A stretch of 64,000 nt of DNA from Candidatus Omnitrophota bacterium (GTDB lineage: Bacteria > Omnitrophota > Gorgyraeia > 2-01-FULL-45-10): assembly GCA_041650805.1 (NCBI GenBank), contig JBAZKM010000004.1, positions 41,636 through 105,635 of the forward strand. Reading direction: 5' to 3'. The translations under genes and the position numbers were made by a program. How positions within the stretch are numbered: the stretch's first letter is position 1; each line of letters opens with the position of its first letter. This document shows positions 1 to 64,000 of the stretch, in pieces. The notes beneath the pieces are model-generated. The model was not told where the DNA came from, made no database searches, and was given only the letters and a program-made list of their open reading frames with translations.

Positions 1-288
1 ATCGGGGGAGATCACCGAGATCCCCTTCTCATCGCTCGCCGCAAGGAGCATCCCCTGGCTCTCTACGCCGCGCAGGACGGCGGGGTCGAGGTTATCGACC
101 ACTATGACCTCGCGCCCTATCAAGTCCTCTTTCTTATAAGACATCTTTATGCCTGCCACAAGCTGTTTCGTCCTGCCGCCCAGATCAACCGTTACGACGT
201 ACAGCTTGTCCGCGTTGGGGTGGTCATTCACCTCTTTGATCTTAGCTATGCGGAATTCCAGTTTTCTGAACTCTTCGATCGTTGCCAT
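1..288 (-). CDS. tRNA-binding domain protein (CsaA/Trbp111/MetRS C-terminal-like), partial; 3' end lies beyond window start
   Basis: Reverse-strand ATG at 286-288 translates MATIEEFRKLEFRIAKIKEVNDHPNADKLYVVTVDLGGRTKQLVAGIKM..., the conserved OB-fold tRNA-binding motif. The ORF runs off the window edge. Confidence 0.55.
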   Translation of the reverse strand, partial: MATIEEFRKLEFRIAKIKEVNDHPNADKLYVVTVDLGGRTKQLVAGIKMSYKKEDLIGREVIVVDNLDPAVLRGVESQGMLLAASDEKGISVISPD

Positions 289-351
289 AAGGCCCCTTAT
301 ATTGCTACTATGATAACATGAAGCGGCCGCATAAACAAGACACTCCGGCCC

Positions 352-639
352 CTAATTCAGCTCGCCCGCGGCGTCGCTTGGGACCACTATGGGAAGGCCA
401 GTATTGGGGTCGTAACTCTGCCACCTGTCCATGGTGCCGTCGCCGTTCTCGTCATAGCCTCTCCTGACCAGCCTACCGGTGTCATCATACGCATCTTTCC
501 CGTCGATGGCCCCGTCGCCGTCCCTGTCGACGTCTATCTCTTTCAACACAACGGTCTTATTATCTTCCGCCTCTCCGGCTACGCATATGCCCGCGCCCAG
601 GAAGGCGGCAAATATCACGGCGATCCACAGATACCTCAT
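352..639 (-). CDS. small secreted protein with EF-hand-like D-x-D-x-D-G calcium-binding motifs
   Basis: N-terminal signal peptide (MRYLWIAVIFAAFLGAGICVAG). Motifs DVDRDGDGAIDGKD and DENGDGTMD. Confidence 0.4.
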   Translation of the reverse strand: MRYLWIAVIFAAFLGAGICVAGEAEDNKTVVLKEIDVDRDGDGAIDGKDAYDDTGRLVRRGYDENGDGTMDRWQSYDPNTGLPIVVPSDAAGELN

Positions 640-661
640 ACGCTCCTCCTTTTTAAGATCC

Positions 662-1423
662 CTATACCTTCAACCGTCTGCCGTTATCGTCAAATATGGG
701 GAACCTTCCCAGCGAATGCTTCTGCAGGAAGTATTTACATGCCGTCGACAGGACGCCGAGGCCGTAAACGATGCTTCTCCGGAGATTTATGGATGAGGAC
801 TCCGAAGTATACCGGGACGGCGCCGTTATCTCGCCTATGCGATAGCCGAAGCGGAACGCCTGCAGCAGTATCTCGTTGTCGAATATGAAGTCGTCGGAGT
901 CCTCTTCGATAGGGAGGCTCAAAAGCACCTCTCTTGAGAAGGCCCTGTACCCGGTGTGGTATTCGGAAAGCTTCTGGCTTATTATATTATTTTCCGCAAG
1001 CGTGAGGAGGCGGTTCGCTACGTACTTATACAGCGGCATCCCGCCTTTCAGGGCGGCGTTGCCGAGTATGCGCGAACCCAGGACGACGTCGAACATCCCG
1101 GAGGTGATGAGGGCCGCCATCGGGGTTATGAGCTTCGGAGGATACTGGTAATCCGGGTGGATCATCACGACCACGTCGGCCCCCAGCCTCAGCGCCTCGC
1201 GGTAACATGTCTTCTGGTTACCCCCGTAGCCTTTGTTTTCATCGTGGACGAATATCTTCAGGTTCAGCCGCTTCGCTATCTCTACGGTCCTGTCGCGCGA
1301 ATGGTCATCCGTCAGTATTATCTCGTCTACTATGTTCTTCGGGATCTCCCCGTATGTCTTTTCGAGCGTCTTCTCCGCGTTGTACGCGGGGAGCACCGCC
1401 ACTATCTTCTTCCCGTCGAGCAT
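662..1423 (-). CDS. family 2 glycosyltransferase, dolichyl-phosphate mannose synthase-like
   Basis: KIVAVLPAYNAEKTL...ILTDDHSRDRT...DVVVMIHPDYQYPP GT2 signature. The start was moved to MLDGKK (ATG at 1421-1423) because the upstream part of the ORF is an alternate-frame artefact of the lpxD 3' end. Confidence 0.7.
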   Translation of the reverse strand: MLDGKKIVAVLPAYNAEKTLEKTYGEIPKNIVDEIILTDDHSRDRTVEIAKRLNLKIFVHDENKGYGGNQKTCYREALRLGADVVVMIHPDYQYPPKLITPMAALITSGMFDVVLGSRILGNAALKGGMPLYKYVANRLLTLAENNIISQKLSEYHTGYRAFSREVLLSLPIEEDSDDFIFDNEILLQAFRFGYRIGEITAPSRYTSESSSINLRRSIVYGLGVLSTACKYFLQKHSLGRFPIFDDNGRRLKV

Positions 1424-1425
1424 CT

Positions 1426-2430
1426 TTATCCTTTTTGTCCGCCGAGCGCTTTCTGCAGATACTTGAAGTTCTTCGTGAGCCATCCCAGGACGGCCATCTG
1501 CTTCTTCGTCTGGGCGATAGGGCGGGCCGGTATCCCCCACACCACCGTCCCCTTCTCTATATCGCCTATGACGCCGCTCTTCGCCCCTATCATCGACTCC
1601 TCGCCTATCCGGAGATTATCGGCGATGCCGACCTGTCCTCCGATCGTGACACCCTCTGCGATGACCGAGCTCCCCGCGACACCGCACTGCGCCGCCATGA
1701 GGACGTTCCTGCCCACCTTTACATTATGCGCCACCTGGCATAAGTTGTCGATCTTTGTGCCGGCTCCGATGACGGTATCGCTCAAAGAGCCCCTGTCGAT
1801 GGTCGTGTTCGCCCCGATCTCTACGTTCTCCTCTATTATCACCTGGCCCAGCTGCGGGAACTTATATATCTTTCCTTTTTCCTTAACGTAGCCGAACCCG
1901 TCTGCGCCCAGCACGACCCCGCTATGGAGCGTCACGTTGTCCTTCAGGACCACGTTTTCGTAAAGCGTGACGTTCGGATAGATGCGGCAGGAAGACCCTA
2001 TTTTACAATTCTTCTTTATGACCGTCTTGCTGTCTATAATAGCATTGTCGCCTATGGTGACACCGTCCTCTATGACCACGTTCGGACCCACCCATACGTC
2101 CTTGCCGAGACGTGCCGAACCGGATATGACCGCCGTTCCGTGGACGAACGCCTCCCTCTTCTCTTTTTGGAAGAACGCGTTATAGACCATTAGGAACGCG
2201 AATTTCGGATTTTTGACCCTTATGAGGCACTTCGCCGATCTGCGGCCGGCATGCCCGGTGAGTATGCAGGAGGCGAGCGTCTTTTCGGCTGCAGAGAGCC
2301 GTTCGTCGTCCGCTGCAAAGGTGAGGTCCCCGCGCTTGGCGGTCTCGATACCGCTCAGGCCCGTTATCTCTATATTACCGTCTCCCTCTACGACGCCGCC
2401 CACCAGAAGCGCAAGATCTTTTGTCCTCAT
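1426..2430 (-). CDS. lpxD: UDP-3-O-acylglucosamine N-acyltransferase
   Basis: Hexapeptide left-handed beta-helix repeats; N-terminal LpxD domain ([12 protein letters not shown]...[15 protein letters not shown]). 334 aa. Confidence 0.8.
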
Positions 2431-2522
2431 AAATATACCCGCCCTTTTTGAGGATGCTACCGATCGCGCTATTATACCTCTAAAGGTCTACAAATTCAAG
2501 ATTGGGTAACGGATAATCTCTT

Positions 2523-3806
2523 TTACCGGCTGGAGCTTTTTTGGTGAGAAAAAAACCTGTGGTAGCCATGCTGCTGCCCGTGCGGCCTCTGATGCCTCGG
2601 CCTGCCGTATTGCCTGGGATGTCCCGGCCGGAAACCGGAACTATGCTGGGGGTACGCCTGGAAGCTCTCCCGCGGCAGTTCGGGATGCGCGGATATCGGC
2701 AGCTGTGTCTTGATGAGCCGTTCTATGCTCTTGACATCGTCGCCCTGATCAGGCGTCGCGAAAGATATGGCATGCCCCGCATGCCCTGCGCGTGCCGTGC
2801 GGCCGATCCTGTGCACGTAATTCTCGGCGTCTTCCGGGAGGTCATAATTTATGACCACCTCTATCCCTGTCACATCTATGCCCCTGGCCGCTATATCGGT
2901 CGCGGCGAGCACCCTGTATTTACCGGACTTGAAACCGTCCAGCGCCTCGCGCCGCTGGGGAAGAGAGCGGTTAGAATGTATCTCCGCCGCGTTATGGCCC
3001 ATCGAGCGGATGAGCCTGGTGACCTTCATCGCGCCTATCTTAGTCCTTGTGAATAACAGGACGGGCCCGTGATACTGGTCTAAAAGTTTGCCGAGAAGCT
3101 TCTGCTTCGCTTCCCTCCTTACGATGAAGAGCTCCTGCGTGATCCCTTCGGCGGTAGTGCCGGACGGCGCTATCTCGACGTGGATAGGCAGCTTCATGTA
3201 TGAGGCGGCTATATGCACTATCTCCGGCGGTATCGTCGCCGAAAATAGCATCGTCTGCCTGTCTTTCGGGATGAATTTAAGGATGCGTTCTATCTGCGGC
3301 ATGAAGCCCATGTCGAGCATGCGGTCTGCCTCGTCCAGCACCAGGGCGTTAACATCGGCAAGCATCACCGTCCGCTGGCTCATGTGGTCTACCAGACGGC
3401 CCGGTGTAGCTATAAGGACGCGCGGATTTTGCCTTAACGCCTGCAGCTGCAGATGCATGGAGGCCCCGCCTATGAGAACTGCCGTCTTTATACCGAAGAG
3501 CGGCGCGAGCTTACGGAACGTTTCATCCACCTGGATCGCGAGTTCCCGGGTGGGCACAAGCACCAGACACCGTCCTTTCTTCTGCGCGAGCCGCTGTATA
3601 ATAGGTATGGCGAACGCGAGCGTCTTGCCCGTGCCTGTCTGCGCGACGGCTATGATGTCCTTGCCCTCGTTCACAACGGGTATGGCTTTATACTGGATGG
3701 GCGTCGGGACCGTGAACTTCATACGGTCCAGCGTCTCGAGTATCCTGGGCGCAATGCCCAGCCCGTAAAAAGAGGAACTTGCCGGCTGCGGATTTTGCTG
3801 TGTCAT
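2523..3806 (-). CDS. DEAD-box ATP-dependent RNA helicase (RhlE/DeaD-like) with Arg/Gly/His-rich C-terminal tail
   Basis: Motifs AQTGTGKT, DEAD (VLDEADRMLDMGF), SAT, HRIGRTARAG. Confidence 0.85.
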   Translation of the reverse strand: MTQQNPQPASSSFYGLGIAPRILETLDRMKFTVPTPIQYKAIPVVNEGKDIIAVAQTGTGKTLAFAIPIIQRLAQKKGRCLVLVPTRELAIQVDETFRKLAPLFGIKTAVLIGGASMHLQLQALRQNPRVLIATPGRLVDHMSQRTVMLADVNALVLDEADRMLDMGFMPQIERILKFIPKDRQTMLFSATIPPEIVHIAASYMKLPIHVEIAPSGTTAEGITQELFIVRREAKQKLLGKLLDQYHGPVLLFTRTKIGAMKVTRLIRSMGHNAAEIHSNRSLPQRREALDGFKSGKYRVLAATDIAARGIDVTGIEVVINYDLPEDAENYVHRIGRTARAGHAGHAISFATPDQGDDVKSIERLIKTQLPISAHPELPRESFQAYPQHSSGFRPGHPRQYGRPRHQRPHGQQHGYHRFFSHQKSSSR

Positions 3807-3827
3807 ATTATATTCGGCCCTCTGTCC

Positions 3828-4040
3828 TTACACCGTTTCCTGGACGACGCGCACATTTATCGCGCGGGGTCCTTTATCGGACTTTTCGACTTCGAATTCC
3901 AGGGCCTGGTCCTCATTCAGCGTCTCAAATTTTATGTCGACGAGGCTGTTCCTGTGAAAGAATACCTCCCTGCCGTCAGTATCATTGATGAAGCCGAATC
4001 CCCTGTCCCTGACCAGCTTCTTTATCTTGCCTTTATGCAT
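3828..4040 (-). CDS. cold-shock protein, CspA family
   Basis: 70 aa with the RNP motifs of the cold-shock domain (KGFGFI, VFFH). Sits immediately upstream of the DEAD-box helicase. Confidence 0.85.
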   Translation of the reverse strand: MHKGKIKKLVRDRGFGFINDTDGREVFFHRNSLVDIKFETLNEDQALEFEVEKSDKGPRAINVRVVQETV

Positions 4041-4281
4041 ATCGGTTCCTCCTTTTTATTACATTAATAACTGAATATGCCTGAAAAGATAAAAGCCGCA
4101 GGTTACATCAATCCTCACCTTGCGGCCAAGATCCATATTCTACCTTTAAGTCATAATCGATTGTACCCCTTTTTGTTACGTCTGTCCAGCACTATTTAAA
4201 AATAATTTAATACCACCTTTTCTCCGATTTCTGATATAATATGGTTCGATTCTATACAATCGAAAGGACGGCGATGACGCT

Positions 4282-5277
4282 ATGGAGATAAAAAAACTGG
4301 CGATACTGGTAGAAGGGGCGATCGAAGGCGACGGCGATGTCGATATCACGGGCCTGAGCGGCCTGGAGACCGCAAAATTGGGCGATCTGACGTTTGCGAT
4401 GGACGAGGAGCGTCTCGCTATAGCCGAAAAAGGCAACGCATCATGTATCCTCACCGGCCGGCTTACCAGGAAATCGACAAAACCGCTCATAAGGGTAGCA
4501 AATCCAAAGCTCTCATTCCTCATCATTTACAATAAATTCCATACCCCGGAGAGCAGAGGCGCGTTTGTCCACCCGACCGCCGTCGTTTCGCCGTCCGCCG
4601 GGATCGGCACCAACGTCTGGATAGGCGCGGGCGTGGTGATAGAAGATGGCGTAACCATAGGCGACCATGTGATAATCGAGAGCAATTCCGCGATAAAGAA
4701 AAATTGCTCTATAGGGTCATTTTGCCACCTCTACCCGAATGTCACCCTCTACGAGAATACTAAATTGAAGAAGAATGTCACCCTGCACGCCGGGGTCGTA
4801 ATAGGCTCTGACGGGTTCGGTTACGTGAAAGAAGGCGGTAAGATATATAAATTCCCCCAGCTGGGATCGGTCATAATAGAAGATGACGTCGAGATAGGGG
4901 CCAATAGCACGGTGGACAGGGGCTCCTTAAGCGATACCGTCATCGGCGCCGGCACGAAGATCGACAACCTCTGCCAGATCGCCCATAACGTGAAGATGGG
5001 CAGGAACAACCTGATAGCGGCCCAATGCGGCATCTCCGGGAGCACGACGATCGGGAACGATGTCACGATGGGAGGCCAGGCCGGGGTGGTCGATAATGTC
5101 AATGTGGGCGACAATGTTATGGTAGGCGCCAAGAGCGCCGTCATAGGCAGCATTGAGAAGAACTCTGTGGTGTGGGGGATACCGGCCCGCCCTATCGCCC
5201 AGACGAAGAAACAGATGGCCGTCCTGGGATGGCTCACCAAAAATTTCAAATCGCTCTCAAGGCTCGCCAGAGAATAA
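4282..5277 (+). CDS. lpxD: UDP-3-O-acylglucosamine N-acyltransferase, second paralog
   Basis: 331 aa, about 75% aa identity to the 1426-2430 copy, in inverted orientation. The last ~71 nt are essentially identical to the other copy. Confidence 0.8.
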
Positions 5278-5286
5278 AGAAGGGCA

Positions 5287-5649
5287 TCACTCTATACGAT
5301 CCGACCCCTCATCAGGGGTTGCGCCTGAAGCCGTTATCCAGTCCTTCAATTTTTTCTTATCCTCATCGGACATATCCAGAAACTCGAGGTGGAGTTTATA
5401 TATCTCCGCATCCTTTGTGTTGGGGTATATCGATGCAACTCTTGCGTTACAGAATACGGAGCCCGACTCTTCTCCCAGGATGAGCTCCAGGCCGACGGTC
5501 TCTTCGGTATTATAGTATTTCTGTATATTATATATGGCGACGCCGCCCAGGCTTATGTCGGCGGTCTCCGCATGTTCGTTATAAGGATGGTGTATCACTG
5601 CGGGGATGACTATCTTGAAACGCGGGTACTTTCTTCTCTCGATAGGCAT
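5287..5649 (-). CDS. PilZ domain protein (putative c-di-GMP receptor)
   Basis: RRKYPRFKI (RxxxR) and DISLGGVAI (DxSxxG) motifs. Confidence 0.6.
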   Translation of the reverse strand: MPIERRKYPRFKIVIPAVIHHPYNEHAETADISLGGVAIYNIQKYYNTEETVGLELILGEESGSVFCNARVASIYPNTKDAEIYKLHLEFLDMSDEDKKKLKDWITASGATPDEGSDRIE

Positions 5650-5670
5650 ACTCTTGTTTCGGGCATGTGG

Positions 5671-6111
5671 TTAATAGCAGATGACGCCGCGCTCTTCCAT
5701 CTTCTTTATATCTTCTTTGGTGGGTAAGACCGGGTCTCCCCGTTCGGGCGGGTATGCGCCTTTTCCGGCAACGGGCCTTTCCGTCCCGGCCGCCGCTTCC
5801 TCCGCGGGCTTATTCGCCCGCCGCTCTTTTTCGCTTTCAAATTCGGCCAGTTCCGCCTCAAGCTCTCTTCTCCTGCTATCCCTCCTGCCGATACTTTCCT
5901 CTATATCTTCGAGCGCGGGTATGGCATTTGACGGCATCTGCTGCTTTATCCGGGCTTCCATGTCGCCCGGCAGGGATGCCCGGGAAGCGCCGGGCGCGTT
6001 CACGCCGCCCTCTCTGATCAGGATGATAGGCATGACCATTATGACGATGATCGTTATGATTATGACGGCTAAAAATATCCTGATGGTCCCCATATTATCG
6101 TTGCCGGCCAT
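5671..6111 (-). CDS. hypothetical membrane-anchored coiled-coil protein
   Basis: One N-terminal TM helix (IFLAVIIITIIVIMVMPIILI) followed by a charged coiled-coil region. Co-oriented with the pilin genes. Confidence 0.3.
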   Translation of the reverse strand: MAGNDNMGTIRIFLAVIIITIIVIMVMPIILIREGGVNAPGASRASLPGDMEARIKQQMPSNAIPALEDIEESIGRRDSRRRELEAELAEFESEKERRANKPAEEAAAGTERPVAGKGAYPPERGDPVLPTKEDIKKMEERGVICY

Positions 6112-6141
6112 GTTACACTCGCCTTTTTCTATGTATGGTCT

Positions 6142-7416
6142 TCACAGTTCGCTCCATACTATTTTAAGATACACGATCCTGCCGTTACTATCCACCGCGG
6201 GAGGGAAGTAAAGGGGCGCTACGTTCGCAAACCTGTCATCATACATGTAATTTTTTGTATAGCCGCTCACCTTTTGATTGGTACTGGCATTGAAAGTCCC
6301 TACGCCGCCCCTCCTCTGCTGCGTCATGCCCCCATAAAGGGTCAGCGTTCCCTTGAGCACCGAGTCATAACCCTGCACCGAGAACGATGAGTTGAGGGCG
6401 ACTATATACGCATCGATCTCCATATTGAAAGGAGCGTTTATATCCACCAGCACGTTGTTTTGGGATACCAGGCCGAGGGCATCCGAGCTGTCCGGGTTTA
6501 TACGCGGGTCGTCATTGTACCTTAAGTTATTGACCACATATATGTTGTTATCCGTCCCCACCGTAAGCTGGCCGCTGAGCGTGCCCGATATATCCACATA
6601 ACCGCCGGAGACGAAGAGGGCCCCGTTCGGGGGAAGCGGCATATTCTGGCTTATCCAACCCTGCGCCGCATTAGTGACATTCATCGTCCCATCCGGCAGG
6701 AGCGTCATTATGGTATTCCCCGTAAGATAAACGCCGTTGGGCTGCTGCGCGGCGGCCTTCACGTCGTTGACAAAGGACGGCAGCTGGATGACCGGCGCAC
6801 CCAGAGTCAGCGAATCCTGGAAATCGGGATCGTCGGTCGGGGGCCCGCCGTGATAGTAATTTATGCTCGAGGCCGCGCTTGAGACCGCGCCTTCGAATAC
6901 GGGGCTTCCGGATATATTGAGCTGGTCGTTGCTGTATACCGGGCCTGTCAGCCTGTCTCCGGTCACGAACCATATCGGCTGCGAGCCCCACCAGAACATG
7001 AGATCTTCGCTGTTGCTCAAATACGCGTACCTGGCGCACGATATCTGCTTAAGCGTCAAAGACACCCTTTCGCTCACGTTGCGGTAAGTGCCTGTCGAAT
7101 CGAGCCGGTATGTCGGGAAGAGCCCGCCGCTCACCTGTGTCACCGTCACAGAATAACTCCCGGTGTTCCCTGCGGCTATGGTAAAAGTCCCGGAGAGGGA
7201 TGACGTGCTCCCTGACCTCAGGTCCATGAATTTTCTCGCCAGTCCCGCCTCGGCTATATAATACGCGCGCATGGTATTGCACGTCCTGTTGGCCATAGAC
7301 AGGCTGCTGTAAGCGATAGACGAGAAAGCGGTTATTATCAGCACCAGTAGGAAGACGAACATAAAGGTGTATATGATGGCAAACCCCTTATTGTCGCTTA
7401 CGGGCCTTTTACTCAT
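6142..7416 (-). CDS. PilX-like type IV pilus minor pilin / pilus assembly protein
   Basis: N-terminus KGFAIIYTFMFVFLLVLIITAFSSIA resembles the PilX_N hydrophobic segment. Lies downstream of two prepilin-type genes. Confidence 0.45.
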   Translation of the reverse strand: MSKRPVSDNKGFAIIYTFMFVFLLVLIITAFSSIAYSSLSMANRTCNTMRAYYIAEAGLARKFMDLRSGSTSSLSGTFTIAAGNTGSYSVTVTQVSGGLFPTYRLDSTGTYRNVSERVSLTLKQISCARYAYLSNSEDLMFWWGSQPIWFVTGDRLTGPVYSNDQLNISGSPVFEGAVSSAASSINYYHGGPPTDDPDFQDSLTLGAPVIQLPSFVNDVKAAAQQPNGVYLTGNTIMTLLPDGTMNVTNAAQGWISQNMPLPPNGALFVSGGYVDISGTLSGQLTVGTDNNIYVVNNLRYNDDPRINPDSSDALGLVSQNNVLVDINAPFNMEIDAYIVALNSSFSVQGYDSVLKGTLTLYGGMTQQRRGGVGTFNASTNQKVSGYTKNYMYDDRFANVAPLYFPPAVDSNGRIVYLKIVWSEL

Positions 7417-7943
7417 TTAGGCACATTCCTCAGGTTTATATAAGTGGACAGGGACCCGGATATGGTGCGGTTGCCTATTTGCCGGGAGACCGCTATATAG
7501 ATCCCCACCGTTTCGTTATCGGTGACACCCGCGGGTTCCCAAAAACGAAGCGTTACGGACGAACCCGGCGGAGCCGTATAGATTGTCTGCTGATTCGGCG
7601 ATTGCGTGGGGCTGGCGTAGATTATAGAATTACCGTTTAAAAAATAGCTCCGCACATTATCGTCGGTCCCGGTATACTGTATCCTGCTCCCGGCAGGCGT
7701 GACGACCGGGATGGTGAACGAGACGGCGCTGCGGAGCCCTACTATGCTGCCCTGCTCCGGATGGCCCCGGATGATCCTGGCGGCTATCGTATTTACATTC
7801 TGCTGCAGGTTTATCTCCGCCTCCTTGTCCCGGAAGACACCCTTCACCAGCATAAAGGCACCTATAGTGGATGCGAATATGAGAGTGACTATTACCGTAG
7901 AGACCAGGACCTCTATCGTGCTGAAGGCGCTTTTATTCCTCAT
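7413..7943 (-). CDS. prepilin-type N-terminal cleavage/methylation domain protein (PilW-like minor pilin)
   Basis: MRNKSAFSTIEVLVSTVIVTLIF class III signal peptide motif. Confidence 0.55.
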   Translation of the reverse strand: MRNKSAFSTIEVLVSTVIVTLIFASTIGAFMLVKGVFRDKEAEINLQQNVNTIAARIIRGHPEQGSIVGLRSAVSFTIPVVTPAGSRIQYTGTDDNVRSYFLNGNSIIYASPTQSPNQQTIYTAPPGSSVTLRFWEPAGVTDNETVGIYIAVSRQIGNRTISGSLSTYINLRNVPK

Positions 7944-7953
7944 GGCATATCTT

Positions 7954-8376
7954 TCAATTTGCCTGCGGGTCGTTCGCTATATAGGTGCCGCACTGCTCGT
8001 GCATGATCCTGCTTCTTCCCAGGATAGTCTCGTTCCAGCGTATATCCACTATGACCCTTTTGTAATAAGGGGAGTCGTTGTATACGGTGACCGTCTGGGC
8101 GCCCCTGAAATCGTCCGAATAATTGTCGGGTGTGCCTTTGGTGTCGATGCTCACCGCCGAGGTGCCGCCCGCTATGTCCGAGAACGGCCTCTTGCGCATA
8201 TTTTCGATGGTCGCCTGCGCCACATATATGGCCTGCGCCTTATGCTTCGCTATGGAACTGCTGATCGCCCCCACGAAGAAGAGGTCGAACGCGGCTACCC
8301 ATATCAGGGCTATTATCGCCATGCTGAGGACGGCTTCTACCATGGTAAAACCTTTGCCCTGCCCCCTTTTTATCAT
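7954..8376 (-). CDS. prepilin-type minor pilin (PilV/GspI-like)
   Basis: GKGFTMVEAVLSMAIIALI methylation motif. The start was chosen at the internal Met (MIKRGQGKGF). Confidence 0.5.
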   Translation of the reverse strand: MIKRGQGKGFTMVEAVLSMAIIALIWVAAFDLFFVGAISSSIAKHKAQAIYVAQATIENMRKRPFSDIAGGTSAVSIDTKGTPDNYSDDFRGAQTVTVYNDSPYYKRVIVDIRWNETILGRSRIMHEQCGTYIANDPQAN

Positions 8377-8389
8377 AAGGTATCCCGTA

Positions 8390-8920
8390 TCATCGGCCCT
8401 CTTTTTCCATCTTAATGAATTCGCCGTCTTTTTCCATATATCTTTCGCCATTTATTATCACATGTTTTTGTCCGGTTTTCCACTTTAATTCATCGATGCC
8501 CGCGGTTATCCTGTCTCTCACCCTTATCGCCGCCGGAAGATTTTTTTTGAACCACTCTTCCGTCTTTTCAAGGCGTCCTGTCCATTCCTCCCGGCGCCGC
8601 CTCTTCTCGGCCTCTTCCGCCTCTTTCTTCCGGTATGCGCTGTCGATACTCTGGGCCCTCATATTCCTGCGCCGCAATTCCTCGCGCAGCTTGCTATCGG
8701 TGATCTCCGGCCCGCCCGTCTTCTTATCAGAGGTCCCCGTCTTCGGGCACCATTCCGGGTTATTCATATTCACCATGTACTTCTTTTCGGCGAGCGGACA
8801 GCTGGCGCATGCAGGCGTGGCCTTTATGACATCGTTGTCCTCACTGGCGCATGTATGATACGGCGCGCATGCCAGTAAAACGGCGGAAAGCAGCGACATC
8901 CAGGTCTTTTTGTTAATCAT
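8390..8920 (-). CDS. secreted hypothetical protein, Cys-rich N-terminus plus charged coiled-coil
   Basis: Signal peptide MINKKTWMSLLSAVLLACA. No recognisable domain. Confidence 0.35.
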   Translation of the reverse strand: MINKKTWMSLLSAVLLACAPYHTCASEDNDVIKATPACASCPLAEKKYMVNMNNPEWCPKTGTSDKKTGGPEITDSKLREELRRRNMRAQSIDSAYRKKEAEEAEKRRRREEWTGRLEKTEEWFKKNLPAAIRVRDRITAGIDELKWKTGQKHVIINGERYMEKDGEFIKMEKEGR

Positions 8921-9698
8921 CGGTACTGCCGGATAGTTTCTCTTTTAAGATAACCACCAGATCACGATAGAAATGTATGCCGGCGATATTTTTGACAAAA
9001 TATGCATATGGATCATCCGGCCTTGCGGCCCCGGTATGGTTCATGCGGTCCGTAAGGCCTTTAAAGAATCCCATCGTGGTCTCCGGCCTGTCCGGATCTT
9101 TATCGCTTCCGCCCCATTCCGGGAAATATGACGTATTTGTGTCCTCCACGGAATATATGCCGCCGCCCTTCAGCAGGGGAAATAGCGTGGTGAAGGCCGT
9201 TATCACGTCCGCGCCCTTATGGCTTCCGTCGTCTATCACGATGTCCACGGAGCCCATCTCGCTAAAAACATATTCGAGGAACTTCCTGTCTGCCTGGCTG
9301 CCCCTGAATATCCTTATCCGCTCATCCTGCGGCAGTTCTTTTTCATGGATATCTATGGAATAGATCGTGCTGCGGGGAAAGTAATATTTCCACATGCGGA
9401 GGGAATTCCCGCCGGCTTTGGGGTTATCGTATCCGCCTGCGCCTATCTCCAGGATCTTCAGTTTTTTCTTTCTCAGCCCGTGGAAATACTTCATGTAATG
9501 CCTTACATAATCGTGGGCGGGCCCCTTGTCGGAGAAATTGATCACCGATAGCGCATTAAGGTCGGACGAAAATACCCTGGAGGGGATCGGCGCAAGAAAC
9601 TTTATATATGATCTCCTGATATGGTCTAACTGTACGGCGGTTAAGTTATTCTCAAAATACCGCTTAACCTTATTTAACTGGTTAGAGACGGTTTTCAT
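8913..9698 (-). CDS. class I SAM-dependent methyltransferase, CmcI/rhamnosyl-O-methyltransferase-like
   Basis: LEIGAGGYDNPKAGGNSLRMWKYYFP...SIDI...VIDDGSH pattern typical of CmcI-like sugar O-methyltransferases. Confidence 0.5.
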   Translation of the reverse strand: MKTVSNQLNKVKRYFENNLTAVQLDHIRRSYIKFLAPIPSRVFSSDLNALSVINFSDKGPAHDYVRHYMKYFHGLRKKKLKILEIGAGGYDNPKAGGNSLRMWKYYFPRSTIYSIDIHEKELPQDERIRIFRGSQADRKFLEYVFSEMGSVDIVIDDGSHKGADVITAFTTLFPLLKGGGIYSVEDTNTSYFPEWGGSDKDPDRPETTMGFFKGLTDRMNHTGAARPDDPYAYFVKNIAGIHFYRDLVVILKEKLSGSTDD

Positions 9699-9716
9699 GG
9701 TACCCCTGCCGCGTTA

Positions 9717-11153
9717 TTATTCGCCCCTCATGAACGCCAGAAGACCTATCATATTCCGTTTTACGTCTTCCATCGAACGGATCCTTGAGATCCTTTTAAC
9801 TATATAAGAGGGACGAAAATAAAATTTTTTGTAGCTTTTGTCCAGGAGGTCTTCCAGCTGCCGGCGCGTCATCGAATCGGGGACATAGCCGACCTTCAGC
9901 GCGCTATGGTCCTCAAAATCGAATTCTTCGTCACCGCTGACCATATTGAATACCTCTGTCCCGGGAAAGAGCGCCAGCGAACTGAATGCCGCGTAATCCA
10001 GGTCGAGGTCGCATGCGAATTTTATCGTCTCCAGCCCTTCTTCGTACGTTTCGCCGGGTATACCGAAGATCATCGTGCCGTGCGCCTCGATACCCGCCTC
10101 CTTTGTCATCTTCACCGCATTCCTGGTCTGCTCCAGGGTGATCCCCTTCTTCATTATATCGAGGACCCTCTGCGAGCCGCTTTCTATGCCGAAAAGGAGG
10201 CGCCAGCATCCGGCCGCCTTCATCTTCTTCAGCATCTCTTCGTCCAGGCAATCCGCCCGCGCGTTGGCCGCCCATACGAGGTCGTACTTTCTCCTGATCA
10301 GCTCGTCGCATAACTGGAGGTTCCTGTCCCTGAACATGGTGAACGTCTCGTCATAGAAGGTCATATCCTTTATACCGTACCGCTTGACGAGTATGTCGAT
10401 CTCGTCCATTATACTCTTTACGCTCCTCTTTCTGACGACGCAGCTCGAATGGCAGAATATGCACCGGAACGGGCACCCCCTTGAACCTATTATGTCTATC
10501 GCCGGGAGCCGTTTGTAATTTGTGAGGGTGGGCCTGTACCTGTATATGTCGACACCGTCCCAATCCGGGAAGGGTATGTCGTCGATGTTCATTATGTAAT
10601 CGGGCCCGCCGTTATCGACGACCTTCGAGGTCCCGGCGTCTTTCCACGCGAGCCCGTTTATGCCGTCCAGCGGCTTATTGCCGCCGAGGCGCTCGACCAG
10701 GCCAAGCAGCGCATTTTCGCCGTCTCCGTATACCATATAATCTATGAACGGGCTGTCCTTAAAGCAGTTGGTCTTCCATCCGTTCGCGTGCGGCCCGCCG
10801 ATCACTATCCCGGTGCCGGGGAACCTCTTCTTCGTCTTCTCTATCATGAGCTGATCATCGCGCCATCCCGCGCTGTACGTAGATATCCCGAAAAGGCCGT
10901 AGCCGCCCGTCTCCATCTCCCGGAATATCTCTTCTTCCGTCGCGAACATCCCGTTCAATATCCTGGCTTCGTGGCCCGCCCTTTTCAATGCGGCGCTCAG
11001 ATACATCAACCCGAGCGGCGGGAAAGACCCCATTATCCCCTGCCCCTCCACCTTAAAGATCTTTCTTATGAAGCCCAGCCGGTCCTTGGTGGAAAAGAAC
11101 GGGTTGGTCATCTTCGAAAAATCCCAGGGGGTCGTAAAGAGGAGCACTTTCAT
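9717..11153 (-). CDS. B12-binding domain radical SAM protein
   Basis: N-terminal cobalamin-binding Rossmann region, then CPFRCIFC (CxxxCxxC) radical SAM cluster motif. Start set at MKVLLF. Confidence 0.75.
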   Translation of the reverse strand: MKVLLFTTPWDFSKMTNPFFSTKDRLGFIRKIFKVEGQGIMGSFPPLGLMYLSAALKRAGHEARILNGMFATEEEIFREMETGGYGLFGISTYSAGWRDDQLMIEKTKKRFPGTGIVIGGPHANGWKTNCFKDSPFIDYMVYGDGENALLGLVERLGGNKPLDGINGLAWKDAGTSKVVDNGGPDYIMNIDDIPFPDWDGVDIYRYRPTLTNYKRLPAIDIIGSRGCPFRCIFCHSSCVVRKRSVKSIMDEIDILVKRYGIKDMTFYDETFTMFRDRNLQLCDELIRRKYDLVWAANARADCLDEEMLKKMKAAGCWRLLFGIESGSQRVLDIMKKGITLEQTRNAVKMTKEAGIEAHGTMIFGIPGETYEEGLETIKFACDLDLDYAAFSSLALFPGTEVFNMVSGDEEFDFEDHSALKVGYVPDSMTRRQLEDLLDKSYKKFYFRPSYIVKRISRIRSMEDVKRNMIGLLAFMRGE

Positions 11154-11154
11154 G

Positions 11155-12156
11155 TCATCGCCCCGCAAATAGTGATCTCGCCATACCCAGGCATCCCGCA
11201 ACGCTTATCAGCAGAGAAAAAAACAGGTTCATGGCTACCGTATACAGCATGAACAGGAGACCGTATTCCCTGGCCGCCGTTATGAAGATGCCGAGGTGAG
11301 AAGCGGAATACGCCAGGAAGAGGAGTAACGCGATGACGAACGTCGCCGTGATATGGAAGAATGAAAAGAGGAGAAGCGAGAGGAGCAGAAAACCGGCGGT
11401 CAGGCCGCCGAGGGCGGTACGAAAGACGTTCTTCTTTATATACGCCTGCCCGTAACCTTCTCCTCCGACCAGGCCCATCACGTGCAGAGTCCGGCGGAAA
11501 TAGTCCTTACAAAGTTTTTTAAAACCGGCGAAGTGGTGCCTTGTAACTATATCCGCGTCTGCTATCATATTATACCCGCCTTTTACCAGCACCAGGGCAA
11601 GTTTATCCTGTTCGACATCCGCGCCCTTTATCTTCTCGTCAAAACCGCCCACCTTCTCGAAGACCTTTCTCTTGATACCCTCTATCCCCCCGCCTATGAT
11701 CACCTGTCTTATGGGCCCTTTCTTCTGTTCCGCGGTGAATATGAGGTCGTAATAATACGAATGGTCGGCTATGGCCCTGTACCTCTGGGCCCATCCGTCG
11801 TTAAGCGGCCTTACGGAGTATATGCCCGTGACATAATCGACGTCGTCCCTTGTCAGATGCCCGTAGATCTTTCTCAGCGTATCCTTAAAAAATACCACAT
11901 CGGAATCTATGAATACGAGCAGGCCGCCCAGGGCCGCTTTTGCCCCGGCGTTCCTGGCGGCGGCCGCCCCTTTATTCTCCTGGCGTATGACCCTGACACC
12001 CAGGTCTTTTATCTTTTCTGCGGTGCCGTCCGCGGAGCCGTCGTCCACCACTATGACCTCGAATTCCTTATCAAGGTCGGAATCGAGGACGGAGAGCGCG
12101 GCCTCCCTTATGGTATTTTCGGCATTATAGGCCGCGATGATGACGGATATTTCCAT
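11155..12156 (-). CDS. family 2 glycosyltransferase with C-terminal transmembrane segment
   Basis: MEISVIIAAYNAENTI...VIVVDDGSADGT...DSD GT2 motifs. Hydrophobic C-terminus. Confidence 0.7.
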   Translation of the reverse strand: MEISVIIAAYNAENTIREAALSVLDSDLDKEFEVIVVDDGSADGTAEKIKDLGVRVIRQENKGAAAARNAGAKAALGGLLVFIDSDVVFFKDTLRKIYGHLTRDDVDYVTGIYSVRPLNDGWAQRYRAIADHSYYYDLIFTAEQKKGPIRQVIIGGGIEGIKRKVFEKVGGFDEKIKGADVEQDKLALVLVKGGYNMIADADIVTRHHFAGFKKLCKDYFRRTLHVMGLVGGEGYGQAYIKKNVFRTALGGLTAGFLLLSLLLFSFFHITATFVIALLLFLAYSASHLGIFITAAREYGLLFMLYTVAMNLFFSLLISVAGCLGMARSLFAGR

Positions 12157-12244
12157 ATTTATTCTGCATCCCTTTGATTATTATACTCGACGACGAAACT
12201 ACGTCAATCACAATCTGCCCCGGCCATAGCATATGGAGCGGCTT

Positions 12245-13834
12245 TCAGCGCTCACCCCCAAGGGCCTCTTTTATATCGGGATGCCGCCCTAAGAATGAAG
12301 AGGCGAGGGACGGCTTCTCCCGGTACAGCTCCCTGTAAAGGGCTATGGCATTGTCCAATTCCCCCATCTTCCAGTATGTCCAGGCAAGCCAGCTCCTTAC
12401 AAATACGGATCCCGGTTTTATGGCCAAGGCCTTCTCCAGAAATTTTGCCGCTTCGCGGTAGTGCTTGGCAAGATAGCTGGCAGTGCCGGTATACACATGG
12501 AACATATTCTTGCTGTCCAGGCCGAGCGCCTTCTTCATCTCATCGATATCGCGCAGCTTATCCCACCTCCACTTTTCCCGTGGGGCCAGCAGGTTATTCT
12601 TGTATAGGATATTAACGACCTCGAGCGCCATAAGGGCCTGCCCCTCCGGCGACGGGTGTATCTGATCTACGGTGAGGTCATCACCGACTATGCCGTTCGC
12701 GGAATTCTCTTCGAACACCTTTTGGGTCTGTATGACATCGACCCCTTTCATGCCGGCCATCCTTATATTCTCATAAAGCCGGTTTACAAGCGAAGGGGCG
12801 TGGATGGGGAAATAATCATTGTCGTTCGCCAGCACATAGTTGGCGTTGGCCTTATCGGATTCCCCGAGCCGTTCGTAACATTCCGCCGCCCTGTAGTAGG
12901 TGAGCGCGTATGAAGGATCGATATTTATGCACCTGCCGTATAACTCGAGCGCCTTGCCGTACTCTTTCCCGGCAAAGAGACCTTCCGCTTCCGAAAAATA
13001 TCCCTCCCACGATGCAAGGGCATCCTTATCAACGGAGGCGCCGTGGATAGACCTGACCGGCTCATACCCCTTCCACCGGGACAGCCCTTCGAAAAATATG
13101 ACCGGGATGCCGTGCAGACGCGCCGTTTCGATGATCCTGCCCACGTTCTTTTCGAAGTTCCGCGTGACCTCCCTGAACTGCAAAGACCCGGGACGGAGCA
13201 GGTTGGCGTCTTCCCTGAAGGCCTCCGGGCTGTCCGATTCCATGTACCACGGGTCTTCCGCCGCCGCTCTGGCGTCGCGTATCCTGCTGCGTTCGAGCTT
13301 CGCCCGGATCATAAGCCTGTTAAAGATGCTGAGAAGAGCGGACCTCTTTGGAACGGCCCCGAAGAAGTCCTCTATCCTGTGCAGTAACGGTTTTTTTGAA
13401 GAATACCTGAGCCTGTATTCAACGAGGCAAAAATCGTTGTGCACCGTATAGAATACCGCAAGGTCGGGTTTGTAGGGGATCGTCTCCGCGAAGGCGTTGG
13501 CAATAAAGCTGCTGTCCGCCCCCATCCTGCCGAAGTTGACTACGGTGATATCCCTCATGACGTCTTCCGGCAGAAGGTCTGACAGGTAGAGCCTCAGCCA
13601 CTTCCCTATCACCGAACTGGGATATAGCGCCCCTCCGTGCATCGTAGATTCGCCGTACAGGAATATACGGAATTCGCGCGCCTTTTTGTGCCGGGTCAGG
13701 TTGTGTTCGATTATACGCCGTTCAATGTAGTCATAGGAAGACGGTGATGTGAAGACCCTGCTCACGAGCTCCGCGGACCCGAAGATCGCGATGATGATGA
13801 TCGCGCTGAACATTATATTTTTATAGGCCTTCAT
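12245..13834 (-). CDS. SGNH/GDSL-like hydrolase domain fused to C-terminal TPR repeats
   Basis: N-terminal TM anchor, FLYGESTMHGG (GDS-like) block. TPR repeats toward the C-terminus. Confidence 0.5.
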   Translation of the reverse strand: MKAYKNIMFSAIIIIAIFGSAELVSRVFTSPSSYDYIERRIIEHNLTRHKKAREFRIFLYGESTMHGGALYPSSVIGKWLRLYLSDLLPEDVMRDITVVNFGRMGADSSFIANAFAETIPYKPDLAVFYTVHNDFCLVEYRLRYSSKKPLLHRIEDFFGAVPKRSALLSIFNRLMIRAKLERSRIRDARAAAEDPWYMESDSPEAFREDANLLRPGSLQFREVTRNFEKNVGRIIETARLHGIPVIFFEGLSRWKGYEPVRSIHGASVDKDALASWEGYFSEAEGLFAGKEYGKALELYGRCINIDPSYALTYYRAAECYERLGESDKANANYVLANDNDYFPIHAPSLVNRLYENIRMAGMKGVDVIQTQKVFEENSANGIVGDDLTVDQIHPSPEGQALMALEVVNILYKNNLLAPREKWRWDKLRDIDEMKKALGLDSKNMFHVYTGTASYLAKHYREAAKFLEKALAIKPGSVFVRSWLAWTYWKMGELDNAIALYRELYREKPSLASSFLGRHPDIKEALGGER

Positions 13835-14753
13835 AGGATCGGCTCCATATGCCGGCTAGTATGGCGGCGCTTATGATGCACCAGGTGGCGAAGAGGGCAT
13901 TGGGTATAGCGGCCTCCGGCGATGCGTACTTGATGGCGAGGACCGCGCCCAGGCCCGCATTCTGCATGCCCACGCCTATAGCGAGGGTGCGGCACTGCCT
14001 CTTATCGAACCTGAAGAGCACGCCTGCCCAGTATCCCAGGAAGAGCCCCGAGAAGTTAAGCAGCGCGACCGCGGCAAAGGCGATGCCCGTAATGCGCTCG
14101 AGCGATCCCCTGTTCAGCGCCACTACAAGGCCGCAGATGAATGCTATGAATAAGGTGGAAAATGCCGGAAATACCGGCCTCATCTTTTCGATATGCCCGG
14201 GAAAACGATGCCTCACGATGAGCCCGGCAAAGAGAGGGATTATGACCATGAGCATTATGCTCTGCATCATGGGCCAGAATTGGACCGGGATATACTCGCG
14301 GGCAAAGAGGTATGTAAGCATCGGCGTTACGACCGGCGAGATGAGCGTGGTGCCTGTCGTAAGCGCGACGGACAGGGCCACATCCGCCTCCGCTATATAC
14401 GACATCACGCCCGCGGCCATGGCGTCGGGAACGGCGCCTGCGAGGATAAGGCCGAAGGCAAGGGCAGGCGGGAGGTCGAGGACCCGCGCTATTACAAAAG
14501 CGGCGGCCGGCATTATGGTGAACTGCGCAAGTATGCCGAGAAGGAGATACCGGGGCCTTTTAAAGATGGGCTCGAAGTCCTTCATCGAAAGGAGGGCGCC
14601 TATACCGAACATGGTGCAGGCGAAGAACCACTCCATGAACGGTTTGAGCGGCGTAAAGGCCTGCGGGAAGAGATAGGCCATGGCTACGGAGAGCACCACC
14701 CAGACGACCAGGTACCTGGTAAAATAACCGGCTATCCTGTTAATATGGCTCAT
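13821..14753 (-). CDS. bile acid:sodium symporter (BASS/SBF) family transporter
   Basis: About 9-10 TM helices. MQNAGLG and other SBF family blocks. Confidence 0.65.
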   Translation of the reverse strand: MSHINRIAGYFTRYLVVWVVLSVAMAYLFPQAFTPLKPFMEWFFACTMFGIGALLSMKDFEPIFKRPRYLLLGILAQFTIMPAAAFVIARVLDLPPALAFGLILAGAVPDAMAAGVMSYIAEADVALSVALTTGTTLISPVVTPMLTYLFAREYIPVQFWPMMQSIMLMVIIPLFAGLIVRHRFPGHIEKMRPVFPAFSTLFIAFICGLVVALNRGSLERITGIAFAAVALLNFSGLFLGYWAGVLFRFDKRQCRTLAIGVGMQNAGLGAVLAIKYASPEAAIPNALFATWCIISAAILAGIWSRSYEGL

Positions 14754-14799
14754 GACTTACCATATTATAGCACAGAATACGTATTCTTTATGCTATACT

Positions 14800-16278
14800 A
14801 TGGTCCATATGAGACATGCCTGGAACGTCTTTCTGGCGATATTTTTTGCCGGGGTTGTGTCGCTTATACTGGAACTTTCCATCCTCAGGGAATTCACCTA
14901 CGTATTCGGGGCATCATCATTCTCCAACGCTTTCATCATATCTCTCTTCCTGACCGGGCTGGCCGGCGGGACGTATCTTGGCTCCTGGGATAAGTTCAGG
15001 GCAAAGACCCCGGGATCTCCCGCTCTGCAATTTTCATTCTTCCAGTTCCTGGCGATCGTATTCATACTCCTTTTCTATATAACAAAAAAGTATTTCGTTT
15101 ATATCTGCCCGCATAAGGGGGCCGTGATAATCTATTTCGTGGCTTCCACCCTGATCCCGTCGCTGATCGCCGGCCTTACCTACGCCGTTTCGGTGGAGAT
15201 ATTATACGACAAAGGCGAAAAATACATAAAATATATATATGCATTCAGCACCCTCGGCAGCGTCTTTGGGGGCATATCCCACGGTATATTTTTTGTGCCG
15301 TTCTTCGGGATGAAATCGACTTATATCTTCGCGGCCGTATTTGCCGCAGCCGCCCTCTTATTCATGCTCCCGTTCACCAGGCGCCTTCTGATGCTCACAA
15401 CCCTCATCTTCGTGGCCGCGGTCGTCCTTATCATATTGAGCGATCGTTTTACGATCTGTCATAGTTTTAAGAACCTGCTCTTCACCGGGAATAGCCAGTT
15501 CGGCCCCGTGGAGATATGGCAGACGGAAAGCGGCGCCGTCGATATGCGGGTCAACCGTGTACACCAATACTTCAGTTATGACTGGGACACACAAAGGCAC
15601 AGGCAATGGGCGGAAACGACGCTGGAGATAGTGGACCGGCCGTGCAACGTGCTCCTTCTGGGATACGGGAGCGGCGTGAGTTCGGCGGCTTTTTTAGGAT
15701 CGCCCCTTGTAAAGAGAGTGGATACGGTCGAGAATTGCCTGCCTGTCATAGAAGCAAGCAGGGAGGTCTTCCCCGGGGAATATGCGTCGGTTTCCCGGGA
15801 CCCGCGGTCGCATATCATCATACAGGATTTCCGCAGCTACATAAGGTTCACGAAAATAAAATACGATATTATCACGCTCGACCACAGTATCGCGGACCCT
15901 GTATACCACGGTTTTTTTACCACCGATTTCTTTGACAGGTTAAAGGATATAATGAACCCCGGCGGGGTCATAGCATTGCTGGGCCTGGGTATATCGCGCA
16001 ATACCACCTCTTCGTCGTTCAATTATGTCTACAGGAACATCGATCCTGACAAGGAGCCGGGCTTTCGCAGGGGGGTCAACTTCCTGATGATGGAAAAGAT
16101 CGGCGGGAAGGCGGCGGGCAATTACGAGCAGGTCGAAAAGGAACGGTTTTCAGGCGAACCTGTCTATTCGGACGACGACGTGCAGGGCATGGACTTGAAC
16201 GAGATGGGCCGGGTATTCAGGTCAAGACTGAGCCATTTTTTATCATTCCGGGGCAGGATAGCCGCAATGCCGCGCTGA
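14800..16278 (+). CDS. membrane-anchored spermidine synthase-like aminopropyltransferase
   Basis: N-terminal multi-TM domain, then LLLGYGSGVSSAAFL...IIQDFRSY...KYDIITLD SpeE-like fold. The start is ambiguous (the ORF opens at 14752; internal Mets at 14800/14809). Confidence 0.55.
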   Translation: MVHMRHAWNVFLAIFFAGVVSLILELSILREFTYVFGASSFSNAFIISLFLTGLAGGTYLGSWDKFRAKTPGSPALQFSFFQFLAIVFILLFYITKKYFVYICPHKGAVIIYFVASTLIPSLIAGLTYAVSVEILYDKGEKYIKYIYAFSTLGSVFGGISHGIFFVPFFGMKSTYIFAAVFAAAALLFMLPFTRRLLMLTTLIFVAAVVLIILSDRFTICHSFKNLLFTGNSQFGPVEIWQTESGAVDMRVNRVHQYFSYDWDTQRHRQWAETTLEIVDRPCNVLLLGYGSGVSSAAFLGSPLVKRVDTVENCLPVIEASREVFPGEYASVSRDPRSHIIIQDFRSYIRFTKIKYDIITLDHSIADPVYHGFFTTDFFDRLKDIMNPGGVIALLGLGISRNTTSSSFNYVYRNIDPDKEPGFRRGVNFLMMEKIGGKAAGNYEQVEKERFSGEPVYSDDDVQGMDLNEMGRVFRSRLSHFLSFRGRIAAMPR

Positions 16279-16324
16279 TCTGCAAGCCGGCCGAAACAAC
16301 GCGGGGCACCCGCCTACCCTGCCT

Positions 16325-16684
16325 TCACTTCGCAAAGATCGTATAGGCCGCGACGACCGCCAGGAAGATCCCGAACGCCTTTCTAAGGGCGATATTGGAG
16401 AACCATTCCGCTATCGTTGCGCCTAAGAACCCTCCTATAAGGAAACCCACGCAGATGAACGCGGCTATATAAAAATGGACATGGCCGCTATTGTAGTACT
16501 TTATCACCGCGAGAAGCCCTATGGGTAGGAGCATGATGGCAAGCGTCGTCCCCTGCGCCTCATGCTGTGTCAGCCCGGCAAGAAAGACGAGGCCGGGGAT
16601 CAGTATCGTCCCGCCGCCTATACCGAACATGCCGGAGAACGTCCCGGCGGTAAGCCCCAGGATAAGATACAGGATCTCTTTCAT
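16325..16684 (-). CDS. TauE/SafE (DUF81) family membrane protein, half-size
   Basis: GMFGIGGGTILIPGLVFLAG motif; 4 TM helices. Confidence 0.6.
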   Translation of the reverse strand: MKEILYLILGLTAGTFSGMFGIGGGTILIPGLVFLAGLTQHEAQGTTLAIMLLPIGLLAVIKYYNSGHVHFYIAAFICVGFLIGGFLGATIAEWFSNIALRKAFGIFLAVVAAYTIFAK

Positions 16685-16782
16685 AGTCCGCCCTTTCTTC
16701 GATTTTCAGTGCTCATGATATTTTACCGGTCTAATTATAACATGCCGGGCGCTCTCTATGGGGGTAAAATCTCCTATTTTTA

Positions 16783-16811
16783 TTGACTATATTTTCCTGC
16801 GATAGTAATGT
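16783..16811 (+). promoter_or_regulatory. putative sigma70-type promoter for the downstream TMTC-like gene
   Basis: TTGACT (16783-16788), 17-nt spacer, TAATGT (16806-16811). Sits 37 nt upstream of the ATG at 16848. Confidence 0.35.
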
Positions 16812-16847
16812 AATGTCTGGCATACGAAGGAAAATATCGACCGAAGC

Positions 16848-18371
16848 ATGAAAAACGACCATAGCATCTCAGGATACACGCCGGCGCTTCTTGCCATCGG
16901 CATAGTTGCCGTGACCGCCGTTATTTACCACAGTGCGCTATGCGCGGGATTCGTGAACTGGGACGACTCCGTCTACGTCATCAACAACAAGCTGGTCCGC
17001 TCGCTCGCGCCCTCCAATATAGCCCGCATGTGGACCTCCTTTAACGGGGGCTTCTATATACCTCTCGTATGGCTTACGTATGCTGTGACGTACCATTTCT
17101 GGGGGCTCGATCCGCGGATGTACCATCTCGTCAATGTCGCCTTTCACTGCGCGAACGCGGCCCTCGTCTTTATCCTGTTCCGGCGGCTTCTGGCCGTCTC
17201 CGGGCATCGCGACGGATCGGCCCTGCCTGGCCGGGGGACCGGCCTCGCCATCGCGGGCCTTGCCGCGGTCCTCTGGAGTATCCACCCGCTCCGCGTTGAG
17301 AGTGTCGCGTGGGTCACGGAAATGAAGGATGTGGGATGTACCTTCTTCTTTCTATTGAGCCTGCTCGCCTATGTAAGGTACGCGGCCGCCCCGGCGCGCA
17401 ATATGGTATTCGGCGGCATGTCGCTCCTATTCTTCATGCTCTCGCTGCTGTATAAACAGACGGTCATCCTGCTCCCCCTCGTCATGCTCTGCCTCGATAA
17501 ATGGCCGCTCGGAAGGCTCGGACGGATCAAGGATGTCGCAGGTCTCCTCAGGGAAAAGGCGCCTTTCTTCATACTCTCGATCGTGTCCGGGGTCATGCTC
17601 TATGTGGCCCATTCAACCGTGGTGGGTATAACGCCGATAAAGGATATCCCTCTCTCCTTCAGGGTCATGAACGCCTTCCACTCCGCCTTCTTCTATCTGG
17701 CCAAGACCTTCCTGCCCGTAGGGCTATTCCCGCTCTACCCGATACTGCGCCCCCACGAGACCGCCTTCTCTTTCGAGAACGTACTGTCGTGCATCCTCGT
17801 CATCCTCATCTCGGCCGCATCTTTCATATGGGGCAGGGGCAGAAGGTCGTATATCCCGGTGGCATGGCTCATATACCTCTTCACCCTGGTCCCCTCCATA
17901 GGGATAGTGCAGTCGGGCCGCCAGGCGGCGGCAGACCGTTTTTCATACATCCCGGCCATGAGCATCACGTTCCTGGTGAGCGCTGCCATCATCTCATTCC
18001 CGTCGCTATTTAAACGCCGTATCCATGCGCGGATAGCCCGCGCGGCGGTGATCGCAATGATCCCCATCCTGCTTATCACGCTCGGCATCTTGACGGTGAA
18101 CCAGATATCGATCTGGAAGGACCCCATATCTCTGTGGAAACATGCCGCGCGGGGATATCCTGTCGATTCGTCGTTGATACACGGGAACCTGGCGGAGGCG
18201 TATATGGAGGCGGGTGAAACAGATAAGGCGATCGCGGAATACCGCATTGCGATATCGATAGATCCAAAGGAGGCAAAATTCCACCTGGGCCTCCTCAACG
18301 CTCTCCATAAGGCAAACAGACAGGATGAGGCCATGGCGGAACTGATGCAGGCCCTCTCATCGGGGAAATAG
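16848..18371 (+). CDS. TMTC/PMT-like GT-C membrane glycosyltransferase (DUF1736) with C-terminal TPR
   Basis: Multi-pass N-terminal domain (YHSALCAGFVNWDDSVYVINN) typical of bacterial TMTC-like proteins. TPR repeats at the C-terminus. Confidence 0.55.
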   Translation: MKNDHSISGYTPALLAIGIVAVTAVIYHSALCAGFVNWDDSVYVINNKLVRSLAPSNIARMWTSFNGGFYIPLVWLTYAVTYHFWGLDPRMYHLVNVAFHCANAALVFILFRRLLAVSGHRDGSALPGRGTGLAIAGLAAVLWSIHPLRVESVAWVTEMKDVGCTFFFLLSLLAYVRYAAAPARNMVFGGMSLLFFMLSLLYKQTVILLPLVMLCLDKWPLGRLGRIKDVAGLLREKAPFFILSIVSGVMLYVAHSTVVGITPIKDIPLSFRVMNAFHSAFFYLAKTFLPVGLFPLYPILRPHETAFSFENVLSCILVILISAASFIWGRGRRSYIPVAWLIYLFTLVPSIGIVQSGRQAAADRFSYIPAMSITFLVSAAIISFPSLFKRRIHARIARAAVIAMIPILLITLGILTVNQISIWKDPISLWKHAARGYPVDSSLIHGNLAEAYMEAGETDKAIAEYRIAISIDPKEAKFHLGLLNALHKANRQDEAMAELMQALSSGK

Positions 18372-18382
18372 AAGAGACGTTT

Positions 18383-18467
18383 TCCGATCTTATCGGGAAA
18401 CTGTCTGTCGAAACAGCCGGCTAAACAGTCGACGGGTACACCTTCCCGAAGAAAACGGAAAACGTCT
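18383..18467. terminator. long imperfect palindrome between convergent genes (possible bidirectional terminator)
   Basis: AGAGACGTTTTCCG (18383-18396) pairs perfectly with CGGAAAACGTCTCT (18454-18467). Inner pair ATCGGGAA/TTCCCGA. Confidence 0.35.
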
Positions 18468-18492
18468 CTAAGGACTTATCTGATTAAATATG

Positions 18493-19128
18493 CTATGAGA
18501 TTCTCTTTTTTCTTCTTGCCATTGCCATTGCTGCGGCACCAATACCGAATAGCACCATAGTGGCCGGCTCCGGGACAACTCCGGATGGATTTCCATAAGC
18601 CCTATACGCAAAGTCAAGATTATCGTTATCCGAATATGTGCCATAATTAGTAATTAAGGCTTCATCCGGTATCGGGTTTATTGGGTTTCTATCCATCGCG
18701 CCCGTATAAGTATCTCCTGTTCTTACTTCGAAAGCAACCCAATAATTACCGGCCGGCAACGCCCAATTTACGCCGCTTACACCATACCAGCCTGTAGCTG
18801 CTCCAACTAAAAAGTTCTGGTCATATAATTGGCTATTGACGTCTGGGATGATCCCTGAATAAATTCCATCACCATAAATTGCCAGGGTCGCTGTCCCGCT
18901 CACTTGAAGGTGTCTCCATCTTTGGTCTGTAAAGTGAGCTTCGATGTTAGTGAGCGAATAAGGGTCAGACAATGTAAACCTGGCGGCGTATCCTAAGCCG
19001 TTTTCCATATAACCATAGACTGCCGCATCGGGAGGGGTCCCCGTATCAAATATTACTGCCCCATAAGCCTGGCTCGAAATTAACAACATGGTAGCAAGCA
19101 GCGTATTTAATATTATTTTTATTCTCAT
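18493..19128 (-). CDS. PEP-CTERM sorting-domain secreted protein
   Basis: Signal peptide MRIKIILNTLLATMLLISSQAYG. C-terminal VPEPATMVLFGIGAAAMAMARRKKRIS (PEP motif + TM + basic tail). RBS AAGGGGG upstream of the chosen ATG. Confidence 0.7.
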   Translation of the reverse strand: MRIKIILNTLLATMLLISSQAYGAVIFDTGTPPDAAVYGYMENGLGYAARFTLSDPYSLTNIEAHFTDQRWRHLQVSGTATLAIYGDGIYSGIIPDVNSQLYDQNFLVGAATGWYGVSGVNWALPAGNYWVAFEVRTGDTYTGAMDRNPINPIPDEALITNYGTYSDNDNLDFAYRAYGNPSGVVPEPATMVLFGIGAAAMAMARRKKRIS

Positions 19129-19396
19129 CCCTACCCCCTTTTTATGATTGTTTCGATACCGCCATAACTGCCTTATATCATACAATCTAAATACAATATC
19201 TATACAAGCAATAACCGTGCCGATATCAGATACCTTCGTAATTGTTTAAAATGAGATTGGAAAGATGATAGGTATGCCATACTATGACGAGTATGGTGTT
19301 TAAGCGGCTATACACGTGACTAAAATCAGGGCTTGTATAAAAAGCTCGATGGGTCCACCAGGCAGCAGGGCACATTTAAGGATTGTGCCAATTTAC

Positions 19397-19717
19397 TCAA
19401 ACTTTTCGAGGGGACAGGTCTGGGATGCCATCCGGAACCGGTCTGGGATTGGTACGAGAACCGTCCCCGAAAACCGTGGATAAGTATATTCGGCCATCTG
19501 ACAAATGCCCAGTGTCTAATACACTAACGATATTGGCGTGTTCAGCGGCCTTGAGAATTTGTGCTTCATAAAAGAAATTTTTCTGATTAACAATTTTATC
19601 TTTGGGAATAAACTTAACCGCACATTCTGTATTTAATCCAGTGTCTATAGCCAACCAAACCTCTCCAAAATGACCAGAACCCAATTTTTCCTTTAATTCA
19701 AATTTATCTAGCGTCAT
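19397..19717 (-). pseudogene. truncated Ser/Thr protein kinase (N-lobe only)
   Basis: LGSGHFGEVW (Gly loop), AVKFI (beta3 Lys), EAQILK (alphaC Glu), HANIV. Kinase similarity ends after about 90 aa, where the GC content jumps from about 30% to about 60%. The reading frame continues into unrelated sequence. Confidence 0.5.
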
Positions 19718-20171
19718 GAAACGTGCTCCATCCGACTAAAATTGCCTCTTGAATACATGTATCTATTTCAGCAAAGTCTTGGAAAACAGAATAGTCTAAA
19801 TCTGTTTTTAAAGATTGAGTCCTTCCTTTTAATCCCAAATCTTTTGCTATAGTGCAATTAACCTTTTTATAGACTTTAATTCCTTTAATTGCCGCTGCCA
19901 ATTGAATTATGGCCTCATTTTCTGTACGTATTACAAAGGGGCTACCTCTACTTGCCATACCCTCCGTTCCCTTTATCGCTATAGCATCTATTTTATTTTT
20001 TTCTAGAATATCTGTTATTTCTTGAGAAAACCATTTAAGTTCTTGAGGCCTTGTGTAATTCTTGGGAAAGAGTATTCGATTGTGTTGTAAGAGTTTTGGA
20101 GATTTTTTGCTACCATCCAATATAGCAAAACAATAATCTTTCGTGCTACATCTTATTCCCAAAATAATCAT
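19704..20171 (-). CDS. small RNase-H-like-fold protein (possibly DUF3010-like)
   Basis: MIILGIRCSTKDYCFAILDG N-terminus resembles RuvC/YqgF-type beta-strand-1. AT-rich codon usage. Overlaps the kinase start by 14 nt. Confidence 0.3.
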   Translation of the reverse strand: MIILGIRCSTKDYCFAILDGSKKSPKLLQHNRILFPKNYTRPQELKWFSQEITDILEKNKIDAIAIKGTEGMASRGSPFVIRTENEAIIQLAAAIKGIKVYKKVNCTIAKDLGLKGRTQSLKTDLDYSVFQDFAEIDTCIQEAILVGWSTFHDAR

Positions 20172-20283
20172 TATATTTAGCGCCTTATTGTGAAACTGCC
20201 ATTTTGATCACATATTTTTCGTACGGGCAAACATACTATAAAATATAAGGTACTAGTGTTTGTTTCGTAATAATAGATTATAA

Positions 20284-23151
20284 CTAGTAAATGATTTTAT
20301 AATTAAATTTCAGCCAATCACTAATTTCTTTATTAATAAGTGGCATAACATGATCGATTAATCCCAGCTTTCTTTTTAGCAAGTCGCTGAACTTTTTTGT
20401 TACGCTTCGCGGATCTCTATCTGTTGTTACAACTTTTAAAATAATTTCTAAATATTTTCGTCTCATACCAGGGTCTGGTAGTTCGAGTATTATCAGTTTC
20501 ATAAAATCGGTTAAAACATTAAGTTGTGAATCTAGGGTGGTTTCTTTGGATTGCAGTATGTCAATAAATGCGTTAAAATCATTGGACGCTTGAAAACTAT
20601 TTTTTTCTGCACAGTATAATAGCATCTGGGCTGAGATTGAAAGATAATAATACTTTAGGCCTGCTAATTTAATTACCGCATCATAATATTCAGATTCACT
20701 CAGTAGCTTTTTTTGTACAAGCATAGTTAGAAAATTTTGTATGCTAAAGCTGTCTATTTTATAATCATTAAATAATAATTCTTTGAATAAAAGATCATCA
20801 CAAAATAACGGCAGTCTCTTCTCTTTGCATGTTTGTATAGAATAAATGTAGGGTCTCCCCAAAAGCTGTTCTTTAGTTTCTAGGTCTTTTTCTAATAGCT
20901 TATCTAGGCCAATTATATTAAAAGTATTTGCTGCAGCATCTTTGATTTTTTGTAGAAAGTCTATTTTATTTTTGCTACCTTCTGCAGAAAAATTTTGCCT
21001 ATAGGCTTTCCCCTCATGATAAAAGACCGACATTCCTTCACTATCCCCAAATCCTGTTTCATCGGCTATGCTCATATCTATTTCATCTATTGTCGCTCTG
21101 GTGACATAAACCTTATCAAAGTATTTTGTCGGCAATGTTAACATGTCTAAATACGCTAAAGTAAATAAAGAGAGCGGATCCAATAACACCTCTTTAGATT
21201 TATTAATTAATTCCTGTTCTTTTATTTGTTCTACGGCGCTTCCAGAGGCACAAAATAATCTATTGCCCATTGCAATTAAACCAGCCCAGGCAGTAAATAA
21301 ACTAATATTCATAAATTTAGACAATGCGCCTATTGTTAACTTTTTAGATAAATACATTTGGGTTATCTGTGATGCGTATTCCGATTTCCTCTTTACCATT
21401 TCTAGTACTTTTTCAGGATTCGCTTCAATTTTCTGTATTGTTTTATTGCTGGGGAAATATGTATTAAAATTGTTTAGTATACTTTGGAATAATTTTACAT
21501 ATTTACTTTTTATTCCCAAAATTTCAACTACCTCATCTCGCCCGCCTTCTATCTTAATCGTTATTTTATCGCCAATTTTTTTTCCATAAATCGCTTTGCC
21601 TAAATTTGATTCTTTATAGATTTCTGCCCTAACTAATGATGCCCCAGGATCATCTAATAATAAAAACTCGCTTTCTTGACCATCTTTTCTTAATCTTATA
21701 TAAAAATCTTCTTTAACAAATTCTGATTCTAAAATAAGATCGCCTGTTTTCTTGCCTTTTTTGAGAAATAAAAATAAGTATAAAAGCTGTGTCTCAGCAT
21801 CGCTATCAGCAAGGGCTACTACCTTATACGCTTGCTTAATTGCTTCTTCTGTATAATTAGTCCGTGCCAAGAATTTTGTTAGTAAAAGAAGGGTGTCTTT
21901 ATCATTAATACGGTTTTTGATCTCTAAGAGTGATTTTATCTGATGTTCTTTATCGCTCCCCCCGATGTCGTTGACCATTGCTGTGTAATTAATCTTATGC
22001 CTGTAATTTTGTGGTTCTATTTTTACCAATCTTAAATATAGATCCCTAGCTTTATCTAATGAGCCTAATTGTTGGTAAATCGCTGCTTGTAATTCTAACA
22101 CGAATGGGATATCGCCTTGTTTAGCTATTAGATTTTTACATACTTCTAAACATTTTTGTATGTTTTCCGCTCTGTTTTCTTTTGATTCGTATAGACATAT
22201 TAAATAATCTTTTATAAAATCGTCAAATAAAGATTCTGAAACTATAACTTCATATAGCGGTATTGCAGCATCATATGAGCCGATCTTTTTATAATGTTTG
22301 GCCAAATGTATTATTGCAATATTTTTTTCTGGTCCTGTAGCAGTTTTCATCACTTCCGTTATTAGTGATTTAAAAGCCTCTGTTTCTCCTTTAGCCCTTT
22401 TTATCTCTGCATCTAATAGTAGTATTTTTGGGTCTTTACCAAATTTGCTATATAGTTGCTTTAAAATACTGCTTGCTTCATCATAATCTTTTTTTGATAC
22501 GTAGGTTTCTGCTAATAACAAATTGGGTACAATATTTAAACTGAGAAGCTCTTCTTTATAATATTGTTTAATTGCAGCAATTGCTTCCTCAGCTCTCGGC
22601 TCTGGTTGATCTACATACGATGATACTAGGGTTGGCATTATGTCATCTTTACTAGCGCCCCCATCTAAAGCTTTCTTAAAATCTACTATTGCTTCATCTT
22701 GGTTTTTAGTTAATACATTTATTTTTGCTTTATTTGCATATGCAAGAGGGTTTTTAGGATCAATTTCCAATACGGCATTTATGTCGTTAATAGCAAGATC
22801 AAACTTATCTAATATGGCTCTAACGCTAGATCTGTTTATGTAGGCATCTTCTAGTAGGGTCTTTTTATCAGTTGTTTTTAACAAATTGATGGCTTGTGTT
22901 AATAATCGTTCCGATTCTTCTAAGTCTTTTATATTTTCTGAGGATAGACCAAAGCGCCAAGCTCGGCCTTTCATAATAAATTGCAGTAAATGCGAGCCAT
23001 ATGTTAAATAAATTTCTGGTATGTCCTTCGCCGTCTCTAACGCTTTCTGGAAATATTCCTTTGCTTTTACAATTTCGTCTTTTTTTGCATAGGCAAGAGC
23101 AATATTTAGCAAAGCGTTTTTATCTTTTTTAAATCTATCTTTAATTTCCAT
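20284..23151 (-). CDS. large TPR-repeat protein (955 aa) with uncharacterised C-terminal half, low-GC
   Basis: More than 10 TPR-like repeats in the N-terminal about 480 aa. The C-terminal half has a possible PIN-like segment (VLLDPLSLFTLAYLDMLTL...VYVTRATIDEI). GC about 30%. Confidence 0.55.
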   Translation of the reverse strand: MEIKDRFKKDKNALLNIALAYAKKDEIVKAKEYFQKALETAKDIPEIYLTYGSHLLQFIMKGRAWRFGLSSENIKDLEESERLLTQAINLLKTTDKKTLLEDAYINRSSVRAILDKFDLAINDINAVLEIDPKNPLAYANKAKINVLTKNQDEAIVDFKKALDGGASKDDIMPTLVSSYVDQPEPRAEEAIAAIKQYYKEELLSLNIVPNLLLAETYVSKKDYDEASSILKQLYSKFGKDPKILLLDAEIKRAKGETEAFKSLITEVMKTATGPEKNIAIIHLAKHYKKIGSYDAAIPLYEVIVSESLFDDFIKDYLICLYESKENRAENIQKCLEVCKNLIAKQGDIPFVLELQAAIYQQLGSLDKARDLYLRLVKIEPQNYRHKINYTAMVNDIGGSDKEHQIKSLLEIKNRINDKDTLLLLTKFLARTNYTEEAIKQAYKVVALADSDAETQLLYLFLFLKKGKKTGDLILESEFVKEDFYIRLRKDGQESEFLLLDDPGASLVRAEIYKESNLGKAIYGKKIGDKITIKIEGGRDEVVEILGIKSKYVKLFQSILNNFNTYFPSNKTIQKIEANPEKVLEMVKRKSEYASQITQMYLSKKLTIGALSKFMNISLFTAWAGLIAMGNRLFCASGSAVEQIKEQELINKSKEVLLDPLSLFTLAYLDMLTLPTKYFDKVYVTRATIDEIDMSIADETGFGDSEGMSVFYHEGKAYRQNFSAEGSKNKIDFLQKIKDAAANTFNIIGLDKLLEKDLETKEQLLGRPYIYSIQTCKEKRLPLFCDDLLFKELLFNDYKIDSFSIQNFLTMLVQKKLLSESEYYDAVIKLAGLKYYYLSISAQMLLYCAEKNSFQASNDFNAFIDILQSKETTLDSQLNVLTDFMKLIILELPDPGMRRKYLEIILKVVTTDRDPRSVTKKFSDLLKRKLGLIDHVMPLINKEISDWLKFNYKIIY

Positions 23152-23154
23152 TTT

Positions 23155-24147
23155 CTAACCCTCTTTACGATATAACGTCATCGCTTCTTCTGTCTTATCA
23201 GCAGCCATTAGTAATTCGAATTTTATATTAATTGCTTCGTTATCATTTGGATCCATTATTATAGCTGCATCTATATATGGTAGACCATCCAAAGGCTTGT
23301 CCTCAAATAAACATGCCAATGCTCTATTCTTACAAGCAATAAGTGAGGGTGGAGATATAAAATCATATGCAATTTTAAACATTTTCGACGCTTCTGCTTC
23401 ATCTCCTAATACTACATAACATACGCCAAGATTATTATAAACCTTGAATTTTGCAATCATTGGTACTTTAAGGTCTTTTTTAAAATCATTTATTAATTTT
23501 TCGTATATTATTTTTGCGCTTTCATGCTTGGCGTTATCCATTAAAACTTTGGCGTTATCGATTTCGGTTTTATACTTACACCCCTCTAGCGAATCGATGT
23601 CACTAACTTTGGCAGGTAAAATATTGGATCGAGATGTGCTTATAGATTGTTCATAAGTTAATTCTGTCGATGGTTTCTTTTCGAGCGTTTTTGCTATATT
23701 AGTTCGAACCTCTATCATCATTTTGTTAGTAGCTTCCATTGTTTGAGAAACAGAAAGAGGCACATGCTCTGCTTTGGGTAATTCTTCCGTAAAAATTTCT
23801 ATAAACCTAGCGCTTATTAACCCTATGTCTCGTTGCTTAAGATTAGTGCATTCCCCACATTTTTCGTTCAAACCTTTAGATATAGCGTCTTGCGCTATTT
23901 GAGGATTTATCTTGTAGTTTTGACCGATTACGGCGATAAGCTCTTTATTATTACTAAGCGTTTCCCATAAAATGATATCAATTCGTCCACTTTTTAATTC
24001 ATTAGAAACTCTTCGTGCAGATATAATAACTGCTTTTAGTATAGGCTCTTTTCTGAACAAAGAGAGGAGCTTTTCAACGGCCTTTTCTCCAAAAACCGTT
24101 GTTATTAACTCTGCTCCCTTTATACATATCTGGAATAATATTTCCAT
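23155..24147 (-). CDS. hypothetical protein with C-terminal TPR repeats, low-GC
   Basis: 330 aa. 4-nt gap to the downstream TPR gene (likely operon). No recognised N-terminal domain. Confidence 0.45.
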   Translation of the reverse strand: MEILFQICIKGAELITTVFGEKAVEKLLSLFRKEPILKAVIISARRVSNELKSGRIDIILWETLSNNKELIAVIGQNYKINPQIAQDAISKGLNEKCGECTNLKQRDIGLISARFIEIFTEELPKAEHVPLSVSQTMEATNKMMIEVRTNIAKTLEKKPSTELTYEQSISTSRSNILPAKVSDIDSLEGCKYKTEIDNAKVLMDNAKHESAKIIYEKLINDFKKDLKVPMIAKFKVYNNLGVCYVVLGDEAEASKMFKIAYDFISPPSLIACKNRALACLFEDKPLDGLPYIDAAIIMDPNDNEAINIKFELLMAADKTEEAMTLYRKEG

Positions 24148-24170
24148 ATAGCAGATTAATCCTATAATAA

Positions 24171-24203
24171 AAAAGCGTTAGAATTAATTCTAACGCCTTA
24201 ACA
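24171..24203 (-). terminator. rho-independent terminator downstream of tRNA-Asp
   Basis: Minus strand GGCGTTAGAAT-T-AATTCTAACGC hairpin followed by TTTTTTAT. Confidence 0.45.
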
Positions 24204-24445
24204 TTCTTAATGTTATGTAATTGCTCTTGATCTCATAACCAACCCTTTGTTGTCTGATATTATAGCAGTATCGAGATATTACTACAAGGATTAGGTTAGA
24301 GCGACAGTTGGCTTCAGTAGAGTAGTTTGACTATTATACTTACGATGAGCGAGGCAAGACACTACGTTGTGACAGGATTGTGACATAAAAAAACTCGCCC
24401 TAAGTATAGAATTAGAGCGAGTCCGCCACTTACTCGACGATAAAC

Positions 24446-24522
24446 TGGCGGGGACGACGGGGATCGAACCCGCGACCTTCAGATCGACAATCTGACGTTC
24501 TAACCAGCTGAACTACGTCCCC
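24446..24522 (-). tRNA. tRNA-Asp (anticodon GTC)
   Basis: 77 nt. GGGGACGTAGTTCAGCTGGTTAGAACG...anticodon loop TTGTCGA...CGGGTTCGATCCCCGTCGTCCCCGCCA. Perfect 7-bp acceptor stem. Close to E. coli tRNA-Asp. Confidence 0.85.
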
Positions 24523-24663
24523 AACAAAAATCCCGATATGATAAAAGTGGTGTTATTTTAGCAATTCCGGCTTGTCTTGTCGAGACAAATTTTTAATCCC
24601 GATTTTGCGTTTAAGGACCGTTAATGTACCCCCCTGGGGGGGCCGGTCCGAAATTTTCCGGCC

Positions 24664-26340
24664 TTATTTCCGGCGGCTCTCTTTTTTGAAGGCTGCCGCG
24701 CCTTCGAAGATGAGAAAGGCCGACAGGGCGAGCAGGATAAAGATAGTGATGTCGTTTGCGCCGATACCGGGCCTGCCCGATGCCAGGCGCACCAATGTGG
24801 GTTTGACCAGCAGGATGAGCGCGGTTATCGAGGTCACAAGCATAAAGACCGTCGCAAGAAGGACATGGAAAAATTTCATCTTACTCTTGAAGAGCCACAG
24901 GCTGATGATCAGGAGCACAAACCCCGCCAGAAGCTGGTTACTGGCGCCGAAGACCGTCCAGAATACCTTCCATGCCGGGATGACGTTGCCGTCCGCGTCA
25001 ACGATCTTCTGCATCAGGAAGACGGCGGGCAAAAGAAGCGTGATGAAGCTCGCGATATACGGGCTGAAACGGTTGCGCATACCGGCCAGTTCTTCAAATA
25101 TGTAACGGCCGAGACGCGTCGCCACATCGAGCGTGTCATACACAAATGTTGCGAACGCAAGGAGCGCAAAATTGAGCGCGAAGGCGTGCGGTATGCCCAG
25201 GCGGTCCAGGAATGTCGCGATACCGCTCGCGTAGATCATGTTCGGATCTTTGAGCGCATTCGCCTGCGACGCCCCGAGAACCATAAGGGTCGAGAGGGCG
25301 ATGATAGCCACCGCGCTTTCCAGGAGCATCCCGCCATACCCGACAGGCGCAGCGTCGGTCTCCTTATGGAGCTGCCGCGAAGTGGTGCCGCTTGCCACCA
25401 GCGCATGAAACCCCGAACATGCGCCGCATGCGATCGTGATGAAGAGTATCGGGAAGAGAGGAAGGCCCGAGGGGTTCTGCCAGGATATGAACGCCGGGTA
25501 CTCGACATGCAGACCCCCGAAGAGCGATCCTATCGCTATACCGATGAAGCTGACAAAGACCGTCCCTGCCAGGAAGAACCCTCCCATATACCCGCGTGGC
25601 TGCAGGAGGAGCCATACCGGGATGACCGAAGCCATAAAGCAGTAACATAAAAGGAGTATATCCCATGTCTGACGCACTTCCATCCCCGGTATCGGCGGGA
25701 TATACAACGGGAAGAGATTCCCCGCATAAATACACCCCAGTATCAACGGCGCAAATATAGCGGTTGCGAGAGCCAGGTTCATCCTGAAACGCTTGACCGC
25801 TATGCCCATCGCCAGAGCAAGGCCGAGGTATAGCATTGAACTCGATGCCACCTTGCCGCCGTTCACCGGCTCAACGAACGTGTTCACCGTAATATCGGTA
25901 AAGACGGTTATTATGTACATGAGCGAAAACCACAGGAAGATGAGGAATACGATAAACGCCCGAGGCGGCATGTAATTCTTGACCACCTCAGCGATCGACC
26001 TTCCCTCGTGCCGTATCGAAGCTACGAGGGCGCCCATATCGTGTACGCCGCCGATAAGGATGCCGCCGATGATTATCCATAACACGGCAGGGCCCCAGCC
26101 GAACCATAGACCCGCCAGGATCGGGCCGACGATCGGGCCCGCCGCGGCGATGGCCGAAAGGTGCTGGCCCAGGAGATAGGTCTTATGGATCGGTTCGTAA
26201 TCCATGCCGTCGCGAAGCGTATGCGCGGGGGTCTTACACCTGTCGTCGAGGCAAAATGATCTCTTCAGGAAAAACCCGTAGATGAAATACCCCGCCGCTA
26301 ACGGCACGAATAAAAGTATGACGGTGAAGAAGAGGTTCAC
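24664..26340 (-). CDS. cstA: carbon starvation protein A (peptide/pyruvate transporter)
   Basis: 558 aa multi-pass protein. MDYEPIHKTYLLGQHLSAIAAAGPIVGPI N-terminal signature. Confidence 0.85.
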   Translation of the reverse strand: MNLFFTVILLFVPLAAGYFIYGFFLKRSFCLDDRCKTPAHTLRDGMDYEPIHKTYLLGQHLSAIAAAGPIVGPILAGLWFGWGPAVLWIIIGGILIGGVHDMGALVASIRHEGRSIAEVVKNYMPPRAFIVFLIFLWFSLMYIITVFTDITVNTFVEPVNGGKVASSSMLYLGLALAMGIAVKRFRMNLALATAIFAPLILGCIYAGNLFPLYIPPIPGMEVRQTWDILLLCYCFMASVIPVWLLLQPRGYMGGFFLAGTVFVSFIGIAIGSLFGGLHVEYPAFISWQNPSGLPLFPILFITIACGACSGFHALVASGTTSRQLHKETDAAPVGYGGMLLESAVAIIALSTLMVLGASQANALKDPNMIYASGIATFLDRLGIPHAFALNFALLAFATFVYDTLDVATRLGRYIFEELAGMRNRFSPYIASFITLLLPAVFLMQKIVDADGNVIPAWKVFWTVFGASNQLLAGFVLLIISLWLFKSKMKFFHVLLATVFMLVTSITALILLVKPTLVRLASGRPGIGANDITIFILLALSAFLIFEGAAAFKKESRRK

Positions 26341-26414
26341 AAATACCCTTTCTTTTAAGCATCCATTACATTACAACTCTTTTGAGGGGCCATCTTGTTG
26401 GAATCGGTGTGATA

Positions 26415-26436
26415 TGGCTGGCGGAACAGGGCTCGG
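26415..26436 (-). repeat. partial direct repeat of the tRNA-Val(TAC) 3' end (att-like remnant)
   Basis: TGGCTGGCGGAACAGGGCTCGG versus the tRNA 3' end TGGTGGGCGGAACAGGGCTCGA (20/22 matches). Confidence 0.5.
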
Positions 26437-26444
26437 TCCTCCGC

Positions 26445-26561
26445 ATAAACTAATCTCTCTTTTGTGGCCCGCCTTCGCAATCAACTGTCAAACGAATCGG
26501 TGCTTCGGCGGGCTCATCCGCCGAAGCCTTCTGTCGTCTGCCTGTTGTTGGCGAAGGCGGA
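26445..26561 (-). repeat. 117-nt conserved structured element immediately 3' of tRNA-Val (copy A)
   Basis: Near-identical to 55246-55362 apart from 2-3 substitutions in the first 20 nt and a few at the distal end. Outer stem CCGCCTTCG/CGAAGGCGG; inner hairpin GGCTTCGGCGG-ATGAGC-CCGCCGAAGC. Confidence 0.6.
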
Positions 26562-26637
26562 TGGTGGGCGGAACAGGGCTCGAACCTGTGACCTCTTGAA
26601 TGTAAGTCAAGCGTTCTACCAGCTGAACTATCCGCCC
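26562..26637 (-). tRNA. tRNA-Val (anticodon TAC)
   Basis: 76 nt. GGGCGGATAGTTCAGCTGGTAGAACGCTTGACTTACATTCAAGAGGTCACAGGTTCGAGCCCTGTTCCGCCCACCA. Confidence 0.85.
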
Positions 26638-26645
26638 GAAAAGGG

Positions 26646-27224
26646 TTATTTATGGTCCGGCCGCGAGCCGGGCTTCATTACGGGGATGCCCTTCCTGCAC
26701 ATAGGGCATGCCTTTTCGTCAAACGTCTCGACGCGTATCTTAGCAAGCGCCTCGAACCTGACGCCGAGATCCGCGCCGTTATCGCTCCTATCGATGATGG
26801 CGCCCGCGCCTGCTATCTTACCGCCGGAGCCCTTCACGACCTCCATGACCTCTCTGGTCGAGCCGCCGGTCGTCACCACGTCCTCTACTACCAGCGCACG
26901 CTCCCCCGGATTGACTGAAAACCCCCTGCGGAGGACCATCGCTTTGTCCTGCCTCTCGGCGAATATGCCGCGCACGCCTAGCGCGCGGGCGACTTCATAC
27001 CCCAGGGTGATTCCGCCGAGGGCGGGGCCGACCACAAGATCGACCTTATCTTTGGAAAACCTGGCCGCAAGTTCCTTCGCGAGCCTTTCGGCGACCTCCG
27101 GATGCTGCAGTATGAGGGCACACTGGAGATACTTCCCGCTGTGGAGCCCGCTCGAAAGACGGAAGTGTCCCTCCAGGAGGGCACCATACTTATCGAACAG
27201 CTTTAAAACGTCCTTTTCGGTCAT
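26646..27224 (-). CDS. pyrE: orotate phosphoribosyltransferase
   Basis: VVGPALGGITLG...VVEDVVTTGGS PRTase motifs. Confidence 0.85.
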   Translation of the reverse strand: MTEKDVLKLFDKYGALLEGHFRLSSGLHSGKYLQCALILQHPEVAERLAKELAARFSKDKVDLVVGPALGGITLGYEVARALGVRGIFAERQDKAMVLRRGFSVNPGERALVVEDVVTTGGSTREVMEVVKGSGGKIAGAGAIIDRSDNGADLGVRFEALAKIRVETFDEKACPMCRKGIPVMKPGSRPDHK

Positions 27225-27934
27225 ATCGTCATCTCTTCTATGATCTCTTTTGCCGCCCGGACAGGGTCGGCCGCCTCGGTGATCGGCCGGCCCACGACGA
27301 TGAAGTTCGCGCCGTTCCTTACCGCTTCCGCCGGGGTCGCTATCCTCTTCTGGTCGTTCTTTGCCGCCCAGGCGGGCCTGACGCCGGGCGTCACTATGAT
27401 AAAACCCTCTCCCGCGTTCTCCCTTATGAGTTTGGCTTCGGACGGAGAGGCGACGACACCGTCGGCCCCCGCATCTTTGGCGATCAACGCAAGCCGGACG
27501 ACTTCTTTCTGTATGGTATCATGTATGCCTACCTTCTTCAACCCATTTTCATCCATGCTCGTAAGGATCGTGACGGCAAGGACCCTCGGCCTCTCTATGC
27601 CGAGGCGCTGGGCCTCGAGCTTCACCGCGCCGCATGCCTCTTTCATCATGTCGTAGCCGCCCAGGGCATGCACATTTAAGATGAATACACCGAGCCGGGT
27701 CACAGACGCGGCGGCCCTGGCGACGGTATTCGGTATATCATGGAATTTCAGGTCGAGGAATATGTCCCGCTCCCGCTCCTTTATCGCCTCCAATATGCCC
27801 GGCCCGCATGACGAGAAGAGCTCAAGACCCACCTTGAACACCCTCACATCGTTCCTGAGCTTGTCTACCAGCGCAAGCGCCTTCTTTTCGCTGTCGACAT
27901 CGAGCGCAACTATAAGCCTATCGTTCGCCTTCAT
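27221..27934 (-). CDS. pyrF: orotidine 5'-phosphate decarboxylase
   Basis: LIVALDV...FLDLKFHDIPNTV signature. Confidence 0.85.
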   Translation of the reverse strand: MKANDRLIVALDVDSEKKALALVDKLRNDVRVFKVGLELFSSCGPGILEAIKERERDIFLDLKFHDIPNTVARAAASVTRLGVFILNVHALGGYDMMKEACGAVKLEAQRLGIERPRVLAVTILTSMDENGLKKVGIHDTIQKEVVRLALIAKDAGADGVVASPSEAKLIRENAGEGFIIVTPGVRPAWAAKNDQKRIATPAEAVRNGANFIVVGRPITEAADPVRAAKEIIEEMTI

Positions 27935-28842
27935 CCGGTCCTCAGCTTTCCGACAATGCCTTTTACATTCTCTATCCCGTGTTCTTTCATGTACTCTTCG
28001 ATACCTCTCGCTGTGGCTGCCGCTGCGCCCGGATCCACAAAATTGGCGGTACCCACCTGGATGGCCGCTGCGCCCGCGAGCATGAACTCGAGCGCATCTT
28101 TATGGTCCATGATCCCGCCCATCCCTATTACGGGGATGCGGACCTTATTATAAACGGTCCAGACCATGCGAAGCGCGAGCGGCTTTATCGCCGGGCCGCT
28201 CAAACCGCCCGTGACATTTCCCAGCACCGGTCTTTGTGCCTCTATATCAACGGCCATTCCCAGAAACGTGTTCACGAGGGAGACCGCGTCCGCGCCCGCT
28301 TCCTCGGCGGCCTTCGCTATCCTGGAGATATCGGTCACGTTGGGGGATAGTTTTGCTATGACGGTAAGGCCTGTCGCGCGCCGGACCGCCTTGACCGTCT
28401 CGTACGTACCTTTCTCGTCCTGGGCTATCAGACGGTCCTTACCGCCGTACCGTATATTCGGGCAGGAGAGGTTCAGTTCGAGCGCTGCGGCTTTAGTGCC
28501 GACGGCCTTTGCCAGCTCCTTGAACTCGTCTTCATCATCCCCCGCGATACTTGCTATCACCGGGGTCCCGAACTTTTTAAGGGACGGGAGCGTCTTCTTA
28601 AGGAATATATCTACACCTTTATTCTCGAGCCCGATCGAATTTAGCATACCGGAAGGCGTCTCTATGACACGGGGCGGCGGGTTGCCTATCCTGGGGCGCA
28701 GGGTGACCGTCTTGGCCACGATAGCGCCCAACGACCGGATGTCGGTCAGTTCTCCGTACCCGTCCCCGAACGTCCCCGACGCCGCCATGACGGGGTTCTT
28801 CAGTTTCAGCTTTCCTATCTTTACGCTCAGATCCGGCTTCAC
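27931..28842 (-). CDS. pyrD: dihydroorotate dehydrogenase, class 1B catalytic subunit
   Basis: NPVMAASGTFG...SIGLENKG...GGI motifs. Confidence 0.85.
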   Translation of the reverse strand: MKPDLSVKIGKLKLKNPVMAASGTFGDGYGELTDIRSLGAIVAKTVTLRPRIGNPPPRVIETPSGMLNSIGLENKGVDIFLKKTLPSLKKFGTPVIASIAGDDEDEFKELAKAVGTKAAALELNLSCPNIRYGGKDRLIAQDEKGTYETVKAVRRATGLTVIAKLSPNVTDISRIAKAAEEAGADAVSLVNTFLGMAVDIEAQRPVLGNVTGGLSGPAIKPLALRMVWTVYNKVRIPVIGMGGIMDHKDALEFMLAGAAAIQVGTANFVDPGAAAATARGIEEYMKEHGIENVKGIVGKLRTG

Positions 28843-29687
28843 CAGATTATCTCCTTTGCGTTAAATACCGGCCCGTCCTTACAGACCATCTTGTATTCGT
28901 ATTGGGTATTGGGTATAGGGTATCGGGTATCGGGTTTGGTAAATTGCGATCTGACTTTTACCGGACAGCCGAGGCAGACTCCCACGCCGCAGGCCATCTT
29001 CTCTTCGAGCGAGACCTGGCAATCGGCGTTATGCGCCGCGGCGATCTTAGCTACCGCTTTCAACATTGCGTTAGGACCGCAAGCGTATACGGTCCATGGT
29101 CCATGGTCGACGGTCGACAGTAAAGACCCTAAGATTTCAGTGATGAATCCTTTGCACCCTTCGCTCCCGTCTTCCGTTGAAACTAATGTTTCTATGCCAA
29201 GTTCTTTAAACTCTTTTTTGCAAATTAACTGTTTTTTTGTTTTTGCGCCTATTAAGGCGTATATTTTTTTACCGTGGGCCGTGGACTGTGGACTGTGGAC
29301 TAATTTTTCTGCCAGCGCAACGAGCGGCGCGACCCCCATGCCGCCGGCGACGAGTACAACTGTGGACCGTGGACTGTGGACTGTGGACTTAATGTCGAAC
29401 CCTTTCCCCAGCGGCCCGATCACGTCGAGAAGCTCTCCCGGTTTACGCCTAGCCAATATCTCCGTGCCCTTGCCCACGACCTCATATAATATCTCGATCC
29501 CGCCCCTTATTATCCTGTGTACGCTGAAAGGCCTGCGAAGCAGCGGATCGACAGCGTCGGAAGGGCGCACCTCTATAAATTGGCCCGGTGCCGTCGCGCG
29601 CGCAAGATACGGCGCCCCGAGCCGCATCTTGTAGTACCGCGGCCCTGCCTTCCTGTTCTCCAGTATCTTCGCGCTAAGTTGTCTCAT
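28839..29687 (-). CDS. pyrK: dihydroorotate dehydrogenase electron-transfer subunit, carrying in-frame heptamer-repeat insertions
   Basis: FAD/NAD-binding ferredoxin-reductase fold and C-terminal Cys cluster (CGVGVCLGC). Contains the repeat-encoded peptides HSPRSTV, HSPQSTA, VDHGPWTV and PDTRYPIPNTQY. Confidence 0.8.
   Translation of the reverse strand: MRQLSAKILENRKAGPRYYKMRLGAPYLARATAPGQFIEVRPSDAVDPLLRRPFSVHRIIRGGIEILYEVVGKGTEILARRKPGELLDVIGPLGKGFDIKSTVHSPRSTVVLVAGGMGVAPLVALAEKLVHSPQSTAHGKKIYALIGAKTKKQLICKKEFKELGIETLVSTEDGSEGCKGFITEILGSLLSTVDHGPWTVYACGPNAMLKAVAKIAAAHNADCQVSLEEKMACGVGVCLGCPVKVRSQFTKPDTRYPIPNTQYEYKMVCKDGPVFNAKEIIW
28893..28938. repeat. heptamer tandem array (GTATNGG) x5 to x6, in-frame inside pyrK
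   Basis: gtattcg tattggg tattggg tataggg tatcggg tatcggg. On the pyrK strand this encodes KPDTRYPIPNTQYEYK. Confidence 0.7.
29274..29389. repeat. two heptamer arrays (GTGGACT/GTGGACC) inside pyrK (29274-29301 and 29360-29389), plus a related (GGTCCAT) array at 29091-29118
   Basis: Direct reading gives gtgggcc gtggact gtggact gtggact. Each array is a multiple of 21 nt in-frame, encoding 7-aa units (V)HSP(R/Q)ST(V/A). Confidence 0.7.
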
Positions 29688-29690
29688 ATT

Positions 29691-30923
29691 TCAGAAAAAG
29701 CTCAGCTGCTTCTCGGGGTCTTCCTCGCCCTTCCTGAAGACACCCACCTTCCCGTATTCCCCGTCGTAACCGGGCATTATCTCCACTTCCCCTTTGCGCG
29801 TGTTCATGATCCCTTTCGCTATCTTCGCGGGGCATCTCTCTTTCAACTCTTCTTCGGGGGCATCGAGCAGTATCGCGAACTCGTTCCCGAAATTCTTTAT
29901 CATCTGGAAATACTCCTTCTCCACGGTCATCGAATCGGGGCTGAAGCCGAGCGCGTCGCCGATGATCTCGGCGAGCGGCACCATGCTCTTGAAAGGCGGG
30001 CTCGACTCCGACACGAAGCCCTCCGGCCTGTCGGCAAGGCCCTCGAGCCGGTGGAGGACGCCTATCGTTACCGGCTTGCCGCATACGGGACACTTATTAT
30101 TCACCCTCATCGCCTCTTTCGGCTCCAGGCGTGTCTTGCATACCCTGTGGCCGTCCCAGTGGTATTTACCCTCCTCCGGGAAGAACTCTATGGTGTAGAG
30201 AAATCTCGACCTGTCTTTCTTCTTCAATATATCTATGAGCTCCTTATACCCGAACCTCGTCTTAAAGACATTTGCCTCTCTCCCTATTTTGGAAGGCGAA
30301 TGGGAATCGGAATTCGAGGTGAGGCAGAACCTGTCAAGCTTTGACCATCTCCAGTTCATGGCCGGGTCGCTGGAGAGGCCCGTCTCTATCGAAAATACCT
30401 TGGGCGTCTCCGCCTCGAAGCACTCCTCGGGGGAGTCAAACCCGGAATTCGAGCCGAATATGCTGAAGTGCGGCGTCCACGCGTGGCTCGGCACGACGAA
30501 TATATCGGGATCTATGGCAGTGAGGAGGCGCACCATCCTGTCGCACTCCAGTGCCAGTATGGGCCGCCCGTCGCTCGCGAGGTCGCCGTATTCGCCTACG
30601 GCCCTGTTTATCTCTTCGACGGCATTGAAGCTGGGCGCGAATATTATATTATGGACCTTCCGGGTCCTGCCCGCCTTGAAGTATATATTGGACACCTCGG
30701 CCGTAAGGATGAAATATACGCCGTCATGAAGATAGATGCCGTACTCGGTCTCCTGGAGCTTGTTCTTCAGCTCCGAAAGCCACATGGGGTGGGTGAAGTC
30801 GCCGGTGCCGAGCATCGACATCCCTTTTATCTTAGCCCACCTGGCAAGCGATGCCAGCTCCATCTCCCTGGATGTGGCGCGCGAGTATTTCGAGTGTATG
30901 TGGAAGTCGGCTATGAACGGCAT
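29691..30923 (-). CDS. endonuclease Q-like PHP-domain protein (TIGR00375 family)
   Basis: ADFHIHSKYSRATS and LGTGDFTHPMW PHP motifs, HAWTPH, SNSDSHSPSKIGREANVF, GKYHWDGHRVC, and CPVCGKP zinc finger. All are co-linear with archaeal EndoQ blocks. Confidence 0.65.
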   Translation of the reverse strand: MPFIADFHIHSKYSRATSREMELASLARWAKIKGMSMLGTGDFTHPMWLSELKNKLQETEYGIYLHDGVYFILTAEVSNIYFKAGRTRKVHNIIFAPSFNAVEEINRAVGEYGDLASDGRPILALECDRMVRLLTAIDPDIFVVPSHAWTPHFSIFGSNSGFDSPEECFEAETPKVFSIETGLSSDPAMNWRWSKLDRFCLTSNSDSHSPSKIGREANVFKTRFGYKELIDILKKKDRSRFLYTIEFFPEEGKYHWDGHRVCKTRLEPKEAMRVNNKCPVCGKPVTIGVLHRLEGLADRPEGFVSESSPPFKSMVPLAEIIGDALGFSPDSMTVEKEYFQMIKNFGNEFAILLDAPEEELKERCPAKIAKGIMNTRKGEVEIMPGYDGEYGKVGVFRKGEEDPEKQLSFF

Positions 30924-30930
30924 CGTCGTC

Positions 30931-32214
30931 TCATATCTTCCCGTCTTTCACGGCAGGCCGGCCGCCGGCAAAGACGTGCGTGACCTGTGACCTCAATCTC
31001 CAGCCGATGAAAGGAGAATTTTTCGATCTTGATTCTATCGAATCTCTGGCATAGACGTATTCCCCGGCGGGGTCGATCACTACCACATCTGCCGGGCTTC
31101 CCTTTTCCAGCGTCCCTGCCGTAAGGCCGAGAAGCTTCGCCGGGTTGAGCGACATCTTCTCGATAAGCCCCGGCCACGAGATGATGCCTTTATCCACAAG
31201 CTCCATCACAGAAATGCTGAGAGCGGTCTCAAGGCCGATTATGCCGAACGGCGCGAAGTCGAACTCGACGTCCTTCTCGCTATCCGTGTGAGGGGCATGG
31301 TCCGTCGCGATCACGTCGATCGTGCCGTCGCCCAGGCCTCTCTTCACCGCCTCGACATCGTCTCCGGTCCTTAAGGGAGGGTTCATCTTCGTATTGGTAT
31401 CATACGTGACGCAGCACCCGTCTGTCAGCGCAAAATAATGCGGGGCCGTCTCTGCGCTCACCTTCAGGCCCTCCTTCTTCGCCTTCCTTATAAGCTCTAC
31501 GGACTCCTTACAGCTGACGTGGGCTATATGCAGTGGGGACGATGCCCTGCCGGCCAGTTCGAGGTCCCTCTTCACCCTCTCGTATTCGGCCCTGCGCGGT
31601 ATCCCCTTAAGCCCCATCTTCGTAGATATGAAACCTTCGTTCACGACACCTTTGCCCGATATCTTCCTGTCTTCGCAGTGCACTATCACAAGGACCGAGT
31701 TCTTGCCGGCGTCCTTTAGCGCTTCCAGCATGAGGGCCCCGTCATCGACGGACGAGCCGTCGTCCGATATCGCAACTATCCCTTCTTTCTTCATGCCGCC
31801 TATATCGGCTAATTCCTTCCCCGCCCTCTTTAAGGTTATCGCGCCGACCATAACGACCCTTGCCATGGCGTCTCTCTTTATGGCAGCCGAGAGCTCCTTC
31901 ACCGCTTCAGGGCTGTCTATGGCCGGGTCGGTATTGGGCATGCATGCGACGGCCGTAAAACCGCCGCGCAGGGCTGCGCGGGTCCCCGTCAGGATCGTCT
32001 CCTCGTCCTCCCTGCCGGGCTCCCTCAGGTGTACGTGCATGTCGACAAACCCGGGTGCTACTATCCTGCCGGAGGCGTCTATGACCTCGCCCCCGTTTAT
32101 TTTCAAACCCTTCCCGACGGCTTCGATCTTTCCGCCGGAGATGACTATATCAGAAACGGCGTCTATCTTATTCTTAGGGTCGATGACCCGGCCGCTCTTT
32201 ATCAGATATTTCAT
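30931..32214 (-). CDS. pyrC: dihydroorotase
   Basis: APGFVDMHVHLREPG metal-binding motif. Start set at [13 protein letters not shown]; the ORF track's upstream 56 codons are Arg-rich and overlap pyrB. Confidence 0.8.
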   Translation of the reverse strand: MKYLIKSGRVIDPKNKIDAVSDIVISGGKIEAVGKGLKINGGEVIDASGRIVAPGFVDMHVHLREPGREDEETILTGTRAALRGGFTAVACMPNTDPAIDSPEAVKELSAAIKRDAMARVVMVGAITLKRAGKELADIGGMKKEGIVAISDDGSSVDDGALMLEALKDAGKNSVLVIVHCEDRKISGKGVVNEGFISTKMGLKGIPRRAEYERVKRDLELAGRASSPLHIAHVSCKESVELIRKAKKEGLKVSAETAPHYFALTDGCCVTYDTNTKMNPPLRTGDDVEAVKRGLGDGTIDVIATDHAPHTDSEKDVEFDFAPFGIIGLETALSISVMELVDKGIISWPGLIEKMSLNPAKLLGLTAGTLEKGSPADVVVIDPAGEYVYARDSIESRSKNSPFIGWRLRSQVTHVFAGGRPAVKDGKI

Positions 32215-33167
32215 GATACCTCTTTTGCCGTAGCGACAAGGTAAAGGACCGCCATCCTCACCGCTATGCCGTTCGTGACCTGTTCCAGTATCACGGAATT
32301 GGCCCCGTCGGCCACCTCGCTCGACATCTCTACCCCGCGGTTTATGGGGCCGGGGTGCATGACGACGATATCCTTCTTGCACTTTTTGAGCCTCTCTACG
32401 GTGAGGCCGTACTGTTTGAAATATTCCAGCTTCGACGGGAAGGCGAGCGCTTCATCCCGCTCGAACTGCATCCTGAGGACGTTGACGGCATCGGCGCATT
32501 TGAGCGCGTCGTCTATATCGTGCGTCACCCGCACCCCCATCTTATCTATGCCGGGCGGTATGAGCATCTCCGGGGCGCATACGGTGACGCGGGCGCCCAG
32601 TTTCGTCAGACCCCATATATTTGACCTGGCGACCCGGGAGTGGGAGATGTCGCCCACTATGCTCACGTTGAGGCCTTCGATCCTGCCCAGTTTCGACTTC
32701 AGGGTGAACATATCGAGAAGCGCCTGGGTAGGATGCTCGTGCCATCCGTCGCCGGCGTTCACCACGCTCGACTTCACCGCGCGCGAGAGGATGTTGGGGG
32801 CGCCGGAACAGTTATGCCTGACCACTATTATATCTATCCTTAGGGCTTCTATATTCCTGCCCGTGTCTATGAGCGTCTCGCCCTTCCTCACGCTCGACGA
32901 TTCCACCTCTATATTTATGACGTCGGCCGAAAGCCGCTTTGCGGCGAGCTCGAAACTTGTGCGCGTCCTAGTCGACGGTTCATAGAAGAGGTTGACGACG
33001 GTCTTGCCGCGTAGCGCCGGCACCTTCTTTATCTGGCGCGTCGTGACCTCCTTGAAGCTCCCGGCGGTATAAAGTATATGCTCTATCTCTTCCCTCGACA
33101 GCTCTTCGAGCCCCAGGAGGTCCTTCCTTGTCCAGACCATCTTTTTTTCCATTATACCTTCTCGCAT
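32211..33167 (-). CDS. pyrB: aspartate carbamoyltransferase catalytic subunit
   Basis: STRTR, HPTQ, HPGP motifs. Confidence 0.85.
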
Positions 33168-33697
33168 ACGACCGCCTCATCGATCCCGTCCGTCTCCGAC
33201 AACCGGACCTCGACGACTTCTTTGGGCGACGTGGGCACGTTCTTGCCCACATAGTCCGCCCGTATCGGGAGCTCCCGGTGGCCCCTGTCGATCAGGACGG
33301 CGAGCTGTATCTGCCCGGGCCTCCCGAAATCTATGAGGGCATCGAGCGCGCACCGGACCGTCCTGCCCGTATAGAGGACGTCGTCCACCAGTATCAGCCG
33401 CTTCCCTTCGATGTCGAACGGTATCTCCGTGGCATGCACGACCGGCTGCTCCGAGGCCTGGGTGAGGTCATCCCTGTAGAGCGTGATGTCGAGGGCCCCT
33501 ACCGGGGGCCTCTTCCCGGTGATCGCCTTTATGCTATCGGCAAGCCGTACGGCAAGGTGCGCCCCGCGGTTCTTGATCCCCACTATGGCGACATCTTCCA
33601 GCGGCCTGGCCTTCTCCACTATCTCGTGGGCGACCCTTTCAAGCGTCTTCGCCATAGAACCCTTGTCCAGTATCTTCGACTTCTCTTTAAGCGTCAT
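33152..33697 (-). CDS. pyrR: bifunctional pyr operon regulator / uracil phosphoribosyltransferase
   Basis: 181 aa PRTase-fold. [18 protein letters not shown]. Confidence 0.85.
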
Positions 33698-33699
33698 CT

Positions 33700-33810
33700 A
33701 TCCACCCCATAGGCATAAAAAAACCCGCCTCTCTCTTCGACAGGTGGGTCATATATTTCCATCTTTTTGCTCCTTTCCCGGCCTCTCAGGACCGGATTTA
33801 AAAGGGCCTA
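33700..33810 (-). promoter_or_regulatory. putative PyrR-binding attenuator in the pyrR leader
   Basis: Minus-strand RNA contains AUCCGG-UCCUGAGAGGCC-GGGA, matching the PyrR binding-loop consensus (RUCCNGNGAGGYU). It is followed by a CCCACCU...AGGCGGG hairpin plus U7, about 20 nt before the pyrR ATG. Confidence 0.4.
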
Positions 33811-33895
33811 TTTCGCCTGAAAACAATATTATGCTACCATAACATACGGGCATTGTCAACTACTTTTTCCCTGCGCGCGGGCTCATGAAGGCATG

Positions 33896-34558
33896 TCAGA
33901 TGATGACCACGAACTCTCCCTTTGGCTCTTTTGACCCAAAGTGTTCTATTGCGGCGCTCACTTTACCCCTGATAAGTTCTTCGAATTTCTTGGTCAACTC
34001 CCTGGCCAGCACTATCTCGACATCGCCGTAGACCTCGAGTATATCGGCCAGGAGCCTGGCGATCCTGTGCGGCGACTCGTAGAGGATGACGGTCCTCCCT
34101 TCGCTCTGTAATCTGGCCAGCTGGTTCTTCCTCTTTATGGGTTTATTTGACAGGAACCCTTCGAACGTGAACGCGTTGGTCGGTTTACCCGATATCGTAA
34201 GGGCCGCCACAAGGCCTGAAGGGCCGGGTATGGGCACGACCGGGATATTCTCCCCTATAGCCAGTCGTATTATGCTGTAACCGGGGTCCGAAATGCCGGG
34301 CGTGCCGGCATCAGAGACGAGGGCGACGGACTTCCCCTCTTTCAATAACCCTATGATATAGTCGGCCTTCCGCACCTTATTGTATTCGAAGTAGCTCGTG
34401 GTGGGGGTCTTTATCTGGTACCTCTCCAGCAATATCCTGGTGTGGCGGGTGTCTTCGGCGGCTATCATGTAGACCGACTTCAACGTCTCGATCGCCCGGA
34501 GCGTGATATCCCCGAGATTACCGATAGGAGTAGCGACGATGTATAACGTACCGGGCAT
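33896..34558 (-). CDS. rsmI: 16S rRNA (cytidine1402-2'-O)-methyltransferase
   Basis: Tetrapyrrole-methylase fold. LYIVATPIGNLGDIT...AAEDTR. Confidence 0.8.
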   Translation of the reverse strand: MPGTLYIVATPIGNLGDITLRAIETLKSVYMIAAEDTRHTRILLERYQIKTPTTSYFEYNKVRKADYIIGLLKEGKSVALVSDAGTPGISDPGYSIIRLAIGENIPVVPIPGPSGLVAALTISGKPTNAFTFEGFLSNKPIKRKNQLARLQSEGRTVILYESPHRIARLLADILEVYGDVEIVLARELTKKFEELIRGKVSAAIEHFGSKEPKGEFVVII

Positions 34559-34561
34559 AGT

Positions 34562-34633
34562 TAGTTAGGGGTTTGGGGTTAGGAGCTTGGAGTGTTGGGA
34601 ATTCTTCTCCCAACCCCATACTCCTAACTCCCG
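34562..34633. repeat. heptamer-based palindromic (REP-like) intergenic element
   Basis: gttaggg gtttggg gttagga gcttgga ...tgggaattcttctccca... then the inverted arm tcccaac cccatac tcctaac tcccgac. Lies between rsmI and glmS. Confidence 0.5.
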
Positions 34634-34637
34634 ACTA

Positions 34638-36497
34638 TCATTCAACCGTCACCGATTTCGCCAGGTTCCGGGGCTGGTCGATATCGTATCCGAACTCTTT
34701 GGCGACGTAATACGCCAGAAGCTGCAAAGGTATGACCACGAGAAGCGGGGAGAAGAGCTCATCTATCCTGGGGACCTCTATCAGGTAATTTATCTTGTGA
34801 TGGAGTATCTCTTTGTCCCCCTCCGTAGCTATGGCTATGACTATCCCGCCGCGCGCCTTTATCTCCTGTATGTTGGAGAGCATCTTATCATAGGTCTTCG
34901 ACCGGACCGCGATACAGACGACCCATGGGTTTTCATCTATGAGCGCTATCGGGCCGTGCTTCATCTCTCCGGCGGGGTAACCCTCGGCGCTTATATAGGA
35001 TATCTCTTTCAGTTTCAGCGCCCCTTCGAGCGCGTTTGGATAGTTTATGTTCCTCGCCAGGTACAGGAAACATGACTTATTCTGTTTCTCTATATAATAC
35101 CGCTTGAATTCTTCCGCATAAGCCGCGATCGTATGATAATCCGACTTATACTCGAGGAGTATCTCTTCCATGAGACCGGGCGCTTTCCTGAACTCCCTGA
35201 GCAGGGACTTGTGCCTTGAAGGGGGGATCGTCTTCCGCAGCCGTGCCAGATAGAGAGTGACGAGATACAGGATGGCCAGCTGCGCCGTATACGCCTTTGT
35301 GGATGCGACCGCTATCTCCGGCCCGGCGTGCGTGTATATGACCCCGTCCGATTCGCGCGCGATCGAGCTCCCCACCACATTGCATATAGCAAGAGTCTTC
35401 GCGCCTCTTTCCCTGGCCCTCCTCTGGGCCGCAAGGGTATCGGCCGTCTCGCCCGACTGCGATATTATGATGACGAGCGTATCCTTGTCGACCACAGGAT
35501 ATTTGTACCGGAATTCGCTCGAGGTATCGACCATGCACGGTATCCCCAGGCACTCTTCGAGCATATATTTGCCCGTCAGGCCGGCATGATAGGCGGTGCC
35601 GCAGGCGACTATGGCGATGCTCTTCAGGCGCTTCAGGTCCCATTCTTTTATTTTGAGCTCGTCAAATGAGACCTCATCTTTTTTAACGCGTTCCCCTATG
35701 ATCTTTTCGAGAATATCGCCCTGTTCGAATATCTCCTTCAGCATGAAATGGCGGTAACCCGCCTTCTCCGCCTGGCTGATGTCCCATGTGACCTTTGAGG
35801 GCTTTTTATAAACAACGTTGCCTGCCGAGTCCTTTACGATGACCTTTTCCTTCGTAGCGATAGCTATCTGATGATTTTCCAGATATATGACATCTTTCGT
35901 ATAATCGAGAAGGGCCGTCGGGTCGCTTGCGAGGAAATTCTCGTTTTGGCCTACGCCTACGATAAGGGGGGAGTCGCGGCGGGCCCCTACCAGCCTCCCG
36001 GGCTCGCCCTTGTGGATGACGGCGACGGCGTACGAACCGGTGAGTATCTTCACGACCTTCCTCACCGTTTCTTCAAGGTCCCCTTTATAGAACTTTTCGA
36101 TGAGGTGCGATATGACCTCGGTGTCGGTATCCGAGGTGAATTTATGCCCTTCTCTCAGGAGCGACTTCTTGAGCTCCATGTAATTTTCTATGATGCCGTT
36201 GTGGACGACCGCGATATTTCCTTTGCAGTCGAGATGGGGGTGGGCATTCGTCTCATTAGGTATACCGTGCGTCGCCCAGCGGGTGTGGCCGATCCCGAAA
36301 GTCCCGCCTATGGGCCGGGCGGTGAGGTCCTCTGCCAGGACCCTCAATTTCCCCTGCTTTTTATTGACGTAGATATCGCCGTCCTTAAAGATGGCGACGC
36401 CGGCCGAGTCGTACCCCCTGTATTCAAGGCGGGACAACCCTTTCATCAACACGTCCTGGGCCTTTCTCTCTCCTACGTACCCCACTATCCCGCACAT
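34638..36497 (-). CDS. glmS: glutamine--fructose-6-phosphate aminotransferase
   Basis: MCGIVGYVG N-terminal nucleophile; two SIS domains. 619 aa. Confidence 0.9.
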   Translation of the reverse strand: MCGIVGYVGERKAQDVLMKGLSRLEYRGYDSAGVAIFKDGDIYVNKKQGKLRVLAEDLTARPIGGTFGIGHTRWATHGIPNETNAHPHLDCKGNIAVVHNGIIENYMELKKSLLREGHKFTSDTDTEVISHLIEKFYKGDLEETVRKVVKILTGSYAVAVIHKGEPGRLVGARRDSPLIVGVGQNENFLASDPTALLDYTKDVIYLENHQIAIATKEKVIVKDSAGNVVYKKPSKVTWDISQAEKAGYRHFMLKEIFEQGDILEKIIGERVKKDEVSFDELKIKEWDLKRLKSIAIVACGTAYHAGLTGKYMLEECLGIPCMVDTSSEFRYKYPVVDKDTLVIIISQSGETADTLAAQRRARERGAKTLAICNVVGSSIARESDGVIYTHAGPEIAVASTKAYTAQLAILYLVTLYLARLRKTIPPSRHKSLLREFRKAPGLMEEILLEYKSDYHTIAAYAEEFKRYYIEKQNKSCFLYLARNINYPNALEGALKLKEISYISAEGYPAGEMKHGPIALIDENPWVVCIAVRSKTYDKMLSNIQEIKARGGIVIAIATEGDKEILHHKINYLIEVPRIDELFSPLLVVIPLQLLAYYVAKEFGYDIDQPRNLAKSVTVE

Positions 36498-36527
36498 GAT
36501 CTCGCGCCTCCTCCTGCCTGTATATGC

Positions 36528-37511
36528 CTATGCGGCCCTGGCGGCCGCCTTCTTATTGATCTGAGTGCGCCAGTAATTCAGGATATCCTCTAGCGTCTTT
36601 TCGAACGGTATCTCCGGGCGCCACCCGGTCCTCTTCACGAACTTGGTGTTGTCACCCACGAGGATAGGGACGTCGCTCGGACGCATCCTGTCGGGGTCTC
36701 TCTTTACGGAGAAGCCCTTTTTGGAAAACCTCTTCAGTATACCCAGCACCTGCTGTATGGTATACCCCCTGCCTGAGCATATGTTATATACTTCGCCCGG
36801 CTCCCCCTTTTCAAGAGCAAGCCAGTACCCGCGCACTATATCGCGGACATCGCTGAAATCCCTTACGGCCGAAAGGTTCCCGACGCTGATCTCCGGCCTT
36901 TGCAGGCCCGCCTCTATCTTCGCTATCTGATACGCAAAATTGGAGGAGACGAAGACCTCTCCGCGCCTGGGCCCGGTATGGTTAAAGGCGCGTGTCCGCA
37001 CTATCTTCAGGCCGTAACTCTTATGGTACTGGTACCCGAGAAGGTCCTGGCCGACCTTGGAGACGGCATACGGGGAAAGCGGGTGGAGAAGCGTCTTTTC
37101 GTTTATGGGTATCTCTTCTTTCCTGACCTCACCGTACTCTTCGCTCGACCCGGCTATCTGGATGAGCGGGTCTATCTTCAGTTGCCGCACCGCCTCAAAT
37201 ATATTAAGCTCCCCTATTATATTGGTGTCTATCGTCTCGCTCGGCGCGTTCCAGGAAGTCGGGACGAAGCTCTGGGCCGCCAGGTGGAATATCATATTTG
37301 GTCTTATCTCGCCTATGATCTCGCGCACGCTGGAAAAATCTTTGACATCGCATTCTTTGATGGTGACCCTGTCCTTGAGGAACTCGATATTGTCCATCTT
37401 TGAACGCCACCTCTTTATGCCGAATATCTGCACGTCCTTCCTGCCGAGCAGGAACTCGGCCAGGTGGCTCCCGGCAAATCCCGTGATACCGGTTATGAGA
37501 CAGCGTGTCAT
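36528..37511 (-). CDS. GDP-mannose 4,6-dehydratase / GDP-4-keto-6-deoxymannose reductase family SDR (Gmd/Rmd-like)
   Basis: ITGITGFAGSHLAEFLL Rossmann motif, YAVSK catalytic YxxxK, NHTGPRRGEVFV block. Confidence 0.55.
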   Translation of the reverse strand: MTRCLITGITGFAGSHLAEFLLGRKDVQIFGIKRWRSKMDNIEFLKDRVTIKECDVKDFSSVREIIGEIRPNMIFHLAAQSFVPTSWNAPSETIDTNIIGELNIFEAVRQLKIDPLIQIAGSSEEYGEVRKEEIPINEKTLLHPLSPYAVSKVGQDLLGYQYHKSYGLKIVRTRAFNHTGPRRGEVFVSSNFAYQIAKIEAGLQRPEISVGNLSAVRDFSDVRDIVRGYWLALEKGEPGEVYNICSGRGYTIQQVLGILKRFSKKGFSVKRDPDRMRPSDVPILVGDNTKFVKRTGWRPEIPFEKTLEDILNYWRTQINKKAAARAA

Positions 37512-38479
37512 TCTACGACCTTCACCTTTTCTGTCTTATCGGGGGATGAATAGTACCCTATCAGGTACTGTACGGCGCTGAAGTCCTTGTCGGAAAAGAG
37601 GGCGGCGTTGCCGCGCATCCGCTCTTCGAGCTTCTTCATGGCGTCCACATAGTAGGTATCCGCTATCCTGATCTTCGCCTGGGCCCTTTCGAACTCGCCG
37701 GCATAGCTCCCGCTCATGGAATACCCCTGGACCTGCAGGTCGATCGCTTCCTGCCGCTGCTGTATGGCGGTCGAGAAGATATCTATCATCTCGAGAGGCG
37801 GTTTGATGGCCGTCCTGTCATCGAGCTCTTCCAGGAGCTTTGAGCACTTGTCGAAATACTCCTTGGCCAGGTATATCTCGTAGTTCACGTCGTACCGTAT
37901 CGTGGCGCCGCCTTCGTTCTTCACCGCGCCGGTGGCTGAAGCGCCGTTCAGGAACGCGTTGTTCCCGTTCGAATATTCCTTGGATAAGAGATAGATGAAG
38001 TCGATCGCGAGGCGGTAAAAATTGTACTCCGTCTTCGCCGCGTCTATGTTAAGGAGGTTGTTCTGGGCTTCGGCGAAATTCTTGTTCAGCTGCAGCGCCT
38101 GTTGGAACGCCTTCTTGGCGTTCTCAAAGAGCCCCTCTTTCTCGAAGATGAGGCCGAGCATATTGTGGGCCTCCGGCTCCCTGGGGTCGGCATCTATGGC
38201 CTTCCTTATCATCTCTTCCGCATTCTGGAAATCTTTCTTCTTATAATAGGCCGCGCCGAGACCGTAAGAGGCATCGAAATTATCCGGCTCCATGACAAGC
38301 GCCTTCTTGAACTCCTTGATCGCGTCGTTGAGCTTGCCCTTCCCCAGATACCCCTCCCCTGAGGCGACCAGGTCCCCCGCGGTCTTCGTCCCTTCTTTCC
38401 ATTTGGTGCATCCGGTCATTAAATATGCCGCGCAGAAAAAGAGAATCATCGCGAAAATCAATCCTTTAGGCGTTCTCAT
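37508..38479 (-). CDS. TPR-repeat lipoprotein
   Basis: Lipobox (LMTGC) after the signal peptide, then several TPR repeats. Start placed at MRTPKGL to avoid tRNA-Glu. Confidence 0.5.
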   Translation of the reverse strand: MRTPKGLIFAMILFFCAAYLMTGCTKWKEGTKTAGDLVASGEGYLGKGKLNDAIKEFKKALVMEPDNFDASYGLGAAYYKKKDFQNAEEMIRKAIDADPREPEAHNMLGLIFEKEGLFENAKKAFQQALQLNKNFAEAQNNLLNIDAAKTEYNFYRLAIDFIYLLSKEYSNGNNAFLNGASATGAVKNEGGATIRYDVNYEIYLAKEYFDKCSKLLEELDDRTAIKPPLEMIDIFSTAIQQRQEAIDLQVQGYSMSGSYAGEFERAQAKIRIADTYYVDAMKKLEERMRGNAALFSDKDFSAVQYLIGYYSSPDKTEKVKVVE

Positions 38480-38494
38480 GTTTTTCTCCTTAAC

Positions 38495-38572
38495 TGGCGT
38501 CCCCACCCGGATTTGAACCGGGGTCATCAGAATGAAAATCTGATGTCCTAGACCAGGCTAGACGATGGGGAC
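38495..38572 (-). tRNA. tRNA-Glu (anticodon TTC)
   Basis: GTCCCCATCGTCTAGCCTGGTCTAGGACATCAGATTTTCATTCTGATGACCCCGGTTCAAATCCGGGTGGGGACGCCA. Closely resembles E. coli tRNA-Glu. Confidence 0.8.
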
Positions 38573-38634
38573 GCTTTCAAACAATTTCAAATTACCAATG
38601 TCAAATTAATTGGATATTTGTAATTTGTCATTGG

Positions 38635-41109
<2,475 letters not shown>

Positions 41110-41133
41110 TTTTCTCCTCGTTATAGAACCGTT

Positions 41134-41205
41134 GGTCCATAGTCGATAGTCCATGGTCCATAGTAAAAACTTTGGCCGTCGACTGTGGACCGTGGACTGT
41201 TGACC
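41134..41205. repeat. heptamer-based palindromic REP-like element in the gyrB-gyrA intergenic region
   Basis: ggtccat agtcgat agtccat ggtccat ag ...loop... gtcgact gtggacc gtggact gttgacc (imperfect inverted arms). Confidence 0.5.
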
Positions 41206-41222
41206 CGTTCATTTTTCGTATA

Positions 41223-43748
<2,526 letters not shown>

Positions 43749-43756
43749 TTAAGATA

Positions 43757-44059
43757 CTACACATCCCCTATCCTGAACCTCACGTTCCTTATCTTCTTTT
43801 TCTTCAGCTTCACCGAGAGCTTTTTGAGTATATCTTTCTTCTTCAGCGTCAATTCGTACAGCCACCCCGAGTCGTCCACGTTCACCACGAGCTCCGCCCT
43901 TCGTATGGCGACGGGCCGCGTGTGGCAGGCGGCCTTCCTGCCGGCCGCCCGGCGCCATGCGGCCCTTATATCCTCCTCCGTGACCGCCTTATCTTTCTTC
44001 AGGCCGGCTATTATATTTTCCAGTACGCCGTCCAGCGGCCCCTTAGGAGATCCGGCCAT
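43757..44059 (-). CDS. dciA: DUF721 / DciA-like protein (putative replicative helicase loader)
   Basis: 100-aa basic protein between dnaN and gyrB, the typical DUF721 position and size. Confidence 0.5.
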   Translation of the reverse strand: MAGSPKGPLDGVLENIIAGLKKDKAVTEEDIRAAWRRAAGRKAACHTRPVAIRRAELVVNVDDSGWLYELTLKKKDILKKLSVKLKKKKIRNVRFRIGDV

Positions 44060-44069
44060 GGCGCATCAC

Positions 44070-45167
44070 TTACGTAAGCTGCATCGGTAATACGACATAT
44101 ACATACTCGGTGCCTATCCTAACGACGCCCGGCTTCTCGGGATCGGCTACCTCAAAATGTATCTCGCCGACATCCGCGTTCTTCAGTATGTCCACGAGAT
44201 AGTCGGGGTTGAACCCTATGGAGATATCCTTCCCTTTATAATCGACGTCGAGCTCTACGCGCGCCTCCCCAAGATACGGCGCGCTCTTCAACAGGACCAT
44301 CTTGTCGCGCGCGAGGTCCAGCTTCACCGCCTTCGACTCCGGGTTGGTGAAGAGCGCCACCCTCTTCAGCGCCGATAAAAATTTATCCCTGGAGACGACT
44401 ATCTTCTCTTTCGTCTCTTTGGGCACAACCTGTTCATAATTGGGGAAATCACCTTCTATCAACCTTGATATGACGCGGGTGGACCCGACCTCGAAGAGCG
44501 TCTGGTTATCCCCGAAACTTATCTTCACTTCGCCTTCGTCCGTCAAGACCCTGAGCAACTCATTCACGGTCTTTGTGGGCACTATCATCTTTCTCTCCAG
44601 CGCCTTCGGGAACTGCATCTTCTCTTCCACCATCGCGAGCCGTCTCCCGTCGGTGGCAACGAGCCGTATATATGCCGGTTTTATCACGAAGAGTACGCCG
44701 TTCAGGACATACCTGGTCTCGTCGCTGCTTATGGCGAATACCGTCATGCCCAGCATCGCTTTTAACTTCTTCTGTTCCAGCATGATGAAGTCCTTGTTTT
44801 TAAACTCCGGGAGTTGCGGGAACTCGTCTTTGGGCAGCCCCATTATCTTAAAGGTGTTTTTGTCGCATTCAATGTGGATCATGTTGTTCTTTTTGACCGA
44901 CACGGATATATCTTCGTTTTCCGGCAGCTCTTTTATGATGTCGGCGAATTTCTTCGCGGGGATCGTTATGTTCCCTTCGATCGCGGGTTTTATCTGGATA
45001 GCCGATACTATACCTATATCGAAATCTGTTGCCGTAAATACGATATTTTCGCCGGCTGCTTCAACGAGTATGTTGGTCAATATAGGTGAGCTGCTCTTTG
45101 CGTTGATAGCGTTCTGGACGCTTTGTATGCCTTTAAGTAAGATATCTTTTTTTGTGTTGAATTTCAT
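44070..45167 (-). CDS. dnaN: DNA polymerase III beta sliding clamp
   Basis: 365 aa three-domain clamp. MKFNTKKDILLKGIQSVQNAI. Confidence 0.9.
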   Translation of the reverse strand: MKFNTKKDILLKGIQSVQNAINAKSSSPILTNILVEAAGENIVFTATDFDIGIVSAIQIKPAIEGNITIPAKKFADIIKELPENEDISVSVKKNNMIHIECDKNTFKIMGLPKDEFPQLPEFKNKDFIMLEQKKLKAMLGMTVFAISSDETRYVLNGVLFVIKPAYIRLVATDGRRLAMVEEKMQFPKALERKMIVPTKTVNELLRVLTDEGEVKISFGDNQTLFEVGSTRVISRLIEGDFPNYEQVVPKETKEKIVVSRDKFLSALKRVALFTNPESKAVKLDLARDKMVLLKSAPYLGEARVELDVDYKGKDISIGFNPDYLVDILKNADVGEIHFEVADPEKPGVVRIGTEYVYVVLPMQLT

Positions 45168-45334
45168 TATCTTTCGTCTCCTGTTAGTTCTACTTATCTT
45201 TTATAACAAATAGCAGCAGCACTTAGCAGTAGGGTCTGTTGATAAGTGAGTAAGTCATCAACCCCAATAGGAACAACGGATTGAAACCCGGGAGCATGAG
45301 CAATATTATAAATACTTATCAACATGATCAACAA

Positions 45335-46711
45335 TCAACTTTTAATATTTTTAATAAGCTTGTCGGTTATATCCCTTAAACCCTCTTTTGACTTAAGGTC
45401 GTTCTCTATCTTTTCACAGGCGTGTATAACGGTCGTGTGGTCCCTGCCCCCGAAGTTCTCACCTATCTCAGGTAAAGAGTAATCGGTCAGTTTGCGCGTG
45501 AGGTACATCGCGATCTGGCGCGGGTAAGCGACCGCCTTACTCCTGTTCTTCGCCTTCATGACAGAAAGTTTTATGTCGAAATATTCGCTCACCTTCTTCT
45601 GGATGAGCTCGATGGTGATCTTCTTCTCCCCCTCCACTATCATATCTTTCAGCACCTCCCTGGCAAGGTCCAGGGAGACATCCCTTCCTATGAGCTTGGA
45701 ATAAGCGACTACGCGTATAAGCGCGCCTTCCAGTTCCCTGATATTCGTCTTTATCTTCTCTCCCAGGAAGTAGAAAACGTCGTCGGGGAGCGCGATCGTC
45801 TCTTTTTCGGACTTCTTTTTCAGTATGGCGATCCTCGTCTCAAAATCGGGCGGCTGTATATCGGTGACGAGTCCCCACTCGAACCGCGATACGAGCCGGT
45901 CCTCGAGGTTCTGGATCTCTTTCGGCGGCCGGTCGCTGGAGACGACGATCTGCTTATGGGCGTCGAAAAGGGCGTTGAACGTGTGGAAGAACTCTTCCTG
46001 CGTCGACTCCTTGCCGGCGATGAACTGGATATCGTCTATCAGAAGGATGTCCACGTACCTGTACTTCTCCCGGAATTTCTGGGTGGTCCTGTTCTGGATG
46101 GCGCCTATGAGCTGGTTCGTGAACTCCTCGCTCGATATGTAGAGGATCTTCGTCTTGGGGAACTTCTGGACGGCGCTCTGCCCTATGGCGTGCATCAGGT
46201 GCGTTTTGCCCAATCCTACACCGCCGTATATGAAGAGCGGGTTGTACGCCTTTGCGGGGGATTCGCAGACGGCCATCGACGCGGCATGGGCGAACCGGTT
46301 GCTTGACCCGACGACGAAGCTCTCGAACGTATACTTGGGGTTGAGGCCTATCTCTTTCGGCGAGTCCGGGTTCTGGCGCGCGAACGGCCAGAACGGCTTC
46401 TCTTTCTTCGGCTCTTTTTTACGCGCGGGGTCTTCCCGCAGGGCCTCTTCGTCGCCCATCTCCTTGAGAGCGAATTCTACGCCGAGCTCTTTGCCGACGG
46501 CCTTTGCTATGCACGAACGTATCACATCCATGTACCGCTCGAGAAGCCAGCTCTTGAAGAACTTATTCGGGACTTCCAAAGTTATCGTGTCGGCGTTTAT
46601 GGATGAGCACCGTATCGGGCCGAACCAGATATCGAACGTCCGGTCGTTAGCGAGCTCCTTTTTGATCATCTCCCGGGCCTTGACCCATACGGCTCCGCCG
46701 TCAATCGCCAT
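45335..46711 (-). CDS. dnaA: chromosomal replication initiator protein
   Basis: Walker A GGVGLGKTHL, AAA+ boxes, C-terminal DnaA-box binding HTH (RDHTTVIHACEKI). Confidence 0.9.
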   Translation of the reverse strand: MAIDGGAVWVKAREMIKKELANDRTFDIWFGPIRCSSINADTITLEVPNKFFKSWLLERYMDVIRSCIAKAVGKELGVEFALKEMGDEEALREDPARKKEPKKEKPFWPFARQNPDSPKEIGLNPKYTFESFVVGSSNRFAHAASMAVCESPAKAYNPLFIYGGVGLGKTHLMHAIGQSAVQKFPKTKILYISSEEFTNQLIGAIQNRTTQKFREKYRYVDILLIDDIQFIAGKESTQEEFFHTFNALFDAHKQIVVSSDRPPKEIQNLEDRLVSRFEWGLVTDIQPPDFETRIAILKKKSEKETIALPDDVFYFLGEKIKTNIRELEGALIRVVAYSKLIGRDVSLDLAREVLKDMIVEGEKKITIELIQKKVSEYFDIKLSVMKAKNRSKAVAYPRQIAMYLTRKLTDYSLPEIGENFGGRDHTTVIHACEKIENDLKSKEGLRDITDKLIKNIKS

Positions 46712-46966
46712 AATATAGGACCTTACTTTGAGTTATCCACAACCCAATAACAACTTTTCAACACGAAAAAGGGGTTATCCACAAGTTACAAACAAGCATC
46801 GCAGCCGCGACGTTCAGTTATTATAGTAGATTATATAAAGTAGTGCAAGAGAAAAATGAGCCCGCCATTAAATGTATTGACTCAATTATTCTTTATGATA
46901 TAATTTAGCACACGCAATTTTGCTTTCGGGGGAAGACCGTCAGCTTAAAACAGGAAAGGGATGACC
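46712..46966. promoter_or_regulatory. oriC-like region with DnaA boxes
   Basis: Perfect TTATCCACA at 46733-46741 and 46775-46783, plus an AT-rich stretch at 46815-46860. Variant boxes TTATCAACA also occur in the dnaA-dnaN spacer (about 45215-45320). Confidence 0.55.
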
Positions 46967-47104
46967 ATGAAGTATACGCTAAGGGCGAAATCGAACCTCA
47001 GGAGAAAGAGAAAGCACGGGTTCAGGAAGAGGATGAAGGACCGCTGGGGCAGGGCCGTTCTGAAGAGGAGACGACAGAAAGGCCGGCACAAGCTCACCGT
47101 ATGA
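46967..47104 (+). CDS. rpmH: 50S ribosomal protein L34
   Basis: [45 protein letters not shown]. The ORF has no stop-free run long enough to appear in the ORF track. Confidence 0.85.
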
Positions 47105-47460
47105 TCTCCGACGGAGATTTTCCGAAAGAAGAACATCTTTTAAAGACAGGGGATTTCAGGAAGGTCTATAAGAACGGGTCGGCCCACAAGAGGGACCCCC
47201 TCTTTTTGTACCGCCTGCCGAACGCCGGGGAGACGATAAGGGTCGGTTTCTCGGTGAGCTCGCGCAGCATAAAACTGGCGACAAGACGGAACAGGATAAA
47301 GCGGCTTTTGCGCGAGGCATACCGGTTGAACAAGGCGAAGCTTAAAAAAGGGTTCGATATAGTCATAGTGGTGCGCAGGGATCCGTCCCCCGCATTGGCT
47401 TATAAAGATATAGAGAAGAAGTTCCTGGGCGTTGCCGGAGAGGCGGGTATATTGAAGTGA
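47101..47460 (+). CDS. rnpA: RNase P protein component
   Basis: ATGA overlap with rpmH. RNR motif region [23 protein letters not shown]. Confidence 0.85.
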
Positions 47461-47666
47461 AGAAGATAGCCATTTGCATGCTGAAGTTATATCGTAACTA
47501 TCTATCACCATTGAAGTTACAATGCTGCAGGTTTTACCCATCCTGTTCGGAATACGCCATCGGGGCCATAGAGAAACACGGCCTTTTATCCGGCGGCCTG
47601 AAGAGCATAAAGCGCATCCTGAGGTGCAACCCGTTCTCGCAAGGCGGGTACGATCCTGTCAAATAA
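47457..47666 (+). CDS. yidD: membrane protein insertion efficiency factor
   Basis: YRNYLSPL...[11 protein letters not shown] signature. Confidence 0.8.
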
Positions 47667-47682
47667 GAGAGAGTAATATATC

Positions 47683-49290
47683 ATGGAAAAACGGCTTGTC
47701 CTGGCAGTGGCATTATCGATATTGATCATCGTCTCATTCCAGTACTTCTTCGTGAAACCTCCTGTCCGCGCGCCGGATGTAAAGGGTGTGGTGAAGGAAG
47801 ATACGGCGCCCGTCCGGGCCGTTGTTAAGGAAGCGGCGGAACTGCCCCCATCCTTAGAGGCGCCCTCAAATATCGCTTTCGAAGAGGAAGAGCTTGAGGC
47901 AGATGCCGGGAAATATATCCTAACCTTCAGCAACGTCGGCGGTTCAATAAAAAAGATACGCCTGAAAGAGCATAAGAACCCGCATTCCACCGAAATGTTA
48001 GATTTGGTTGATCTAACAAATCCAAAGATGTATGTATTCTCTTTCTCCGATTCGACAGGCTCCCTCCCTTTCGACACAATAAAATATAATATCGAGAAGA
48101 GCGGTGACGATATAATCGCTTCTGCCAGGATAGGCGATATCGAAGTTGTGAAAAGATATGTATTACATAACTCTAAGCATATCATAGAGTTAGATATAGC
48201 AATAAAGAATATATCCGGCTCCTCGAGATCTTTCGGTTACAGAATAATAGGTGGTTCTGGGCTTAAAGAGCCGGATCCACAGGATGTAAGATTTATTGAA
48301 GTAAGATCCAAGGTGAACGGCATCATATTAAATTTTAAACATCCGAAGAAGGGGCGTATTACAAACCCCGGCATAGTGAGTTGGACCGCCATCAAGAATA
48401 AGTACTTCTGTATCGTGATGAAACCGTTCGGCGCGACGAAAGACCAGTTCTATAGCGAGGCGAAAGACGGTCTATTCAGCACAGGTATAGAATCGCCCTT
48501 GATCGAGATCCCATCGGGATCCGTTGTATCTCAGAAATTCATTCTTTATGCGGGGCCAAGCCAGATATCCCTGCTGAAGGAAGTGGGATTCGAATTTGCA
48601 GAGAGTGTAGATTATGGATTTTTCGGCGGGATAAGCAGGGCGCTCATAGCTGTGATGCGATTCTTCTATTTCCTTTTACATAGTTGGGGTCTATCCATAA
48701 TCCTCCTCTCCATATTTTTAAACCTTATACTATCCCCTCTCACATTTAAAAGTTTTAAATCTATGCAGAAGATGCAGGCCCTCCATCCGCAGATGGAGAA
48801 ATTGAAGGCACAGCATAAAGACAACCCGCAGAAATTGAATAAAGAGATGCTGGAGTTGTATAAAAAATATAAGATAAATCCTTTAAGCGGCTGTCTGCCG
48901 ATGCTCCTGCAGATGCCGATATTCATCGCCCTGTATAACGCGCTTATACGGTCTATAGAATTACGCGGGAGCACATTCTTATGGATAAGAGATCTCTCTC
49001 TGCCGGATGCGGTTAAGATCCCGATCACATTACCGATATTCGGTGACAGCATAAATATTCTGCCGCTCCTGATGGTCGGAGCCATGGTACTTCAACAGAA
49101 TATGTCTACAAAGCAGATGGGCAGCGCCGTTACCGATGAGCAGAAACAGCAACAGCGGATGATGTTGATAGTTATGCCTATCGTATTCGGGTTCATATTC
49201 TATAATATGCCATCCGGGCTCGTGTTATACTGGATAATAAATACGGTATTGACCGTTGTCGAGCAATACGCGATATTTAAGAATATATAA
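47683..49290 (+). CDS. yidC: membrane protein insertase YidC
   Basis: Periplasmic domain followed by the 5-TM core. Sits in the conserved rpmH-rnpA-yidD-yidC context. Confidence 0.85.
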   Translation: MEKRLVLAVALSILIIVSFQYFFVKPPVRAPDVKGVVKEDTAPVRAVVKEAAELPPSLEAPSNIAFEEEELEADAGKYILTFSNVGGSIKKIRLKEHKNPHSTEMLDLVDLTNPKMYVFSFSDSTGSLPFDTIKYNIEKSGDDIIASARIGDIEVVKRYVLHNSKHIIELDIAIKNISGSSRSFGYRIIGGSGLKEPDPQDVRFIEVRSKVNGIILNFKHPKKGRITNPGIVSWTAIKNKYFCIVMKPFGATKDQFYSEAKDGLFSTGIESPLIEIPSGSVVSQKFILYAGPSQISLLKEVGFEFAESVDYGFFGGISRALIAVMRFFYFLLHSWGLSIILLSIFLNLILSPLTFKSFKSMQKMQALHPQMEKLKAQHKDNPQKLNKEMLELYKKYKINPLSGCLPMLLQMPIFIALYNALIRSIELRGSTFLWIRDLSLPDAVKIPITLPIFGDSINILPLLMVGAMVLQQNMSTKQMGSAVTDEQKQQQRMMLIVMPIVFGFIFYNMPSGLVLYWIINTVLTVVEQYAIFKNI

Positions 49291-49305
49291 AAGATCGTCA
49301 AAAGC

Positions 49306-49334
49306 TTGACAAAAGACGGTTATTCAGGTATATT
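49306..49334 (+). promoter_or_regulatory. putative sigma70 promoter for parAB
   Basis: TTGACA (49306-49311), 17-nt spacer, TATATT (49329-49334). Confidence 0.4.
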
Positions 49335-49370
49335 TCTAGTAAAACGTTCCCCGTGGAACATTCCATAGAC

Positions 49371-50219
49371 ATGGCTAAAGTAATAGCGATATGTAATCAA
49401 AAAGGCGGTGTTGGAAAGACGACAACCGCAATAAATCTCGCCACTTGCCTTGCCTTATCAGGTATAAAGATACTGCTCATCGATATAGACCCACAGGGCA
49501 ACGCTACAAGCGGTTTAGGAATAGACAAGCATACTATAAAGACGAGCGTCTACGACCTCCTGGTGGACGAATCCGACCCAAAATCGGTCATTTTAAAGAC
49601 CGGCATAGATAACCTTTCCATCATACCGTCAAATTTGAATCTTACAGGCGCAGAGGTTGAGTTGGTTGGCATTATGGGTAGAGAGTATCGGCTCAAAAAG
49701 GCTCTTGCCGCAATAAGCCAGGATTACGATTTCATATTGATAGACTGTCCGCCATCGCTCGGTTTATTGACCATAAATGCTTTATCATCAGCATATTCCG
49801 TACTTATACCGATACAATGCGAATATTATGCACTTGAAGGGCTGAGTCAACTCTCTAATACTATAAATCTGGTAAGAGAAAACCTGAATCCTTCGCTGCT
49901 CATAGAAGGCGTTCTTCTTACGATGGCAGATTTCAGGACTAAGCTTACCAATGAAGTTATAAATGAAGTAAGGAACTTTTTTAAAGAGAAAGTATATAAC
50001 ACTGTGATACCCAGGAATATACGTTTAACAGAAGCGCCCGGTTTTGGGAAACCGATCGCCCTATATGATAAAAATTCGATCGGCGCTCAGAAGTACCAGG
50101 ATTTCACAAATGAATTTTTAGGAGTAAAGAAAGACGGCTCTGTTACTAGCCAGACAAATTTACATAACGATAGTATTGATAGTAACTTACAAAAAGTTGA
50201 GGAAGGAGAAGTTAAATGA
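49371..50219 (+). CDS. parA: chromosome partitioning ATPase ParA/Soj
   Basis: KVIAICNQKGGVGKTTTAINLA deviant Walker A. Confidence 0.85.
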   Translation: MAKVIAICNQKGGVGKTTTAINLATCLALSGIKILLIDIDPQGNATSGLGIDKHTIKTSVYDLLVDESDPKSVILKTGIDNLSIIPSNLNLTGAEVELVGIMGREYRLKKALAAISQDYDFILIDCPPSLGLLTINALSSAYSVLIPIQCEYYALEGLSQLSNTINLVRENLNPSLLIEGVLLTMADFRTKLTNEVINEVRNFFKEKVYNTVIPRNIRLTEAPGFGKPIALYDKNSIGAQKYQDFTNEFLGVKKDGSVTSQTNLHNDSIDSNLQKVEEGEVK

Positions 50220-51076
50220 CTCAAAGCCGAGCTTTAGGTAAAGGGTTGAGCGCACTCATCCCACAAAGGGAAGCGGCAGGTCCGGGTCCCCAGGAACAGG
50301 TGATGAACATCCCGATCTCACAGATAAGGACCAGTAAATATCAACCGCGCCTTGAGTTCAACCAGGAGAGGCTGAATGAACTGGTGAGCTCCATACGGGA
50401 GAAGGGAGTGGTGCAGCCGGTATTGGTCCGGCGTGTCGATAACGGCTATGAGTTGATCGCCGGAGAGCGGAGGCTGCGGGCCGTAAAGAATCTCGGGATC
50501 GCCAACATCCCCGCCATAGTCAGGGAGGTGGGGGAGATCGACATGCTAGAAATGGCGCTCATCGAGAACATACAGCGGGAAGGGCTGAACCCGATGGAGG
50601 AGGCCAACGCATTCCAGCGGTTCGCGACCGATTTTAATTTCACCCAGGAGAAGATAGCAAAGGTCCTCGGCAAGGACCGTTCTACCATTGCAAATACGCT
50701 TCGCCTTCTCGCCCTCCCGAAAAAGATACAGGAGTACATCTCCAAGAATATCCTGACGGCAGGACATGCGAAGGCGCTCCTTGCCCTCCCGACGGAGAGC
50801 GAGCAGCTGCGTGTCGCCACGCTCATAATAAAGAAAGCCCTCTCGGTACGGGAGACGGAACAACTGGTATCCAAAAGGGTCTCCGGCACCAAGAGGAGAC
50901 AGGCGCTCAAGGACCCCCACATAGGGGAGATCGAATCGCGCCTTCAGCAGGCGCTGGGGACCAGGGTGAAGATATTCCACGGGAAGAAGCGCGGGAGGAT
51001 ACAGATCGAATACTATTCTTACGAGGACCTTAACCGCCTCGTCGATATCTTTGCCCAGAAACCGGGCGCCAACTAA
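50216..51076 (+). CDS. parB: chromosome partitioning protein ParB/Spo0J
   Basis: GERR arginine patch (LIAGERRLRA), HTH, C-terminal dimerisation domain. Confidence 0.85.
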   Translation: MTQSRALGKGLSALIPQREAAGPGPQEQVMNIPISQIRTSKYQPRLEFNQERLNELVSSIREKGVVQPVLVRRVDNGYELIAGERRLRAVKNLGIANIPAIVREVGEIDMLEMALIENIQREGLNPMEEANAFQRFATDFNFTQEKIAKVLGKDRSTIANTLRLLALPKKIQEYISKNILTAGHAKALLALPTESEQLRVATLIIKKALSVRETEQLVSKRVSGTKRRQALKDPHIGEIESRLQQALGTRVKIFHGKKRGRIQIEYYSYEDLNRLVDIFAQKPGAN

Positions 51077-51139
51077 TCGGTTGACAGAGAGAGGGTTTTA
51101 TAGTTAAATAAGCATTCCGCATTCCACGGGGGAGGGTAA

Positions 51140-51637
51140 ATGGACCAACAGACGCTTGTATTGATAAAACCGGACGGTCTTAAGAAATCGCTCACCGGCA
51201 ATGTCCTGACCAGGTTATCCGAGACGAAGCTCGATATCGTGGCTGCCAAGATAGTCAAAGTATCGCGCGAGCTCGCCGAGCAGCACTATATATCGCTGAA
51301 AGATAAGCCGTTCTTCGAAGAGCTTCTGAAATATCTCATGGGGGAGTACCATAAGAAGAAGGTCATGGCGCTCGTATACTGGGGGGAGGATGCGATAAAG
51401 AAGGTCAGGACCATCTGCGGCGCGACAAACCCGGAAGAGGCGGATCCCGTCTCCATCAGGGGCGCATACGGCAGGATCACCACGAAGGGTGTCTACGAAA
51501 ACGTCATACACGCCTCGACGAATGACCAGGAATCGGAGCGCGAGATAAAGTTGTGGTTCCAGCCCGACGAGATCATCCTCGACCTCTACCCGACCAAGAC
51601 CGTAAAGACATCGGCCCAGCGGAGAGTGTGGGCGTAA
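51140..51637 (+). CDS. ndk: nucleoside diphosphate kinase
   Basis: LVLIKPDG..., NVIHAS (NxxHxSD-like) active-site region. Confidence 0.75.
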   Translation: MDQQTLVLIKPDGLKKSLTGNVLTRLSETKLDIVAAKIVKVSRELAEQHYISLKDKPFFEELLKYLMGEYHKKKVMALVYWGEDAIKKVRTICGATNPEEADPVSIRGAYGRITTKGVYENVIHASTNDQESEREIKLWFQPDEIILDLYPTKTVKTSAQRRVWA

Positions 51638-51642
51638 AAAGC

Positions 51643-51715
51643 GGTCCACAGTCGACTGTCCATGGTCGACCGTATAAAGCATTTACTGTGGACCATCGAC
51701 TATGGACCGTGGACT
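51643..51715. repeat. heptamer-based palindromic REP-like element between ndk and yicC
   Basis: ggtccac agtcgac tgtccat ggtcgac c ...loop... ctgtggacc atcgact atggacc gtggact (inverted arms). Confidence 0.5.
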
Positions 51716-51738
51716 AACGTAGTTATTACGAGGCGTAA

Positions 51739-52617
51739 ATGATACGATCGATGACAGGGTTCGGGCGGGGCGACGCCAGGGTGAAGAACGGCCAGATCAC
51801 CATCGAAATAAAGACGGTCAATCATAAATTTTTTGACGCCACGTTAAAGCTGCCCAATAATATCTCCACGTTCGAGGACAAGATAAAAGAGGTGATGCAG
51901 AAGAGCGTGGCGCGCGGGAAGATATATATCAACCTCATATATGACGGCGCGCTGGCCAAGGAAGAACGTATAAGCATCAATAAAAGTATCGTTAAAAATT
52001 ATTACGACGAGCTGAAGCGCCTTAAAAAGCATCTCGGGCTGAAAGACGATATCACCATAAAGGATCTGGCCGCGCTCCCCGGGGTCATAAATTATGAAGT
52101 GCGCGAAAAAGGCCTCGGCGAACTCTGGCCGAAGATAAAGAAGGCGCTCGATAAGGCGATCGCGCGGCTCACCGCCGACAGGGAAAAAGAGGGCAGGTCT
52201 ATTTATAACGATCTCAATGCCAGGGCCGGGAAGATAGAAAAGATGCTGACCGTCATAAAGTCGAGAGCGCACACCGGTCTGGACGAGTACCGTAAAAGAT
52301 TCGCGGAGCGCGTGAAGGACATCACCGGCGGGCGCGATATAGACAGGGGCCGGCTCGAGATGGAGGTCGCCATATTCGCGAAGAACAGCGATATATCCGA
52401 AGAGATCACGCGGCTCAAGAGCCACCTGGTGAATTTTAAGAAGACGATATCCGGGAGCGGCGACGTAGGGAAGAAGCTCGATTTCATAGCGCAGGAACTC
52501 CACAGGGAGATCAATACCATCGGTTCCAAGGCGGGCGACTTCAAAATATCGAAGAACGTCATCGAGATAAAGGGCGAGATAGAAAAGATCAGGGAACAGG
52601 CAAAGAACGTAGAGTAG
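51739..52617 (+). CDS. yicC: YicC family stress-induced protein
   Basis: MIRSMTGFGRG hallmark N-terminus. DUF1732 C-terminus. Confidence 0.8.
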   Translation: MIRSMTGFGRGDARVKNGQITIEIKTVNHKFFDATLKLPNNISTFEDKIKEVMQKSVARGKIYINLIYDGALAKEERISINKSIVKNYYDELKRLKKHLGLKDDITIKDLAALPGVINYEVREKGLGELWPKIKKALDKAIARLTADREKEGRSIYNDLNARAGKIEKMLTVIKSRAHTGLDEYRKRFAERVKDITGGRDIDRGRLEMEVAIFAKNSDISEEITRLKSHLVNFKKTISGSGDVGKKLDFIAQELHREINTIGSKAGDFKISKNVIEIKGEIEKIREQAKNVE

Positions 52618-52620
52618 ACG

Positions 52621-53226
52621 GTGAGCTCTCATGCAAAAGGCACGTTATTCATAATCTCCGCGCCATCCGGCTCGGGAAAGACGACCCTGTGCAAAAAGCT
52701 CCTGGCCGACGGCCTCGACCTCGTGCCGTCGGTATCGGTCACGACCAGGCCCCCGAGGCCGGGTGAGAAGAACGGCGCAGATTACCACTTCATAAAGAAC
52801 GGAAAATTCAAGGAACTGATAAGGCACGGGGGCTTTCTCGAGCACGAGGAGAATTTCGGTAACCTGTACGGCACCCCGAAAAAATTTATAAAAGACGCTC
52901 TCGACAAAGGGAAGTCGGTCGTTTTAAGTATCGACGTAAAGGGCGCGATGAAGGTGAGGGGCGCGTACCCGAAGAACAGCGTCATGATATTCATCCTCCC
53001 GCCTTCGATGAGGATCCTGAAGAAGCGTCTCCGCGAAAGGATGTCGGACGGCGAAGAGACGATGGCAGTGAGGTTGCGGCTGGCAAGGAAGGAGATGGCG
53101 TGTAAAGATAGATACGATTACAGGGTCGTTAACGATGAATTGCACACGGCATACCGCAAGTTAAAAAATATAATCAAAAGAGAGATCAAAAAGAGACAGG
53201 AGAGATCATGCAGGCAGCACCCATAG
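52621..53226 (+). CDS. gmk: guanylate kinase
   Basis: P-loop ISAPSGSGKTTL. GTG start assumed. Confidence 0.8.
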   Translation: MSSHAKGTLFIISAPSGSGKTTLCKKLLADGLDLVPSVSVTTRPPRPGEKNGADYHFIKNGKFKELIRHGGFLEHEENFGNLYGTPKKFIKDALDKGKSVVLSIDVKGAMKVRGAYPKNSVMIFILPPSMRILKKRLRERMSDGEETMAVRLRLARKEMACKDRYDYRVVNDELHTAYRKLKNIIKREIKKRQERSCRQHP

Positions 53227-53411
53227 ATAAGTTATACGACAAGGCAGGCAGTACCTATAAGCTGGTGATAATGGCATCCCGCCGGGCGGTGGAGCTTAAC
53301 GAAGGGGCGGGCAAGCTCGTCGACGCGACACCGGACATGAAGCCGGGGGCGATCGCCCTGAAAGAGATACTCGAAGGGAAGATCTCGTTCAAGATCAAAG
53401 AGGAGAAATGA
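53208..53411 (+). CDS. rpoZ: DNA-directed RNA polymerase subunit omega
   Basis: 67 aa. YKLVIMASRRARELN-like block. Confidence 0.8.
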   Translation: MQAAPIDKLYDKAGSTYKLVIMASRRAVELNEGAGKLVDATPDMKPGAIALKEILEGKISFKIKEEK

Positions 53412-53953
53412 CCGCACGTCCGAAGTCGGTGATCCTGGGGGTAACGGGGGGCATAGCCGCTTACAGGGCATGCGAGATCATCACCATGTTGAGAAGGGAT
53501 GCCGTCGACGTCACCGTCCTCCTTACGCGGGAGGCGAAAGAGTTCATAGCTCCGCTTACGCTCCAGACGCTATCCGGCAATAAGGTCATATCCGATATGT
53601 TCGAGCTGCCCGATGAATGGAACCCCGTACATACGTCCCTGGCGGATAAGGCAGACCTTGTCATCATAGCTCCGGCGAGCGCAAATATACTGGGCAAGAT
53701 GGCCCACGGGATATGCGACGACATCATCACGTGCACCGTACTGGCTACGAAGGCACCCGTCCTGATAGCCCCTGCCATGAACGAGAAGATGTATAAGCAT
53801 AAAGCCGTCCGGGAAAATATAGAGCGGCTCAAATCCTTCGGTTACAACTTCGTAGGGCCGATCAAAGGGCGCCTCGCCTGCGGGCACGAAGATATAGGCC
53901 ACATCGCCGATACAAAAGAGATCGTAAGGGAAGCGAAACGGTTTCTACGGTGA
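53408..53953 (+). CDS. coaC: phosphopantothenoylcysteine decarboxylase (flavoprotein), separate gene
   Basis: VILGVTGGIAAYRA...APAMNEKMY motifs. Confidence 0.75.
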   Translation: MTARPKSVILGVTGGIAAYRACEIITMLRRDAVDVTVLLTREAKEFIAPLTLQTLSGNKVISDMFELPDEWNPVHTSLADKADLVIIAPASANILGKMAHGICDDIITCTVLATKAPVLIAPAMNEKMYKHKAVRENIERLKSFGYNFVGPIKGRLACGHEDIGHIADTKEIVREAKRFLR

Positions 53954-54624
53954 ACCCCGCATCCAGCAAAAGACCCAAATATATAGTGGTGACGGCCGGA
54001 CCGACCCGGGAGAAGATAGACCCGGTCCGTTTCATATCCAACTACTCGACGGGGACGTTCGGGTACGAGATCGCCGGGGAGGCGCGCCGCAGGGGCCATC
54101 GCGTAACGCTCGTGAGCGGGCCTGCATGCCTCAAGAGGCCGGCAGGCGTCAGGCGGATCATGGTCGAGAGCGCGACGGAGATGCGTTCTGCGCTCTCGGG
54201 GGAGTTCAAAAAGGCCGACTGCGTGATAATGGCGGCGGCCGTATCCGATTGGAGGCCGCTGTCGAGCCGGTCGAGAAAGATGAAGAGGGCCACCGGCAGG
54301 AAGATCGTGCTAGAGATGGCCGAGAACCCGGACATACTTGCAGGGCTCGGCCGTAAAAAAGGGAATAAGGTGCTGGTAGGGTTTGCCCTGGAGACCGAGC
54401 ATATGTATACAAATGCCCTGAAGAAATTAAGAGAGAAGAATCTCGACCTTATAGTCGCGAACAGGTGTTCAAAGGGCGGCACGGCTTTCGGTCCCGGGAA
54501 GACGGATATAGCGATCATCGACAGGCGGGGAGGCCGGACCTCTGCGCGCGGGAGATCGAAGCGCGAACTCGCCAAAATTATTCTTGACAAGGTTCTTGAC
54601 CGCACGTATAGTGGCAAATTATGA
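53950..54624 (+). CDS. coaB: phosphopantothenate--cysteine ligase, separate gene
   Basis: VVTAGPTREKIDPVRFISNYSTGTFG. GTGA overlap with the coaC stop. Confidence 0.7.
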   Translation: MNPASSKRPKYIVVTAGPTREKIDPVRFISNYSTGTFGYEIAGEARRRGHRVTLVSGPACLKRPAGVRRIMVESATEMRSALSGEFKKADCVIMAAAVSDWRPLSSRSRKMKRATGRKIVLEMAENPDILAGLGRKKGNKVLVGFALETEHMYTNALKKLREKNLDLIVANRCSKGGTAFGPGKTDIAIIDRRGGRTSARGRSKRELAKIILDKVLDRTYSGKL

Positions 54625-55061
54625 GGATGATGAAAAGTTCGCGGGGTTTCACTATAATAGAGGTGGTAGTCGTCGTCGCGGTATTCCTTGCGATCATCTC
54701 GATATTGGGACCGTTTGTGCGCATGGTCAAAGACCGGGCCAGCGCGATACAATGCGAAAATAATCTGAGGCGCCTCAGCATCGCGCTGCATACGTACGCC
54801 TCCGAACACGAAGATGCGTTCCCGCCGGATCTCGGGGCGCTCTACCCGGATTACGTCGGGGACCAGAAGGTATTCGACTGCGCGGCGAGCGGCTCTTTCG
54901 GCACACCCGAAAAGCCCGACTATTCGTACGCCCCCGGCCTGACGGAATCGTCGCTTCTCAAGACGCCGATCGTCGAGGACGCCGCCGGTAACCACGGCAG
55001 GAAAGGGAAGAATATCCTCAGGGTGGACGGTTCCGTAGAGTGGGCGGGTAGAAGATTTTAA
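54621..55061 (+). CDS. prepilin-type N-terminal domain pseudopilin with DUF1559 (H-X9-DG) domain
   Basis: GFTIIEVVVVVAVFLAIISIL methylation motif. HGRKGKNILRVDGSVEW C-terminal motif. Confidence 0.6.
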   Translation: MRMMKSSRGFTIIEVVVVVAVFLAIISILGPFVRMVKDRASAIQCENNLRRLSIALHTYASEHEDAFPPDLGALYPDYVGDQKVFDCAASGSFGTPEKPDYSYAPGLTESSLLKTPIVEDAAGNHGRKGKNILRVDGSVEWAGRRF

Positions 55062-55068
55062 CGTACGA

Positions 55069-55143
55069 GGCGGCTTAGCCAAGTGGTAAGGCAAAGGTCT
55101 GCAAAACCTTTATGCTCCGGTTCAAATCCGGAAGCCGCCTCCA
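55069..55143 (+). tRNA. tRNA-Cys (anticodon GCA)
   Basis: GGCGGCTTAGCCAAGTGGTAAGGCAAAGGTCTGCAAAACCTTTATGCTCCGGTTCAAATCCGGAAGCCGCCTCCA. Confidence 0.8.
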
Positions 55144-55168
55144 ATTCTTCAGTAACTTGGCATCATGT

Positions 55169-55245
55169 GGACGCGTAGCTCAGTTGGTTAGAGTGCTTCC
55201 TTGACATGGAAGAGGTCACAGGTTCGACCCCTGTCGCGTCCACCA
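55169..55245 (+). tRNA. tRNA-Val (anticodon GAC)
   Basis: GGACGCGTAGCTCAGTTGGTTAGAGTGCTTCCTTGACATGGAAGAGGTCACAGGTTCGACCCCTGTCGCGTCCACCA. Confidence 0.85.
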
Positions 55246-55362
55246 TCCGCCTTCGTCGACAACAGGCAGACGACAGAAGGCTTCGGCGGATGAGCCCGCC
55301 GAAGCACCGATTCGTTTGACAGTTGATTGCGAAGGCGGGCCACAAAAGAGAGATAAGTTCAT
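55246..55362 (+). repeat. 117-nt conserved structured element immediately 3' of tRNA-Val (copy B)
   Basis: Near-identical reverse complement of 26445-26561. Same position relative to a tRNA-Val 3' end, and the same nested stems. Confidence 0.6.
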
Positions 55363-55620
55363 AGGGAGAGGGTATATCCCCCACCACTTAAATGCCCTCG
55401 CCTTATAATATAGTTATATCTCAAAATTCCCTCTTAATAATAGTTAATACATAAAAAAGCAAGATATTACCTCTTGTCTATATCATAATAAGCAGGTAAA
55501 CTTATGATATAAGACGCTAGAGTGCACATTACTTGCCTGTATGTTAAGCAGATCCGGGCAGGTAAATTTTTTTCATCCGTTGTTTTATGTATTTACAAAG
55601 AGCGAAGGAAACTATTGGAT

Positions 55621-58600
55621 ATGTCAGACGCTAGATCTGGTAGTACTCCTAATGTGATCTTGAATAGACGCCCATTCAGGGTGACGATCGCCATTGTCAC
55701 CCTGTGGGCGTTTTTACTTAATATTGTAGCATACGATCTGGCCTGGGCTGCCGGAACGCCTACAGAGCTTACTAGCGTCGGCCCTGATAGAGCCGGCGGC
55801 CCGGGCGTTGTGAAGGAACTGGACGCTTCGACATTTTCATTACCCCAGTATCTCGGTTCTATCCGCGACTCCTGGTCCCCTAAACCCTATACCCTATACC
55901 CTATACCCAATACTATAATCCACATCCAAGACGCCCACTGCAACTATTATGCCCAGCACAAGATAAAAGAGATAATAGAGTATCTGAATAGAGAATACGG
56001 CGTAGATACCGTAAATCTCGAGGGTGGGGCGATGGGTTACGACCTGTCCCCGTTTACGGATATACGCGACAAAGATATCCGCGAAAAGGCGACCGACCAT
56101 TTCGTGAAAGAGGGTTTGGTGAACGGCGCAGAGTACTTCGCCATCAACAACCCGGAGAAGATAGCGCTTTGGGGGGTAGAGGATGCCCGGCTCTATGTCG
56201 ATAACCTCAATGTCTACAGGAGTTCAGCCGTCCGCAAGGCCGAGATCGAGAAGCATATTAAATCGCTCAACCACATCATCAACAACTTAAAACCGAAGAT
56301 ATATTCGAAAGAGCTTCTCGAGTTCGACCTGGCATATTCCTCATACAAGGCGCACAATTCGGAATTCAAAGATTACCTGTCATACCTCATAACGAAAGCA
56401 AAAGAGAGGGCCATCAACGTAAAACAATTTACAAATATCTACATCCTAAGCCGGACGCTCGGCGAGGAGGGGAAGGTCGATTTTAAAAGAGCGAATATCG
56501 AACGCGACGTTATGATAGATGCGCTCGGGAAACGGCTTTCGAAAAGCGCTCTCGAGGAACTTGTGGTGAAGACGGTTGAATTCAAGGCGGAGAGGATATC
56601 GCAAAAGGAATTTTACGCGTACCTCACAGGTAAGGCGAAAGTCGCCGGCTTGGACATGGACGGCTTCCCCGAACTCCGCAGGTATATTATCTATATCTCT
56701 ATGTACGAAGCGGTCGATAAGCCGAGCGTCATGGAAGAGATAGATGCCCTGGAAGCGAAGCTTCTGGAAGGCCTATATCGGAACGAGGAAGAGAGGACCT
56801 TAAGCCGTCTTTCGAAGAACCTGGCGTTATCGAAGAACATATTCGACATCTCGCTTACCAGGGACGATTACCGTTACTACAAGAAGAACGAGGCGTCGTT
56901 CGATATGCGTAACTACGCCGTGTTCATCGAGCGGGAAGCGCCTGCGCGCGGTATCACGGCAAAGCTCGACAACGATATAGCCCACCTCGACAACTATAGG
57001 CGGGAGATGGCGAAGTTCTACGAGTATTCATTCAAGCGCGATGAGGCGTTCATACGGAATATTAAGTTAGGGGGTATAGGGTATAGGGTATCGGGTATAG
57101 TAACCCGAAAACCAGGGGCCGCGATCCTCGTGACCGGTGGGTTCCATTCCGAGAACCTCGCAGAACTATTCAAGAAGAACGATATCGCCTACGTATCGAT
57201 CATGCCGAACTTCAGATCCGGCGACGAGTATGAGTGCCCGTACTTCAAGATCCTTTCAGGCGAGAAGAATATCAGGATAAAAGAGTCATTACCGGCGGTC
57301 CTCACCGGCATGCTCCCGGTACCGGATCAGCTGAATCCGGCGGTGATGAGAGAGCTCGAAAAAACCCAAAAACCGTTGGGCGCGGGAAGGATGAGGATGC
57401 AGGGGGAGCATGCATTTACACAGTTTTTGACGCGCATAGAACCGCTCCTTCTTATGTCTGAGGCCCTGTTGCCCATAATAATAGACAGGGCCATACAAAG
57501 ATATGAGAGGACGAAAGAGCCGCAGGTTATCAATATAGGGATCGTGGGGGCAGGATATGGCCAGGAACCCGTATCCGTGGCGATCGCCCTTGATAGAAAG
57601 ATAAGAAGTATGCTTGAGGACCGGCGTCTTCCCGGGGATTCTGTGAAGCTTGCAGTCCATATCATGAGCAGGCCGTCCCCCATGCTCGATAAGCTTAGAG
57701 ATAATGGAATAAGGTATCCGGCAGATTCGATCGCGCGACAGATCGCTCTCGGCAATATCTCAGAGACCGAACGGGACAGGTATTTTGAAGATACGGGAAC
57801 AGGGTCAAGGCGCACCCAGGCCCTGAACGATATCATGAAGTTTTATGAAGTCGATCTTTTGGACGATCCGCAGGCAGAGGTGCCGCCTCTCGATGCGCTA
57901 TTGGTCCACAATATCCTGCAGTATCTGATGCCGGGTGATATGCAAAGTGCGCAAGCGGCATTCGGATATCTGGGTTCAATGGTAAAGCCGGGCGGGATCA
58001 TTTCAGTCACGTCCCCGGAAGGAACCGCCGACAGATACGTTAAGGCAGCGTATGATGAGATGTTTAGCGGCCGCGGCGGATATGAGCAAGCGAAATTTGA
58101 AGGGTTACCCGTAGAGACAGTATTTTTTGTGAAGAAGACACCGCCCGCGCCGCAGGCCGGGTTCGGTCGCCTTGAGGTGATCTCAGGCGTAGCGGTGCTG
58201 ACGGCAGCGGCAGCGACTTTCCACGCCGCAGGCATCGCCGCGGCGCTCGTTGTCGGGATCGCCGGCGCGCTCGCAGCAGCGCTCTTATTCAGGTATCTCA
58301 ACCGGGCAACGTCGGAAGAAAAGACGGCCACACCGACACCTCATGAGGCCATGATAAGAGAATTATGGGGAAGCGTTCCGCGACCGATCGGTGATGCGGA
58401 ATTGCGAAAAGCCATCATAGAAAGATCTTTTTCTGGTGAAGCAGCCATGCGATGGGGTGCTGACACGTTGTCGGACCTTATCGATTTTAATAAATCGAGG
58501 GCAGGGACGCTATATATTACGGCTATCATAGAAGCCAGTTTACCCAAGTTAGGGATAATGATACCGGACAATTTTATGTACGGCCCTGCAATGACACCGG

Positions 58601-61600
58601 AAGAGATAAGATCGGCAAAAGAACGCGCAGAACTCCAGGCCATCGAGAATAGGATATCTCGTTTTACCGATGAATTAAGCGCTCTATTTGCAGACCTTGA
58701 TCGCATCCGCGGGCTTATCGAAAAAGACCTGATAACGGCGGAGCAGTTAAAAACAGCCACAAGATTATCCGGCGGAAATATGAAAATAGCCTGTGAGACG
58801 TTTGCCGCATTGGAAGGTTCGATAAGAAGCAGACAGGATATAGAAAATTTAATAAGATCGGCCGAGCGCAATAACAACATATTTATCATAAATGCGGCCA
58901 ATTTTGGTATTAATGACACCTTCAGCTGGCTTGCCCGCCATAGAGAATTTATCAATCGTTATGGGACTAACGGTATAGCTGTTTTAGGGCAGGTGCTGCG
59001 CTCCGGCCGCGTTCTTTTCGGTTCAAATCAATCTGAGAAGATCTGTGATTTTCTGGAAAAAAATGCAAGATATGTCGAATTATACGGGATGGAATATTTA
59101 TGTACTGCGGTAGCCGTATTAAATGATGAGCAGCTTCAGAATATGAGCAGCCCTCGTCGCATTAATATCTTCGAACCTACCCTCAACATCGGCAAGGTTA
59201 TCACAGAGGATAGCATGCTTAACGGTGCAAGGGTATTCTTCGAAGACCTCGTGGCAGCAAATAATGAAAGCGATAGATTGAAGCCAGAGGCCCAATTTAA
59301 CGAGTCTATAATAAGAACGATTAATGAAAATACCATGTCGCGGTACGGTCTTGACAAGATGCTTATCCTAAGCAGATCCCACAACTTAACAGCAGTGGCT
59401 ATTTATTTTACGAGAATAAGGCCTGTGGTAGATAAGGTCGGCATACAGGCGTTTATCGACGCAGTAGAAAATAAGGGCGAGATATCCGCAGATCTCGTGG
59501 CGGCTATCCCGGAACTTCTCAGGGTAGATCTGACCTTTGCCGGCGCGGGCCATCAAAAGGCTCAAGAATATGCCAACTATATATTGGGCACGATAGCGAA
59601 AAGGTCTACCGATGCTCTGCAGGCGCTTGTAGAAGCCACTACAGATACAGATGATGATATAAAAAGAGGCGCATATTCAGTTTTGGATACGGTTATGCCA
59701 AATCTCGGCGCTACTCTCAGATTTCACGGCGACATAGGGCCGGTAGGGCGCAAGATCGTCGTAGAATTTCTGGCCATGTCGGACCTTGAAAGATTAAGCC
59801 CATACAGGTTATATCTGTACATAGGGCGATTGGCCGAGAACGGGAATACTATAGACCGTATAAAGAACGCGGATAGACGCAGGCAGGCGATAAATAATGT
59901 CATAAACAAGGCCGACAGGGATTATGGAAACTTCACAAAAAGCGTGTACTATGGAGGAAAGACCGGGGATTATTCAATGTATGTCGGCCTTCTCAGCATG
60001 CTTTCCGATGAGGATTTTGAGAAAGACGTTCATGATATAGCCGCGGCCCTAAACGTCACCGCAAAAGACAGGAGTATAACTGATACATTGAGCGAGATCG
60101 ATGGAAAAGTCATCACACAACCTGTGAACGTTCAATATGTAAGCGCGTTCGATTTCGAAACAAAAAAGACGGAACTGGCGCTGCCGGACGATTTAGATAT
60201 CGAATTCAAAAATATGATCAGCACGATTTTCGGGTCAGCTGGAGAAGCGGATATTGACACCATCCTGGCGAGGATCACCGCCGTCAAGGCGAGTGTTGAT
60301 GCCCTGGAAGGAAGGGATAAAGCGGAAGTGACCGCGTTTTTCAACGGTAATAATGTACCTGATAACCTCCGGGCGCAGTGGAATACGGAAGATCCTAAAA
60401 GACACGAAACCGCTAAAGTAAATATCAAAAATTTTCTATACACCAGGATGGATATTTCAGACGAAGAGAAGACGGTATTGTTCCTGAAAGTTTTTGAACA
60501 CATGGGCGCGGAATTATTGCGAAAATACATAACTCCCGGGGCCGAGCTTTCCCCGGATGAGAGGAACCTTATCTTTTCGATGCTGAGAGAGGCGGACAGA
60601 CATCTTGCTGATACCATGCAGGAAATGGGGCTTGGCGCGCTGGCCGACAACCTAAAGAAGAAACCCGAATGGAAACTGATGAAGACATTACAGGGTAAGA
60701 TAAAGACGACAGTTGACGGTAATGTAAGGTCTGGCAAAAAAATAGAGCTGGTTTTCAGGGCAAAGAACCTTCTTACCCTCTATCAGGGGGCCTACTCGGG
60801 GACGTGTTTCGGAGACCGCCCTTACGATATAGCGCGACCGGACCTTTTTGTCGTCACTATATTAAGTAACGGAGAGCTTGCGGGTTCTGTCCTGTTCAAT
60901 ATACAAGGCAATAAATTGATAATGCTCGGTTTTGACCCGTCAGAAGCGCTGATGTGCGGCCTTGATGACACAAAGAGAAATGAGCTCGTAGACCATATCA
61001 TGGCCGAGATATTCAGTTTCACCAAAGCGCGTATCGTGGATCAGGACGGCAAAATTACGGCAGAGAACGATTATGAGTTATTGATCACTACAGAAGCAGG
61101 AGGCCTATCGAACAGGGACAAGGTGCAGGATTATATAATAAGTGAATACGTAACCGGGGGTAAGGTAAGAGTGGACCGGAGGACCTATCATCCACTATAT
61201 CAATACAGCGTTACTTCGGCGCAAAAGGCGAAGACAAGAAATGTAAAACCGAAAATGATCAAAACCACGCCTTCACCCGAGGCAGGATTCGGCGGTCTTG
61301 AAGTTATGACAGGCATTGCGGTATTGGGGGCGGCAGTGGCCGCCTTCCACGCCGCAGGCATCGCCGCGGCGCTCGCCGTCGGGATAGGCGGCGCGCTCGC
61401 AGCAGTGCTCTTGTTCAGATACCTCAGCCGCAATATTTCAGTGTCTCCGGCCGTTACCGCATCTACTAAGGGGACATCCCAGAGCAGTATGACCTGGGAC
61501 CCCATCGGATATTTTGACCTTGTAAAGCGTTTTGGAGGGCATGATTATGGCGCCGATCCGGCAGCGGACAAGATGCTGCTTGAACAGACAGGGAAGTGGT

Positions 61601-64000
61601 TCGGGACTAACGAGCCCGACTGGGGCGTCTCATTAAACGAAATGCGGGGCAAGAAAGGCGTTTATATCGGCGTCGCATACGGAGGGCAGAACCTTTCGCG
61701 GCTTTGCTACGGCGATTTTGAACAGGCCCTTATCGTAGACAGCAACCCCTTCGTAACCGAAATATTCATGCCTATAAGGGCGGTCCTTATTGCCATGGCC
61801 AGGTCTCGCGCGGAATATCTCGGTTTTCTTGCCGGCGTACGATTAAATGAGACCGAACTGGAAATGCTCAGGGATGCCGACCTTTCTCATATCGAATCCT
61901 ATATCTCAGGCAGGGCATTCACGGAAAAGGACAGGACGGCCGCGTTCAGAAACGAACTCTGGGGCAGGATACAGGGGATATTCCCTTCTCATTTAGCCGG
62001 ACAGGCAAGCACATTCTGGGAACTTTATGCGCCGGGAGGCTTCGGTCTCTCCTCCATGGTGAGAAATATGGATCGCGGCGACAGCTGGCTGTCAAGCGAA
62101 AGGAATTTCGCCAGGATACGAAAGATGACCTCGGAGGGCAGAATCTACGGTGTAACGGCCGATTGGGCGGACGCAGCGTCGATAAGCCCGATAGCGCGCT
62201 ATATGTCGGATCACGGATTGAAGGCGTCCGTTATTTATGTTTCCAATATCATGGAACGGATCGACGAGATAGAAGACAGGACTAAAAGAGAAAAGACCGC
62301 TAACGCGTTCAGGGGCAATATCCTCTCGATGCCCCGTACAGATGATGCCGTCCTTTTGTCTGTTTCTGTTTCCGAAGGTACCGGTCTCGGCAGGCCTTAT
62401 AAAACAATGACCAGGAGCATAGAGGAAGAGGCAAAGAGGACGGTCTTTGACAGGAGCCGGGGAGATAATTATGCCGTTATTGCCCCTGTTCCGTTCTCCG
62501 CGCAGGCAGGTTTCGGCATGGTCGAGGTCATGACCGGCGTCACGATACTGGGAGCGGCAGCGGCCGCCTTCCACGCCGCAGGCATCGCCGCGGCGCTCGC
62601 CGTCGGGATTGGCGGCACGATCGCAATCATACTCTTCTTAAAATACGCGGGGCGCGCGAAGGCAGGAGAGAAGGTGATCCTATTGGTGCCCGAACCTGCG
62701 CCGTCAAAAGTGTATATGCGCAACGCGGCCATGAATATCCTTTTCCTGGCTGTATTGGCGGTCATCCCCACGGTCCTGAGCCTGCTCGAGCCGAACCTGC
62801 CCATGCTTTCGCTGGTGCTGGACATGTCCCGCGAAACCGGGTTGTCGAAGGTGGTTTTCTACCTGTTAGGGGTAGCAGGCATTACAAAGTTGGTTGCCAA
62901 TACGGCCATGGTGATAATGCGGGACGGATCGGTCAGGGCAATCAGGTCGCTCAGGTCTTTTGGGCGTTTCAACTCACGCGATGTCATTAAGCTCCTCGCG
63001 GTCCTCATCGTCTTTATCGGGGCCGCGGAGTGGAAAGCGGTGAGTTTCATGGCCCGCTCAGATGTCACTACAATAGACGCGCACGGCGCCAGGATCAGGG
63101 TATATTTCGACCCGGCCAGGTCGGTACGGGACGAGGTGGGCAGTTATGTCGGGCGCTATCTGAATAACCTGCCGGCAGGGCACACCGAAGGGCTTGAGCG
63201 CATATCCGTCCTGCCCTATGATGCGCTCGGGGCGTTCGAAACGGCCAACGATTCGGCCGGGACGTATCGTTTTTTAACCGACACGGTCAGGATCAGGGAG
63301 GGCAGGGTCGAAGACGGCAGCGTCGTCTATCATGAGATAGGCCATCACGTCAACGCCGCCGTATTGGGCGCAGGGCAGAAGATGAAGTGGAATGCGCTGC
63401 ACAGGGCAAGCGGGGATAGTGACGCCGGTTACGTCTCAGCATACGCCAAAACTTCCGCATCGGAGGATTTTGCCGAGACGTATGCGGCATACTGCACGGG
63501 CTCGCTCCATTGGTTGGCAGATACGGACGGTATCCTTGCCGAAAAGGTGCTATTCGTCACCCGCCTTTTTATGGAGCAGGGCGCAGGCGGCGCCAGGTAC
63601 CTTGTCTATTTCAGCGATGATAACGAAATAACAGCGTCTACCAAGCATCGTCTCAGGATAGAAGAGAAGTATATGGGGGTCGATTATCTTCGGGAAAGAG
63701 TGGGGGCGCTCAGATGGTTTTTGGAAAAAGACCGCGGCCTGAGAGATATCATGAGTAACGATGATGCGGATACATTCAGAAAGTGGCTCGAGGAGAGACA
63801 TAGCGGGACCGGAATAAATGTCAACAGTACTTATCTTGTCCCGCTTTCCATGGATGACCTATGCAGTATGCGGAGTAACCTTGATTATGCCTCGGAATAC
63901 GTCGCCAGAACCGCGGGCAGGGCGCGGGACGAAAGGATCCAGAGGCAGGCATCTGCCCTTGTCGGCAGCATAGCGGGCTACAAAAAGAAGCTGGGTATAT
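55621..64000 (+). CDS. giant multi-domain membrane protein, N-terminal 2793 codons (continues past window end)
   Basis: Manually translated with no stop from ATG 55621 (RBS GAAGGAAA; in-frame TAA at 55510) to 64000. Signal anchor at the N-terminus. TraB/Tiki-like (IIHIQDAH...VTGGFHSEN), CheR-like (IGIVGAGYGQEP...LVHNILQYL...VKPGGII) and ATLF-like zincin (YHEIGHHV...SEDFAETYAAY) blocks. Three conserved two-helix hydrophobic units (predicted TM hairpins) plus further TM helices near 62.7-63.0 kb. Confidence 0.7.
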   Translation, partial: MSDARSGSTPNVILNRRPFRVTIAIVTLWAFLLNIVAYDLAWAAGTPTELTSVGPDRAGGPGVVKELDASTFSLPQYLGSIRDSWSPKPYTLYPIPNTIIHIQDAHCNYYAQHKIKEIIEYLNREYGVDTVNLEGGAMGYDLSPFTDIRDKDIREKATDHFVKEGLVNGAEYFAINNPEKIALWGVEDARLYVDNLNVYRSSAVRKAEIEKHIKSLNHIINNLKPKIYSKELLEFDLAYSSYKAHNSEFKDYLSYLITKAKERAINVKQFTNIYILSRTLGEEGKVDFKRANIERDVMIDALGKRLSKSALEELVVKTVEFKAERISQKEFYAYLTGKAKVAGLDMDGFPELRRYIIYISMYEAVDKPSVMEEIDALEAKLLEGLYRNEEERTLSRLSKNLALSKNIFDISLTRDDYRYYKKNEASFDMRNYAVFIEREAPARGITAKLDNDIAHLDNYRREMAKFYEYSFKRDEAFIRNIKLGGIGYRVSGIVTRKPGAAILVTGGFHSENLAELFKKNDIAYVSIMPNFRSGDEYECPYFKILSGEKNIRIKESLPAVLTGMLPVPDQLNPAVMRELEKTQKPLGAGRMRMQGEHAFTQFLTRIEPLLLMSEALLPIIIDRAIQRYERTKEPQVINIGIVGAGYGQEPVSVAIALDRKIRSMLEDRRLPGDSVKLAVHIMSRPSPMLDKLRDNGIRYPADSIARQIALGNISETERDRYFEDTGTGSRRTQALNDIMKFYEVDLLDDPQAEVPPLDALLVHNILQYLMPGDMQSAQAAFGYLGSMVKPGGIISVTSPEGTADRYVKAAYDEMFSGRGGYEQAKFEGLPVETVFFVKKTPPAPQAGFGRLEVISGVAVLTAAAATFHAAGIAAALVVGIAGALAAALLFRYLNRATSEEKTATPTPHEAMIRELWGSVPRPIGDAELRKAIIERSFSGEAAMRWGADTLSDLIDFNKSRAGTLYITAIIEASLPKLGIMIPDNFMYGPAMTPEEIRSAKERAELQAIENRISRFTDELSALFADLDRIRGLIEKDLITAEQLKTATRLSGGNMKIACETFAALEGSIRSRQDIENLIRSAERNNNIFIINAANFGINDTFSWLARHREFINRYGTNGIAVLGQVLRSGRVLFGSNQSEKICDFLEKNARYVELYGMEYLCTAVAVLNDEQLQNMSSPRRINIFEPTLNIGKVITEDSMLNGARVFFEDLVAANNESDRLKPEAQFNESIIRTINENTMSRYGLDKMLILSRSHNLTAVAIYFTRIRPVVDKVGIQAFIDAVENKGEISADLVAAIPELLRVDLTFAGAGHQKAQEYANYILGTIAKRSTDALQALVEATTDTDDDIKRGAYSVLDTVMPNLGATLRFHGDIGPVGRKIVVEFLAMSDLERLSPYRLYLYIGRLAENGNTIDRIKNADRRRQAINNVINKADRDYGNFTKSVYYGGKTGDYSMYVGLLSMLSDEDFEKDVHDIAAALNVTAKDRSITDTLSEIDGKVITQPVNVQYVSAFDFETKKTELALPDDLDIEFKNMISTIFGSAGEADIDTILARITAVKASVDALEGRDKAEVTAFFNGNNVPDNLRAQWNTEDPKRHETAKVNIKNFLYTRMDISDEEKTVLFLKVFEHMGAELLRKYITPGAELSPDERNLIFSMLREADRHLADTMQEMGLGALADNLKKKPEWKLMKTLQGKIKTTVDGNVRSGKKIELVFRAKNLLTLYQGAYSGTCFGDRPYDIARPDLFVVTILSNGELAGSVLFNIQGNKLIMLGFDPSEALMCGLDDTKRNELVDHIMAEIFSFTKARIVDQDGKITAENDYELLITTEAGGLSNRDKVQDYIISEYVTGGKVRVDRRTYHPLYQYSVTSAQKAKTRNVKPKMIKTTPSPEAGFGGLEVMTGIAVLGAAVAAFHAAGIAAALAVGIGGALAAVLLFRYLSRNISVSPAVTASTKGTSQSSMTWDPIGYFDLVKRFGGHDYGADPAADKMLLEQTGKWFGTNEPDWGVSLNEMRGKKGVYIGVAYGGQNLSRLCYGDFEQALIVDSNPFVTEIFMPIRAVLIAMARSRAEYLGFLAGVRLNETELEMLRDADLSHIESYISGRAFTEKDRTAAFRNELWGRIQGIFPSHLAGQASTFWELYAPGGFGLSSMVRNMDRGDSWLSSERNFARIRKMTSEGRIYGVTADWADAASISPIARYMSDHGLKASVIYVSNIMERIDEIEDRTKREKTANAFRGNILSMPRTDDAVLLSVSVSEGTGLGRPYKTMTRSIEEEAKRTVFDRSRGDNYAVIAPVPFSAQAGFGMVEVMTGVTILGAAAAAFHAAGIAAALAVGIGGTIAIILFLKYAGRAKAGEKVILLVPEPAPSKVYMRNAAMNILFLAVLAVIPTVLSLLEPNLPMLSLVLDMSRETGLSKVVFYLLGVAGITKLVANTAMVIMRDGSVRAIRSLRSFGRFNSRDVIKLLAVLIVFIGAAEWKAVSFMARSDVTTIDAHGARIRVYFDPARSVRDEVGSYVGRYLNNLPAGHTEGLERISVLPYDALGAFETANDSAGTYRFLTDTVRIREGRVEDGSVVYHEIGHHVNAAVLGAGQKMKWNALHRASGDSDAGYVSAYAKTSASEDFAETYAAYCTGSLHWLADTDGILAEKVLFVTRLFMEQGAGGARYLVYFSDDNEITASTKHRLRIEEKYMGVDYLRERVGALRWFLEKDRGLRDIMSNDDADTFRKWLEERHSGTGINVNSTYLVPLSMDDLCSMRSNLDYASEYVARTAGRARDERIQRQASALVGSIAGYKKKLGI
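55885..55913. repeat. heptamer array (CCTATAC) x4 inside the giant ORF, inverted relative to 57074-57100
   Basis: ccctata ccctata ccctata cccaatac encodes PYTLYPIPNT. Confidence 0.6.
57074..57100. repeat. heptamer array (GTATNGG) x4 inside the giant ORF
   Basis: gtatagg gtatagg gtatcgg gtatag encodes GIGYRVSGI. The C in the third unit avoids an in-frame TAG. Confidence 0.6.
58150..58300 (+). repeat. intragenic repeat R1 encoding the hydrophobic hairpin unit AGFGRLEVISGVAVLTAAAATFHAAGIAAALVVGIAGALAAALLFRYL
   Basis: Shares an identical 31-nt core (ttccacgccgcaggcatcgccgcggcgctcg) with R2 and R3. Confidence 0.7.
61282..61431 (+). repeat. intragenic repeat R2 (AGFGGLEVMTGIAVLGAAVAAFHAAGIAAALAVGIGGALAAVLLFRYL)
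   Basis: Same 31-nt core; about 85% nt identity overall to R1 and R3. Confidence 0.7.
62504..62649 (+). repeat. intragenic repeat R3 (AGFGMVEVMTGVTILGAAAAAFHAAGIAAALAVGIGGTIAIILFLKY)
   Basis: Same 31-nt core. Followed by additional TM helices. Confidence 0.7.

What the first reader, a model, noticed from the sequence alone, without database searches (positions are those of the whole stretch)
58150..62649. Three near-identical intragenic repeats encoding the hydrophobic hairpin linkers
R1 (58150-58300), R2 (61282-61431) and R3 (62504-62649) share a perfect 31-nt core (ttccacgccgcaggcatcgccgcggcgctcg) and about 85% identity over about 150 nt. The surrounding domains are unrelated. This suggests modular assembly by duplication of a linker cassette, or ongoing gene conversion. 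Such repeats are recombination hot spots that could delete or shuffle whole enzymatic modules. They also created the long spurious antisense ORFs seen in the ORF track (57843-58331, 61200-61505, 62469-62825).
Basis: seen in the sequence. Interest (0 to 1): 0.6.

Follow-up and report, generated by a model that had tools for sequence, protein, structure and literature searches.

The report
Repeated membrane-anchor cassettes in giant gene
A 55-codon cassette encoding a double-length hydrophobic membrane anchor recurs three times in the window (six times in the whole gene) between unrelated modules of a 6,413-residue Omnitrophota protein; the copies are real, old and partly homogenised by gene conversion, and four of the six start with a pilin-like cleavage motif that gives a testable guess at where such giant proteins might be cut.

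Summary
Three in-frame direct repeats of about 171 nt share a perfect 31-nt core. Nucleotide identity is 69-79% over 151 nt, not about 85%, and the flanks are at random level (21-30%).

All three lie in one + strand ORF starting at 55621, which runs off the window. The full gene has 6,413 codons (NCBI MFA5146512.1, Candidatus Omnitrophota MAG) and carries six copies of graded divergence.

Each cassette encodes P-rich linker, AGFGx[LV]EV, about 44 hydrophobic residues (helix, FHAAG, helix), then [RK]Y..R. This is most likely a two-helix membrane hairpin separating unrelated modules.

- **Age:** synonymous sites in the 5' half are saturated, so the duplication is old and the motif is under protein-level selection.
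- **Core:** 12 core codons carry no synonymous change (Fisher p=0.001), which points to recent short-tract gene conversion.
- **Antisense ORFs:** they are a gene-wide codon-phase effect, not caused by the repeats.

A new lead: the cassette start fits the prepilin (GFxxxE) cleavage motif. R3 passes TIGR02532; 0 of 148 control TM starts do. Internal cleavage is unproven, about 15% likely.

The gene belongs to a family of at least 289 Omnitrophota proteins with a Tiki/TraB-like N-terminal domain.

The parts
55621..63999 (+). Giant ORF, truncated by the window end. The complete gene has 6,413 codons and would end at window-equivalent 74862.
   Evidence: Stop-free frame from 55513 to beyond 63999. 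Identical to L001 10001-18379, with the full gene at L001 10001-29242. NCBI MFA5146512.1 'FHA domain-containing protein [Candidatus Omnitrophota bacterium]'.
55621..55758 (+). N-terminal signal-peptide-like segment: basic NRRPFR, a 24-aa hydrophobic stretch, then AWA|AG. Conserved across the family.
   Evidence: That it is a Sec signal is inferred from the sequence pattern only.
55798..57270 (+). Family-defining N-terminal domain with a Tiki/TraB/EreA/ChaN-like alpha/beta core and a large helical insertion. Invariant H106, E134, R154, H509.
57745..58002 (+). CheR-type SAM methyltransferase-like segment, the last part of module 1.
   Evidence: PF01739, 30.2 bits against cutoff 27.
58135..58305 (+). 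Cassette R1: KTPPAPQAG|FGRLEV..FHAAG..LLFRYLNR. AGFGxLEV is at 58156-58179 and the perfect core at 58219-58249.
58318..61245 (+). Module 2, about 976 aa, with no detectable homologue or domain.
   Evidence: No Pfam or NCBIfam hit apart from chance-level ones. The 5.8-billion-protein search found nothing at E<=0.001.
61261..61431 (+). Cassette R2: KTTPSPEAG|FGGLEV..FHAAG..LLFRYLSR. Core at 61345-61375.
61600..62367 (+). Module 3: DUF7790 (related to the LIC_10091-type lipoprotein family).
   Evidence: PF25046, 55.6 bits. NF047518 weak. Shared with P0001, P0006, P0017 and P0081, where it is not flanked by hydrophobic stretches.
62485..62655 (+). Cassette R3: PVPFSAQAG|FGMVEV..FHAAG..ILFLKYAGR. 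Core at 62569-62599.
   Evidence: TIGR02532 at 17.3-20.2 bits against cutoff 16.3.
62710..63054 (+). Three to four further, non-repeated hydrophobic segments at the start of module 4.
   Evidence: Hydropathy scan.
63331..63516 (+). HEIGHH zincin motif (63331-63348) and a Peptidase_Mx-like segment in module 4.
   Evidence: Scores are below the curated cutoffs.
54621..55061 (+). Separate upstream gene for a genuine pilin-like protein, MRMMKSSRG|FTIIEV. It shows that the organism processes class III signals. It is context, not part of the giant gene.
   Evidence: PF07963 24.3 bits plus DUF1559. TIGR02532 21.8 bits. Translation.

Best explanation
R1-R3 are three of six in-frame paralogous copies of a cassette of about 55 codons. 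Each encodes a proline-rich spacer, a conserved AGFGx[LV]EV start, and about 44 hydrophobic Ala/Gly-rich residues, read as helix 1, an FHAAG turn and helix 2, closed by [RK]-Y-x-x-R.

**Function.** The most likely function is a two-helix transmembrane hairpin. It staples successive, unrelated modules of a giant modular Omnitrophota protein to the membrane and returns the chain to the same side.

**History.** The cassette spread by old intragenic duplication. Its key residues are held by selection on the protein. A central tract of 31-48 nt in R1-R3 was made identical recently by short-tract gene conversion between the copies.

**Status of each step.**
- Shown: the repeats, their reading frame, the six copies, the unrelated flanks, and the heterogeneity of synonymous divergence.
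- Inferred: hairpin topology, gene conversion as the cause of the identical core, and the tethering role.
For: **Repeats and boundaries.**

**One ORF.** Two independent gene calls agree on a single ORF.

**Six copies of graded divergence.** Scores are 121, 121, 116, 40.5, 25.8 and 12.7 bits. The cassettes are the only similarity found between the modules on either side of a cassette.

**Old duplication with protein-level selection.** Of the 19 invariant-residue degenerate codons outside the core, 12 differ synonymously. These include A-2, G-1, G+2, E+5 and V+6. R4 keeps AGFGHLEV, again with some different codons, and G+9, A+18 and G+24 are invariant in all six copies.

**Conversion.** All 10 tested core codons (12 of 13 codons from +20 to +32) are identical at synonymous sites (Fisher p=0.0012). 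The longest identical runs are 31, 31 and 48 nt (permutation p<=0.002). R1 resembles R2 in the 3' half, and R2 resembles R3 in the centre.

**Hairpin.**
- A 42-44-residue hydrophobic stretch is twice a bilayer span (bilayer thickness from own knowledge).
- E+5 is paired with [RK]+44/46 in R1-R4 but with a K+5/D+45 charge swap in R5.
- In the family, 57 such 36-56-aa stretches occur in 35 of 121 proteins. Both flanks are mildly K/R-enriched and D/E-depleted.

**Context.** Omnitrophota giant proteins are known to carry many TM helices between enzyme-like domains. P0008 and P0077 also reuse a linker cassette twice.
Against: - AlphaFold2 on the isolated cassette, with a 3-sequence alignment, predicts one continuous helix over residues 13-69 at pLDDT 77, not a hairpin.
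- Topology does not close. The N-terminal signal-like segment predicts that module 1 is exported, whereas the positive-inside rule puts both ends of the cassette in the cytoplasm. Module types are also mixed: CheR and FHA are cytoplasmic types, while DUF7790 and the HExxH segment are lipoprotein-like.
- Without orthologues, gene conversion cannot be separated from selection on the nucleotide sequence of the core.
- The tethering model does not by itself explain why AGFGx[LV]EV is so strictly kept.
Confidence: 0.6

Rival explanations
1. Internal class III (prepilin-type) signals. The AG|FGx[LV]E start of R1-R4 is recognised at the cytoplasmic face by the cell's prepilin peptidase. The giant protein would then be a polyprotein cut before each cassette. 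Each downstream module would start with a (possibly N-methylated) Phe and a hydrophobic helix, either anchoring it or feeding it to a type IV filament machine.
For: - R3 matches TIGR02532 (IV_pilin_GFxxxE) at 17.3, 19.0 and 20.2 bits against cutoff 16.3. The genuine pilin of the same window scores 21.8.
- On Pfam N_methyl, R3 scores 18.2. A bona fide pilin-like ORF at 7954-8451 scores 19.3.
- 0 of 148 TM-segment starts from other family members hit the model at E<=0.01.
- A relaxed G/A-F-xxx-E plus hydrophobic-tail pattern occurs only 6 times in the six-frame translation of all 64 kb: the 3 cassettes and 3 ORF N-termini.
- G-1, F+1 and E+5 are kept through synonymous turnover and also in the diverged R4.
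- The codon 11 positions before F is GTG, ATG, ATT or CTG in R1-R4, as if derived from the start of an 11-residue leader, M(K/I)KTxPxP(Q/E)AG.
- Both cassette flanks fit a cytoplasmic location, the face where prepilin peptidases cut (enzyme topology from own knowledge).
- N-terminal-type signals do sit at module starts in this family. Internal Tat signals pass TIGR01409 in this protein (25.1 bits) and in P0013, P0015 and P0026.
- Type IV pilus genes are common in Omnitrophota. Cleavage of the giant proteins is suspected, but no sites are known.
Against: - R1, R2 and R4 give no reportable HMM hit, and the Pfam gathering score is not reached.
- The site is internal, preceded by 400-1,000 residues instead of a 5-30-residue leader. 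A literature search for 'prepilin peptidase' together with 'polyprotein' returned only two unrelated papers.
- R5 and R6 have lost G-F and E.
- No other family member has the motif.
- The profile search of 1.84 billion proteins finds the cassette only in this protein.
- E+5 can be explained instead by a salt bridge to +44.
- A second hydrophobic helix follows, and no pilin domain is present.
- If module 1 is exported, the R1 site faces the wrong side of the membrane.
Confidence: 0.15
2. Fusion relic. The cassette descends from the 5' end of a once separate gene for a small membrane or pilin-like protein (leader, GFxxxE, helix) that was captured and then copied as a linker. The motif is a fossil that now serves only as a helix cap or hairpin clasp. 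This reading concerns origin and is compatible with the best explanation.
For: - Leader-like 11 residues with an ATG-like codon at -11.
- Other modules keep complete N-terminal signals including the Met, such as MSRRDFLK at aa 4742. That Tat-bearing module is shared with P0026.
- The family shuffles modules freely between conserved N- and C-terminal domains.
Against: - M, V, I and L at -11 may simply be conservative hydrophobic substitutions.
- No stand-alone relative of the cassette exists among 1.84 billion representatives.
- A fossil would not be expected to keep A-G-F-G-x-[LV]-E-V through saturated synonymous change.
Confidence: 0.25
3. The perfect core is kept by selection on the nucleic acid, as an RNA structure, a protein-binding or recombination site, or a translational pause signal, rather than by gene conversion.
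For: - No synonymous change in 12 codons that use mixed Ala codons (GCC, GCA, GCG), so codon preference does not explain it.
- The core contains the 10-nt palindrome CGCCGCGGCG (read from the sequence).
- R2 alone folds better than shuffles, z = -3.1.
Against: - Predicted RNA structures differ among the three copies, and R1 and R3 are at z = -1.2 and -1.4.
- There are no other copies in the 64-kb window or the further 10 kb of L001.
- There are none in 185,579 species genomes or in the JGI metagenomes.
- R4-R6 lack the core.
- Promoter-like sites are at chance level (5 found against 6.5 expected). The 9 terminator-like sites against 5.2±1.9 expected include only weak 5-pair stems in R1 and R2, absent from R3.
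Confidence: 0.05
4. Chance similarity of low-complexity Ala/Gly-rich hydrophobic coding sequence, or an assembly artefact.
For: The cassettes are GC-rich (66-69% against 51% for the gene) and compositionally simple.
Against: - 0 matches are expected in 100 shuffles.
- Between-protein hydrophobic segments almost never reach these alignment scores (99.9th percentile 1.65 per residue against 2.9-3.5 here).
- The identical tracts (31-48 nt) are far shorter than the assembler's k (contig name k141), so they cannot have misled the assembly. That step is inference.
- The NCBI record and the JGI/ENA record carry the same product apart from the start codon chosen (6,400 against 6,413 aa), each on a contig of about 204 kb.
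Confidence: 0.01

Closest known systems
Giant, TM-helix-rich multi-domain proteins of Candidatus Omnitrophota (Seymour et al. 2023, PMC10066038; West-Roberts et al. 2023, bioRxiv 10.1101/2023.11.21.568195; 2026 preprint 10.64898/2026.06.07.730766)
   Same: Same phylum. Both are very long ORFs with enzyme-like domains of unrelated families separated by many predicted TM helices, an N-terminal signal-like segment, suspected but unmapped proteolytic processing, and unknown function.
   Different: - This gene has 6,413 codons, below the 20-kb or 30,000-aa classes those papers focus on.
- It has none of the SecA-DEAD, C39 or S8 domains described for 'Archaeovorins'.
- Term searches of the three papers (transmembrane, pilin, N-terminal, cleav, linker, repeat) returned no mention of a Tiki/TraB-like N-terminal family domain, reuse of one linker cassette, or a pilin-like motif at linker starts. 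The papers were not read in full.
Class III signal peptides, i.e. the type IV prepilin N-terminal cleavage/methylation motif (TIGR02532, PF07963)
   Same: G at -1, F at +1 and E at +5, then about 20 hydrophobic residues. R3 scores like the genome's own pilins.
   Different: The motif is internal rather than N-terminal and has no short basic leader. It is followed by a second hydrophobic helix and non-pilin modules. Three of the four motif-bearing copies fail the HMM.
Bilobed hydrophobic domains of chlamydial Inc proteins and similar two-helix hairpin anchors (own knowledge)
   Same: A 40-60-residue hydrophobic stretch split by a very short turn, which places both flanking parts on the same side of a membrane.
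   Different: There is no sequence relationship: the cassette profile hits only its own protein. Here the hairpin is used repeatedly inside one chain as a spacer between modules.
[not shown]
   Different: There are no RTX repeats and no cysteine protease domain. Modules are separated by membrane segments. Processing is not shown.
Concerted evolution of intragenic repeats in bacterial surface proteins, e.g. the alpha C/Rib family, where identical repeats recombine to give deletion variants (own knowledge)
   Same: In-frame repeats within one gene, homogenised tracts, and potential for in-frame deletion.
   Different: The repeats here are short (171 nt), dispersed 1.2-3.1 kb apart and only 65-79% identical outside a 31-48-nt tract, so recombination should be rare. 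No variants were observed.

Membership tests
Type IV prepilin-like N-terminal cleavage/methylation domain (class III signal; TIGR02532 / PF07963) | Gly at -1, Phe (or Met) at +1 and Glu at +5, followed by about 20 hydrophobic residues | tested here: met
   AG|FG(R/G/M)(L/V)EV plus a hydrophobic stretch in R1-R3, and AG|FGHLEV in R4. R5 and R6 have lost it.
Type IV prepilin-like N-terminal cleavage/methylation domain (class III signal; TIGR02532 / PF07963) | Profile score at or above the curated cutoff | tested here: inconclusive
   R3 scores 17.3, 19.0 and 20.2 bits on TIGR02532 (cutoff 16.3) but 18.2 on PF07963 (cutoff 21.2). R1, R2 and R4 give no reportable hit. Control: 0 of 148 other TM starts hit.
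Type IV prepilin-like N-terminal cleavage/methylation domain (class III signal; TIGR02532 / PF07963) | Position at the protein N-terminus behind a short basic leader | tested here: not met
   The sites are at residues 847, 1889, 2297 and 3429 of a 6,413-aa ORF. No Shine-Dalgarno-like sequence precedes the -11 codons, although this genome rarely shows one.
Type IV prepilin-like N-terminal cleavage/methylation domain (class III signal; TIGR02532 / PF07963) | Cleavage and N-methylation by a prepilin peptidase (PilD/GspO family) | not testable with these tools
   Needs proteomics or a PilD-dependent cleavage assay. The presence of a peptidase is only inferred from genuine pilin genes in the window.
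Type IV prepilin-like N-terminal cleavage/methylation domain (class III signal; TIGR02532 / PF07963) | A pilin-type globular domain after the N-terminal helix | tested here: not met
   A second hydrophobic helix follows, then unrelated modules: an orphan module, DUF7790 and an HExxH segment.
Unnamed Omnitrophota family of modular giant proteins with a conserved N-terminal domain (at least 289 members found here) | Signal-like N-terminus followed by a domain of about 500 aa with the invariant motifs QDAH, NLEGG and TGGFH | tested here: met
   45-61% identity to 120 listed relatives over the first ~20% of the query only. Invariant columns.
Unnamed Omnitrophota family of modular giant proteins with a conserved N-terminal domain (at least 289 members found here) | Variable enzyme-like modules and hydrophobic segments, then a shared C-terminal domain of about 250 aa | tested here: met
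   Precomputed Pfam domains differ between relatives. Hydrophobic segments are listed. The C-terminal 6150-6400 region matches about 35 relatives; it lies outside the window, in L001.
'Archaeovorin'-type giant proteins (West-Roberts et al. 2023) | SecA-DEAD/preprotein-binding domains, C39 or S8 peptidase domains, glycosyltransferase/TPR content, and lengths of tens of thousands of residues | tested here: not met
   Pfam finds only CheR, DUF7790, a weak Peptidase_Mx hit and FHA. Length is 6,413 aa. Features were taken from passages of the paper.
Tiki/TraB/EreA/ChaN superfamily (N-terminal domain only) | Shared alpha/beta fold | tested here: met
   [not shown]
Tiki/TraB/EreA/ChaN superfamily (N-terminal domain only) | Conserved His/Glu/His catalytic set in equivalent positions | tested here: inconclusive
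   H106, E134, R154 and H509 are invariant in 28 sequences. Their equivalence to catalytic residues of EreB, Tiki or RRSP was not checked by superposition. No sequence-profile hit.
Intragenic repeats under concerted evolution (gene conversion) | Identity clustered in tracts, with synonymous divergence heterogeneous along the repeat | tested here: met
   Synonymous identity is 10 of 10 in the core against 7 of 19 outside it (p=0.0012). Longest identical runs have permutation p<=0.002. Pairwise identity is mosaic.

The most novel reading that the evidence does not exclude
The cassettes are internal prepilin-type (class III) signal sequences. The 6,413-residue product would then be a polyprotein that the cell's prepilin peptidase cuts at AG|FGxLE on the cytoplasmic face. 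This would release at least five pieces, four of which would start with a pilin-like N-terminal helix. Together with the internal Tat signals found in the same protein family, this would mean that Omnitrophota giant genes encode strings of separately targeted proteins, and it would give the first concrete cleavage sites for them.
Probability: 0.15. Interest if true: 0.85.

Novelty: new variant of a known kind. Interest (0 to 1): 0.5.

Why it matters
Giant, TM-rich, multi-enzyme ORFs are a hallmark of Omnitrophota, yet nobody knows how they are arranged in the membrane or whether and where they are cut.

This gene offers a small, tractable case. One recognisable cassette marks most of the module boundaries mapped here (five of its six copies). 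Its conserved residues (AGFGxLEV, G+9, G+24, E+5/R+44) can be mutated, and its pilin-like start predicts exact cleavage positions that a proteomic search can confirm or dismiss.

The work also defines a large family, with at least 289 members. It has a Tiki/TraB-like N-terminal domain, a shared C-terminal domain and exchangeable modules, some of which keep complete Tat signals. This frames the giant proteins as module carriers.

If the cassettes are only anchors, the finding is a tidy example of linker reuse and short-tract gene conversion and is of modest interest.

Tried and rejected
- **HMM of the three peptides against 120 relatives:** no hit.
- **Profile against 1.84 billion representatives:** only the protein itself, plus three spurious repeat proteins.
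- **Exact 31-mer in 185,579 species genomes and in JGI metagenomes:** 0 hits. No orthologue or deletion variant could therefore be examined.
- **Module 2 against 5.8 billion proteins:** nothing.
- **Strict and relaxed GFxxxE-plus-TM patterns in relatives:** none strict. One weak case, P0056 KKA|FTRIEA, did not hit the HMM.
- **Shared RNA structure in the core:** rejected.
- **Internal promoters and terminators:** promoter-like sites at chance; terminator-like sites 9 against 5.2±1.9 expected, only weak stems.
- **Internal translation starts:** no Shine-Dalgarno-like sequence, but the genome's real genes often lack one too, so this is uninformative.
- **Sortase, exosortase or PGF-CTERM-type sorting signals:** considered because of the motif, TM segment and basic tail. 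No NCBIfam or Pfam hit.
- **AlphaFold2 of the isolated cassette:** gave one long helix, which neither proves nor excludes a hairpin in a membrane.
- **Look-up of P0121 by exact sequence:** failed. The JGI/ENA version P0125 worked.
- **Self-BLAST of whole proteins:** returned only the trivial self match and was replaced by segment-against-segment BLAST.
- **Literature search for prepilin peptidase plus polyprotein:** no precedent.
Full report
**1. The observation**

No further match with up to three mismatches exists, and none is expected in shuffles. The repeat finder gives one family of three copies of 175 nt.

A codon-registered comparison places the similarity between codon -8 and codon +48, counted from the Gly of the AG|F motif. 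That corresponds to 58135-58305, 61261-61431 and 62485-62655. Outside these limits identity drops at once to 20-33%. Control blocks 300 and 600 nt away are 21-30% identical.

Identity inside is 79, 69 and 78% over 151 nt, and 77, 65 and 73% over 171 nt. The spacings of 3,126 and 1,224 nt are multiples of three.

**2. The gene**

All copies lie in one stop-free + frame from 55513 to the window end, with the ATG at 55621. A profile of the three peptides, searched against 1.84 billion representative proteins, found a single true hit: a 6,400-residue protein that is the complete product of this gene.

It is NCBI MFA5146512.1, 'FHA domain-containing protein [Candidatus Omnitrophota bacterium]'. A 6,413-residue JGI/ENA version uses the ATG. 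The encoding contig was retrieved as L001, and its sequence is identical to the window over the shared 8,379 nt.

The window spans the replication origin of the chromosome. It carries dnaA, gyrB and gyrA on the - strand and yidC, parA and parB on the + strand, with the cumulative GC-skew minimum near 46 kb. The giant gene follows a pilin-like gene and two tRNA genes.

**3. Anatomy of the cassette**

Each copy encodes four elements:
- a proline-rich spacer;
- the motif A-G-F-G-x-[LV]-E-V;
- about 44 hydrophobic, Ala/Gly-rich residues with a central F-H-A-A-G;
- a closing [FL]-[RK]-Y-x-x-R.

The complete protein has six copies, scoring 121, 121, 116, 40.5, 25.8 and 12.7 bits against the R1-R3 profile. 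R4 keeps AGFGHLEV, while R5 and R6 have lost G-F and E. G+9, A+18 and G+24 are invariant in all six.

The cassettes are the only similarity found between the modules on either side of a cassette. Those modules are:
- a family-specific N-terminal domain plus a CheR-like segment;
- a 976-residue orphan module;
- DUF7790;
- a membrane-embedded HExxH module;
- beyond the window, FHA domains and others.

**4. History read from the codons**

Outside the core, 19 degenerate codons encode residues invariant in R1-R3, and 12 of them differ synonymously. Those that differ include A-2, G-1, G+2, E+5 and V+6. The duplication is therefore old, and the motif is held by selection on the protein.

In contrast, 12 of the 13 codons from +20 to +32 are identical in all three copies, although they use mixed alanine codons. 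Fisher's test on the tested codons gives p=0.0012. The longest identical runs are 31, 31 and 48 nt, exceeding codon-position-preserving permutations (p<=0.002). Similarity is also mosaic: R1 resembles R2 in the 3' half, and R2 resembles R3 in the centre.

This pattern is what short-tract gene conversion produces. Several checks argue against a nucleotide-level function:
- The three copies fold differently as RNA.
- The core occurs nowhere else in 74 kb of this genome, nor in two large public collections.
- R4-R6 lack it.
- Promoter-like sites are at chance level, and the few extra terminator-like sites are weak 5-pair stems.

**5. What the cassette does**

A hydrophobic stretch of 42-44 residues is twice what a bilayer needs (own knowledge). 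The usual reading is two helices joined by a tight turn, which returns the chain to the same side.

Support for this reading:
- E+5 is accompanied by [RK] at +44/46 in R1-R4. R5 has the opposite pair, K+5 and D+45, as expected if the two ends of the stretch touch. This is a single charge swap and therefore weak.
- In 121 family members there are 57 stretches of 36-56 residues in 35 proteins. Both flanks are mildly enriched in K/R and depleted in D/E, as expected for hairpins whose ends face the cytoplasm.

Points against, or left open:
- AlphaFold2 on the isolated cassette gives one continuous helix.
- The N-terminal signal-like segment predicts an exported first module, which does not fit cytoplasmic hairpin ends.
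- Module types are mixed: CheR and FHA are cytoplasmic types, while DUF7790 and the HExxH segment are lipoprotein-like.

I therefore treat 'membrane hairpin that tethers and spaces modules' as the best-supported but unproven function.

**6. The pilin-like start**

Scanning the peptides against NCBIfam and Pfam gave an unexpected result.
- R3 matches the prepilin cleavage/methylation model TIGR02532 at 17.3-20.2 bits (cutoff 16.3). It matches Pfam N_methyl at 18.2 bits (cutoff 21.2).
- The genuine pilin encoded just upstream scores 21.8 bits. Another pilin-like ORF in the window scores 19.3 on Pfam.
- None of 148 control TM-segment starts from other family members hits the model.
- A relaxed pattern finds only the three cassettes and three ORF N-termini in the six-frame translation of the whole window.
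- The residues that define the motif (G-1, F+1, E+5) are exactly those conserved through synonymous turnover, and they are also kept in R4.
- The codon eleven positions upstream is GTG, ATG, ATT or CTG in R1-R4, as if it descended from the start codon of an 11-residue leader.

Against a working cleavage site:
- R1, R2 and R4 do not reach the model's reporting threshold.
- The position is internal.
- R5 and R6 lost the motif.
- No relative has it.
- No precedent turned up in the literature search.

I rate real prepilin-peptidase processing at about 15%. A fossil origin from a pilin-like gene start is somewhat more likely.

Internal Tat-type signals, complete with their Met, pass TIGR01409 in this protein and in three relatives. 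N-terminal-type signals at module starts are therefore a feature of the family.

**7. The family**

At least 289 Omnitrophota proteins of 1,600-4,500 residues share only the first ~550 residues with this gene, at 45-61% identity. About 35 of 120 also share the last ~250 residues. Between these ends lie unrelated domains such as HATPase, kinases, M48/ABC1, PEP-utilising, GNAT and methyltransferases.

Two relatives, P0008 and P0077, also use one linker cassette twice. Linker reuse is therefore uncommon in the family but not unique to this gene.

**8. The antisense ORFs**

That phase is open along the whole gene, with 69 stops in 2,793 codons. It also yields ORFs of 204 and 201 residues where there is no cassette. 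They are a by-product of codon composition.

**9. Verdict**

- **Observation:** confirmed, with corrected numbers.
- **Interpretation:** partly supported.
- **Class:** this is a new variant within a known kind, the TM-rich giant proteins of Omnitrophota. It adds a private six-copy linker cassette, evidence for short-tract gene conversion, and a pilin-like motif that yields a testable hypothesis for processing sites.

Noticed in passing
window 19700-24200: Low-GC island (GC 0.32-0.33 against 0.52-0.57 around it). It holds a 955-aa gene (20284-23151, - strand) with TPR repeats, a GreA/GreB C-terminal domain and the PIN domain of the TPR-GreAB-C-PIN system (PF20698). It is probably horizontally acquired.
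   Followed up: no
window 6142-8920 (- strand): Cluster of pilin-like genes. ORF 7954-8451 reads MIKRGQGKG|FTMVEAV (N_methyl 19.3 bits), ORF 7413-7943 reads MRNKSA|FSTIEVL, and ORF 6142-7416 carries DUF4900.
   Followed up: partly
window 54621-55245: Pilin-like gene with N_methyl and DUF1559 (PVC-type pseudopilin), followed by tRNA-Cys (55069-55143) and tRNA-Val (55169-55245), directly upstream of the giant gene.
   Followed up: partly
window 44000-51100: The window spans the chromosomal replication origin. dnaA lies at 45335-46711 (-), with gyrB and gyrA further upstream on the - strand. yidC, parA and parB lie on the + strand. The cumulative GC-skew minimum is near 46 kb.
   Followed up: no
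L001 24224 onward (window-equivalent ~69844), aa 4742 of the giant protein: A complete internal twin-arginine signal, MSRRDFLKMGAKAAVVALAAATL (TIGR01409 25.1 bits, cutoff 16.7), sits deep inside the same ORF. Similar internal Tat signals occur in relatives P0013, P0015 and P0026, and the Tat-bearing module is shared with P0026.
   Followed up: partly
[not shown]
   Followed up: partly
L001 28450-29242 (C-terminal ~250 aa of the giant protein): A C-terminal domain conserved in about 35 of 120 relatives, always at the extreme C-terminus. No known family.
   Followed up: no
window 58318-61245: Module 2 (976 aa) has no detectable homologue in a 5.8-billion-protein collection.
   Followed up: partly
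L001, giant protein aa ~4,400-5,500: At least three copies of a module starting PMGGGMSP(E/Q), some followed by ...VDGLNDEGYVAMVR. Seen by eye in the protein sequence.
   Followed up: no
relatives P0008 (aa 1599-1709 and 2217-2325) and P0077 (aa 685-867 and 1141-1322): Two other family members also contain one hydrophobic linker cassette twice (68% and 65% identity) with no other similarity found in the regions compared around them. Only the regions around the copies were compared.
   Followed up: partly
window 1426-2430 (-) and 4282-5277 (+): Two divergently placed LpxD-like hexapeptide acyltransferase paralogues.
   Followed up: no

Follow-up and report, generated by a model that had tools for sequence, protein, structure and literature searches.

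Why would a single gene carry two arrays of the same heptamer in opposite orientation, and have both of them translated? The question is raised by a 64,000-nucleotide stretch of an Omnitrophota genome (hereafter the window), in which a preliminary description had pointed out an inverted pair of heptamer arrays inside a giant open reading frame. The pair is real, and its coordinates and peptides had been given correctly to within one or two bases. The features concerned are as follows:

55618..64000 (+): giant ORF, starting at the ATG at 55618 and running off the window, >2794 aa; its orthologues are Omnitrophota proteins
55878..55913 (+): array A, units CCCTAAA, three CCCTATA, CCCAATA and a final C, with the C-rich strand as sense; residues 87-99 (PKPYTLYPIPNT) of the giant ORF
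57072..57100 (+): array B, units GGGTATA, GGGTATA, GGGTATC, GGGTATA and a final G, with the G-rich strand as sense; residues 485-495 (GIGYRVSGIV)
57091..57093 (+): codon TCG (Ser492, counted from the ATG at 55618), with C at 57092 in place of the consensus A, read directly from the sequence

Read letter by letter, positions 55879-55913 consist of CCTAAAC, three copies of CCTATAC and CCAATAC, while positions 57074-57101 consist of two copies of GTATAGG followed by GTATCGG and GTATAGT. TRF reports 5.1 copies with 93% matches for array A (55878-55913) and 4.1 copies with 90% matches for array B (57072-57100); contiguous perfect units number three in A and two in B. The two arrays are reverse complements lying 1.16 kb apart in one gene, with arms of 27 nt (55887-55913 and 57074-57100) that are 93% complementary. 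The longest exact stretch common to both is 20 nt, and a looser alignment reaching into the flanks extends to 40 nt at 83%. With at most one mismatch allowed, the window has 8 occurrences of the 14-mer CCTATACCCTATAC, where shuffled sequence would give 0.01. We consider it probable, at roughly two chances in three, that A and B are in-frame, translated and tolerated copies of a dispersed GGGTATA/CCCTATA heptamer family, sitting in poorly conserved loops.

Both arrays lie within a single stop-free frame that extends from 55513 past position 64000. Array A is translated as ...SPKPYTLYPIPNTII... and array B as ...KLGGIGYRVSGIVTR..., the codons through B being GGT ATA GGG TAT AGG GTA TCG GGT ATA GTA. 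A consensus third unit in B would read GTA TAG, and an in-frame TAG is possible at no other unit of this array; the one position where the stop could arise is indeed the one that is changed, to TCG, as had been noticed before. The substitution had been read as a sign of selection acting on a repeat insertion in coding DNA, a reading that holds in part. Since TAG is excluded from any intact ORF, the match between substitution and frame is a condition of survivorship and not independent evidence of a mutation that followed the insertion. The part that holds includes the extra coding sequence relative to 69 orthologues, described below, and a bias in orientation: among 37 heptamer arrays within ORFs (from the window and 120 other loci), 17 have a stop-free sense unit and a stop-bearing antisense unit, and 2 show the reverse arrangement. 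Array B is one of these two.

The window contains further arrays of this and other heptamer families:

28899..28935 (-): third GGGTATA-family array, in pyrK; on the plus strand GTATTGG twice, GTATAGG, and GTATCGG twice; translated (…KPDTRYPIPNTQY…)
29089-29115, 29281-29301 and 29359-29389 (-): three translated arrays of the GTGGACT/GGTCCAT family, in pyrK
38582..38640 (no strand assigned): intergenic pair of AATTTCA-type and ATTTGTC-type arrays, between a tRNA and the end of gyrA
41135..41205 (no strand assigned): adjacent arrays in opposite orientation, GTCCATA-type followed by GTGGACY-type, between gyrB and gyrA
51642..51709 (no strand assigned): intergenic inverted pair of GGTCCAC/GTGGACC type, upstream of yicC

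Of the tandem periods in the window, seven alone is enriched, with 7 arrays against 0-1 for every other period from 4 to 12. Several unit families coexist (GGGTATA, GTGGACT/GGTCCAT and ATTTGTC, in 71.5 kb of genome seen), and about half of the window's heptamer arrays, all families taken together, fall inside coding sequences; for the GGGTATA family the proportion is three of three. The pyrK array of this family (28899-28935) encodes YPIPNT, as does array A. Relative to the solved PyrK (5ksw_B), the protein has 13 extra residues in a loop of the Fe-S domain, most of them due to this array, which falls at a gap in the alignment; Pfam there fits 53 residues to an Fe-S profile of 41 positions. 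The other arrays in pyrK are likewise associated with gaps in the comparison with 5ksw_B: 6 residues at 29281-29301, 2 residues at 29359-29389 and 4 residues just upstream of 29089-29115. The intergenic pair at 38582-38640 has arms of 20 nt, 90% complementary and 12 nt apart, and the pair at 51642-51709 has arms of 21 nt, 86% complementary and 26 nt apart. The arrays between gyrB and gyrA and those in pyrK are related units in opposite orientation. Hairpins at the gyrB-gyrA arrays or within pyrK were considered and dropped, as the repeat finder confirmed no complementary arms there; the units at 41135-41205 are complementary at about 5 of 7 positions, below what the finder reports.

The pyrK array also bears on the substitution in B. 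Four of its five units are GTATCGG (two) or GTATTGG (two). In this gene the other strand is translated, and its units, CCNATAC, cannot produce a stop. The presence of TAG-free variants in a stop-safe position indicates that the repeat pool of this genome already contains TAG-free units. According to the preliminary description, the case for selection would weaken if the same substitutions were equally frequent in intergenic arrays, without a frame bias; the pyrK array comes close to this situation, but is an array within a coding sequence and not an intergenic one. No intergenic array of the GGGTATA family is present in 71.5 kb of this genome (the window plus 7.5 kb of the contig to its left, a piece that contains no heptamer array of any kind). 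In a set of 592 non-coding units taken from other phyla, substitutions seldom hit the A of TAG (8 of 135 substitutions); this set was chosen for three perfect units and stems from other genomes, and we therefore do not take it as the neutral expectation for the present one.

Comparison with the orthologous giant genes, proposed as a check in the preliminary description, identifies both arrays as extra sequence. Loop A has 15 residues here against a median of 10 in the 69 orthologues, and loop B has 22 against a median of 12; both sites are length-variable loops throughout this set. The giant ORF combines an N-terminal membrane anchor, a conserved alpha/beta plus helical domain, a CheR-like methyltransferase and DUF7790, along with a metallopeptidase-like motif and repeated transmembrane hairpins. 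The literature on Omnitrophota giant genes describes Archaeovorin-type giant proteins with many transmembrane regions, and the papers that we searched make no mention of heptamer or tandem repeats. In an AF2 model of the N-terminal domain (pLDDT 83.9, pTM 0.77), loop A is predicted to lie directly before beta-strand 99-105, which carries the IIHIQDAH motif, and loop B directly before beta-strand 501-507, which carries the TGGFH motif. The invariant residues H102, Q104, D105, H107, G507, G508 and H510 are placed on these strands or just past them, and the local pLDDT falls to 77 at array A and 67 at array B. Pfam returned nothing credible for this domain, and a fold search against the PDB gave non-significant matches only (E >= 0.04), with the erythromycin-esterase-like structures 3b55 and 2rad at the top, followed by EreC. 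These modelled similarities hint at a Tiki/TraB/Ere-like domain.

The same two loops carry different repeats in different genomes. In orthologue L123 both loops contain AACTCCN heptamers; in L122 loop A contains AGACCGG and GACCATC heptamers, and loop B a palindromic element that is found at both loops in L205; in L206 AAGGGAC heptamers are present at loop B. This diversity is what colonization by the repeat pool of each genome would predict. The same family occupies both loops in three of the five orthologous genes with inserts at both (that of the window, L123 and L205), a sequence pattern that hints at some coupling of loop A with loop B. Nothing closely related to this genome turned up, the best orthologue being 59% identical; a scan of JGI metagenomes for the sequences on either side of array B, with a gap of variable length allowed between them, gave 0 matches.

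The arrays could in principle have arisen on the spot, A and B each growing by slippage from chance proto-repeats, with their likeness due to coincidence or to convergence on a G-quadruplex-forming unit. Heptamers are the commonest unit of long SSRs in bacteria and the favored slippage unit in many of them (Mrazek 2007, as far as reported in PMC4679880). The GGG tracts are intact in all three GGGTATA-family arrays, where variation is limited to the 4-nt spacer, and the pattern G3+N1-7 x4 is matched by the reverse complement of A, by B and by the pyrK array, as a motif-level match. We nevertheless consider such a local origin quite improbable. Three arrays of one unit occur within 64 kb and share end variants: the reverse complement of A and the pyrK array both have GTATTGG at one end and GTTT(A)GG at the other, which favors the copying of a structured element over independent slippage. 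The exact 21-mer (CCTATAC)x3 is present in at least 120 stretches, whose sources include Bacteroidota, Chloroflexota, Patescibacteria, Omnitrophota and Cyanobacteria, so the local sequence cannot be the source of the unit; the different families in the same loops of orthologues argue in the same direction. The arrays thus probably arrived as copies of a pre-existing repeat.

The sequence of events that we favor, that of tolerated copies, would run as follows. A GGGTATA/CCCTATA family, with one G3 tract per 7 nt, would have been copied to several places in this Omnitrophota genome. Each of A and B would have entered a loop that precedes a core beta-strand of the conserved N-terminal domain, where additional residues can be tolerated, and a copy would survive in a gene only if its length keeps the frame and its sense strand is free of in-frame stops. 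The C-rich orientation, as in A and the pyrK copy, is stop-free in every frame. The G-rich orientation, as in B, places TAG in frame at every third unit, so that B is possible only as a short array with a TAG-free third unit (GTATCGG). That A and B are inverted would then follow from two orientations of insertion, and the ability of mRNA and DNA to form a stem of about 27-29 bp would follow from this relation in turn. The stem is probably a by-product and not the reason for the presence of the arrays, which are likely to have no function of their own in the giant gene.

An inverted pair may also recombine, and inversion of the intervening segment had been suggested from the outset. The arms of 27 nt that flank the 1.16-kb segment are the feature that such a switch would use; they are perfectly identical over only 20 nt. 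Inverting 55914-57071 brings a stop 15 codons after A, with 10-24 stops in every frame of the inverted segment, so that the inversion could act only as an off switch. No invertase or integrase is encoded within 3 kb upstream, where coaBC, a pilin-like protein and two tRNAs are located, no recombinase domain was found in the ORF, and the assembled orientation is colinear with all orthologues. The suggestion is thus unsupported, and we regard a DNA switch as very improbable.

Slipped-strand mispairing is a further possibility: gain or loss of one 7-nt unit in A or B would shift the frame and turn the giant protein off or on. Seven is not divisible by three, array A occupies codons 87-99, early in the ORF, where phase-variation SSRs are enriched according to Lin and Kussell as cited in PMC4692102, and Omnitrophota giant proteins have been proposed as surface or predation factors (bioRxiv 10.1101/2023.11.21.568195). 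Runs of three and two perfect units are short for efficient slippage, however, and the interrupting variant units stabilize the tracts. The same kind of array is also present in the housekeeping gene pyrK, in which on/off switching makes little sense. A contingency locus is accordingly an improbable explanation.

A separate observation comes from metagenomes, in which genes encoding PF05635 proteins ("23S rRNA-IVS protein") often have a heptamer array on either side, the two arrays being complementary. The layout of these cassettes is a 5' G-rich array, the gene and a 3' complementary C-rich array. In 14 of 18 PF05635 loci the downstream unit, once reverse-complemented, is at a distance of at most 1 from the upstream unit; flanking units that remain complementary while varying from locus to locus carry the signature of a selected stem. 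The duplex energy of 150-nt flanks is modestly better than that of mismatched controls (median -85 against -63), and we therefore relied on the unit-level complementarity. Cassettes with arms of GGGTATA or a closely related type are found in Calditrichaceae and Elusimicrobiota loci (L040, L003 and L005), and a GGGTATA-family array is located on one side of a PF05635 gene in L007 (Bacteroidetes) and L042. In L165 the gene is flanked by CCCCAGT/GGGGACT, which we take to be the STRR1 unit. Judged from sequence, the association between PF05635 and heptamers appears strong, and it is undescribed as far as the searched literature goes; if confirmed, it would provide a testable handle on the old puzzle of bacterial heptamer repeats. 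The A/B pair was itself considered as such a cassette and rejected: an hmmsearch with the cassette proteins found no match among the ORFs of the window, the intervening segment is a conserved domain of the giant protein, and the polarity is C-rich then G-rich.

The complementarity of A and B could also matter at the RNA level, where a long-range mRNA stem of about 27-29 bp might serve as a processing or regulatory site, for example as an RNase III target. Analogous cases would be the stems of rRNA intervening sequences and the complementary heptamer arrays on either side of PF05635 genes. The MFE and centroid folds of 55860-57120 both close on the A:B helix, which has a predicted duplex energy of -47.4 kcal/mol and 20 contiguous pairs. 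Across loci of many species, same-family arrays 100 bp-3 kb apart form 19 inverted and 5 direct pairs, which suggests that inverted pairing is favored generally and may be selected at A and B too; the PF05635-flanking arrays, complementary despite unit sequences that differ between loci, are consistent with this. On the other hand, the variant units of A and B are not compensatory (C57092 is opposite T), the order of C-rich and G-rich arrays is the reverse of the cassette polarity, and ribosomes would unwind a stem inside a translated ORF. Orthologues L123 and L205 carry direct and not inverted repeats at the two loops, which means that A:B pairing is not conserved among orthologues. We therefore consider a selected RNA element unlikely. 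In the whole window Rfam identified five tRNAs only, and nothing at the arrays.

A more far-reaching possibility is that A and B are solitary offshoots of a horizontally spreading cassette made up of the G-rich array, a PF05635 gene for an Avd-like four-helix bundle and the complementary C-rich array. The cassette or its protein would seed arrays at new sites, including loops of coding sequences, and A and B would keep the stem-forming property of the RNase III type, excising or destabilizing a 1.16-kb piece of the giant mRNA. This is quite unlikely in our estimation. If true, it would tie the long-unexplained heptamer repeats of bacteria (STRR and relatives) to a defined gene family.

For the giant gene, tolerated copies would mean that the arrays are passengers in two permissive loops and not a switch. 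In Omnitrophota, conserved genes and even housekeeping ones recurrently contain heptamers or other small repeats in translated form, which adds to the few known cases of selfish DNA inside proteins. Translated repeats may also mark loops that are open to engineering, or that can be ignored in annotation. In the stop-bearing orientation a period of 7 nt meets a code of 3 nt, such that every third unit needs repair; this predicts both a maximum length and a pattern of variants for arrays of this kind.

Among known systems, invertons and shufflons resemble A and B in that inverted repeats flank a gene segment. They differ in several respects: no recombinase is near A and B, the inverted state is non-coding, and the arms belong to a generic dispersed repeat. 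Neither an adjacent site-specific recombinase nor a meaningful product or promoter state in both orientations, which define an invertible switch, is seen here. The STRR (short tandemly repeated repetitive) heptamers of heterocystous cyanobacteria, reported by Mazel et al. in 1990, include several families dispersed in one genome, and are said to have been described as intergenic targets for fingerprinting; we know of no coding role described for them. The present genome likewise has multiple dispersed heptamer families, but its GGGTATA copies are translated. Rickettsia palindromic elements (RPE), a selfish repeat family, are reported by Ogata et al. (2000) to reside in frame in unrelated protein genes, including essential ones, at surface positions where additional residues are tolerated, and to be translated. 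The GGGTATA family behaves similarly, being in frame in the giant ORF and pyrK, adding residues relative to homologues and occupying loops. The arrays are not RPE proper, which are palindromes of 100-150 bp with an orientation that is not tied to a unit-periodic stop; the arrays are tandem heptamers of 27-37 nt.

The TAACTGA heptamer of marine Beggiatoaceae, cyanobacteria and Bacteroidetes (MacGregor 2015, PMC4679880) is another case of one heptamer in distant phyla, with an unknown mechanism of transfer. One of its orientations has stops in all frames and ends ORFs, and the reverse orientation is sometimes translated inside ORFs, mostly at protein peripheries (PMC4679880). Unlike GGGTATA, TAACTGA is not G-rich and is mostly found just upstream of start codons, and the same paper reports neither a stop-bearing orientation opened by a variant unit nor an inverted pair in one ORF. 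Searching the literature for the heptamers as strings brought up nothing but primer noise. Along with STRR and TAACTGA, the nearest described relatives include the G-rich units GGGAATC in Xanthomonas and GGGGA[C/T]T in Nostoc/Anabaena (Rehm et al. 2015, PMC4692102), which like A and B have a 7-nt unit with one G3-4 tract, about four units per array, dispersal on both strands and a fit to the G-quadruplex motif. Calothrix heptamers are also mentioned in PMC4692102. In Xanthomonas four units are preferred and convergent inverted pairs are frequent, with 70-75 cases per genome (PMC4692102). With tandem units, G3 tracts, about four units and inverted pairing, A and B belong to this kind of dispersed heptanucleotide SSR, the G-rich G3N4 type already known in bacteria. 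They depart from the mainly intergenic location of the described G3N4 cases and from their under-representation in coding DNA, which is a habit of those cases and not a structural criterion. The arrays described here differ from those of Xanthomonas and Nostoc in that A, B and the pyrK copy are translated, the unit is GGGTATA, and the arms of the inverted pair are not adjacent but 1.16 kb apart.

Two heptamer arrays lie within a single long stop-free frame that extends from 55513 to the end of the window, in which the first ATG, at 55618, opens a giant ORF of more than 2794 residues. Direct reading of the sequence gives the following units:

55879-55913, array A: CCTAAAC CCTATAC CCTATAC CCTATAC CCAATAC
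57074-57101, array B: GTATAGG GTATAGG GTATCGG GTATAGT

TRF places array A at 55878-55913 (period 7, 5.1 copies) and array B at 57072-57100 (4.1 copies). The arms, 27 nt long and 1160 nt apart, are 93% complementary and have a longest common perfect stretch of 20 nt. A two-unit probe allowing one mismatch has eight matches in the window, against 0.01 expected, and these make up arrays A and B and a third array at 28906-28926. Both arrays are translated, as PKPYTLYPIPNT (A) and GGIGYRVSGIV (B). Direct reading, TRF and a frame scan thus confirm the preliminary description of two reverse-complementary arrays translated in one frame.

Arrays A and B belong to a genome-wide repeat habit. A simple period scan of the window finds seven arrays at period 7 and none or one at each of the other periods from 4 to 12; TRF adds weaker arrays. 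The housekeeping gene pyrK alone carries four translated arrays of two families, and three close pairs in opposite orientation are intergenic:

28839-29687, minus strand: pyrK (Pfam PF10418 and PF00175)
28899-28935: pyrK array of the family of A and B, read on the plus strand as GTATTGG x2, GTATAGG, GTATCGG x2
29089-29115: pyrK array, GTGGACT/GGTCCAT family
29281-29301: pyrK array, GTGGACT/GGTCCAT family
29359-29389: pyrK array, GTGGACT/GGTCCAT family
38582-38640: intergenic array pair
41135-41205: intergenic array pair
51642-51709: intergenic array pair

Among the intergenic pairs, only the first and last have arms whose complementarity could be confirmed, unlike the pair at 41135-41205. The array at 28899-28935 is translated from the minus strand as …KPDTRYPIPNTQY…. 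Alignment to the solved PyrK 5ksw_B leaves gaps of 13 residues at this array, 6 at 29281-29301, 2 at 29359-29389 and 4 just upstream of 29089-29115; a 13-residue excess beside the Fe-S cluster cysteines is largely due to one array. On the plus strand, an antisense frame (28891-29634) is open over nearly all of pyrK.

A substitution in array B had been read as a sign of selection against a stop codon. Since 7 equals 1 modulo 3, one unit in three of a GTATAGG array has its TAG in frame; the codons over array B are GGT ATA GGG TAT AGG GTA TCG GGT ATA GTA, where C57092, the sole non-consensus base inside the array, abolishes the sole would-be in-frame TAG. That interpretation holds in essence, yet it comes close to a tautology: in an intact ORF, colinear with its orthologues, an in-frame TAG is necessarily absent, and the argument is weaker than it appears. 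The real question is whether the C57092 variant is younger than the insertion or was present beforehand in the pool of repeats. The pyrK array at 28899-28935 has T or C at the TAG-destroying position in four of its five units, and is decoded from the opposite strand as CCNATAC, stop-free in all frames. TAG-free units are therefore obtainable in this genome without stop-related selection. No intergenic arrays of the GGGTATA/CCCTATA family were found within the 71.5 kb of the genome examined.

Selection does show in the orientation of heptamer arrays inside ORFs. We surveyed 37 arrays well inside long open frames, taken from the window and 120 loci of other genomes, many of them chosen for three perfect CCTATAC units. 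Among the matches listed, the sense unit is stop-free and the antisense unit stop-bearing in 17 arrays, and the reverse holds in only 2, array B and one other, both short and interrupted.

Comparison with orthologous giant genes identifies arrays A and B as extra sequence in permissive loops, which elsewhere hold other repeats. In an alignment of 69 orthologues, loop A (DSW to IHIQDAH) has 15 residues here against a median of 10 (range 8-36), and loop B (NIK to TGGFH) 22 against 12 (range 8-51). Among five orthologues examined at the DNA level, L123 has AACTCCN heptamers in direct orientation in both loops; L122 has AGACCGG and GACCATC heptamers in loop A and a palindromic element in loop B; L205 carries the same GTCATCCTGAG…CGAAGGATC palindromic element in both; L206 has AAGGGAC/AAGGGTC heptamers in loop B; and L207 has no repeat in either loop. 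The translated palindromic elements of this type are located as follows:

L122, 2626-2739
L205, 1079-1213
L205, 2396-2536

They encode peptides such as VILSDSEGS and VITSPATEGGGRSNL. Palindromic elements and other long inserts occupy loops A and B and further loops (alignment rows P0059, P0091 and P0007), so that repeat colonisation of coding loops looks common in Omnitrophota. The AlphaFold2 model based on the 69 sequences is confident overall (mean pLDDT 83.9, pTM 0.77) but less so at both arrays, and places them in loops entering beta-strands 99-105 (A) and 501-507 (B). The residues invariant among orthologues (H102, Q104, D105, H107, G507, G508 and H510) are predicted on or directly after these strands; going by how parallel alpha/beta domains are normally built, we infer that the inserts face away from the conserved motif.

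The conserved N-terminal domain (55618-57537, residues 1-640) has no credible Pfam match, and its orthologues, the best 59% identical, are nearly all annotated Omnitrophota. Similarity of its model to erythromycin-esterase-like folds (3b55, EreC) is non-significant; the domain is possibly a distant Tiki/TraB/Ere-type hydrolase. Other parts recognised in the ORF are a CheR-like methyltransferase, DUF7790 and a metallopeptidase-like motif. It is also punctuated by three near-identical transmembrane hairpin modules (…AGFGxxEVxxGxxxLxAAxAxFHAAGIAAALxVGIxG…LLFRYL), which may mark boundaries between functional segments:

58159-58299, hairpin module
61285-61392, hairpin module
62509-62616, hairpin module

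This make-up fits the giant multi-transmembrane proteins known in Omnitrophota (bioRxiv 10.1101/2023.11.21.568195). Within its 203.7-kb metagenomic contig (ENA ERZ27247363, k141_736944), the window represents the region of the replication origin, with rnpA-yidC-parAB, dnaA-dnaN-dciA-gyrB-gyrA and a pyr cluster. Two tRNA genes (55069-55140 and 55169-55242) lie directly upstream of the giant ORF, with about 375 nt of non-coding sequence before its start codon. A low-GC island at 20284-24147 (32-33% against about 54% elsewhere) adjoins a tRNA at 24449-24522. It codes for a TPR/GreAB-C/PIN protein of 955 aa (PF20698, TPR-GreAB-C-PIN conflict system) and for a TPR protein of 330 aa, and probably represents a defence island gained by horizontal transfer.

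The suggestion that the pair mediates inversion is unsupported. The inverted arms share 20 perfect bases, no recombinase was found nearby, and the segment once flipped has no open frame, so that the protein would stop 15 codons past array A; we regard a DNA inversion switch as very improbable. An RNA element, with A and B paired as a stem in the mRNA, is less remote yet still unlikely: A pairs with B in the MFE fold of 55860-57120 as well as in the centroid fold, with a predicted duplex energy of -47.4 kcal/mol, but the stem falls in a translated region, the variant units are not compensatory, and the direct repeats in loops A and B of L123 and L205 indicate that the pairing is not conserved. 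This evidence against inversion and an RNA stem leads us to place first the reading of both arrays as tolerated passengers, with a probability of roughly two in three.

A species-representative genome collection contains the exact 21-mer (CCTATAC)x3 in at least 120 stretches, the matches listed including Bacteroidota, Ignavibacteria, Calditrichota, Elusimicrobiota, Hydrogenedentota, Omnitrophota, Chloroflexota, Patescibacteria, Methylomirabilota, Cyanobacteria, Nitrosovibrio and others. The listed loci hold 321 period-7 arrays, compared with 0, 14, 25 and 6 at periods 5, 6, 8 and 9; 191 of the 321 are built of units other than CCTATAC, and most of the listed genomes have several heptamer families. 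The reverse complement of array A and the pyrK array have terminal variants in common, GTATTGG at one end and GTTT(A)GG at the other. The spread of the 21-mer, the arrays of other units and the common end units argue that the arrays would be copies from a repeat pool and not products of local slippage. Independent slippage of each array seems hardly probable, and a slipped-strand switch scarcely more so.

Inverted pairing is a general tendency to which arrays A and B conform: among the matches listed, counting same-family arrays spaced by over 100 bp but no more than 3 kb, there are 19 inverted and 5 direct pairs, some loci sharing one MAG and so not being fully independent. A single gene often lies between such listed pairs. 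Of ten ORFs that inverted (CCCTATA)n pairs enclose in other genomes, four, spread over three phyla, are PF05635 genes for the bAvd-like four-helix bundle "23S rRNA-intervening sequence protein". A profile search of the repeat-selected loci found eight full-length PF05635 genes, each with a heptamer array no more than about 100 nt away from one or both ends, and a weaker ninth match; it missed one in L036, confirmed by Pfam. Examples with flanking arrays, from these loci and (L165) from the metagenome set described next, are:

L003, 2389-2973
L005, 7234-7678
L007, 994-1681
L040, 6364-6883
L040, 1227-1837
L042, 14-420
L165, 1470-1900

For an unbiased test we used 80 metagenome loci chosen on protein similarity alone, with PF05635 membership verified in all eight checked. 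Period-7 arrays lie within 200 nt upstream of the gene in 28/72, downstream in 24/68 and on both sides in 14/60; periods 5, 6 and 9 yield 0-1 and period 8 yields 5-9, and 131.6 kb of sequence far from the gene contain 29 arrays. Read on the sense strand, arrays before the gene are G-rich (33/35) and those after it C-rich (23/30). Flanking units vary by locus (GGGTATA, GGGGACT, known as the STRR1 unit of cyanobacteria, AGGCAGT, CAGTGGG, CGGGTTT and others). At two-sided loci the upstream unit was compared with the reverse complement of the downstream one: the two are identical in 9 of 18 loci and differ by at most one base in 14. The compact form in L165 consists of a G-array, a Shine-Dalgarno sequence, the ORF and a C-array overlapping the stop codon. 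Such unit-level covariation points to a selected stem around PF05635 genes, and this putative stem resembles rRNA intervening sequences. No paper tying PF05635 to heptamer repeats was found in the literature searched; as its coverage is incomplete, the association counts as new only provisionally. The profile search finds no PF05635 gene in the window, and the A/B polarity, C then G, is opposite to that of the flanking arrays, G then C; any link would run only through the common repeat family, and is doubtful. The A/B feature itself is of moderate interest, and the PF05635-heptamer association is the result most deserving of dedicated study.

Heptamers are the most frequent unit among long bacterial SSRs, according to Mrazek 2007 as summarised in PMC4679880. 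TAACTGA arrays, common to Beggiatoaceae, cyanobacteria and Bacteroidetes, terminate ORFs in one orientation and are now and then translated in the other (PMC4679880). G-rich arrays of GGGAATC and of GGGGAYT show a preference for four units, fold into quadruplexes in vitro and are frequently arranged as convergent inverted pairs (PMC4692102); GGGTATA x4 matches their G3N4 motif. The A/B feature is a further, translated member of this known class of dispersed bacterial heptamer repeats.
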